From IMG/VR virus record IMGVR_UViG_3300025635_000120, positions 1-29,625 of that record: a stretch of 29,625 nucleotides of DNA. One strand, 5' to 3'. This document shows positions 1-29,625 of this stretch, piece by piece (within the stretch, counting starts at the first letter, position 1; every line of letters begins with the position of its first letter). The translations under genes were made by a program, and so were the position numbers. The notes under the pieces are model-generated. The model was given only the letters and a program-made list of their open reading frames with translations. It had not been told where the DNA came from and did not search any database. Source of the stretch: a virus (lineage: Duplodnaviria > Caudoviricetes).

Positions 1-306
1 TTCATTAGCCAACACATCCCAATCCCAATCACCGCCAGACACGTTGTCTTTGATAATGAACTCTTTTTGCTTATCCTCTGGCCAATCAACGACCGTCACA
101 GGTATCTCAGTCCAGCCGGCTTGCTGCATAGCTTTAAACCGCATATTGCCACCAAGTATTACATAATCTTTGTTGACCACGATCGGTCTGACCTCTGCCA
201 TTTCTGGGAAGTCTTTGAGGCTTTGGACTAATTTGCGAAAGTTCTCGTCCTTTATGTAGCGAGGGTTTTCAAGGTTGGGAACGATCTGTTCAGCTTTTAA
301 CTTCAT
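1..306 (-). CDS. ParB/Srx-like N-terminal domain protein (runs off window edge, 3' partial)
   Basis: Not in ORF track. Translated by hand from ATG 306: MKLKAEQIVPNLENPRYIKDENFRKLVQSLKDFPEMAEVRPIVVNKDYVILGGNMRFKAMQQAGWTEIPV... The NPR, PIVV and GGNMR motifs are typical of phage ParB-like proteins found next to terminase genes. Confidence 0.85.
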   Translation of the reverse strand, partial: MKLKAEQIVPNLENPRYIKDENFRKLVQSLKDFPEMAEVRPIVVNKDYVILGGNMRFKAMQQAGWTEIPVTVVDWPEDKQKEFIIKDNVSGGDWDWDVLANE

Positions 307-1147
307 TGATCAAATCCTTATACTCTTGTACGCTCTTACGACAGTCGTATTCAACCTTTACTATATCATAAATTGGGTCAATGTGCTTTTGCCTATCCTC
401 TGCCTGTATCAATTTGTCTATCTGTTCTGCAGTTTGGCAAACAGGTAAGCCACAGAGCTGGGCAATAACTGTCTTGTTCTCCGACTTCCATCTGTCCTCA
501 TGGCGGTAGCCTTTGGGCATAATGCAAATGTCAGCTTTCTGTATGTCGGTATAGAGCGTGTCCTGGTTGAACTTAATGTATTGGTACTTCTCCTGGTAGG
601 CTACCGAGTCGTTGGCATAGCGGTAAAGCATAGGGTCATCATTAGCGATGACAATTAGGCTAATGCCTCGTTTCTCAAGACTAGGTATAGCAGATTGCAA
701 AAGCTCCGCATTGTGGGCATAGCCAAACCATACTGCAGTTTTTAGCTCGCCATTGTGAACTTTTGGCTTCGGGAAATCCTCAATCACAAACCGGTCTTTA
801 ATAATCCGTACTGGCGTGTCCGTCATACCTTGTAGATAGTCACGCATTGATTCGGTCGGAACGACAGCAGCGTGAACGTTGTCTAGTGTCTCTTTGATAT
901 AGATGTCGGGGGTTTGCAGCCAGTCAGGGTCACAAGTATCAAGTATGCGAACACCTGGGTAATGGGCTGGGAGTTTGTAGTCGTAGGTGCAGTACACCTT
1001 TTGGAAGATCATTACATCAGCCTTTTCTCCGTATCTGTATAGACCAGATTCAGGCCAGAACTTATTGAGGTTATGAACCCTGATTCTTGTTGACCCAATA
1101 TCCTTTTTGTTGTGATACTGCTCAAATGTTTGCCATCGTACTACCAT
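290..1147 (-). CDS. Putative glycosyltransferase (GT-B/GT4-like)
   Basis: STRIR N-terminal motif, VWFG, ADICIMP and KSENK...LCGLPV C-terminal motifs. Located in the GT cluster. Confidence 0.65.
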   Translation of the reverse strand: MVVRWQTFEQYHNKKDIGSTRIRVHNLNKFWPESGLYRYGEKADVMIFQKVYCTYDYKLPAHYPGVRILDTCDPDWLQTPDIYIKETLDNVHAAVVPTESMRDYLQGMTDTPVRIIKDRFVIEDFPKPKVHNGELKTAVWFGYAHNAELLQSAIPSLEKRGISLIVIANDDPMLYRYANDSVAYQEKYQYIKFNQDTLYTDIQKADICIMPKGYRHEDRWKSENKTVIAQLCGLPVCQTAEQIDKLIQAEDRQKHIDPIYDIVKVEYDCRKSVQEYKDLINEVKS

Positions 1148-2220
1148 ATCTTGTCTACTCCATGCCAGACTGGTTTCTGGCCATTAGCCACCTTTTCTAT
1201 TATCTTGAACAGCTGCTTGTGATACCGTTCAACGTTGAATAGCTTTTGAGCTGTTTCTTTGCCCCGCCGCCCAATTGCTACCGTTTCTTGATAGTGTTTG
1301 TGGACTAGCTCATTGATAGTCTCAGCGTAGCTGTCGGGGTTGTCAGGCATAATAAAGCCATTTTTACCGCTTTGGATAAAGTCCTCTGCTCCGTGGTAGC
1401 GTGATGTCAGCACACAGCAACCAGACAACATAGCCTCTGTCCTCGCTCTTGGCATAGGACTGTCGAGTGTTGGGTTTATGTATATCAGGGAACGGCCGAG
1501 GAAGTCTCGGTAGTCATCCCAATCATGAGCTTTGTAATTTACCGTAATGTGCTGCACATCAATACCGGTACGCTCCTTAACCTTGAACTTTATGGCTGAG
1601 AGTAGTTGACGATTATAGTATTTGTCTAGCCCACCAGGGGAAATCATTACAGTCACACGAGGTTCTTTTGGTAGATCCCACCATTCGTCTGCAGTCATAC
1701 CGTGGATGATAGGATAGCCCCATCCCCATCGCTCCGCTGCCTCGTAGGAGTTCACAATCATGAAGTTATCACCAATCAGCTCTTTCATGCCCTTAACATG
1801 GACTTTTTCGCCCCGTGAGTTTATAGTATCGCCGCCGTTAATGACAGTCTCCTCATCATACATTTCTGCATACATGGGCGTACCATGATTGATCACTATC
1901 TTGGGTATGTCTTGGATGATCTCGTTCATCTGTTTATAGAGATAGCCCTTGCCAATATGCGGATTGACATGCTGCTGATCAACGTGCAACATCGCTATAT
2001 CATATTTGCCTGGCTCGTAATACTGTACATATTCAAATTCATCTTTGGTGTATATAGTCTCCGGAGCCGGACGAGGTGAAAACTTGTTCCATTTACGGAC
2101 GTTGTTCTCTAGCCAATAGAACTTAATAGGGTACTTTTTGGTGATCTTTAGCATATCGTACTGATTGCCCAAGTGGTTCAGTACCCCAAATACTTTGATC
2201 CTGTCTTTTTCTGGTGTCAT
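1141..2220 (-). CDS. Glycosyltransferase, GT-B fold (GT4-like)
   Basis: YINPT..SPMPRARTEAMLSGCCVLTS...IQSGKNGF motif. Start moved to ATG 2220, which overlaps the upstream stop (ATGA). Confidence 0.85.
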   Translation of the reverse strand: MTPEKDRIKVFGVLNHLGNQYDMLKITKKYPIKFYWLENNVRKWNKFSPRPAPETIYTKDEFEYVQYYEPGKYDIAMLHVDQQHVNPHIGKGYLYKQMNEIIQDIPKIVINHGTPMYAEMYDEETVINGGDTINSRGEKVHVKGMKELIGDNFMIVNSYEAAERWGWGYPIIHGMTADEWWDLPKEPRVTVMISPGGLDKYYNRQLLSAIKFKVKERTGIDVQHITVNYKAHDWDDYRDFLGRSLIYINPTLDSPMPRARTEAMLSGCCVLTSRYHGAEDFIQSGKNGFIMPDNPDSYAETINELVHKHYQETVAIGRRGKETAQKLFNVERYHKQLFKIIEKVANGQKPVWHGVDKIW

Positions 2221-3782
2221 CCCTCTAGCCCTGCCTTCCATAGCCAGTTTTTACTAGCCATTATTTCATATTTTTTACTTCTCTTGTTCGAGGACTTACC
2301 CTCTGGGGTGGCTTTTGCTGTTTCTGCATACTTTAGATCAAACCCTTGCCTCCTGGCTCGCAGCCGTGTCTCTTGGCTTAGTGCTCCGTACTGCTCGCAT
2401 CGTTCACTAAACATGCCAAAGGTAAAGAACTCATTGCGATTGATACAAGATATGTTCTCAATGAAATCCTTTTTTACGCCTTTGCTACCATATAGCCACT
2501 TCTTTGGCTCTAGGTTTTTCACAAACTCGTCGACACAATCCTTGTCCATAATCATACGCTGGTCACAGAACACTAATATGTCTGATGTAGCTTCGATGGC
2601 TGCGATGTTGCGGGCTTTGGCCAGGTTATATTTATCATCCCCCAGTCGTATGTAGCGGATAGGGATATTCGCTGTAAGGGCAATACTAGCAACTGTTTGG
2701 TGTTGAGGTTCTACCCCATCATCAACAACTAACAATTCGATGTTTGGGTATGTCTGGTTAAGTGCTGCGGTGAGGCATTTTGAGGTAACCTCTGGCTTAT
2801 TTGCTACTGGTATTACTATAGACACTGGTTCGCCTGGTGTCAGGCTACGATACAGCCGTTGATACATATACGCTCGGCGTTCAAAGTTACGGTCTTTTAT
2901 CTTTAGCCATGCCTCGTGCCTAACACGTTCAATACGCTTCTTATCTGCCAGCAATTCACTAATAAGCTCCTGTATGCGTATAACATCATCTGGGGCTTTG
3001 TCTTGAATCATTATGTTGTCGCCGTTCAAGATGTCGGGAACGTGACCAACTGGACGACTTATAACAGGAACGCCGCAGAATATAGCCTCAAGTACAGGCA
3101 TTGTGCCAGATTCAAACCCATCTACCGAGTTGCAAACTAATATACCTGCTTTGTAGTAGAGGGCTTTTAACTCATCATCAGTCACTTCTTGGGCAAACTC
3201 GACTGCTTGTGTAGCCATAACCTCTTGCCAGTAAGCCATATCTGATATAGCTCCGACTAGGTACATTTTAATACCGAGTGCCTTACATGCCAGAGCTACC
3301 GGCAATATGCCCTTCTTGCTCTCTATCCTGTTGGCTACCATGATAACTGAACGGTTGTACTCGTAGCTATCATTGAACGTCCACTGGTGGGGGTCTACAA
3401 CAATGGGGATTTTCTCCACTCGTGTTGTCGTGATTTGTTTGAGGTTGCCGTATATCTCGTTGTTGTTACCCACGTTGATCTGATAGTCGTTCCAATCGCT
3501 CTCTTTGATTGAGTAGGGATTGTTATGCGTGAGGATACTCGGGATGTCTTTTAACCACTCATAGTTTTTGCGTAACATCTCTGCCGTTCTAAAGTACTGG
3601 TAATCTATAACATCAGATGTCTGTGCAAGACTCAAGAACTCCTGTAGTTGCTCTGGTGACGGTCGCTTTGGGTGTACAGCCACAACATGATAGTCAATGT
3701 TTTGGTGATAAGGTTTTACACCTTGAGCCAAACGATCTAATGCTGTTCTCTCTTTGTCTACAACACACACTACCCTAAACAT
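2217..3782 (-). CDS. Bifunctional glycosyltransferase (N-terminal GT4-like + C-terminal GT2-like)
   Basis: E-x7-E motif (ESGTMPVLE) followed by AIFCGVPVISRPVG. Second domain has SIVIPV, LLVVDDG and ARNIAAIEATSDILVFCD. Confidence 0.9.
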   Translation of the reverse strand: MFRVVCVVDKERTALDRLAQGVKPYHQNIDYHVVAVHPKRPSPEQLQEFLSLAQTSDVIDYQYFRTAEMLRKNYEWLKDIPSILTHNNPYSIKESDWNDYQINVGNNNEIYGNLKQITTTRVEKIPIVVDPHQWTFNDSYEYNRSVIMVANRIESKKGILPVALACKALGIKMYLVGAISDMAYWQEVMATQAVEFAQEVTDDELKALYYKAGILVCNSVDGFESGTMPVLEAIFCGVPVISRPVGHVPDILNGDNIMIQDKAPDDVIRIQELISELLADKKRIERVRHEAWLKIKDRNFERRAYMYQRLYRSLTPGEPVSIVIPVANKPEVTSKCLTAALNQTYPNIELLVVDDGVEPQHQTVASIALTANIPIRYIRLGDDKYNLAKARNIAAIEATSDILVFCDQRMIMDKDCVDEFVKNLEPKKWLYGSKGVKKDFIENISCINRNEFFTFGMFSERCEQYGALSQETRLRARRQGFDLKYAETAKATPEGKSSNKRSKKYEIMASKNWLWKAGLEG

Positions 3783-4584
3783 ATTTGATCTCCTTCAAAT
3801 GCCCCAGCCCTGAGTACCCCCACTGGCTACGCTTTAAGTTTTGTATAGTTTTCTGCACATATTTCGGGTGGTCACTTAACGCTATCTGCTTTTGTGGCTT
3901 CTTGAACCGTCCTAGTGACATATTCAACCATTCAAAGTAGGCACTATCCTCTGTACCAAGTTTCGGTTCCTTGAAATGTTTGTGCCACGCACGAGCCATG
4001 CGGGTTACATCGTCTCTGATCTGTGCCTCGGTTTTGAGCAACTTCTCGTAATTATAGATAGGTATACGAGCCTCTGGCACATCAGAAGGGTCTATGTATT
4101 TGCCGTCTAATGAGGGTTGACATAGATCGCCACCAGAGTCAAAGCGTATACGATCTCCGTATACCTTCTTGTTTACTGCTATGACGAGTCTTGACTTGAG
4201 GTTATACCTATCGGGCAACGTAAACTGCCACTTGTAAAAACTCAGAGCCGGTGCGTCTGGGTTGTTCTCCATTGCCTGACGTATAGCAGTAAAGTCACCT
4301 TGATGGAATATGAAATCAACATCTGCATGGATGACCCAATCACCTGTAGCAGCCTCGTACCCACGTTGAAACTGCTGGCCAATGAACGGCCAATCAAAGT
4401 TTTGTGGCCATTTGTGGTGTACGATAGTCTCTTTGCCATCCCAATCGGACTCAGACATTGCTGTTCGGCTACCGTCTACAATTACCAACTCATCAGCTAA
4501 CTCTCGGTAACAGTCAAACGCATCTCGCCAGTTATCGCCTCGTTCCTCTGCATTGGTGACAGTGGTGAATATGGATAGCTTCAT
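3775..4584 (-). CDS. Glycosyltransferase family 2 (GT-A)
   Basis: LSIFT, ADELVIVDGS and ATGDWVIHADVD (DxD) motifs. Confidence 0.85.
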   Translation of the reverse strand: MKLSIFTTVTNAEERGDNWRDAFDCYRELADELVIVDGSRTAMSESDWDGKETIVHHKWPQNFDWPFIGQQFQRGYEAATGDWVIHADVDFIFHQGDFTAIRQAMENNPDAPALSFYKWQFTLPDRYNLKSRLVIAVNKKVYGDRIRFDSGGDLCQPSLDGKYIDPSDVPEARIPIYNYEKLLKTEAQIRDDVTRMARAWHKHFKEPKLGTEDSAYFEWLNMSLGRFKKPQKQIALSDHPKYVQKTIQNLKRSQWGYSGLGHLKEIKYV

Positions 4585-5123
4585 AGCTCGTTCAACCTCT
4601 CTGCTAATTCAAAGTCGTAGTTGTCTAGTTGTTTGCGTCTTGTCTTAACCAGTTTGACTGCTTCTAGGTCACTTTTGTATGCGTGTAGACCAACTATCCA
4701 GTTCGATGTCTCACATTTTCGAGGGTTGTGGAACTCATCTAGCCGAAACATCTGGCTCTCTGGTCTCTCGGCTTCCATAAATGTATCTATATTCTTGCGG
4801 AGTATTGGTAGTGCAGCCTTGCGAATAAATTGCACACCGCCATGACAAACGGCTTGCTGCAACCAATCCCACGTCTTAAACTGCGTCCATACCTTGTCGC
4901 CCTGGTGATAGACTACACTCTTACTATTTAAGGTCTTGTTGAGCACCACATCAGCGTCCACTCGTATAAAATCATCATCTGCTTGTTCATATATCTGTTT
5001 GAGCTTTTGTGCCAGAGTGGTGTTAGCATCTTGTATCAATACAGCTTCAAAGCCATTTCGCTCAACACTGTAGACACATAGGTCTGTTGTTGGCTCGCCT
5101 ACGCTAGTAATATACGCCTTCAT
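4581..5123 (-). CDS. Short GT-A/GT2-like protein
   Basis: FIRVDADVV DxD motif and cluster context. ATG 5123 overlaps the upstream stop. Confidence 0.6.
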   Translation of the reverse strand: MKAYITSVGEPTTDLCVYSVERNGFEAVLIQDANTTLAQKLKQIYEQADDDFIRVDADVVLNKTLNSKSVVYHQGDKVWTQFKTWDWLQQAVCHGGVQFIRKAALPILRKNIDTFMEAERPESQMFRLDEFHNPRKCETSNWIVGLHAYKSDLEAVKLVKTRRKQLDNYDFELAERLNEL

Positions 5124-5680
5124 TTTTTGAACTTCACAATCCAACCACTAAAATTGTGGTCTTGATGTTTAGCTGCTCTCAAACGTTCCGCTCGGATAGT
5201 TCTGTCCCATGCATCTGTCTCAAAGCGGCGGGGTATCATCTCCTCAATGGTCAGGCCAACAGATTGTGCTAGTTTCCTAATACCTCCAGGCATATAGCGA
5301 AGTGCGTCGTCCTCGACTGGTTGGTGTAAGGGATAGATACTAGGGAACGTCACCCATGCTACCCCACCGGTTATTAGTTGGTTTGCAATAGTAATAAACG
5401 CTTGCATGGGGTTATATACATAATCAAAGACCTCAAGACAAAAGACCAGATCATAACTGCCAAAGGGTTCGTAGACCAGGTTTAAGTCCATTTCTATGTC
5501 TGGCTTGGGGCTATCCTCGTGGGGTTCAGGTAGATCACTGATCGTGTACTGTTCAACGTCCCAGCTCCGAACACGCTTTGGCATCGTTACCTGGCTACCG
5601 CCAATATCTAGTACCTTCTCGGCCTTGACATCGAGACGTGACAACCAATCATTAAGCGACTGCCGGTAACTACTACTCAC
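5120..5680 (-). CDS. Class I SAM-dependent methyltransferase
   Basis: VLDIGG, YDLVFCLEVFDYV, L..GG and P.H..D.LRY motifs, of the type seen in sugar-cluster methyltransferases. GTG 5680 overlaps the upstream TGA; the track start is 5707. Confidence 0.85.
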   Translation of the reverse strand: MSSSYRQSLNDWLSRLDVKAEKVLDIGGSQVTMPKRVRSWDVEQYTISDLPEPHEDSPKPDIEMDLNLVYEPFGSYDLVFCLEVFDYVYNPMQAFITIANQLITGGVAWVTFPSIYPLHQPVEDDALRYMPGGIRKLAQSVGLTIEEMIPRRFETDAWDRTIRAERLRAAKHQDHNFSGWIVKFKK

Positions 5681-6720
5681 GACCACTCCTCGTGTCTCAT
5701 TGTCCACTCTAGAGTATTTTTTAGGCTCTCCTCAAATGGTACAGGCGGTTTCCAGCCCATATCGTCTAGCTTCTTGCCATCTAACCCATAGCGTCTATCA
5801 TGGCCTGGGCGAGCTGCGTGGAAGTCTACAAACTCATACTTAAGTTCTTTGTTCATTAGCTTGGCAATCAGTTGGGCTAGCTCTAAGTTCGTTAGCTCCT
5901 TCTCGCCCACTAGGTTGTATCTATCGGGCTGGTCGATATGGCCGTCCTGATGCAGGTAGGGTTTAGTATTCTTGAGGATAAATAATAGAGCGTCTGCGGT
6001 GTTGCGTGAGTGCATATAGAATCGTGAGCCGACCTTCTCTGGTGTGCCGTGGATAGTCACCGTCTCGCCCTTGAGTAATTTGCGTTGAATCATAGCAGGA
6101 AACTTGCTGGGTGCTTGTGTCTCGCCAAAGTTGTTCATAGTGTTTGTGATGATAAGCGGCACACCATATGTACGCCAATAGCTTATTGCATATGCCTCTT
6201 GGGCTGCTTTGCTGGCACTGTATGGGTTTGATGGCAGGATAGTTGACCACTCCTCATGTGAGTAGCCCTCGGGAGCAGCTCCATACACCTCATCGGTAGA
6301 GAACTGGATAAACACCTCTGGTTTTGTCTCTCTGGCATACTCGAGCATGGTGAGCATCAGGTCAGAGTTAGTCTTGATTGTATAGACTGGGTTAGTGATT
6401 GCTAGATCAACATCAGATATAGATGCGAGATTTATCACATAATCAATGTGACCTATATCACTCTTTTGCTTTTCGCCGATATTAGATACCAGATCGTGCT
6501 GAATAATTGTAAGCCGTGGCAGCCAATCGGGGTGGTTACGGCAAAAGGTTGTGATGCGGTCTTTGTAGCCCTTGTGTCGGAACGAGTCCAAACCAACAAT
6601 TTCCCAGTCTGTGTTATGCATAAAATGAGCCATAATGTGTACACCGATTGCCCCGCCTATACCGGTGATGAGTACTCGTTTTACCTTCTTGGGTTGTTCA
6701 TCCCACATATCATCGCTCAT
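5677..6720 (-). CDS. NDP-sugar 4,6-dehydratase (RmlB/dTDP-glucose 4,6-dehydratase-like extended SDR)
   Basis: ITGIGGAIG NAD-binding motif, STDEVYG, PSNPYSASK (YxxxK) and RPGHDRRY. Confidence 0.92.
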   Translation of the reverse strand: MSDDMWDEQPKKVKRVLITGIGGAIGVHIMAHFMHNTDWEIVGLDSFRHKGYKDRITTFCRNHPDWLPRLTIIQHDLVSNIGEKQKSDIGHIDYVINLASISDVDLAITNPVYTIKTNSDLMLTMLEYARETKPEVFIQFSTDEVYGAAPEGYSHEEWSTILPSNPYSASKAAQEAYAISYWRTYGVPLIITNTMNNFGETQAPSKFPAMIQRKLLKGETVTIHGTPEKVGSRFYMHSRNTADALLFILKNTKPYLHQDGHIDQPDRYNLVGEKELTNLELAQLIAKLMNKELKYEFVDFHAARPGHDRRYGLDGKKLDDMGWKPPVPFEESLKNTLEWTMRHEEWS

Positions 6721-7148
6721 AGTAACGCCTCCTTAATTTTAGTCCTATACGCCCTGGATGCTTGTATCCTACACGCTCTACATCCTCTCTGAAGTTTGTC
6801 TCTTCTGAGATACAGGTTATCCCCTCGGTATTTGTGTCCCTGTGGACATTTGGTCTTTTCCAGGTTTTTTTGGGCTAGTTTGGCTCCTGCTGTGCCTCTT
6901 TTGGCATTTTCTTGGGGCGTAACTGCTTCTAGATGATTGGGGTTGCAGCACGATCTGTTTCTACATAAATGATCTATTTGTAGACCCTTTGGTATCGAGC
7001 CAATATACATTTTATAACTAACTCTATGTGAATATTCCAACTTTTTGTTTATGTGAAACAGCCCGTAACCGCCTGGTGTTCTAGCTGCAATCCATTCCCA
7101 GCACCCATAGACATTAACCCTATATTTTGTGTTAAATCTATCTAACAT
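6717..7148 (-). CDS. HNH homing endonuclease
   Basis: CWEW..GYG..HRVSY..IDHLCRNRSCCNPNHLEAVT..EN motif, plus a C-terminal KTKCPQGH...CRAC Zn-binding tail. Start placed at MLDRF. Confidence 0.9.
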   Translation of the reverse strand: MLDRFNTKYRVNVYGCWEWIAARTPGGYGLFHINKKLEYSHRVSYKMYIGSIPKGLQIDHLCRNRSCCNPNHLEAVTPQENAKRGTAGAKLAQKNLEKTKCPQGHKYRGDNLYLRRDKLQRGCRACRIQASRAYRTKIKEALL

Positions 7149-7939
7149 AGTGCCTCTCGATACTGATCGCACATTCGCTCTAAACTTAAATCCTCTAGCT
7201 CCATGATCTCTGGTGCTCCACCTGTCTGCAAGCGTCCGTGTACATCTATAATCTCCATGCCACTGGCTCTAGCTTCAAGCAAGGTGTTGCTACATGCATC
7301 GTTGAGATAGGTATACAGAAAATACTTGTTTCGTTTCATGCTATCGACGAGTGAGGGTTGCTCACCCATGAACCTAAAGTTCTCGCCATTGTAGAAGTCA
7401 AAATTGTACTCGATATTCTCGCCCGAGAACTTGCCAACTATCTCTAGTGTGCCGATGTGGTTAACAAACCAGTACCATGCATCAATCCAGCCTTTGCCCT
7501 CGTCTCGTGAGCTACGAGCGTAGAGGTAGGAACTTTCTGGGGCGTGTCGGTTTTGGTCGTTATATACAGAGGTATCTATGCCATTTAAGATCACTACTCC
7601 GTCTTTTTTGGTAAATGGTAGTAGGAACTTTCTAGCCCACTGGCTTTGGTAGATGATAGTATCGGCCATGTCAGCAAAGTCTTTGAGGCGTGTCATACCC
7701 GTGTTACGATTATTGGAATTGCGGATTGCGTTGTCTACCCTAAGAACTATCTTTTTACCGTCTGCCTGTGCCTGTTGGACTTCGGCTCTCTGCACCATAC
7801 TGGCAGATGTAATGAAGTAATGTGTTGCTTCGGCATAGTCTTGGGTAATAAGATCGCCTATGCCTTTCACGAAGTTTCTGGCAAATGTCCAGCCACCACC
7901 TTTACGTTCAGGCTCATAATTAGCGAGATAGATTTTCAC
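7142..7939 (-). CDS. Glycosyltransferase, GT4-like
   Basis: GGGWTF, ADTIIYQSQW, VILNGID and DACSNTLLEARASG motifs. Confidence 0.85.
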   Translation of the reverse strand: MKIYLANYEPERKGGGWTFARNFVKGIGDLITQDYAEATHYFITSASMVQRAEVQQAQADGKKIVLRVDNAIRNSNNRNTGMTRLKDFADMADTIIYQSQWARKFLLPFTKKDGVVILNGIDTSVYNDQNRHAPESSYLYARSSRDEGKGWIDAWYWFVNHIGTLEIVGKFSGENIEYNFDFYNGENFRFMGEQPSLVDSMKRNKYFLYTYLNDACSNTLLEARASGMEIIDVHGRLQTGGAPEIMELEDLSLERMCDQYREALC

Positions 7940-8486
7940 TCAAAAACTCCTCGAACTCATCCCAAAGTTCATATTTGTTTAACTCCCAGGAGTGCATCCA
8001 CAGTTCGACATCCTCTACTGTATCTTTGATAGATTTGTAATATTCACGCCAGGGTATATTGTTGTTTGCTCCACTGTTTGGGTGAACATGGACTAAACCA
8101 CGACCTCGTGTTAGGCGTTGGCTATCATATATCTGGTGTGTGAAGGTGGATAGACTTGGTGTGGTATAGCCTCGTGGTGGGCAGAACTTTGTAACCTTTG
8201 TGTTAAACAACGCTTCGAGTTGGAATTTTGATTCCATGATCTCACGCTCTGCTACATCATCATGCAAGTTAGTTAGGTGTCTATGTGTGACTGTATGGGA
8301 GCCTATCTCAAAGCGATTAGCAATATAACACGCCTCATCGTAGGTCAACGGGTTATAGCCTGAGTCATACGCTAGAGACTGCCATTCAACTGGCCAGTAG
8401 AACGTACACTCAAGCTCGTACTTCTCGGCAATAGCAGCGACACGAACATCGCTTGCACACCCATCGTCGCAACTAAGCCTTATCAT
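7920..8486 (-). CDS. Polysaccharide deacetylase (NodB/CE4 fold)
   Basis: LSCDDG, EIGSHTVTH, FCPPRG and LWMHSWE motifs. Confidence 0.9.
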   Translation of the reverse strand: MIRLSCDDGCASDVRVAAIAEKYELECTFYWPVEWQSLAYDSGYNPLTYDEACYIANRFEIGSHTVTHRHLTNLHDDVAEREIMESKFQLEALFNTKVTKFCPPRGYTTPSLSTFTHQIYDSQRLTRGRGLVHVHPNSGANNNIPWREYYKSIKDTVEDVELWMHSWELNKYELWDEFEEFLSENLSR

Positions 8487-9294
8487 TGAGTTTTCTGTGC
8501 CCTTTGTTTAGATTTATGACGGTTTTAAACAGTTTAGCCATATCATCTGCACCCACCAACTTTGCATAGGCCGCAAGTGCCGGAACGTCTTTATCCCAAC
8601 ATTTACTAGCCCAGCCTCTATTGTGCCGTACAGCTCTGAGATGCATAGAATCAGTCCTGGGGTCTGACTGCCACGCTTGGTGTATGTTTATGAAGCTGGT
8701 ATCTGATTTCTGTGCGAGGCTTAATAGGGTATTGATAAACGTAACCTTAAGTGCACCATAGCTATTCTCGACCAGCTTTGTGATCTCGGCTTCAAGAGCG
8801 GTAACAACATGTATATCTACATCCGGCGACATCCTAGACCATAGAACCTCGGCGGCTTCATCGGCAACTTCTTTTTCACCGCCCACTACTAGCATGGAGT
8901 GTAAGCGTGGATCTGACTGGTCTGGGTACTTCCAGAAGTGTACTGGATAGTTACCCTCTCCAACATACTCGACTGATACGGCGATACGTTTCTTGTATTT
9001 TTTGACAAGCATATCTGTTGTGCCTGGCATCAACGCTGACTTGATAATTATAAGCGGACAGTCTATCCAGCTAACTACATCCTCGACGATAGAAATATCA
9101 AGGCTACCGTCTTTGTTATGAGGAGTGAACACAGCCACGATTGCAACATCACACTTATTAACTGCTGCTTTGCCCTTCTCTTCGTTCTCTTCATCGGCAA
9201 ACAGGAATTTTGGCGGGTCGTAGACTAATGCCTCTGGGAACATTTTGCTATACGACTGACCGACCTTACCAAACCCTACTATTGCTACCTTCAT
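8473..9294 (-). CDS. UDP-glucose/GDP-mannose dehydrogenase family protein (short, lacks C-terminal domain)
   Basis: VGFGKVG, AVFTP, IIKS..PGTT, EAEITKLVEN and GWASKCWDKD (variant of the catalytic GGxCxxKD). Confidence 0.85.
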   Translation of the reverse strand: MKVAIVGFGKVGQSYSKMFPEALVYDPPKFLFADEENEEKGKAAVNKCDVAIVAVFTPHNKDGSLDISIVEDVVSWIDCPLIIIKSALMPGTTDMLVKKYKKRIAVSVEYVGEGNYPVHFWKYPDQSDPRLHSMLVVGGEKEVADEAAEVLWSRMSPDVDIHVVTALEAEITKLVENSYGALKVTFINTLLSLAQKSDTSFINIHQAWQSDPRTDSMHLRAVRHNRGWASKCWDKDVPALAAYAKLVGADDMAKLFKTVINLNKGHRKLNDKA

Positions 9295-9593
9295 ACTGCC
9301 TCCATTGTAAATTGCTTATTATCTGGTGTGAGTAACTGACTTTTGATTTTATCCATCTGACCACCCGTTGCATGAATGACTAGCTCATCTATCCTCCCCG
9401 CTTCCTTTGCTGCTAAACGATTGTCATTGCCACACCTACATTCAAAACCCCATGTACCATCTGGGCGTAGCCTAGCAGCCAATATGTTTGTCTGTAGTTC
9501 CCTCTCCTGTGCTGTTACATAACGTTCGTCTAGGATAGTAAGCACATCAGATTCTTTGCATTTGAGACAAGTTACTTTGTATTTCTTTGTCAT
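9291..9593 (-). CDS. Small Zn-finger protein, first gene of the glycan/late operon
   Basis: CLKC...CRC cysteine pairs. Preceded by AAGGGCAGCC-ATG and a promoter. Confidence 0.7.
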   Translation of the reverse strand: MTKKYKVTCLKCKESDVLTILDERYVTAQERELQTNILAARLRPDGTWGFECRCGNDNRLAAKEAGRIDELVIHATGGQMDKIKSQLLTPDNKQFTMEAV

Positions 9594-9622
9594 GGCTGCC
9601 CTTATTTAAGTGTCGTACTAGT

Positions 9623-9651
9623 AATTTACCACTAGCAATTCAAGAACTCAA
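9623..9651 (-). promoter_or_regulatory. sigma70-type promoter of the glycan operon
   Basis: TTGAGT (9651-9646), 17 bp spacer, TAAATT (9628-9623) with extended TG. Confidence 0.6.
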
Positions 9652-9659
9652 TACTAATC

Positions 9660-9668
9660 TTATCCACA
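9660..9668 (+). promoter_or_regulatory. Perfect DnaA box
   Basis: TTATCCACA, intergenic, 8 bp upstream of the -35 of the glycan-operon promoter. Confidence 0.55.
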
Positions 9669-9716
9669 GGCAATAGCACCCTCTGTCCCTCTAAAGCAGG
9701 GGCTGGGGGTTGATGA

Positions 9717-9921
9717 CCTGAGTGCTACTGATGTAGTTGAACCCGATTCGTATGCAGCGATGCATGAATCCTTTGATATGTCCCTTGATAGAACTACTCT
9801 CAGTCTTTGCTTGTGTACTCATTAGAGTCGCTGTTGTCAGGGCAGACAGAGCAGCGGTTCTGAGAATACACAATCCGGCAGTTTTGTTTTCTGATGGGCT
9901 GCGAACCATCCAGCACCCAGG
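9717..9921 (-). ncRNA. Candidate multibranched structured RNA, family unknown
   Basis: Nested helices at 9717-9726/9912-9921, 9727-9738/9792-9804, 9745-9770, 9811-9820/9864-9873, 9829-9833/9852-9856 and 9893-9897/9906-9910. Mismatches become G-U pairs only on the minus strand. Confidence 0.6.
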
Positions 9922-9952
9922 TTTTTAAAGTACTGTGTGCTTATTTTCTGTG

Positions 9953-9981
9953 TTGACAAATAGATGTTCATACGCTACATT
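9953..9981 (+). promoter_or_regulatory. sigma70-type promoter for a short RNA
   Basis: TTGACA (9953-9958), 17 bp spacer, TACATT (9976-9981). Confidence 0.7.
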
Positions 9982-9985
9982 TAGT

Positions 9986-10024
9986 GTGAAGCGTTGAGCA
10001 ACCCACCCTAACCGGTGGGTTTTT
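9986..10024 (+). ncRNA. Candidate ~40-nt antisense RNA
   Basis: Lies between the promoter and an immediate terminator hairpin. Its 5' GAAGCGTTGAGCAA is repeated at 10037-10050. Confidence 0.55.
10000..10024 (+). terminator. Rho-independent terminator
   Basis: AACCCACC-ctaacc-GGTGGGTT followed by a T run. Confidence 0.75.
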
Positions 10025-10062
10025 CTATTTGCTAGCGAAGCGTTAAGCAAACAGTGATCGTA

Positions 10063-10091
10063 ACTATAAACAAAAAACCCTGCTGATGCAA
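10063..10091 (-). promoter_or_regulatory. sigma70-type promoter convergent with the 9953 promoter
   Basis: TTGCAT (10091-10086), 17 bp spacer, TATAGT (10068-10063). Confidence 0.6.
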
Positions 10092-10095
10092 GGTT
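10068..10095 (-). terminator. Rho-independent terminator
   Basis: AACCUUGC-AUCA-GCAGGGUU followed by UUUUGUUU on the minus strand. A T run also follows on the plus strand. Confidence 0.7.
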
Positions 10096-10186
10096 CTTTT
10101 TCTGTGTCAGAGGCTAGCTGTTATTCTTACCGGTACGTTACGTTTACGCTCTCGGTAAGTGTCATAATGTTACGCATAACACTAGC
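10070..10186 (-). ncRNA. Candidate ~115-nt small RNA
   Basis: Bounded by a near-consensus promoter and a terminator. Helices at 10113-10124/10176-10186 and 10126-10132/10153-10159. Confidence 0.55.
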
Positions 10187-10189
10187 TAC

Positions 10190-10218
10190 ATTGTAGCATA
10201 CCTCTTATGTTATGTCAA
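10190..10218 (-). promoter_or_regulatory. Near-consensus sigma70-type promoter
   Basis: TTGACA (10218-10213), 17 bp spacer, TGc-TACAAT (10195-10190). Overlapped by the palindrome GCTACA-T-TGTAGC (10185-10197). Confidence 0.75.
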
Positions 10219-10230
10219 GCCCTTTGGCAC

Positions 10231-10293
10231 TAAAATAGCCAGGGATTAAAGGTGGGCAACCATATACGATAAAATAGTATACTCCCTGGCTAC
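10231..10293 (-). ncRNA. Candidate ~60-nt hairpin RNA with anti-start-codon loop
   Basis: Perfect 10-bp inverted repeat 10236-10245/10283-10292. Extended -10 TGgTATTAT at 10308-10300, 3' UAUUUU, loop AUGGUUGCCCACCUUUAA. Confidence 0.55.
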
Positions 10294-10355
10294 CTCGTAA
10301 TAATACCACAAATATATAGTGACAAATATCACAGAAAGAATGTAGCATAAAAGGC

Positions 10356-10384
10356 TTGCATCCATGTGGCGTAAGTAGTATGAT
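10356..10384 (+). promoter_or_regulatory. Early operon promoter
   Basis: TTGCAT (10356-10361), 17 bp spacer, TATGAT (10379-10384). Confidence 0.7.
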
Positions 10385-10418
10385 AGGGGTACAATCAAGT
10401 AAATGCAGGAGGGCAACC

Positions 10419-10484
10419 ATGCAAACAATCAATATAAAACTAATACCTCGGGTCGCCTACAGAGTCCGTGTGAGGGTGTTCTAA
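10419..10484 (+). CDS. 21-aa leader peptide MQTINIKLIPRVAYRVRVRVF
   Basis: Preceded by AGGAGGGCAACC-ATG. Its stop overlaps the next start (TAATG). Confidence 0.6.
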   Translation: MQTINIKLIPRVAYRVRVRVF

Positions 10485-10657
10485 TGATACCTATCAACGA
10501 GTCTGAGCTGACGGTACACGAGCTGGAACTTCTAGCCATATACCACGAGAACTTGATAGAGGCTGGCCTTGTGCTTGCGGTCGTTGAATATGACCAGTTC
10601 AAACACGCAGCACTCTACGGGTTTGACCCGGAGCAGGAAGAGGAGCTAGATATATGA
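10484..10657 (+). CDS. Hypothetical acidic protein
   Basis: True start is likely MIPINE, coupled to the leader peptide. ATGA overlap with the next gene. Confidence 0.65.
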   Translation: MIPINESELTVHELELLAIYHENLIEAGLVLAVVEYDQFKHAALYGFDPEQEEELDI

Positions 10658-11268
10658 CAGATACAATAGTAACTGTATTGCAAAAGATACAGACCGAGAT
10701 TAAAGCTCCAAAGTCTCAACAGGGTCGCTTTGGTAAGAGTCGTTCCGCAGAGGACATCATTGCCCAAGCTAAGCCAATACTTGCAAAGCATGGTGCAGCA
10801 ATAACCCTAGCAGATGAGATAGTACAGGTAGGAGAACGCAACTATATCAAAGCCACAGCTTGTCTCCGCTGGAACGAATCAGTGTTAGAAGTCCATGGAT
10901 GGGCATGGGAGGGTGAGTTGAACCGAGGGCTAGACGCAAGCCAGGTTACAGGTATGGCAAGCTCATACGCCCGTAAGTACGCTATGGGTGGCTTGTTCGC
11001 CCTAGACGACACTAAAGATGCAGACGGCCATATGGACGCACCTGTATCTAACCTAGCCAAAGCCAAAGATGCAGACGGCCATATGGACGCACCTGTATCT
11101 AACCTAGCCAAAGCCAAAGACGCACTCAACAAGGAGTTTGAGCGATACGGGCATACAACCGATGAAGCAAAAAAGAAAATCATTGACACTGTAATAGGCA
11201 AGGCAAAGATTGACACAGAAGCAGAAGTTGATGCGGTCATGCAAGCACTTGAGGATGGACTAGTATGA
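10654..11268 (+). CDS. erf: ERF family single-strand annealing recombinase
   Basis: RSAEDI..KP, YIKATA and SQVTGMASSYARKYAMGGLF.LDDTKDAD signature. Confidence 0.9.
   Translation: MTDTIVTVLQKIQTEIKAPKSQQGRFGKSRSAEDIIAQAKPILAKHGAAITLADEIVQVGERNYIKATACLRWNESVLEVHGWAWEGELNRGLDASQVTGMASSYARKYAMGGLFALDDTKDADGHMDAPVSNLAKAKDADGHMDAPVSNLAKAKDALNKEFERYGHTTDEAKKKIIDTVIGKAKIDTEAEVDAVMQALEDGLV
11014..11120 (+). repeat. Exact 51-bp tandem duplication (17 aa) in erf
   Basis: Units start at 11014 and 11065; partial AAAGA at 11116. Encodes KDADGHMDAPVSNLAKA twice. Confidence 0.95.
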
Positions 11269-11477
11269 ACGGCCAATACCCATACCAGTTTGATGAGCCT
11301 TGGGCCATCCATCCGGATGTAGATACGCCGATAAACGATGTACAGCCCGACCTACAGTCTGGCGTAAAGTTCCTGACCTATACAGTAGCAAAGCATACAG
11401 GAGTACTATGGTTGGTCGAGAAACTTCCATTCCTAGAGAAAAGACAGTGGGTTAAGGACATCGAGAGGCCATTCTAA
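11265..11477 (+). CDS. Hypothetical protein
   Basis: GGAGG-like RBS and overlapping start/stop on both sides. Confidence 0.65.
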   Translation: MNGQYPYQFDEPWAIHPDVDTPINDVQPDLQSGVKFLTYTVAKHTGVLWLVEKLPFLEKRQWVKDIERPF

Positions 11478-11917
11478 TGATTAAGGAAACCATCAAACAA
11501 ACAGGAGAGATTATCGAGCTGGCCGACGCTACATTTACCGATGTAATGAAGTCCTGGCAAATAGCCACAGACTACGAGAAGGCTGGCAAGGCACTCAAAG
11601 AGAAGCTCAAGAAGGCTATCCCGCAGTACATAGGCAGTAATGGCCGGAGCGAAGAGATAGACGGCTATCAGTTTCGGCTAAGTAATGTGCAGAAGATGAC
11701 ATACGACAAAGCAGCCCTGCGTGAAGCACTGGGCGAGGACACCTACGACCTATTCATGGAGCCAAAGAAGAAGGCTATAGACGAGTACCTGGCCGAGTTA
11801 GTATCAAAGGGCGACCCCGATGATATTACAACCAAGGTACGGGCAGCAATGCTACCAAAGGGCAAGCCGTATAGTCAGACGGTATTAGAGAAACTAACAA
11901 GAGAGGAAACGGTATGA
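11477..11917 (+). CDS. Hypothetical helical phage protein (recombination-module associated)
   Basis: Coupled ORF of 146 aa with coiled-coil character. Confidence 0.7.
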   Translation: MIKETIKQTGEIIELADATFTDVMKSWQIATDYEKAGKALKEKLKKAIPQYIGSNGRSEEIDGYQFRLSNVQKMTYDKAALREALGEDTYDLFMEPKKKAIDEYLAELVSKGDPDDITTKVRAAMLPKGKPYSQTVLEKLTREETV

Positions 11918-12537
11918 GTAAGTTCAATGAGGGAGAGATAGTTGAGGTCTTCAAAACAGGCACACCCTTTAGTGTGGGTGAAAAAGTAAGGTTAGTGACG
12001 AAAGACAGCGATGATGACTGGAAGGCTGAGTACCTAGACGGTAGTGACTACTGGTACGTCACCGAAGATGAAGTTAGGTACACAACAAGTAATTCAAAGG
12101 AGAAGAAACCAATGGGACGAAGAACATTTAAACTAATCAAAGATACACCAACAGTTAAGAAGGGTGCGTTGTACCAAGAACAGTGTGAAGATGGCACACA
12201 ACCATACCAAGTCATTACACTTGATAACGACCTAGACCGAAGTGATGGCCAGTATGCCCCAAACACTATCATTGACCGAAAGTTAGTAGAAGAAGCACCA
12301 GCGTTCTTTGTAGAGGTGTTCAAAGTAGAACCAGAGTACATGACTCGTGAGCAGCTAGAGGCATTTGAAGCGTTTCTAGGTCAGAAGAAGCGAGGCCGAC
12401 CAGTAGGCTCAAAGACCAAGAAGGCAGCACCAACCACCAAAGCTAAAATGGCCGCCTCATGGACACCAGAACGCCGTAAGGCACAAGCCCGCCGTATGAG
12501 AAAGCTGCACAAGCAACGCAAATTGGGGGCAAAGTAA
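11914..12537 (+). CDS. Hypothetical protein with AT-hook-like basic C-terminus
   Basis: KKRGRPVGSK and SWTPERRKAQARRMRK segments. Confidence 0.7.
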   Translation: MSKFNEGEIVEVFKTGTPFSVGEKVRLVTKDSDDDWKAEYLDGSDYWYVTEDEVRYTTSNSKEKKPMGRRTFKLIKDTPTVKKGALYQEQCEDGTQPYQVITLDNDLDRSDGQYAPNTIIDRKLVEEAPAFFVEVFKVEPEYMTREQLEAFEAFLGQKKRGRPVGSKTKKAAPTTKAKMAASWTPERRKAQARRMRKLHKQRKLGAK

Positions 12538-12761
12538 TGTCCGGGACACCCGCCGGGGGCAAGAAGGCCGCAGCAGCTAACAAAGCAAAAGACCCCGACT
12601 TCTACAAGAAGATAGGCTCAATGGGCGGCAAGAAAGGTCACACAGGCGGTTTCTACGCCAACCGTGAACTCGCCCGCTCTGCTGGCTCCAAGGGAGGCAA
12701 GGCAAGACGGAAGAACTTCACCGAGAAAGTCGGGGATATGGACTTTATAGTTTATGAGTAG
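12537..12761 (+). CDS. KGG-repeat (stress-induced/Con-10-like) protein
   Basis: AGGKKAA..DFYKKIGSMGGKKGHTGGF.ANRELARSAGSKGG. Confidence 0.85.
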   Translation: MSGTPAGGKKAAAANKAKDPDFYKKIGSMGGKKGHTGGFYANRELARSAGSKGGKARRKNFTEKVGDMDFIVYE

Positions 12762-12873
12762 CGAAGAAGTATACCTATTGTTTAGGCAGTACTGGGCAGC
12801 TATATGGCCGATTGTGCTGATACTCTTCGTAGCCTGGGCGTATCTAATGTTTGATGATTGGAGGAAGCGATGA
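12754..12873 (+). CDS. 39-aa single-TM protein
   Basis: Not in track. MSSEEVYLLFRQYWAAIWPIVLILFVAWAYLMFDDWRKR; ATGA overlap with the next gene. Confidence 0.65.
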   Translation: MSSEEVYLLFRQYWAAIWPIVLILFVAWAYLMFDDWRKR

Positions 12874-13220
12874 GGGAAATACTAGTCGAGATAGACAAAC
12901 CGATTTGGGGTGGCGGGAAGCCACAGATAGGTATAGCAGACTTCCGTGTAGAGCAAGCCGACAAAGTGAACGTGCAGATTGTATACACCCGCAAGGACGG
13001 AACACGCTCATACCCAGATACCTACTCGATGCTCGTGAGTAAGCTTAAAAACTACCCTACACAAAGGGTTAGAGGCGGCGTGACGCTCTATGTAGCCCCG
13101 CTCAAGGACTGGGAGACAGAGTTTGACAAAGACTTCCCCCGGTACAAGCGGCCAGTTGTTAAACCGAGTGAGCCGCCAAAGCCAACAGAACCAACACCTA
13201 AACAGGGGAAACTACTATGA
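12870..13220 (+). CDS. Hypothetical protein, Pro-rich C-terminus
   Basis: GGAGG RBS before ATG 12870. Confidence 0.7.
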   Translation: MREILVEIDKPIWGGGKPQIGIADFRVEQADKVNVQIVYTRKDGTRSYPDTYSMLVSKLKNYPTQRVRGGVTLYVAPLKDWETEFDKDFPRYKRPVVKPSEPPKPTEPTPKQGKLL

Positions 13221-13360
13221 ACGCAATACTAACATTATTCTGGTTCGGGTTCCTCATCTGTGCAGCAATCTTTGTATTCCAACTAGTAATTGGCATCGTT
13301 ATGACTGTGTTTACGCTGCTCATAGCTGGTATAGCCAAACTACTCGGCAAAGACCTATGA
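13217..13360 (+). CDS. 47-aa membrane protein
   Basis: Not in track. MNAILTLFWFGFLICAAIFVFQLVIGIVMTVFTLLIAGIAKLLGKDL; ATGA overlaps at both ends. Confidence 0.65.
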   Translation: MNAILTLFWFGFLICAAIFVFQLVIGIVMTVFTLLIAGIAKLLGKDL

Positions 13361-13385
13361 ACACACTTAAACAGGAGGAGATGGG

Positions 13386-13691
13386 ATGAGCGACACTACT
13401 AAGGTAAAAGAAGAGCTGCTAGACCATTTCACGCATGGTGCTCCCTCTTATAAGATGGCGAATGAGGCGGTTAAAGCAAAAGCCCGAGAAGAAGCCGAAG
13501 CAATCCTCCCCCTCATAGACAAGTACACCAGAGAGACGGAGTTGCAAGCACTTCTACATGCCTATAGTACAATGGAGGCAGAATATAACGCCTATCCAGT
13601 AAATATAGGCAAGTTCATACGCTATACCAAACAACTAGCTTGGGATGCTCTAAAGGAACACCAGCTAACCGAACAGAAAGATGGGGAGTAG
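13386..13691 (+). CDS. Hypothetical protein
   Basis: AGGAGGAG RBS. Confidence 0.7.
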   Translation: MSDTTKVKEELLDHFTHGAPSYKMANEAVKAKAREEAEAILPLIDKYTRETELQALLHAYSTMEAEYNAYPVNIGKFIRYTKQLAWDALKEHQLTEQKDGE

Positions 13692-13693
13692 TT

Positions 13694-14035
13694 ATGGGCA
13701 AGATAATAAAACAAGTTAAGCTCAATAAATGGAACAACCTGGTTGGAGATGAGGCAGTATCTGTTGACCAGAGACTAGAAGCTGAAATTCCAAGTGTTAC
13801 AACTGTAGCCTATGGTGTTATTGTCTGTCCGTTCTGCTATACAAGACATAGCGAAAAAGATTTTTGGGTAGACATGCTACACAGAAGTGAAATATCCTTT
13901 GAGGGTTTTTACTGTCGAGAATGCGAGCAATACTTTGAAGTAGGCACTACATTTGAGAGAATGCTGTACATATGTGACGGTTTGGTTGACAGAGACACCA
14001 CCGAACCCACTAACTCTAACAATAAGGAGAAATAG
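13694..14035 (+). CDS. Zn-ribbon protein
   Basis: CPFC and CREC pairs. GGGGAG RBS before ATG 13694. Confidence 0.7.
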   Translation: MGKIIKQVKLNKWNNLVGDEAVSVDQRLEAEIPSVTTVAYGVIVCPFCYTRHSEKDFWVDMLHRSEISFEGFYCRECEQYFEVGTTFERMLYICDGLVDRDTTEPTNSNNKEK

Positions 14036-14037
14036 AT

Positions 14038-14460
14038 ATGATAGCATTAACAGTAATAGTTGGTTTGATAGCTCTAGGGCTACTAGTTTTTGGCGGCTAC
14101 AGGATGGTAGTAGATTATGAGGGCGGTCTGTCTGCTGGCACAGGTTTTGTGCTTGGTATTGTGTGGGTGGTTTTGTTCATTGGTATATCCAATGTGCAAT
14201 TCTCTAACGATACACTAACAGGCTACATATACTCAAAGGACAGCAAGTGGGGCGTAACCAACTACCACATCCGTTTTAGTGAGACAGCAGGAGAGGATGT
14301 ACAGCCTAGCTTTTGTGCAAACAGTGATACACAGAACGCCAGAGATTTAGATGCTGTCGTTGGTACTGGTAAGAAAGTGACCGTCAACATCCCGTCAAAG
14401 GGCTGGTACTTTAGCAATGACGTATACCACTGTGCATCTGACGCAGTCTTGGAGAAGTAG
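14038..14460 (+). CDS. Membrane protein (2 TM + extracytoplasmic domain)
   Basis: Two hydrophobic N-terminal segments. AAGGAG RBS. Confidence 0.75.
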   Translation: MIALTVIVGLIALGLLVFGGYRMVVDYEGGLSAGTGFVLGIVWVVLFIGISNVQFSNDTLTGYIYSKDSKWGVTNYHIRFSETAGEDVQPSFCANSDTQNARDLDAVVGTGKKVTVNIPSKGWYFSNDVYHCASDAVLEK

Positions 14461-14494
14461 CTATGACCTACTACCAACAGTATAGGAGGATGGT

Positions 14495-15055
14495 ATGAGA
14501 ATACTTGTAGCCTGTGAATACTCTGGTCGTGTGCGTGAGGCATTTAGGAAACTAGGGCATGATGCTTGGAGCTGTGACCTATTGCCCGCAGATGATGGCT
14601 CACCCTACCACTACCAATGTGATGTGTTTGAAGTGATTGATAAGGATTGGGATATGATGATTGCTCACCCACCATGCACAGACTTAGCGGTATCAGGGGC
14701 AAGACATTTTGCCGCAAAGATAGCAGACGGGAGACAACAAGTAGCACTAGACTTTGTACAGAAACTTCTTGACGCACCTATCCCCAAAATAGCACTAGAG
14801 AACCCAATAAGTGTTATTAGCACAAAGATACGAAAACCAGACCAGATTATTCAACCTTGGATGTTTGGTCATGGCGAGACTAAGGCTACCTGTCTTTGGC
14901 TAAAAAATCTACCTAAATTAGAACCAACAGATATAGTGGACGGTAGAGAAAACAAAGTCTGGAAAATGCCGCCTAGCCCTGACAGATGGAAACTACGCAG
15001 CCTGACTTACCAAGGAATAGCGGATGCAATGGCAGAACAGTGGGGTAAGATATGA
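14495..15055 (+). CDS. Phage-type DNA cytosine-5 methyltransferase (short form)
   Basis: ILVACEYSG, AHPPCT (catalytic PC), IALENP, QPWMFG, TKATCLW and RSLTYQGIA motifs. Confidence 0.85.
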   Translation: MRILVACEYSGRVREAFRKLGHDAWSCDLLPADDGSPYHYQCDVFEVIDKDWDMMIAHPPCTDLAVSGARHFAAKIADGRQQVALDFVQKLLDAPIPKIALENPISVISTKIRKPDQIIQPWMFGHGETKATCLWLKNLPKLEPTDIVDGRENKVWKMPPSPDRWKLRSLTYQGIADAMAEQWGKI

Positions 15056-15162
15056 CCTGCCCACACTCAGTAATCGACCATGACCCACTCACCGATGAAT
15101 ACTTTTGTGTAAAATGCGGAGATGTGGTTGAGGAAGATTTGGAGAACTGGGATGTTATTTAA
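15052..15162 (+). CDS. 36-aa Zn-ribbon peptide (TFIIB-ribbon-like)
   Basis: Not in track. MTCPHSVIDHDPLTDEYFCVKCGDVVEEDLENWDVI; ATGA overlap. Confidence 0.6.
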   Translation: MTCPHSVIDHDPLTDEYFCVKCGDVVEEDLENWDVI

Positions 15163-15180
15163 CCAACCTATAAGGAATAA

Positions 15181-15483
15181 ATGATGAAGGACGCAGACTT
15201 AAAATTGCTCAGAGAGATAAGGCTACACTTGTTTCGATTGCATGACAACTGGGCGAAAGACCCGAACAATGACGGACACCACAAGTCTAATGAGGGGTAT
15301 GTAGGATATTCCGTTGGCTACCCCAACTGGTTCGAGGCAGAGAACTATCTAAATGACAAGCCAGAAGTGTTTAGCGTGGAGGTCTACTCATACCTGTTTG
15401 GCCCACATAGATTGCATCAATTCCGCACCTTACAAGAAGCTTGGCAAGAAGTTAAAACATGGGAATATGAGGCACTATCATGA
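15181..15483 (+). CDS. Hypothetical protein
   Basis: AAGGA RBS, coupled to the next gene. Confidence 0.7.
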   Translation: MMKDADLKLLREIRLHLFRLHDNWAKDPNNDGHHKSNEGYVGYSVGYPNWFEAENYLNDKPEVFSVEVYSYLFGPHRLHQFRTLQEAWQEVKTWEYEALS

Positions 15484-15764
15484 GCGTAGATAGTACAGAT
15501 GAGTTGGATGCGATACTGGACAAGCACAGGATATGCCCGAACGGTAGACCAGATAACACGTGCGAGCCATGCAAAAGAGCTGATGTAGAAGCCAAAGCAG
15601 CCCTACAGTCACTAATAGAGGATGCTAGGGTCGATGAACTGAATAAACTCAAGGTTCAATTCATACGCTCGCACTGGGAAAGGCTATGTGGAGAGAGAAA
15701 CTCATGGGCGAAGTATGTAGACCGCCGTATCGCTCAGCTATCTAATAGTAAGGAGGGTAAGTGA
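15480..15764 (+). CDS. Hypothetical protein
   Basis: ATGA and GTGA overlaps; HxxC...CxxC. Confidence 0.65.
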   Translation: MSVDSTDELDAILDKHRICPNGRPDNTCEPCKRADVEAKAALQSLIEDARVDELNKLKVQFIRSHWERLCGERNSWAKYVDRRIAQLSNSKEGK

Positions 15765-16156
15765 TTGAACGTATGTGCACCGGTTGTGGCACTACATTCG
15801 TGCAGTACAACTCCCTGCAAAAGAAGTGTGGTAAGTGTGCATACAACCTCAACGCCAAGCCCAAGAAGCCGATGAAGCGTATGGGTAAGGTCGGCAAGCA
15901 ATGGGTATCTGACCGGAACGAGTGGATAAGCAACCACCCGCCATCCCATGAGGGCTACTGGTACTGTGTGATCGGCGGCGGAGCTTTGACTATAGATACA
16001 TTAACTATAGACCACGATATCAGCCGAGGTCGTGACCAGTCCAAGCGAAGCGACCAGGACAATTTACAGCCTATGTGTGGCTTTCACAATGGCGACAAGG
16101 GCAGTTTATCCACAGCTGAGTATCTGTTAAAGAGGCCAGACTTAAAATGTCGTTGA
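15761..16156 (+). CDS. HNH endonuclease with N-terminal Zn finger
   Basis: CTGC..CGKC, then TIDH...NLQPMCGFHNGDKG. AAGGAGG RBS, GTG start. Confidence 0.85.
   Translation: MIERMCTGCGTTFVQYNSLQKKCGKCAYNLNAKPKKPMKRMGKVGKQWVSDRNEWISNHPPSHEGYWYCVIGGGALTIDTLTIDHDISRGRDQSKRSDQDNLQPMCGFHNGDKGSLSTAEYLLKRPDLKCR
16106..16114 (+). promoter_or_regulatory. Perfect DnaA box (within HNH 3' end)
   Basis: TTATCCACA about 40 bp upstream of the 16153 promoter. Confidence 0.4.
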
Positions 16157-16181
16157 CATAGTATACCGCTTGTGCTAGTAT
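16153..16181 (+). promoter_or_regulatory. sigma70-type promoter
   Basis: TTGACA, 17 bp spacer, TGc-TAGTAT. Confidence 0.7.
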
Positions 16182-16212
16182 GTAGTTGTACTACTAAAAA
16201 GAAAGGGCAACC

Positions 16213-16419
16213 ATGCAGTACGAAGAAACACCAATAAAAACAAAAGTAACAGCCAAAGACAACGCTCTCAAAGAGCTTGCAAGGCTCGGAACTCTTAGCA
16301 TCCTATGGTTCATAGTGAAGCGGCACAAGGTCGGTCTACTAGCAACTTGGGCTGTGATAATGACAGCGTTGGTAGTATGTCCACCGCTACCACAGATCAT
16401 CATTGGCTTGATGGTGTAA
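16213..16419 (+). CDS. Small membrane protein
   Basis: Preceded by AAAGGGCAACC-ATG; hydrophobic C-terminal half. Confidence 0.7.
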   Translation: MQYEETPIKTKVTAKDNALKELARLGTLSILWFIVKRHKVGLLATWAVIMTALVVCPPLPQIIIGLMV

Positions 16420-16440
16420 TATATACACAGATGCGTTTTT

Positions 16441-16750
16441 TGCGAGCACCTGAACGTTAACAACTTGCATAGATAGAATTGGTGAGTAGTAGTTCGTGCA
16501 GGGGGCAGACATGCTTCAGAGAATGACACCCTGGGTTAGATATACGTGGAGTGAGTAAGCTTGAAGCTTGGCGTATATCGGCTGGAATAATGCCGCAGCC
16601 TGTGCAACGAGGCTCAATAGAGTTACAGGGTAGCTGGTATGGGAGGCGAGCAATCGCCAATTAGACGGAAACGTCAGCATTTTACGGCCTAGTATCAGTC
16701 CTGTAGCTCACATGTAAGATTTATGACTGATGTGGAGTCGTTCATAAATA
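16441..16750 (+). ncRNA. Candidate large structured ncRNA, family unknown
   Basis: Helices at 16539-16546/16572-16579, 16597-16601/16610-16614, 16620-16629/16700-16709, 16634-16640/16692-16698 and 16719-16726/16742-16749. GNRA hairpins GGCGA-GCAA-TCGCC and GACG-GAAA-CGTC. Confidence 0.65.
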
Positions 16751-16784
16751 AGAAAAAGACCCGTCCAGCTTCGGGTCTTTTTCT
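16751..16784. terminator. Bidirectional Rho-independent terminator
   Basis: AGAAAAAGACCCG-8 nt-CGGGTCTTTTTCT, between convergent transcription units. Confidence 0.9.
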
Positions 16785-16884
16785 ATGTATTTGTTTTGTA
16801 CGCAAATAGGTGGTTACCAACGATCTATGATTGGGAGAACACAAAGGTGCGTGCTGGTACTCTAGTTATACGCTTACGGTTATT

Positions 16885-17073
16885 TTAGTCAATGTGATTT
16901 ATATCACTAATTGGTACATCTGGGTTATACCTGTGGACAACATCAGCAAAGTCAGCGTCTATCTCGGCAATAAGTTTTACCATACCGCCCTTAATAGTAT
17001 CCCACTCCTCTATACCTTCGGCTACTAGTGCGTCGAATTCACCGAAATTAAATCTTAGGCTGCTCTCGGCCAT
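16885..17073 (-). CDS. Hypothetical acidic protein
   Basis: 62-aa ORF overlapping the upstream ORF. Confidence 0.5.
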   Translation of the reverse strand: MAESSLRFNFGEFDALVAEGIEEWDTIKGGMVKLIAEIDADFADVVHRYNPDVPISDINHID

Positions 17074-17248
17074 CTTCTAATACAGCGTCTATCATGACTG
17101 CTGCTCCTGAGTTTGGGTGATCGCCATGTGTGATACCGAGGTCGGGCACTGGTCGTATTACTCTGGCTATTGCACGAGCTATACCCTCCATTGGTGGTGG
17201 GCATTTAATTATCTTTATCTCTGGGAACTGGTTATTGTCAGCTTCCAT
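17048..17248 (-). CDS. Hypothetical protein
   Basis: 66-aa ORF, possibly leaderless from a weak promoter near 17255-17282. Confidence 0.5.
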   Translation of the reverse strand: MEADNNQFPEIKIIKCPPPMEGIARAIARVIRPVPDLGITHGDHPNSGAAVMIDAVLEDGREQPKI

Positions 17249-17287
17249 GTTCTAGGTATACACCCAGGAATCTAGAATGCAAGAACT

Positions 17288-17353
17288 TTATACGCTCCGT
17301 GCTATTGCTATAACAAGCAAGACGGCCAAGAGTATCCAGATAATGTCTGGCAT
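17288..17353 (-). CDS. 21-aa hydrophobic peptide MPDIIWILLAVLLVIAIARSV
   Basis: TAATG overlap with the holin stop; a single TM segment. Confidence 0.5.
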   Translation of the reverse strand: MPDIIWILLAVLLVIAIARSV

Positions 17354-17538
17354 TATTTTGCCTCCGTTGGTTGCAGAAACAGGTTCATAACTGCTGAGAT
17401 TCCGGCAGCTACAGCTGCGATCAAGACCGCTTTGCCCGTCTCTAGGTTTACTACTGTTGTTGCACTCACAGCTAAAGCTGAGAGAAATGTTTGCACAAAT
17501 GTTTTAAGTGCTCGAATTGCTAATACGTTAAAACCCAT
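17353..17538 (-). CDS. Holin (r1t-like)
   Basis: RALKTFVQTFL motif, two TM segments, adjacent to the endolysin. Confidence 0.8.
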   Translation of the reverse strand: MGFNVLAIRALKTFVQTFLSALAVSATTVVNLETGKAVLIAAVAAGISAVMNLFLQPTEAK

Positions 17539-17540
17539 GA

Positions 17541-18296
17541 TTAACCTTTCTTTGTTACTATTTTGTACATTGAATCCAGGAAGCCTCGTTCGTCAGGAGT
17601 ACAGTTACCCCCGTCACCATATTTAGCTTTCATCTTGGCCTCAAGGTTCTCTTTAGTGACATCATCGCCTAGCAGGGCTTGTGCCTTTTTCCAAAACTCA
17701 TACCTTGCTACCAGACTAGCGTAGCGGTCTTTGTATTCTTGTGAGGTGTAAGCCCAGAAAAGAAGTGGTGCCCAGTCTTTGCCTACGAACCGAGCATACT
17801 CTGCCTCTGTTGGTGCTCTATCTAGAGCCAATTTGAAAACTGTATCTACTCCGCCTCTATCTACCATGTTTGCCATTTCTTCTCCTACTCTCTGTCCTAC
17901 TTGGACGTTAATTTGACTCAGATGGCAATAGCTATCGACCCAGCCATCATCACTTCTAATATCTATAAACTTACCAAACGTACCGTCACCCGCACTTTTA
18001 GGATACACGCCAATGACAACGCCAGGCTTAAATGCGTTCTGAGGCTTGCGTACATTGGCATAGTTGCCAGCAGTGTGTTCCTGGATATGAAGATGGGCAG
18101 CTGCGGGCGTACCCTTATTGCCTTGTGCATCGTATACCTCACCAGTCGCACCCGTCAGGCCAATAACCTGTCCATTGATTGCTAATGGGGTACCTATGGG
18201 GCACGGCCTATCCTCACCTTTGTGGGGTCGGAGAGCTGTATATGGCCACGAGGTAGCCCCGTAAGGGAAGTTGACGGCGTAGTCTTGTGCGGTCAT
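17541..18296 (-). CDS. Endolysin, M23 peptidase with rearranged motif order plus helical C-terminal domain
   Basis: HKGED (HxxxD), IGLTGATG, HLHIQ and YCHLSQINVQVGQRV motifs; position in the lysis cassette. Confidence 0.85.
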   Translation of the reverse strand: MTAQDYAVNFPYGATSWPYTALRPHKGEDRPCPIGTPLAINGQVIGLTGATGEVYDAQGNKGTPAAAHLHIQEHTAGNYANVRKPQNAFKPGVVIGVYPKSAGDGTFGKFIDIRSDDGWVDSYCHLSQINVQVGQRVGEEMANMVDRGGVDTVFKLALDRAPTEAEYARFVGKDWAPLLFWAYTSQEYKDRYASLVARYEFWKKAQALLGDDVTKENLEAKMKAKYGDGGNCTPDERGFLDSMYKIVTKKG

Positions 18297-18304
18297 ACTA
18301 CTCC

Positions 18305-18616
18305 TTATTCGTCGTTACGGTAGTAAACAATGGCTAGGATAGTAGCCGAACAGAGGCCAGTTAGGGCATTAAATATGGCGGATACATGACGAGCATTAGG
18401 TATCAAGTTTCCGTCAATCTGCCGATGGAAGTTCACATATACTGATAAGATTGAGTTGAACATCATAACACAGACAAGAGATATGAGTAGACGCTTGAGC
18501 CACTGCAACTCTGTGGGCGGTTTGAGTATCCGTATCTGACGTATCACCACATAGGTAAGTATACAAATGGTTGCTAGTCTAATAATTATTGATGCGGTTG
18601 TGTAGCCGTCTATCAT
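18305..18616 (-). CDS. 3-TM membrane protein (holin-like)
   Basis: Three hydrophobic segments; directly upstream of the endolysin. Confidence 0.65.
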   Translation of the reverse strand: MIDGYTTASIIIRLATICILTYVVIRQIRILKPPTELQWLKRLLISLVCVMMFNSILSVYVNFHRQIDGNLIPNARHVSAIFNALTGLCSATILAIVYYRNDE

Positions 18617-18774
18617 TTATGCCCTCCTGTGGCTGCATATACCTTCAAAGTAATACCATTCGCCAACTTTTTGTTTATTTGTTTTTGGATACTAATATCT
18701 GTATTTATTCTATTGTGAAAATCCTGCTTGATTTCTTCTATCTCTTTCTCTTGGCGTTTGCGTCTGAAAAACAT
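18613..18774 (-). CDS. 53-aa basic coiled-coil protein
   Basis: Not in track. MFFRRKRQEKEIEEIKQDFHNRINTDISIQKQINKKLANGITLKVYAATGGHK; TAATG and ATGA overlaps. Confidence 0.65.
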   Translation of the reverse strand: MFFRRKRQEKEIEEIKQDFHNRINTDISIQKQINKKLANGITLKVYAATGGHK

Positions 18775-18986
18775 TAGCTGCCTCCACCTGATAGTTTAGC
18801 AAGCAATAGTTTAGCAGTCTGTGAGAATTCAGACATGATAGCATCATACTTATCTCTGTTCTCTATGCCGTCCTGCCTACGCTGTTCATATAGGGTCTCT
18901 ATTCTACGGTTCTGATACACCACTACAGCTACCAAGGCGGTGATGACTACCCCTGCTAGCCCGTATTGTGATAGTACATCTGTCAT
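18774..18986 (-). CDS. Single-TM plus coiled-coil protein (BhlA/holin-like)
   Basis: QYGLAGVVITALVAVVVY followed by a charged helix. Confidence 0.65.
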   Translation of the reverse strand: MTDVLSQYGLAGVVITALVAVVVYQNRRIETLYEQRRQDGIENRDKYDAIMSEFSQTAKLLLAKLSGGGS

Positions 18987-18988
18987 AA

Positions 18989-19480
18989 TTATGCCACTTC
19001 GTAAGTGCCTGTAATAGCGAATACGTCAGTGTTTGCCCATGTCATAGGTTGAGTAGATGTTATGTTTTGTTTGGCTGTGTTGGAATCCAGATACACCATT
19101 TTTGCTGTGGTAGTAGTCACAAGATTACAAACCCCAGTATATGTTGTTGTACCCGTGTCTGTTATCTCTACTTGACCTATTGGTGTACCCGTCAAATAAC
19201 TGCTTGCTGTGATTGGTAGAGTGAACGTAGGAATAGATCCCATTGTCGAAGAACTAAGTGTAACTTCTAGCCTAAAGTGCACCGTCTTGCCGACTTGCGT
19301 ATACTTAGCTGTCACCGTAGCACTACCCTTTGTAAAGTTAGCAAACGTAGGTGTCCACGTTTGCCACGGAAGGTTATCGCCTAGAAACGAATAGAAATGG
19401 GCATCATTCGTACCAAGTATGTTCCATTTTGCTGCTGATGGTTGTTCCCCATAGACTACTGACCAAGATGCGTAAGCCAT
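18989..19480 (-). CDS. Tail fibre/receptor-binding-like protein
   Basis: PSAAKWN N-terminus; WQTWTPT..AKYTQVGKTVH..FTLP..ITGTYE beta-rich head domain. Confidence 0.75.
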   Translation of the reverse strand: MAYASWSVVYGEQPSAAKWNILGTNDAHFYSFLGDNLPWQTWTPTFANFTKGSATVTAKYTQVGKTVHFRLEVTLSSSTMGSIPTFTLPITASSYLTGTPIGQVEITDTGTTTYTGVCNLVTTTTAKMVYLDSNTAKQNITSTQPMTWANTDVFAITGTYEVA

Positions 19481-19534
19481 TTATATTTGCCCTTGTGTTA
19501 TATTCATACTCTATATGTAACCGAGTGTGTGATA

Positions 19535-19548
19535 TTCGTCAACAACTA
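19535..19548 (-). repeat. 14-bp motif TAGTTGTTGACGAA, copy 1
   Basis: Identical to 25652-25665. Both copies lie upstream of structural genes. Confidence 0.7.
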
Positions 19549-19577
19549 TTGACATTGTGGCATAAGTAGAATAGACT
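19549..19577 (+). promoter_or_regulatory. Promoter of the moron gene
   Basis: TTGACA, 17 bp spacer, TAGACT. ATG is 9 bp downstream (near-leaderless). Confidence 0.7.
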
Positions 19578-19586
19578 GTAGTCACT

Positions 19587-20057
19587 ATGAAGAAATTACT
19601 TATCACATCAGCAGTTCTGTTATCAGTTACAGGTATAGGTTCTTATGGACTAACCCACAACAGTGCCCAGTCAGAAGACAATACACCTCAACGTGTAGAC
19701 CAGTTAGAAGGTCAGGTAGAGAATCACGAAGCTCGCATCACTAATACAGAAGCAGACGTAACAGATTTGCAAGAAAGCACGGGGACTCCACCTAGCTCTC
19801 AACGTACAGAAGTGCCGCAGTCAACACCTCAGAGCGAATCTCCACAGCCACCTACCCAACCGGAAGCTGCACCGGTTACGGTTGTGGCGTATGAGATACA
19901 GCCTATACCTGGTACAGAGAATGAGAACTGCAAATACACCTACTCAGATGGAACAAGCAAAGTATTCCTATGGCGTACTGTTGAATACAATCAAATCCGT
20001 GTGATTCACACTAGCGGAACATGTGATTCTAGGGTTATTGGTATGGTTAAGACCTAA
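19587..20057 (+). CDS. Moron: exported or membrane-anchored protein
   Basis: MKK plus hydrophobic signal, coiled coil, P/Q/S/T linker, small Cys-pair domain. Opposite strand within the tail module, with its own promoter. Confidence 0.8.
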   Translation: MKKLLITSAVLLSVTGIGSYGLTHNSAQSEDNTPQRVDQLEGQVENHEARITNTEADVTDLQESTGTPPSSQRTEVPQSTPQSESPQPPTQPEAAPVTVVAYEIQPIPGTENENCKYTYSDGTSKVFLWRTVEYNQIRVIHTSGTCDSRVIGMVKT

Positions 20058-20403
20058 TCCTCAACAAATACCATTTGAAGGTAAACACACCCCAGTTAGC
20101 AGAGAAACCAGCTAAAAAATTGATGTACAGATTAGTTCTATCTGTAGCGGCATAGAAATATGTTTGCATCCCAACAGTATTATTTGCCCCGCTATTAAAA
20201 GCTGTAACAGCCGGTAGAGGTTGATAAATACCATTCTGAAATATGGCAACCATAGGTATTGGAACAAAACCCGTGAAACCATGGGGAATGGTAGCAGCAG
20301 CATTATCAGTCCCCGCTGTTGTATCAATAGATGCAGTCCCAGACGATACCACTTCTATGTTGTCGAACTGGGGCACTCCTGTTAATGATTGATCTACGCT
20401 CAT
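20047..20403 (-). CDS. Minor tail protein
   Basis: TIPHG..FVP beta-sandwich motif and position in the module. Confidence 0.65.
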   Translation of the reverse strand: MSVDQSLTGVPQFDNIEVVSSGTASIDTTAGTDNAAATIPHGFTGFVPIPMVAIFQNGIYQPLPAVTAFNSGANNTVGMQTYFYAATDRTNLYINFLAGFSANWGVFTFKWYLLRIRS

Positions 20404-20411
20404 ATCACCTC

Positions 20412-21983
20412 CTATGGTGCTATCTTATCGCTTCCGCCGATGGTAGACATACCAATACGGAAGTACGTTGTTATTGTACGCTGCAGAACCATAATATCTT
20501 GCACAAAGCCCACGTCAGGGTCTAATTTGCTTCGTATATTGTAGACCCTCCAATAGCGACCTTGCCAACTAATCAGATCACCATTTTGGAGTTCTGGTAT
20601 AGCCCTGATGGTCAACTTCTGTAGATTCTCTATGTCTGAAAAATCATTGAGTAGCATTCGAGATAGTGAAGCTGCCCAACTCGCATTTTGTATGTATGGA
20701 TTGTCTATCTTATAGGGGTGCTCTTGATAAGCTGTAACAGATGAGTCATCTTTTTCTCGATAGTACAGGTCACCTACTTGTTTAGCAACCCTGCCAGACA
20801 ATACAAGCTGGGTTATATATGCTGTACTTGCGGAATTATTCTGGAATCTATACTTTACACTCTTAGCAAACGTACCAACATTTTTGACCGTGATACTGGC
20901 GGTAACATCAGTACCTGTTCCGTCTGCCAATGAATTAGCCACAAAATAAGATACTGTTCCACTTGATGTAGGGTCAGTGAGTGCCAACACAGGATCTTGA
21001 AACTCGAAAAATTGTTCCGTAAACGAGTTGCTAGGAACGTTGAAAGAGCTGAGAGGAGGTAGGTTAAATATGGTTTGTGCCGGCTGTTTCTGCCGTATGG
21101 GGGCGTTTACCTCTACCACATTTATAAGGTGATCTGTGTCGGGGGCTTCGGCATTTATAACCTGACCTGTGAGTAGTAGTCTCTGTACTGAGTTATACGG
21201 TGCAGTATCCCAGTGTTGCCTATCCCAGAACTTAAATTTGCCAGTCTCATCCTGAAATACATGTCCATACTCAGCTTGTGCTAAGTCGTCTATAATGCCA
21301 TCAAAGCGAGTGCCCTTCTCGAACAAACCAAATGGAATAATATTAATCCCTTGGTCTACCTCATACTGGCTTGTGGACATACCTAATGACTGAAACAGCG
21401 TCTCTATAACTTGACCCGTGAACTGTGCGGTGAACATAATTTCTTGGTCAAGATACCTGTTCTGAAAGAAGTCCACATAGTCCGCTCCCTGAAACAGCAA
21501 ACGTTTGCTACGGGCATCTGTTCTGGGTTGTCTTGTTCCAACACCCGCAAACTCCGGTACAGTTTGATCTATCCCCTCAAACTCAAACCCAGCACTAATC
21601 ATAAATGGTCGGCTCGGTAGCACAGACGTAAATAGTTCTGAATTGCCGCCCATATAGCGAGGAGTGAACCTACCCGATGTATTATCTATCTCTGCCTCTG
21701 CCATTGCTTTCGTTAAGCCTCCAGCTGGCATCTTCAAGCCATGTTCCCAGGCCAAAGACATCACATACTCAGACTCATCAAAGTAGTTATAAATGCTTGC
21801 CCCGCCAATAGCCCCTGGGTTTATGCCTATCCCATCATTGCCCCCTATAAGCGAAACCCCAATAGTAAATGTCCTGTTACCAATGTTTGTATCCTTTTTC
21901 CAGGATACTTGCAAACTATGGGCAATAGAACGGACGGTATCCCGTTCCTCTGCGGTAAATGCGGATGATACACTTTGCACCAT
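20412..21983 (-). CDS. Tail tip/baseplate hub protein
   Basis: IDNTSGRFTP, LAQAEYGHVFQDETGKFKF and PELQNGDLI motifs; follows the Dit-like gene. Confidence 0.75.
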   Translation of the reverse strand: MVQSVSSAFTAEERDTVRSIAHSLQVSWKKDTNIGNRTFTIGVSLIGGNDGIGINPGAIGGASIYNYFDESEYVMSLAWEHGLKMPAGGLTKAMAEAEIDNTSGRFTPRYMGGNSELFTSVLPSRPFMISAGFEFEGIDQTVPEFAGVGTRQPRTDARSKRLLFQGADYVDFFQNRYLDQEIMFTAQFTGQVIETLFQSLGMSTSQYEVDQGINIIPFGLFEKGTRFDGIIDDLAQAEYGHVFQDETGKFKFWDRQHWDTAPYNSVQRLLLTGQVINAEAPDTDHLINVVEVNAPIRQKQPAQTIFNLPPLSSFNVPSNSFTEQFFEFQDPVLALTDPTSSGTVSYFVANSLADGTGTDVTASITVKNVGTFAKSVKYRFQNNSASTAYITQLVLSGRVAKQVGDLYYREKDDSSVTAYQEHPYKIDNPYIQNASWAASLSRMLLNDFSDIENLQKLTIRAIPELQNGDLISWQGRYWRVYNIRSKLDPDVGFVQDIMVLQRTITTYFRIGMSTIGGSDKIAP

Positions 21984-21984
21984 T

Positions 21985-22341
21985 TTAAGCCTCTGTAAGT
22001 ATTAGATCGAAGTTGGACAGGTAATCTTCACCTTTGACGTTGAAACCCCGTTCTATGAGGTCTATGTGTACTGTGGTGGCCGATATAGTGTAGTTTGGTT
22101 CTGTTACAGACCAGGACTTAGCAATAGCATTTGATAGATAACTATTATATATAGCCCTAATTACAGCATAATCGGTCGCATTGGTTGTTTTATACTGGAG
22201 CCTCCATACACGCTTGTTATCCCCAAAGTAGTCACGGTTTACTTGGCCATCAAGCGTTCGGTTCTGAGCATACTGACTGTCGTTCTTTTCAGATAGCTCA
22301 TGTGGTGCTCGTATCTCTGTGCCGTCTAATATGTATGCCAT
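21985..22341 (-). CDS. Distal tail (Dit-like) protein
   Basis: Follows the tape measure gene with TAATG overlap; RTLDG..KRVWRL..LTE. Confidence 0.7.
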   Translation of the reverse strand: MAYILDGTEIRAPHELSEKNDSQYAQNRTLDGQVNRDYFGDNKRVWRLQYKTTNATDYAVIRAIYNSYLSNAIAKSWSVTEPNYTISATTVHIDLIERGFNVKGEDYLSNFDLILTEA

Positions 22342-24110
22342 TATGCAGTCCTCCTTGCCGTACCCATACTTTGTAGGTCGTTCCATGCATCCATAATCAT
22401 CTGGGCATATTGTCGAGCGTCTTGTTGGCTACCCATAAATGCTCCGGCCTGTACAGTAATGTTGACTGTCTGAGCTGAACCCATCTTCGGCATACCGGTG
22501 CTCTGGTCAACCTGGCTTTGGGGCACGACATATTCACCTTTGTGAACTATACCCGCTACTTCATTTATGCCACCAGCTCCGGTATAACCACCAGTAGCAA
22601 AACTGCCTTGCTGGGCTAGCCCCGCCAAAGCCCGCCTAGCTGCTTCTTGTTGCTGTGGCGTACCGTTCTTAACTAAAGCCTGTAGTCTGCCAATCACTGC
22701 TTCGTTTGAGGATCCAGCTTGTCGGGTCGCATTGAGCGTATCATCAATAGCCTGTTTTGTTTTCATTGCAGCGTCATACACCATTGCTAGTGCTGCAAGT
22801 GCTGCTCCAATGCCTATTGCCCCAAATACAGTCGGCAGGGCTATCAAACTTTGTAGAGCACCAACACTTGCCATGACATTTGGTATAGTGATTAATCTTA
22901 GCGTATTAAAGCCAATGGTCAGAGCATTAAATACTTGCGTGAAAGCCATCTCTGCAGCCAATAGACCAAATGCTCCAGCAAGTGCAATTACAAATGGGTT
23001 ACCATCTTGTATAGCTTTCACAACCCATGCAATGCTATCAAGAAGGCCGTTTAATATATCAACCACACCTCCAATAGCAACAACGAGTAGCGTACCAAAC
23101 ACAGGGATCAATGGTTCTATTACATTGTGCCAAAGATCGTTGAGTATTGGCATGATCTTATCTCGTATCGTATTATACAGAGCCTCGAACTTCGGTAAAA
23201 GATAGTCCCCAACCTGTATGGCAACATCTTGTATGTTTGTTGCCCACTGTTGGAGTGTTGGTAATATCTGGTTTATTGAATCCTTAACGATTTGTATAGC
23301 ACGGGGCAAGTTCTCGATAAGCCAAGCAGCTCCATTTCGTACTCTATCAAAGAGACTGCCAGCTTTTATATCACCGGTCTGGGTGATACCCACTAGCTCT
23401 CTGGCAGTCTGGCCAATGTTATCTTTCAACGTAGAGAATAGGCCAGACAAAGACTTGCTCTGTTTTGCCATAGTACCGTGGAACTTGCCACCTTCGGACG
23501 TCATCAACTCAAAGGCTTTTTGAACTTCAGGGAATCCGACTTTGCCTGCTTCAATCATCCCAGTCAGAGCTTTTTCGTTTGTGTTTAACACTTTGGCCAG
23601 GTACTCATAGATAGGAACACCACGCTGGGCAAACTGTCGTATATCAATAGTAAATGCTCGGCCTTGTGTTTTCAGTGTACCCATCAAGTAAGACAGGTCG
23701 CCAATAGGAGCACCAATAGCAGCCGAGACATCGCCCAGTTGCTTCATGGTCTTGATTGCATCCTCGCCACTGAATCCGAAGGCGATTAACTGTTTAACTG
23801 AGCCAGCTAACTCCGGAAACTCAAACGGGGTGTCGGCGGCAAACTTGCTAACCTCTGATAATACGGCTCTAGCTTTATCGGCCGAACCAAGCATATTCTC
23901 CAATCCAATGCGGGTTTGTTCAAAGTCGGCAGCAGACTTGATGGCAAATCCTGTGGCTGCGGTAGCAGCAGCTCCCATAGCGACCGCCCCCCTCTTAGCA
24001 ACATTGACAACAGATGCCCCCATGCTCTCAACACGGTCAGAAAACCCTTTCAGTATTGCCGAGGCTCGATCTTCTGCTGTGATGACTGCTTTGATGTTTG
24101 CTTGTGCCAT
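22341..24110 (-). CDS. Tape measure protein
   Basis: ITAEDRAS, FAADTPFE and STLKDN motifs, amphipathic repeats, FATGGYTG..AGIVHKGEYV. Confidence 0.93.
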   Translation of the reverse strand: MAQANIKAVITAEDRASAILKGFSDRVESMGASVVNVAKRGAVAMGAAATAATGFAIKSAADFEQTRIGLENMLGSADKARAVLSEVSKFAADTPFEFPELAGSVKQLIAFGFSGEDAIKTMKQLGDVSAAIGAPIGDLSYLMGTLKTQGRAFTIDIRQFAQRGVPIYEYLAKVLNTNEKALTGMIEAGKVGFPEVQKAFELMTSEGGKFHGTMAKQSKSLSGLFSTLKDNIGQTARELVGITQTGDIKAGSLFDRVRNGAAWLIENLPRAIQIVKDSINQILPTLQQWATNIQDVAIQVGDYLLPKFEALYNTIRDKIMPILNDLWHNVIEPLIPVFGTLLVVAIGGVVDILNGLLDSIAWVVKAIQDGNPFVIALAGAFGLLAAEMAFTQVFNALTIGFNTLRLITIPNVMASVGALQSLIALPTVFGAIGIGAALAALAMVYDAAMKTKQAIDDTLNATRQAGSSNEAVIGRLQALVKNGTPQQQEAARRALAGLAQQGSFATGGYTGAGGINEVAGIVHKGEYVVPQSQVDQSTGMPKMGSAQTVNITVQAGAFMGSQQDARQYAQMIMDAWNDLQSMGTARRTA

Positions 24111-24112
24111 GA

Positions 24113-24627
24113 TTATCCTGAGTGTTTAGCTTCTAACTGTTGCTTCTTTTGAATTAGACCGTATATGTGCATATTAGTAAACAACTCATGGGTCGGTTCA
24201 TTCATAAAATCCTCATAGGATAGGTGCAGCAGTTGGCGGTATTGCCACATCAGGATCTCATCATTTGGGTGATCGTTCTGGATGGCTTGTTTTAAAGCCT
24301 CTAGTCTTTTGGGTCAGTTTTCTTCCCGACTACAGTTTCAAAACAATGAATTGCCGTCTCTTGGTCAATATCACCGACGTCCTCTTTAGTGACGTCCTGC
24401 AGTTTACCCTCATCGTCAGGGAACTTACCCTCTACGAAGTAAGTAGTCAAAAGATCGAGCATCATAGTGATTGACTTACCGTTGTCCTCTTCGCCGTCTT
24501 TAGGTAGTTTTGCCAGCATACCCGTGTAATCTTTTACAGGGATAGCCTTGAATGTGAGGTAGCCGTCTTTATATTCTTCGCCAAGAAACTCTAAAGTCAC
24601 TTTGCGTTTGATTACTATTTTGCCCAT
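24113..24627 (-). CDS. Tail assembly chaperone GT (-1 frameshift product)
   Basis: Slippery C CCA AAA at 24313-24307. The -1 frame is open (RLEALKQAIQ...EAKHSG) to TAA 24113, just before the tape measure gene. Confidence 0.8.
24301..24627 (-). CDS. Tail assembly chaperone G
   Basis: Acidic 108-aa protein between the tail tube and tape measure genes. Confidence 0.8.
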   Translation of the reverse strand: MGKIVIKRKVTLEFLGEEYKDGYLTFKAIPVKDYTGMLAKLPKDGEEDNGKSITMMLDLLTTYFVEGKFPDDEGKLQDVTKEDVGDIDQETAIHCFETVVGKKTDPKD

Positions 24628-24644
24628 GTTGCCCTTTCTCTTAC

Positions 24645-25601
24645 TTAGTATGACACTTTGGTGTTAATAAGTGTTGCAGTAGAGATTATATCAAGTGCGT
24701 TGGCAGTATCATAGTTAGCTTTGAGGTTGATGCTTTGTTTTGCAATCTCGTTAAGTGTATAGTCTGGCTCCCACTCTGAGAAGTCCACTCGTGGCAGTTG
24801 CAACGTAAGGCTTGAGCTTGTTGAGCGGAACAGTTTGATCTCCGCAGCTCGATAAGTGTTAGCAAGCATATAGTTACGGTAAGTGTCGTCCTCTAGGTTG
24901 AGGTTAATGGAACCCTCTACGCTTATCTGCTGGCTCAGTACATCTTCTGGCTCAACAGTACCGATTACATTGTCAAAGATTGTGTTACGGCTAATGGTTA
25001 GTTCCAGGCTCTTGAGTGAGATAGGAGTAGCTGCCGAAAGGCCACCAATAGCAGAGGCAAGACGGAACTGGAGGTGTTGATGGAGAAATTTAGAACCAAC
25101 GGCTGTGAAGTTTGGTGTTTGAGCAGCCCAATCTCGTGAACCTTTAGTCTTAAATCCAACAGTCCAACTCACGATACCACTTGGCTCTACGCTCATCTGT
25201 AGGCTGTCTACAACAGCAAGAGGGAACATATAACTTCGGTCTGGGTCTGTCCAGTAGAGACTGAGTGACTTGGCCTGGTTGCTTTGGCTTAGAGTAAACG
25301 TGTGAGTATATGGGTTGGCACCTGTTGTAACAGGAACAGCACCTAGTAGAGATGTGAGAATGTAGCCGAGAGCTGAGTCATATAGTTGTGACTCGATTTC
25401 GCCCTCTCCCATACGCATGGTTACATAAAACGAATCAGAGTCGGCGATCTTACCCATGCCCTGCTCTTCTCGTGCGGATTCAATCGTATCTTTGAATGAC
25501 ATCGTTACAAATGGCATCCAATAGGTAGGAGACACGGCTGTTCCTCTAGTAGCTTCGATAGCGATGCCGAGTGTACCTCTTCGGCCTACAAACTTAGTCA
25601 T
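24645..25601 (-). CDS. Major tail tube protein
   Basis: GIAIEATRGT and YTHTFT motifs; size and position; AAGGAG RBS. Confidence 0.85.
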   Translation of the reverse strand: MTKFVGRRGTLGIAIEATRGTAVSPTYWMPFVTMSFKDTIESAREEQGMGKIADSDSFYVTMRMGEGEIESQLYDSALGYILTSLLGAVPVTTGANPYTHTFTLSQSNQAKSLSLYWTDPDRSYMFPLAVVDSLQMSVEPSGIVSWTVGFKTKGSRDWAAQTPNFTAVGSKFLHQHLQFRLASAIGGLSAATPISLKSLELTISRNTIFDNVIGTVEPEDVLSQQISVEGSINLNLEDDTYRNYMLANTYRAAEIKLFRSTSSSLTLQLPRVDFSEWEPDYTLNEIAKQSINLKANYDTANALDIISTATLINTKVSY

Positions 25602-25651
25602 TATTGCTCCTTGTTAGTTTCATAATGGTATATATGCATCATCATTTCTTT

Positions 25652-25665
25652 TTCGTCAACAACTA
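25652..25665 (-). repeat. 14-bp motif TAGTTGTTGACGAA, copy 2
   Basis: Identical to 19535-19548. Confidence 0.7.
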
Positions 25666-26106
25666 CACGACTGTAATTTCTGTATAGATACGGAGAATGA
25701 CGTTAGCAGCCCTGGCCACACCTCCCTCAACATCTGAGTATCCCCACTCGACATCTGCGGCATTTGCAAATAAGACCGGTGCTCCCTCAATCTCGTAATT
25801 GGTATCAATCACATTAATCACATCATCAATCACCTGGGCTATTGTAACTTCGGCATAATCCATACGCTCTCGCTCGCTTTCGGCCACAAAGTCCTGACCT
25901 ATAGGGAATATAACTGTACAATTATAGGTATAGACACGGGAGTTCTCGGCGTTCGAGCTAAACTCGCCCTCCTCGGTGTTAGCAGTTATGTAGACTGCTG
26001 GGTAGCCCTTGGGGTTCAGTTTGATGGCAGGATATACCGACTGGATAGTGCTCAGACTTTCCAACTTGTTTATTATTTGGTCTTTGATTTGTATGGATAC
26101 ACTCAT
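25663..26106 (-). CDS. Tail terminator/completion protein
   Basis: YPAVYI motif and synteny. Confidence 0.7.
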   Translation of the reverse strand: MSVSIQIKDQIINKLESLSTIQSVYPAIKLNPKGYPAVYITANTEEGEFSSNAENSRVYTYNCTVIFPIGQDFVAESERERMDYAEVTIAQVIDDVINVIDTNYEIEGAPVLFANAADVEWGYSDVEGGVARAANVILRIYTEITVV

Positions 26107-26474
26107 GTCTGGCTCCCTATCTCATCTAATACGTTTTCGACAGCTTTTTCAAAGTTATCATCAATGACCTTCTCATTCTTACCCACGGCATCCCATAGAT
26201 ATGGCCTAGCTTTCATAAACCTAGTACCATCGTGAACATATATATCATAGCTTGTATTCGTTCCTACTTCACCAGTTAGGTTTGTAAACCGGTCATATGT
26301 AGAAGATCTTAACCTACCTGTATCAACAGGGGTATTGGATTTAGAGTCTCGCTCTACAGATACAATCGATCGACGGATAGCTTTGTTCAGCTCCCTGACC
26401 ATAAGTATGGGGGATTTCTTAAATGCCATCTTAATTTCAGGCAAATTTTTGATAGTAATCGTAATTTCAGGCAT
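26103..26474 (-). CDS. HK97 gp10-like neck protein
   Basis: TPVDTGRLRSS and YVHDGTRFMKARPYL motifs. Confidence 0.88.
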   Translation of the reverse strand: MPEITITIKNLPEIKMAFKKSPILMVRELNKAIRRSIVSVERDSKSNTPVDTGRLRSSTYDRFTNLTGEVGTNTSYDIYVHDGTRFMKARPYLWDAVGKNEKVIDDNFEKAVENVLDEIGSQT

Positions 26475-26797
26475 TATCCATCAATGCTGACAAGGACTAT
26501 CTCCTTGTGGTCTAATAGACCAGCACTCTCCCATGTATTAACAGCCTTGACCGAGTAGCGTTTGTTCGTTGCGGTATCTACAGCTTGATCACCCTCTTTG
26601 ATGTCTATTGTGGCATCCATAAAGCAGTCCCAGACCGCTCCAAAGCGTCCTTCGACCATCTCGATGCGTTCTCGGCTTGCCGGCTGTATATCGGCCTGTA
26701 TGACGGTCAGGGTAGCACTCATGCCATAGCGATTACTAGAACCGATACGTCTCCTGCGGTAGAGCTGGATGTCGTGGGAGTTGAAAAAGACAGTCAT
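26474..26797 (-). CDS. Head closure/stopper protein
   Basis: ADIQP, DIKEGD and RYSV motifs; synteny. Confidence 0.75.
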   Translation of the reverse strand: MTVFFNSHDIQLYRRRRIGSSNRYGMSATLTVIQADIQPASRERIEMVEGRFGAVWDCFMDATIDIKEGDQAVDTATNKRYSVKAVNTWESAGLLDHKEIVLVSIDG

Positions 26798-27421
26798 CTA
26801 CTTATCCTCTAGGAGTATATAGTTGCGATACCTAGAGAGCGAACCAGAAAGTCCAAGACTGTCCACTAGAGAAGAGCCACCAGTTGCAGCCACTTCAAAA
26901 TACTCCAGCTCACGTTGACCCTCTTTCTTACGCTTAACACTTGTACCAGCTGCTCCGTTCTCATATAAATAAGCAGCTAGTGTGACACACGCTTCGGCAA
27001 GGTCGGCTGGGATGGTGGTATACCCTGCGGTGTATGTCACTCTATATCCGTTCCATGCCAGCCCTTGATTAGATAAGAATTCAATAACCCCTGCGTTCAG
27101 GTCTGAAAAGTAAGAATCATCCTCTATATCATCCCAATCGTCCTCATTTTGTGTGGTCTGTCGGCGTTGTAAGGTAGTGAGAGCTGTCACAGGTCGCATC
27201 TTAAGGCTGAGTGTATTTGCACCACTACCGTCATACTCCTCGTTCGTATATGTCGTAGATTTGAAATGGTGATTATATGGCAACGCACAGTAGCCCTCGA
27301 TTATATCGGTAGCCTGGTTAATCTTTCGTATCAACAGGTTATCTTTAGATGTTCCGCTAATACCCAACGTTTCTTTTACGTCAGACAGCGAAGTTAGTGC
27401 ATAGGTATAGAGATCAGCCAC
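26798..27421 (-). CDS. Head-tail connector/adaptor protein
   Basis: LSDVKETL..D.LL..I..A...IEGYC and VTYTAGY..IPADL motifs. Confidence 0.85.
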   Translation of the reverse strand: MADLYTYALTSLSDVKETLGISGTSKDNLLIRKINQATDIIEGYCALPYNHHFKSTTYTNEEYDGSGANTLSLKMRPVTALTTLQRRQTTQNEDDWDDIEDDSYFSDLNAGVIEFLSNQGLAWNGYRVTYTAGYTTIPADLAEACVTLAAYLYENGAAGTSVKRKKEGQRELEYFEVAATGGSSLVDSLGLSGSLSRYRNYILLEDK

Positions 27422-27575
27422 GTTTTTTTATCCTGTAATCGTTAGTAGACACCATGTCTTTAGTGATTGCTGCCACACCACTATCAATAAGACCAAATGC
27501 TTCATTGTTAGACAACTCGACTGTTTGGCCTACTCGGTACTTCTTGTGTGGTGCAATTATCTTTACTCTTAACAT
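27414..27575 (-). CDS. Small head-associated protein
   Basis: GGAGG RBS before MLRVKII; GQTVEL...A..LI..GVA motif common after capsid genes. Confidence 0.7.
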   Translation of the reverse strand: MLRVKIIAPHKKYRVGQTVELSNNEAFGLIDSGVAAITKDMVSTNDYRIKKRG

Positions 27576-27624
27576 GTATCCTCCCCAATGCCCTCCGAGA
27601 AGGGCAAAGGGCAAGTCATGTTGA

Positions 27625-28893
27625 CTAGAAGCCGCCGAGTCCCTGAATCTCCACAATTGGTTGTGTAAGCGTCAGTTCTCCGTCAACTCTTTCCTCAACA
27701 CGGACGAATGTCAGGTTGCGTTCAAAGGCACTCTGGCTAGCCACAGTAGCTTCTTGTGAAGTATCAACAGTGATACCTTCACGGTCTGCAATGTAGTAGT
27801 AGCTAAAGTCACCGACGAACATTTTACCGTCTGCAATATCGTTTTGCTCCATCGTTCGGAGTCCACGCAGCGTAGGACTTGCTGCACTACCAAGATCTGA
27901 CAACAAGTAGTTGTTCTGAGAATCTTTGAGTGTTGCAATCTTAGCCCAAGTGTTGCGGTTTGCAACGAACACAGCGTTACTACGGTAGCCCTGAGGCAGT
28001 GTGTAGATAGAACGGATGATAGCATCCGCACGAGTTGTGTCGGTCAAACCACCTTGTAGTGTGGTGAACGAGTAGTTATCGATACCAGTTGGTTTACCAG
28101 AACCATCACCAGTCCAAAAGGCTTGATCTTCTTTTTCGGCCAATGAACGAGCCATAACTCGTGCGACCAATGAGACGATGTTGCCACCAAGACTAGCGTC
28201 TGCAACCAATTCGTTTGACAAGCTAACGATAGCTGCAAGAGAGTATGGTGTCAGAACAATCTCGCCAAAGTCTACGGTAGTAGTTGCTTTGACTGCTGCT
28301 TCTGATCGCCATGCTGCCTGTGGACGGTTTGCCAAGGTTGGAACGTGGATAGTATCCGTGCTAACTGGTAGGACAGTAGCAAGCTGACGCATGACAGTCA
28401 TATCCCGCTTATCTTCAACAACAATGTTCAAGAAATCTTCGGGAACGAGGTAGCCGCCACGAGAACCAGTGCCTTCAACAAGTGTCTGCAATTTCTGCTT
28501 ATCACCTGAGAAAAACGCTTGGAGAACGTGAACGGTTTTTCGACTGACTGATGTGAAAGTCTTGCCCATAGCCTTTCGGCCTGGTACTTCAACCTGAATA
28601 TCGTCTAGCTCTGCAACAGATACTCTACCGAGTTGAGGATCAACGATGTATTTGGTGGTATCACCAGCTTCAACTTTGATTTCCTTTTTAGCTTCTTGCT
28701 TCTGAGTCTTAGACTCAAAGGCTTTGGCTAGTTTGGTAGCAAGTTCGTCAATGGCCTTCTCTTCGTCATCGCTAGATGGAGCCGCTGGCTCTTCGTTAGC
28801 AACATCTTCTTCAAGACCTTTCAAAAGTGCTTTTTCCTCTTCGGTAATCGTACCTTCTGCAAGTTTTTTGCGTAGTTCAACTAATTGACCCAT
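27625..28893 (-). CDS. Major capsid protein, HK97 fold with delta domain
   Basis: GGYLVPE, AAWRSE, GDGSGKPTGI, LKDSQNNYL, VGDFS and RVDG motifs. Confidence 0.95.
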   Translation of the reverse strand: MGQLVELRKKLAEGTITEEEKALLKGLEEDVANEEPAAPSSDDEEKAIDELATKLAKAFESKTQKQEAKKEIKVEAGDTTKYIVDPQLGRVSVAELDDIQVEVPGRKAMGKTFTSVSRKTVHVLQAFFSGDKQKLQTLVEGTGSRGGYLVPEDFLNIVVEDKRDMTVMRQLATVLPVSTDTIHVPTLANRPQAAWRSEAAVKATTTVDFGEIVLTPYSLAAIVSLSNELVADASLGGNIVSLVARVMARSLAEKEDQAFWTGDGSGKPTGIDNYSFTTLQGGLTDTTRADAIIRSIYTLPQGYRSNAVFVANRNTWAKIATLKDSQNNYLLSDLGSAASPTLRGLRTMEQNDIADGKMFVGDFSYYYIADREGITVDTSQEATVASQSAFERNLTFVRVEERVDGELTLTQPIVEIQGLGGF

Positions 28894-29624
28894 TATAAGT
28901 CTCCTTTGTTAGAACGTATTAGCAATTCGCTAGAACGTTTGATTATTTTTGCCTGGCTAATCGCTTTTTCACGAGATACGCCCCCCGCAAGTATTTTGTC
29001 CGCAGCTCGTGCGATCGCTTTACTCATACGGAGACGCTCTGTAGCGACTTCCGGCTTCGACCTTTGCGGTGCGAGGTGTTGCAACCCCTTTACCGCCATA
29101 TCAGCTTTGTCCTTTACGGATTCAAGCTCACTTCTAAGTTCCGTGACTAACTCTCTCAGCTCAACGACCTCACGGTTGTCGTCAGCCTCTGGTGCAAACT
29201 TCTCAATAATACTATCCTCAAATCCTGCCTCTTTCAGTGACTTGGCCACTTGTAAACGTGCATCTGGGTTGGCGGGAACGGATACCAGGGATATTTCGTG
29301 CAGCTCAGACTTAGTAATGGTGCTGCCATCCATTTCCATAGGCATAAAACCCACCGAGAAGGAGTTTAGTATACCTTCCATCATCAATTGCTTTGCGGCT
29401 CGTGCTTCTTCGGTAGCGGAGCTTATAACGCCCTTGAACATCAGTTTCGCAGTCTTACCTGACTTCTCAATCCACACCTTTGTCGATTTACCTATAGGTT
29501 TGGTGTGGTCATGCATGAATAGTAAAATAGGGTTGTTTTTATAATTCTTTAAATCCCAGCCTTTTTGTTCAATAACTTCGCCTTGACGGTCTACAACTTC
29601 GCTCGAAGCAATTGCTGTAAATGT
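28893..29624 (-). CDS. HK97-family prohead protease (5' partial)
   Basis: Frame is open to the window edge: TFTAIASSEVVDRQGEVI..NPILLFMHDH..PIGK..FSVGF..ELHEISLVSVPANPDA. Confidence 0.93.
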   Translation of the reverse strand, partial: TFTAIASSEVVDRQGEVIEQKGWDLKNYKNNPILLFMHDHTKPIGKSTKVWIEKSGKTAKLMFKGVISSATEEARAAKQLMMEGILNSFSVGFMPMEMDGSTITKSELHEISLVSVPANPDARLQVAKSLKEAGFEDSIIEKFAPEADDNREVVELRELVTELRSELESVKDKADMAVKGLQHLAPQRSKPEVATERLRMSKAIARAADKILAGGVSREKAISQAKIIKRSSELLIRSNKGDL

Positions 29625-29625
29625 T

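Follow-up and report, generated by a model that had tools for sequence, protein, structure and literature searches.

The temperate lifestyle of a phage is usually recognised by the genes for a CI repressor and an integrase. The region between positions 9594 and 10418 of the phage DNA analysed here lies at the divergence of two gene arms and raises the question of how these are controlled where no credible protein gene is found. The preliminary description of the locus had claimed that no credible gene lies there; the open reading frames (ORFs) of the region were indeed without a match in Pfam or PHROGs (four searched in both, four more in PHROGs), and a 72-aa ORF within it has no counterpart in the relative G001. 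That description proposed that a cluster of small RNAs fills the place of the repressor. The results presented below establish the control region as a real, family-wide feature.

The window, which is the whole stretch of DNA analysed (29,625 nt), is an entire contig but a partial genome of an HK97-like siphophage. It encodes head, tail and lysis genes, and profile searches assigned a glycosyltransferase/NDP-sugar arm reading leftward from 9593 on the minus strand and an early arm (Erf, methyltransferase, HNH and many unknowns) reading rightward from 10419 on the plus strand. The near-identical record G002 spans both window ends and places the missing stretch at ~9.1 kb, for a total of about 38.7 kb. 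This gap, as read in G002, holds a ParB-methyltransferase fusion placed before the terminase, the large terminase, the portal and five ORFs without an informative PHROG match, one of which is probably the small terminase. About 25 related phages, collected with the 100-aa arm-head protein and the tail tube as queries, were compared; most of the records are fragments, and two near-copies of G000 together with L099 were excluded as non-independent. The tree was built without G002, G020 and G021, in which the full tail protein is absent. G006 was taken as complete because it bears terminal repeats. Ten matches in bacterial bins were obtained, five titled Saccharibacteria or Saccharimonadales and five from other taxa, and the host is likely a member of the Patescibacteria.

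All five promoters that had been read in the region (9651-, 9953+, 10091-, 10218- and 10356+) were found. The threshold of 9/12 is passed only by 9953+ (10/12) and by 10218-, which at 11/12 is the best of 55 sites in the window, and the other three score 8/12. The density of promoters is not above chance (4 sites vs 6.2±2.4 expected), nor is that of terminators (2 vs 2.6±1.7 expected); the five promoters are considered credible because all of them recur in G001. Both terminators (10000-10021+ and 10099-10072-) and the DnaA box (9660-9668) are present, and four structured RNAs are predicted, with folding z values of -3.1 (9986-10030+), -5.1 (10186-10066-), -3.0 (10300-10225-) and -4.0 (10058-9660-). 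The Rfam search proposed in the preliminary description gave no relevant match in the window (E≤1) or in seven relative loci (gathering threshold), and a blastn search with the region as query found no real match among 50,697 phage records or among plasmids. Hammerhead, tmRNA and 6S readings, judged by eye, found no support in Rfam. A scan with a DNA pattern made from a window promoter and hairpin returned 54 loci, of which only two belong to the family, both already known. No covariance model was built since the primary sequence is not conserved. Four sequencing runs, presumed by guess to be RNA, covered neighbouring genes only and are silent either way on the region.

The absence of an integrase or helix-turn-helix (HTH) repressor from the window held for 52 ORFs and 77 further small ORFs, none of which resembled a replication gene either. 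The search was extended to the rest of the genome for a conventional repressor or integrase, and no CI-like or integrase match was obtained in the ~9.1-kb gap or in the complete relative G006, among whose scanned ORFs nothing repressor-like or replication-like was found. Tyrosine integrases were absent from 12/12 plus 25/25 virus records and HTH_3 matches over the cut-off from 20/20 records, with serine recombinases covered by the full Pfam scans of the window and G006 only. Profile searches gave no antirepressor match in the window, the gap or G006. No partition system was seen in the window, and no parABS lies beside the region. G021 encodes an HTH/Arc-like early protein, a 67-aa piece of which is present in G001, and small repressors of the Arc/RHH type among the family records could be missed. 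Integrated prophages were detected in 5/401 genomes; these belong to a more distant group and are without a detector match.

The first RNA of interest is a predicted repressor RNA of ~60 nt on the minus strand (10293 to 10235), termed sRNA-R. An 11-bp closing stem (10293-10283 with 10245-10235) encloses an inner hairpin and ends in a short U tail, and the loop presents a seed (10263-10251) complementary to the word that covers the RBS and start of operon-head genes. The promoter predicted for sRNA-R is an extended -10 element (TG-n-TATTAT, 10310-10300, minus strand) without a clear -35, and it stands back to back with the early-arm promoter (TTGCAT-17-TATGAT, 10356..10384, plus strand, 8/12); both are identical in G001. 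Target 1 comprises the RBS and start codon of the first early ORF (10407..10421, plus strand), forms the strongest duplex of 50 starts and is a 13/14 repeat with 10250-10263. Target 2 is the start of a 68-aa membrane ORF (16213), with the word at 16205-16215 following a second early promoter (TTGACA-17-TAGTAT; together 16153..16215, plus strand). Target 3 (9591..9602, minus strand; word 9601-9591) covers, with one G-U pair, the RBS and start of the 100-aa gene that heads the glycosyltransferase/late arm (start 9593). Each of the three main promoters has one of these targets at the start of the first gene behind it, and the three rank 1-3 of the 50 starts by duplex energy. The early operon is headed by a leader ORF of 21 codons (10419..10484, plus strand; no PHROG match; identical in G001); its stop and the following start overlap, as do the genes at the five junctions after that (six in all). 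We infer that these overlapping genes are translationally coupled; since the early junctions overlap, one blocked RBS could silence the operon through lost coupling.

Comparison of sRNA-R with its G001 counterpart revealed 17/17 pairs kept, five of them with changed letters and one compensatory, in a comparison of two sequences only for which the shuffle control cannot discriminate. The G001 seed has a mismatch at the start codon. A search of leaders against their upstream regions recovered the same design with different words in other genomes, and in 14 records a gene-less copy of the word is enclosed in a GC-rich stem of 6-14 bp. A -10 box of at least 5/6 immediately precedes the stem on the antisense strand in 10/14 records and on the sense strand in 1/14, with G033 counted as a miss because the stem was mis-picked there, and the rule holds in the flipped cassettes of G019 and G038. 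The word is genome-specific and is common to at least two promoter-led operon heads in 9/12 genomes. The own leader is the best partner of sRNA-R in 9/12 rows, or 10/12 counting G019 and G038, which have one word in common. Opening of the loop costs 1.6-6.1 kcal/mol and net binding amounts to -8 to -17 kcal/mol. Nested co-folding of the full sRNA-R with its leaders brought a gain of about 0 kcal/mol, indicating that binding would need loop-initiated pairing, which is beyond what the model can draw. sRNA-R was not found in five records (G005, G009, G010, G018 and G023), four of which are also without an HTH_3 match, and is for this reason not considered obligatory. In 5/11 records the sRNA-R promoter and the early promoter are separated by a DnaA-like box, which is absent from that position in the window and is possibly an input to a switch. 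Judged from these sequences, sRNA-R probably blocks translation of the gene at the head of each lytic operon.

The second pairing, termed module A, is predicted between a countertranscript of ~40 nt and the 5' end of a long non-coding RNA. The countertranscript, sRNA1 (9988..10027, plus strand), consists of a 14-nt 5' seed (9988-10001) and a terminator hairpin (10000-10021) and follows a promoter at 9953..9981 (TTGACA-17-TACATT, plus strand). The long transcript (10056 to ~9660, minus strand) follows a promoter at 10063..10091 (TTGCAT-17-TATAGT, minus strand) that overlaps the terminator of a further RNA, sRNA2; both promoters are kept in G001. It begins with a 5' hairpin (10025..10054, minus strand), the 5' arm and loop of which (10050-10037) complement the sRNA1 seed in 13/14 positions plus a G-U pair, and continues into a structured block closed by 9921-9912 with 9726-9717. 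The seed 14-mer recurs at 10037-10050, and a repeat of such quality was obtained in 0/40 shuffles of the region. A second copy of the target (10001-9988, minus strand) lies just 3' of the reverse terminator hairpin, and two target sites are also present in the long transcript of relatives with the convergent layout. In G001 both copies of the seed have changed to a different shared 10-mer.

A scan of all family loci for promoter-terminator units revealed the same design with unrelated seeds. Module A was recognised in 17 records, comprising 15 analysed units together with G038 and G015 (by eye). The own target was best in 15/15 rows and 13/15 columns (-18.8 vs -6.1±2.7 kcal/mol) for units that were chosen for having the repeat and among which G006 and G013 share one seed. 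The distance from the partner promoter to the target downstream is 39-49 nt in 13/15 units, and the target falls within a 5' hairpin in 11/15 folds. Convergent and divergent promoters go with a direct repeat and tandem promoters with an inverted one, an orientation that follows the layout as RNA pairing requires; since the match survives in all three layouts, it is more than simple overlap. With units and thresholds set after the family had been seen, and with controls holding fewer leaders (62 vs 219), strict detectors found sRNA-R in 10/27 and, by a two-promoter criterion, module A in 14/27 family records, at most one locus each, compared with 0/62 control leaders and 0/51 control loci (84 promoter pairs) respectively. 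The detector missed sRNA-R in the window and G001 because an upstream ATG was taken. The two antisense pairings are very probably real and co-vary across relatives, as judged from the sequences compared.

The long transcript is less uniform than its 5' end. Its z of -4.0 applies to the window, segment 9672-10046 is swapped for other sequence in close relatives, and no shared sequence, fold (z +1.0 to -2.4) or G-tract bias was found across 12 records. Neither were iteron-like repeats found in the long RNA of the window or G001, nor a plasmid match. With respect to the conservation of structure in relatives looked for after the preliminary description, the sRNA-R stem recurs whereas the fold of the long RNA does not. 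The proposal of control by an RNA cluster is upheld in part, insofar as two antisense pairs keep their complementarity across otherwise unrelated sequences in phages with no repressor or integrase found; the locus is at most a putative switch.

Evidence for what module A controls comes from the slot that it occupies. G018 carries a lambda-O-like initiator (PHROG E 3e-12) between homologous flanks, and in its sister G005 (support 100/100) the same slot is filled by module A followed by a 98-codon ORF. The slot holds module A without an ORF in G009 and G010, and the sisters G019 and G038 also differ there. G021 has an initiator too; these two Rep-bearing records (G018 and G021) are without an A match in the strict detector, no A-bearing record matched the two Rep proteins, and neither the window nor the gap gave a Rep match. 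A mini-protein of ~100 aa that starts at the -35 of the sRNA is encoded by the target transcript of four records, and 4/4 of these mini-ORFs contain in their 5' half 3-5 short DNA repeats resembling the iteron-like repeats of both Rep genes. Two mini-proteins have RepB/RepA C-terminal, DnaD-like and helicase-loader domains as their closest named Atlas clusters (0.76-0.81), which serve as leads only. No match to a mini-protein was obtained in Pfam, PHROG, PDB or BFVD at E≤0.001, no longer homologues were found, and a model with pLDDT 77 gave no fold match at E≤0.001. Since module A occupies the initiator slot and precedes an iteron-like mini-ORF in four phages, control of replication is likely to be its role; the nuclease-like ORFs that follow it in four records (HNH or GIY-YIG-like, the latter label a reading by eye) and the long transcript of the window, G001 and G004, which runs into the late arm, are features with which other roles also fit. 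The transcript of G006 and G013 meets a convergent gene, which argues against a simple leader. On balance, position slightly favours control of replication by module A, and the long transcript of the window is a candidate replication primer or origin-activating RNA. GC skew in the complete G006 is flat with no switch, which is uninformative for a unidirectional origin. Pol I is encoded in 59/61 genomes from the order to which a bin with a family record was assigned, a likely host group.

These features can be assembled into one explanation in which operon repression, a limit on replication and a plasmid-like prophage are joined, and which we regard as evenly balanced. Both RNAs would be made from their predicted promoters. 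At 10419, 16213 and 9593, sRNA-R would cover the Shine-Dalgarno sequence and the start codon by pairing, acting as a CI protein would but on translation instead of transcription, and coupling through gene overlaps would carry the block along the operon. sRNA1 would open the 5' hairpin of the transcript starting at 10056 on the minus strand and refold it. This pairing would block primer formation here and translation of the mini-initiator in four relatives, limiting a transcript that would otherwise start replication of phage DNA. Neither a repressor nor an integrase protein would then be needed for the phage to persist as a plasmid-like prophage, and genome-specific seeds would set groups of immunity and incompatibility. 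Plasmid-like lysogeny is itself plausible at a little under even likelihood. In its fullest form the proposal, namely lysogeny of the family without any regulatory protein, one trans-acting RNA of ~60 nt serving all lytic operons as their master repressor as well as immunity determinant, a ~40-nt countertranscript setting the copy number of an RNA-primed plasmid, and co-evolving seeds acting as immunity and incompatibility groups, is offered tentatively and is doubtful as a whole.

Plasmid replicons typically use antisense control of copy number with hypervariable seeds, a feature difficult to account for in a replicon that only bursts. This argues against the view that the phage is purely lytic, with sRNA-R a Cro-like timing or feedback damper or a means of superinfection exclusion, module A a control of lytic replication, and no dormant state. 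The match of sRNA-R to the head gene of the late arm is also unsuited to a damper late in infection, and a secreted-type gene at 19587 with its own strong promoter and no target word resembles, in our interpretation, a lysogenic-conversion gene. A lytic life nevertheless agrees with the lack of an integrase or partition system, with the MAG contigs examined, which are phage-only, and with the five records in which sRNA-R is missing; an integrase-less patescibacterial phage was interpreted as lytic in the available part of a preprint (bioRxiv 10.1101/2024.03.08.584096). We consider a purely lytic phage rather unlikely.

If sRNA-R is left unchanged, module A could alternatively be an attenuator or leader switch for the downstream late arm, an HNH nuclease or a small toxic protein, in the manner of P4 CI or a type I toxin-antitoxin. 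The two target copies of the long transcript do flank a hairpin, like seqA and seqC as described in the portion of PMC4825925 available, the transcript points into the late arm or nuclease-like ORFs in the records named above, and primer-like features are not conserved. This reading is quite unlikely, however, as the downstream neighbour varies between phages, the transcript of G006 and G013 finds no same-strand gene to control, the late arm owns a promoter, and the module swaps with a Rep gene between sisters. The repeats might also act as DNA operators bound by a small protein of phage or host that has escaped recognition, with the hairpins ordinary terminators and no RNA pairing. Operators can take the form of repeats at transcription starts and RBSs, many of the small ORFs are without a family, G021 has its HTH/Arc-like protein, and the binder of a comparable mycobacteriophage word was left open between RNA and protein by Pope et al., in the part of PMC3203893 available. 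Against operators stand the extra copy, which is always inside a 6-14-bp stem, and the -10 box, which tracks the antisense strand even when the cassette flips. The words are moreover non-palindromic and genome-specific with no co-varying protein identified, the orientation of the module A repeat fits RNA pairing, and the differences are compatible with G-U pairs. Operators are accordingly regarded as very unlikely, and the antisense RNA pairs are retained as the preferred interpretation.

The region resembles known RNA-control systems in its apparent mode of action but belongs to none of them by Rfam or sequence, so that of the precedents named in the preliminary description (P4 CI RNA, P1 C4 and P22 Sar) the likeness in action is retained and family membership is not. 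In P22, Sar is an antisense RNA against a lytic regulator. The antisense RNA C4 of P1 and P7 blocks expression of such a regulator (PMC8198154, as far as available) and is listed in Rfam as RF01695 (PMC2864571, likewise). C4 and Sar each assist a protein repressor (C1 or c2) and act on a single antirepressor operon, whereas no protein repressor or antirepressor was found here and every main operon is predicted to be targeted at its head. CI RNA of P4 is described, in the sections of PMC4825925 available, as the immunity factor that pairs with two leader sites and shuts off replication genes. The long transcript of module A, in the convergent layout, also has two target copies; CI RNA is, in contrast, cut from its target transcript and causes termination, while sRNA1 and sRNA-R have their own predicted promoters and sRNA-R would act in trans at the RBS of several operon heads.

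Countertranscripts control replicons such as R1 (CopA/CopT), pT181, pIP501 and ColIb-P9 (Inc). In the ColE1 scheme, a small countertranscript, RNA I, opposes the 5' end of the primer RNA II (PMC7157519, in the part available). Module A is similar in that a small antisense RNA is complementary to the 5' end of a longer transcript with variable specificity loops, but differs in the ~40-nt RNA with a 10-14-nt seed and a duplicated target in place of a full-length antisense RNA, in its additional tandem and divergent layouts, and in the lack of a plasmid sequence match and of a conserved primer fold or G-tract. Cluster A mycobacteriophages also encode a protein repressor. In the integrase-less non-RepA prophages of that cluster a non-coding RNA region replaces the Rep gene (Wetzel et al. 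2020, PMC7157519, same part), which is similar to the non-coding region in the rep slot and the lack of a detected integrase here. Those phages differ in carrying parABS, none of which was seen beside this region, and no antisense regulator is described for them in the available text of that paper.

The SAS of cluster K mycobacteriophages offers a further comparison. It is described in the part of PMC3203893 available as a phage-specific word over the RBS of non-structural genes in 11-19 copies, with one reversed copy lacking a gene start in four genomes, and the role of that reversed copy was still open in 2024 according to the part of PMC11373665 available. The control region has in common with it a non-palindromic word over the RBSs of several non-structural genes and one gene-less copy. 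The differences are that 2-3 operon heads carry the word here, that cluster K phages have an integrase and a repressor, and that no antisense RNA is proposed for cluster K in the text available. The region appears to work like SAS but is no member of it, since the sequence is unrelated and the copies are fewer. A type I toxin-antitoxin, in which an sRNA acts on one small hydrophobic toxin (the divergent pair being of the tisB/istR type), was rejected on the grounds that the first genes vary between relatives and the word is common to several operons. No description of the design presented here was found in the openly readable literature; the candidate-RNA tables of PMC10690425 may list these motifs.

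If plasmid persistence under RNA control is true, phages of this kind would be scored as lytic and lysogeny in Patescibacteria would be undercounted. RNA as the primary repressor of several operons would also exceed P4, P1 and P22, where RNA acts on one leader. The seed and target pairs are short, exist in many orthogonal versions and could be tested in a laboratory host, and the design offers a testable reading of the unexplained reversed SAS copy. To our knowledge few genetic tools exist for Patescibacteria, for which module A is a candidate replicon.

The preliminary description had counted four predicted structured or small RNAs in the region. Of the four RNAs described here, sRNA-R and the sRNA1/long transcript pair have acquired predicted partners, while the target search for sRNA2 returned only chance matches of 10-12 nt. 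The sRNA2 unit (10072..10218, minus strand) comprises the strongest promoter of the window (10218-10190), a folded RNA of ~110 nt and a terminator (10099-10072), and recurs in G001, where two of its sequence blocks have exchanged places. Since its terminator overlaps the promoter of the long transcript, sRNA2 may insulate or feed that transcript. The DnaA box (9660-9668) lies 8 bp upstream of the -35 of the late/glycosyltransferase-arm promoter (9651-9623; together 9623..9668, minus strand). A likeness to the ColE1 origin near 9660-9680 was explained by the flanks of this box and dropped. The reading of the box as an origin mark was likewise abandoned because the box travels with promoters, a similar one preceding the late-arm promoter in 5/5 records examined, including two in which module A is far away.

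The late arm, leftward from 9593, is headed by a 9-kb glycosyltransferase/NDP-sugar/deacetylase cluster (290-9593, minus strand), which lies before the terminase in longer relatives; glycosylation of the host surface or of the virion is a possible function. At its head is the gene for a conserved CxxC...CxC protein (9291-9593, minus strand) with 31 homologues and no Pfam match; in most relatives its neighbours are tail genes, but in the window and the related phage G001 it has moved to the late-arm head.

In the rightward early arm, the Erf gene of the window carries a tandem duplication of 51 nt (17 aa; 11014-11115) absent from G001. Inserted within an early gene of G001 is a 67-aa segment (L081:5011-5211), absent from the window and 94% identical to part of an HTH/Arc-like protein of the related phage G021 (L191:12740-13282). 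A second well-folded, non-coding region of ∼330 nt (16420-16800, plus strand) lies 3' of the last early gene and ends in a bidirectional terminator. Both its ends are kept in G001, with an insertion there (L081:199-332) that scores as a tRNA (Rfam, 43.6 bits). The 156-aa signal-peptide/coiled-coil gene (19549-20057, plus strand) is set against the tail operon, has its own strong promoter and lacks the genome-specific word complementary to the loop of sRNA-R, the predicted antisense RNA; it is a candidate superinfection-exclusion or lysogenic-conversion gene.

The replication slot of the related phage G023 (L197:1050-1760) contains three DnaA boxes, with no match to Rep or to module A, the predicted countertranscript and target pair, and is possibly a fourth type, a DnaA-dependent origin. 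Antisense-preceded ORFs of ∼100 aa were found at L084:3198-3494, L181:6807-7100, L206:13484-13807 and L211:14445-14744. In the ESM Atlas, the L206 ORF falls within a large viral group that carries no name, comprising 30 clusters with top scores of 0.94-0.95.

One sub-clade (L180:4791-5002, L194:1960-2172, L203, L205) has, 3' of the lysis genes, two further promoter-terminator units that converge on each other, distinct from those above and without seed repeats. A promoter-terminator RNA at L090:12116-12230 repeats, in sense orientation, the leader of the gene that runs leftward from 12680, and may be a decoy RNA. In PMC3203893, four cluster K mycobacteriophage genomes are described as having a single reversed copy of the start-associated sequence (SAS), which could be an sRNA-R-like antisense gene.

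Follow-up and report, generated by a model that had tools for sequence, protein, structure and literature searches.

The window, by which we mean the whole stretch of DNA analysed here, is the 29,625-nt record IMGVR_UViG_3300025635_000120 (positions 1 to 29,625), a fragment of an uncultured tailed phage. It encodes an HK97-type capsid protein, a tape measure protein and a holin, and it carries a glycan-modifying gene block as well as an early block on the plus strand that includes an Erf recombinase gene. The glycan block (290-9294, minus strand) comprises about ten genes, including glycosyltransferases, a UDP-glucose dehydrogenase, an epimerase, a deacetylase and methyltransferases; it is conserved, precedes the terminase throughout the family, and is possibly involved in glycosylation of the virion or the host surface. 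In the window (9291-16419) and in the relatives G001, G002 and G425, the early block points the opposite way to the late genes; in most relatives the two are co-oriented (window 9291-16419 compared with G004-G007, G010 and G011). A gene for a 100-aa CxxC protein, which follows the tail genes in most relatives, heads the glycan block in the window. The hairpin that is the subject of this analysis lies in the gap separating the divergent glycan and early blocks, and a palindrome, GTGA-N6-TCAC (10319-10332), which is identical in G001 and resembles a CRP-type box, lies in the same gap between two divergent promoters.

Four genome-collection contigs carry relatives of the tail tube gene; three of these contigs belong to two Saccharibacteria-labelled assemblies and the fourth to a Gammaproteobacteria-labelled assembly. 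A distant relative (26% identity at the tail tip) is a prophage that carries an integrase and sits in a genome of the same phylum (L422-L423; G633:C3, about 109 kb to the contig end). Because of these two observations, the host of the window phage is likely, though not certainly, an ultra-small Saccharibacterium. No Hfq was found in 101 genomes of this likely host class. In the distant prophage the tyrosine integrase gene adjoins engA, and the early region is cut by the contig end.

The coordinates reported for the hairpin, its -10 box and its matches in the first-pass annotation all agree with the sequence. An extended -10 box on the minus strand, TGgTATTAT (TGGTATTAT, 10308-10300), is the predicted promoter of the hairpin RNA, with a start at about 10294-10293, and is identical in G001. 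The perfect 10-bp stem described earlier was also recovered, with arms TAGCCAGGGA (10236-10245) and TCCCTGGCTA (10283-10292) enclosing a 37-nt loop; an 11th pair is a G-U that is present on the minus strand only. The folded RNA (10235..10293, minus strand) contains this 11-bp closing stem, a 6-bp inner hairpin and a single-stranded seed, and its fold has a z-score against shuffles of -2.6 in one run and -3.6 in another. The loop is not open: the inner hairpin at 10282-10262 occupies the AU that would face the target AUG, leaving as the free seed only positions 10246..10261 of the minus strand, GGUUGCCCACCUUUAA (equivalent to GGUUGCCCACCU), which is antisense to the Shine-Dalgarno (SD) sequence and spacer of the targets. 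G001 keeps the stem, the inner hairpin and the seed, the last with a single U deletion, and since the base facing the A of the AUG has changed in G001, the conserved contact is the SD and spacer. Five of the 17 pairs vary between the window and G001, and all five are still paired on the minus strand (one double change and four single changes giving G-U pairs), though with only two sequences in the comparison a shuffle control is uninformative. Rfam gave no family at gathering score in the window, and none of the eight sub-threshold matches in 9550-10500 was C4.

The 3' end of the hairpin RNA, and hence its length of about 60 nt, is uncertain. The U-tail previously noted after the stem (UAUUUU) is present but weak, with four U, and only six of the 19 elements in the curated set described below have at least five U within 8 nt after the stem. 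The next canonical terminator in the window is 139 nt beyond the stem; this intrinsic terminator (10072..10099, minus strand) could form the 3' end of a longer primary transcript of about 220 nt containing the hairpin. A second minus-strand promoter (10218-10190) sits between the hairpin and this terminator. Rather than the weak U-tract, trimming of the RNA as far as the stem, or a downstream terminator, probably determines where it ends. Four runs consulted for expression hold relatives as contigs of patchy coverage, which carry neither strand nor transcript ends and so count neither way.

The motif GGGCA[A/G]CCAT occurs four times in the window, once in the hairpin loop and once at each of the starts 10419 (plus strand), 16213 (plus strand) and 9593 (minus strand). 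In 300 second-order Markov copies of the window it occurred on average 0.14 times and at most twice, and no copy contained four. When the 51 gene starts of the window were ranked by a model that adds opening costs to duplex energy, the three starts to which the loop had been proposed to be antisense were the top three, at -14.3 (16213), -14.1 (9593) and -14.1 kcal/mol (10419), as against a median of -4.5 kcal/mol over all 51. Pairing covers the SD and the spacer of these starts, but the AUG is not reliably covered. Each of the three lies directly behind sigma-70-like promoter boxes, as read from the sequence. An earlier cofold model had ranked the window's own target at 10419 only 37th of 138, and that of G425 100th of 129, which counts against the pairing. 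It was replaced by the duplex-plus-accessibility model after the poor window ranks, and its result was given less weight because a cofold model cannot form a duplex inside a closed loop; as modelled, the poor ranks show that the seed is partly structured.

The target at 10419 (AGGAGGGCAACC-ATG, 10407..10421, plus strand; rank 3) is the start of the first early ORF and co-varies with the loop across relatives. Upstream of it is a predicted sigma-70 promoter, TTGCAT-17-TATGAT (10356..10384, plus strand), divergent from the RNA promoter; it was read from the sequence and is absent from the consensus scan list, and similar -35/-10 pairs are found upstream of the first early genes of most relatives. 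What had been called the first early ORF (10419..10484, plus strand) is indeed the first, but it has only 21 codons and its stop overlaps the ATG of a 57-aa ORF (10484-10657), which is followed by the Erf recombinase gene (10654-11268; identified by PHROGs). Over window positions 10492-10651, all 14 substitutions in one relative's contig are at third codon positions of the 57-aa ORF. Translational coupling is possible; the genes downstream have SD-like sites of their own.

The best-ranked target, AAAGGGCAACC-ATG (16202..16215, plus strand), is the start of a gene for a 68-aa hydrophobic protein that has its own promoter, TTGACA-17-TAGTAT (16153-16181). The motif is kept in G001 and G009, and the protein matched no family in Pfam, PHROGs or the Atlas, the last giving only hypothetical clusters below 0.9. 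The second-ranked target, TTAAATAAGGGCAGCC-ATG (9591..9609, minus strand), starts the 100-aa CxxC protein gene at the head of the glycan block, behind an extended -10-like TGgTAAATT (9631-9623), and is kept in G001 and L142. Because its homologs rank eighth or lower in 12 more distant relatives that carry the element, we consider this target specific to the close lineage of the window; the earlier proposal that the first gene of the late/glycan block is a target holds in that lineage and not family-wide. A fourth, weaker possible target, GGGCAAC-ATG (24625..24634, minus strand; rank 5 of 51, -10.1 kcal/mol), belongs to a gene that the first-pass annotation called a tail chaperone. This match is real, but it is weaker, shows no consistent co-variation in relatives and is not found family-wide.

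Relatives were gathered through virion, glycan and early proteins, and whole contigs were fetched and examined because the neighbouring 100-aa gene sits elsewhere in most of them. A comparable unit is present in 16 of the 18 distinct records with an identifiable early start, the window included; in the other two, G003 and G417, the hairpin element was not found. Each unit begins with a -10 box, and the hairpin of 35-76 nt that follows is closed by a GC-rich stem; a segment that lies mostly in the loop's 3' half is antisense to the first early start of the same phage. With G001, L340 and L346 added, the curated set numbers 19. The last two, which have no more than two early genes in common with the window, were chosen on a detector match; of 80 loci reached by way of the KGG-motif gene, about a quarter gave such a match, mostly weak, and only L340 and L346 were kept. 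The -10 box stands 3-14 nt ahead of the stem on the antisense strand in all 19 elements and on the other strand in three of the 19, although its presence was partly a criterion by which the 19 were selected; in 12 of them it is TG-extended. In most phages the unit is on the strand opposite to the target ATG and 80-165 nt from it, while the units of G007, G008, G416 and L340 are 0.9-1.8 kb away, and in G414 and G008 the unit is on the same strand as the early gene with the loop nonetheless antisense to it. The seeds of G007, G008 and G416 are short (6-11 nt) and 0.95-1.8 kb distant from their targets, and G008 folds weakly (z -1.0). In G007, G008, G416 and G418 a canonical terminator follows 4-28 nt past the stem, indicating a stand-alone RNA in these phages. 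Several phages carry the tag on more than one gene: five starts in G418, leftward genes in G006 and G010, and second starts in G002, G433 and L346. The product of the first early gene differs widely among the relatives, from 21 to 182 aa.

No single consensus structure emerged from MAFFT/RNAalifold on 12 elements, and shared ancestry is evident for subsets only. A scan of viral contigs with a DNA pattern of loop and stem returned 119 loci, none of them a convincing member, and recovered the hairpin in two close relatives only, because the seeds differ between phages. Side by side with this survey we noted a dense tRNA-like array at about 3100-4500 of G417 (L302), a relative in which the hairpin element was not found.

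If the loop and the start tags form a pair, they should change together, and across the relatives they do so; this was the comparison proposed in the first-pass annotation. In a target-blind test, in which hairpins were defined without reference to targets (six curated elements are missed by its filter), a promoter-led loop matches the phage's own first early start over at least 10 nt in 12 of 20 phages, or in 10 of 18 after dropping L340 and L346, which had been picked on outcome. Non-self matches of at least 10 nt were found in 2 of 380 pairs (permutation p = 1e-5), and the sense-strand control on promoter-led loops gave a match in 1 of 20. By pairing energy, 12 of the 19 elements have the phage's own first early start as their best target, and 17 have it among the top three. 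Self energies average -13.1 kcal/mol, as against -5.1 +/- 2.5 kcal/mol for non-self pairs, and self is best in 14 of 18 rows of the matrix. Starts for G005, G011, G418, G420, L340 and L346 were first taken from detector output; a clear promoter lies upstream of the start in G005, G011, G420 and L346, and none is clear for G418 and L340. The matrix excludes G001, whose start region does not differ from the window's; G009, G012, G013, G415, G419, G421-G424, G426-G429, G431, G432, G434, G435, G437 and G439 were left out as records in which the early start was missing or duplicated or which fell outside the family. Specificity is incomplete, in that the RNA of G006 scores better on the window's start than on its own, and the seeds contain anti-SD letters. 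The clearest case is that of G004 and G005, whose tail-tip proteins are 91% identical and whose first early genes are orthologous, and which yet carry different, self-matched seeds, with self energies of -16.8 and -16.1 and cross energies of -5.9 and -4.3 kcal/mol.

The fold, the promoter box on the antisense strand, the complementarity and the lock-and-key co-variation, along with the absence of a recognisable protein repressor in the records searched, suggest with a probability of roughly 0.72 that the hairpin is a phage small RNA acting in trans as a translational repressor, likely to shut off early genes. Comparative evidence argues strongly for pairing between the RNA and its mRNAs; the function is inferred, and repression rather than activation from position only. 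The RNA has the features of a trans-encoded base-pairing sRNA, namely a promoter of its own (by consensus only), a structured RNA and a short seed against distant SD regions. It would be made from its predicted sigma-70 extended -10 promoter. Through its loop seed it would then bind a tag, specific to each phage, that covers the ribosome-binding site of whichever genes come first behind promoters used by the host polymerase, and so would likely occlude the ribosome and block translation of these genes. As no repressor protein was found, the early promoters, being of a constitutive host type, would need an off switch, and an RNA that builds up with time and gene dose would supply one. Both divergent promoters may fire on phage entry, and the RNA, shielded by its GC-rich closing stem, could build up with time and genome copy number until it closes the early wave, that is, the recombinase operon and the small membrane protein. 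Early expression would then take the form of a pulse, in a class of hosts that yielded no Hfq, and an incoming phage bearing the same tag might be silenced as a side effect.

The first-pass annotation had gone further, proposing a trans-acting RNA repressor that confers immunity. Its antisense RNA against promoter-proximal starts is borne out by the co-variation, but immunity in the sense of cI is not, as no integrase, resolvase or HTH_3 repressor scored above the cut-off in 20 records. Six-frame searches for a tyrosine integrase (PF00589), a resolvase (PF00239) and HTH_3 gave 0 of 20, with 19 of the 20 records linear and possibly partial; Pfam on 138 and PHROGs on 150 proteins of relatives gave no repressor and no integrase, and none of the 52 window proteins matched an antirepressor or repressor. 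A version that does without integration has the RNA as the phage repressor holding a non-integrated carrier or plasmid-like state, with same-tag immunity and with the seeds defining immunity groups. The divergent, cI-like position of the RNA, the fast change of seeds between close relatives and the very lack of an HTH_3 repressor above cut-off in the 20 records are in keeping with it, as are a 32.5-kb family contig that was binned together with a genome of Saccharibacteria, a nearby second short RNA-like unit that has a repeated segment, and the precedents of P1 C4 and P4 CI (PMC12197685, PMC4825925). We nevertheless regard it as quite unlikely: the same 20 records hold no tyrosine integrase or resolvase, the 63 ORFs of the terminal-repeat record G004 include no partition or replication initiator family, and beyond G004 only one ParB-like match (G007) and one O-like initiator (G425) were seen. 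Moreover, blocking translation of a few starts would leave the constitutive promoters active. Most records are fragments, and the binned contig may be a co-binning artefact. A bolder proposal, which we hold to be doubtful, is that a family of CPR (Saccharibacteria) phages has wholly swapped the protein repressor for an Hfq-free, programmable hairpin RNA that silences all tagged early genes and keeps the phage quiet without integration, its 10-14-nt seed marking an immunity group that diversifies by matched changes of key and lock.

It is also conceivable that a longer leftward transcript begins with the hairpin as its structured 5' end, or that the hairpin is an antitoxin of the type I toxin-antitoxin kind directed at one small toxic protein, the other matches being by-products of duplicated promoter-RBS cassettes. 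The weak U-tails, the window terminator 139 nt downstream and the second promoter after the stem would fit a leader; small hydrophobic proteins do occur among the targets (16213, and leftward genes in G006, G010 and G418), and early-gene start regions are duplicated, with an 18-nt copy in G418. However, the target seen most consistently is the neighbouring first early gene, with its widely differing products, and in G007, G008, G416 and G418 the terminator close behind the stem speaks for a stand-alone RNA, which makes this reading very unlikely. That the motif works as DNA (an operator, a site of recombination or an origin), or represents an RBS variant of the host, with the copy in the hairpin a neutral duplication, appears to us highly improbable. 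The palindrome and the second repeat unit show that DNA signals may exist in the intergenic region, but the tag is asymmetric and differs from phage to phage, the -10 box stays with the antisense strand even where the unit is flipped, stem positions that differ between the window and G001 form G-U pairs on that strand, and no recombinase or repressor family was found in the 20 records. Both an RBS variant and a DNA operator are further argued against by the close relatives in which orthologous targets bear different, mutually matched seeds. GGGCARC precedes none of 142 starts in 160 kb of host-class contigs and so is not an RBS variant of the host. The idea that the early module inverts between the two outward-facing tags was given up, as no recombinase family was found.

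A trans-acting repressor of this kind has partial counterparts among known antisense RNAs. CopA of the CopA-tap-repA system, which sets plasmid copy number, is constitutive, cis-encoded and fully complementary to its target, with loop-initiated pairing and a short leader ORF coupled to the next gene, while type I antitoxins with divergent genes, such as IstR, each serve one toxin. The window RNA would likewise be a constitutive small RNA with loop-initiated pairing, and a short leader ORF likewise precedes the next gene; it differs in that its pairing spans 8-16 nt in trans and that no rep gene follows. The closest mechanistic parallel is C4 of P1 and P7, which is described as an antisense RNA whose loop sequences block the ribosome-binding region of ant, and which underlies the heteroimmunity of P1 and P7 (PMC12197685, PMC8198154). 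As in C4, a phage antisense loop near the RBS blocks translation (here by prediction), and its sequence differs between related phages. C4 sits in the operon of its target (c4-icd-ant), controls an antirepressor and serves the protein repressor C1, whereas the window RNA has its own divergent promoter, targets the first genes of several promoters and comes with no repressor or antirepressor family that we could find. It would thus work like P1 C4 but is not a member of the C4 family, having no Rfam match, a separate promoter and no icd/ant or C1 context. The CI RNA of the satellite phage P4 arises by processing of its target transcript and makes transcription terminate prematurely at seqA/seqC (PMC4825925). 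It too silences the phage's own early genes by pairing (replication genes in P4), but the complementary sites in the window are SD regions of starts on separate transcripts. Cluster K mycobacteriophages carry a 13-bp consensus, SAS (GGGATAGGAGCCC), at many starts, for which PMC3203893 leaves open an RNA or a protein partner. Like the tags found here, SAS is an asymmetric, phage-specific sequence over the SD just ahead of start codons (of non-structural genes in SAS). Here, by contrast, mostly one to five genes are tagged, the tag differs per phage and a matching loop is present; no antisense hairpin partner of SAS is described in the excerpted text (PMC3203893). A description of the present element was not found in the literature as sampled in part, the supplements of PMC10690425 (ten thousand candidate viral RNAs) and bioRxiv 10.1101/2024.03.08.584096 being outside the search.

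Genetic switches in phages are nearly always deduced from protein repressors, and this widespread family of small phages with probable CPR hosts shows none. Its RNA seed is re-keyed in step with the targets even among close relatives, which amounts to a set of natural compensatory mutants. The system therefore offers a direct test of how phages time early shut-off, or exclude their kin, by RNA only, and suggests a plausible function for private start-site tags like SAS. If our reading is correct, these phages would supply largely orthogonal, Hfq-independent pairs of translational repressor and target (predicted self -13 versus non-self -5 kcal/mol), and the hairpin would be among the first regulatory RNAs with an assigned function in the CPR world.

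Some further RNA-like units deserve mention. Close to the hairpin is a second unit (9953-10050, plus strand), with a sigma-70 promoter (9953-9981), an RNA of about 40 nt and a terminator (10000-10021); its 5' segment (9988-10001) recurs just beyond the terminator, at 10037-10050. A scan of 21 records, made without a shuffle control, found a promoter, short RNA and terminator with a 10-14-nt repeat nearby, direct downstream or inverted upstream, in G001, G002, G003, G004, G006, G007, G011, G433 and L346. As no replication initiator was found in G004, the second unit is a candidate for an RNA-controlled origin, or alternatively for a second RNA pair. The strong minus-strand promoter at 10218-10190 (11 of 12, TG-extended), directly behind the hairpin, with a terminator about 110 nt on, marks a third possible small RNA (10218-10072, minus strand). 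Finally, promoter-led hairpins with loops antisense to starts of the same phage were seen outside the curated set in more distant phages, at L331 8529-8580 (G427 27529-27580), in G428 and at L371 1551-1597.
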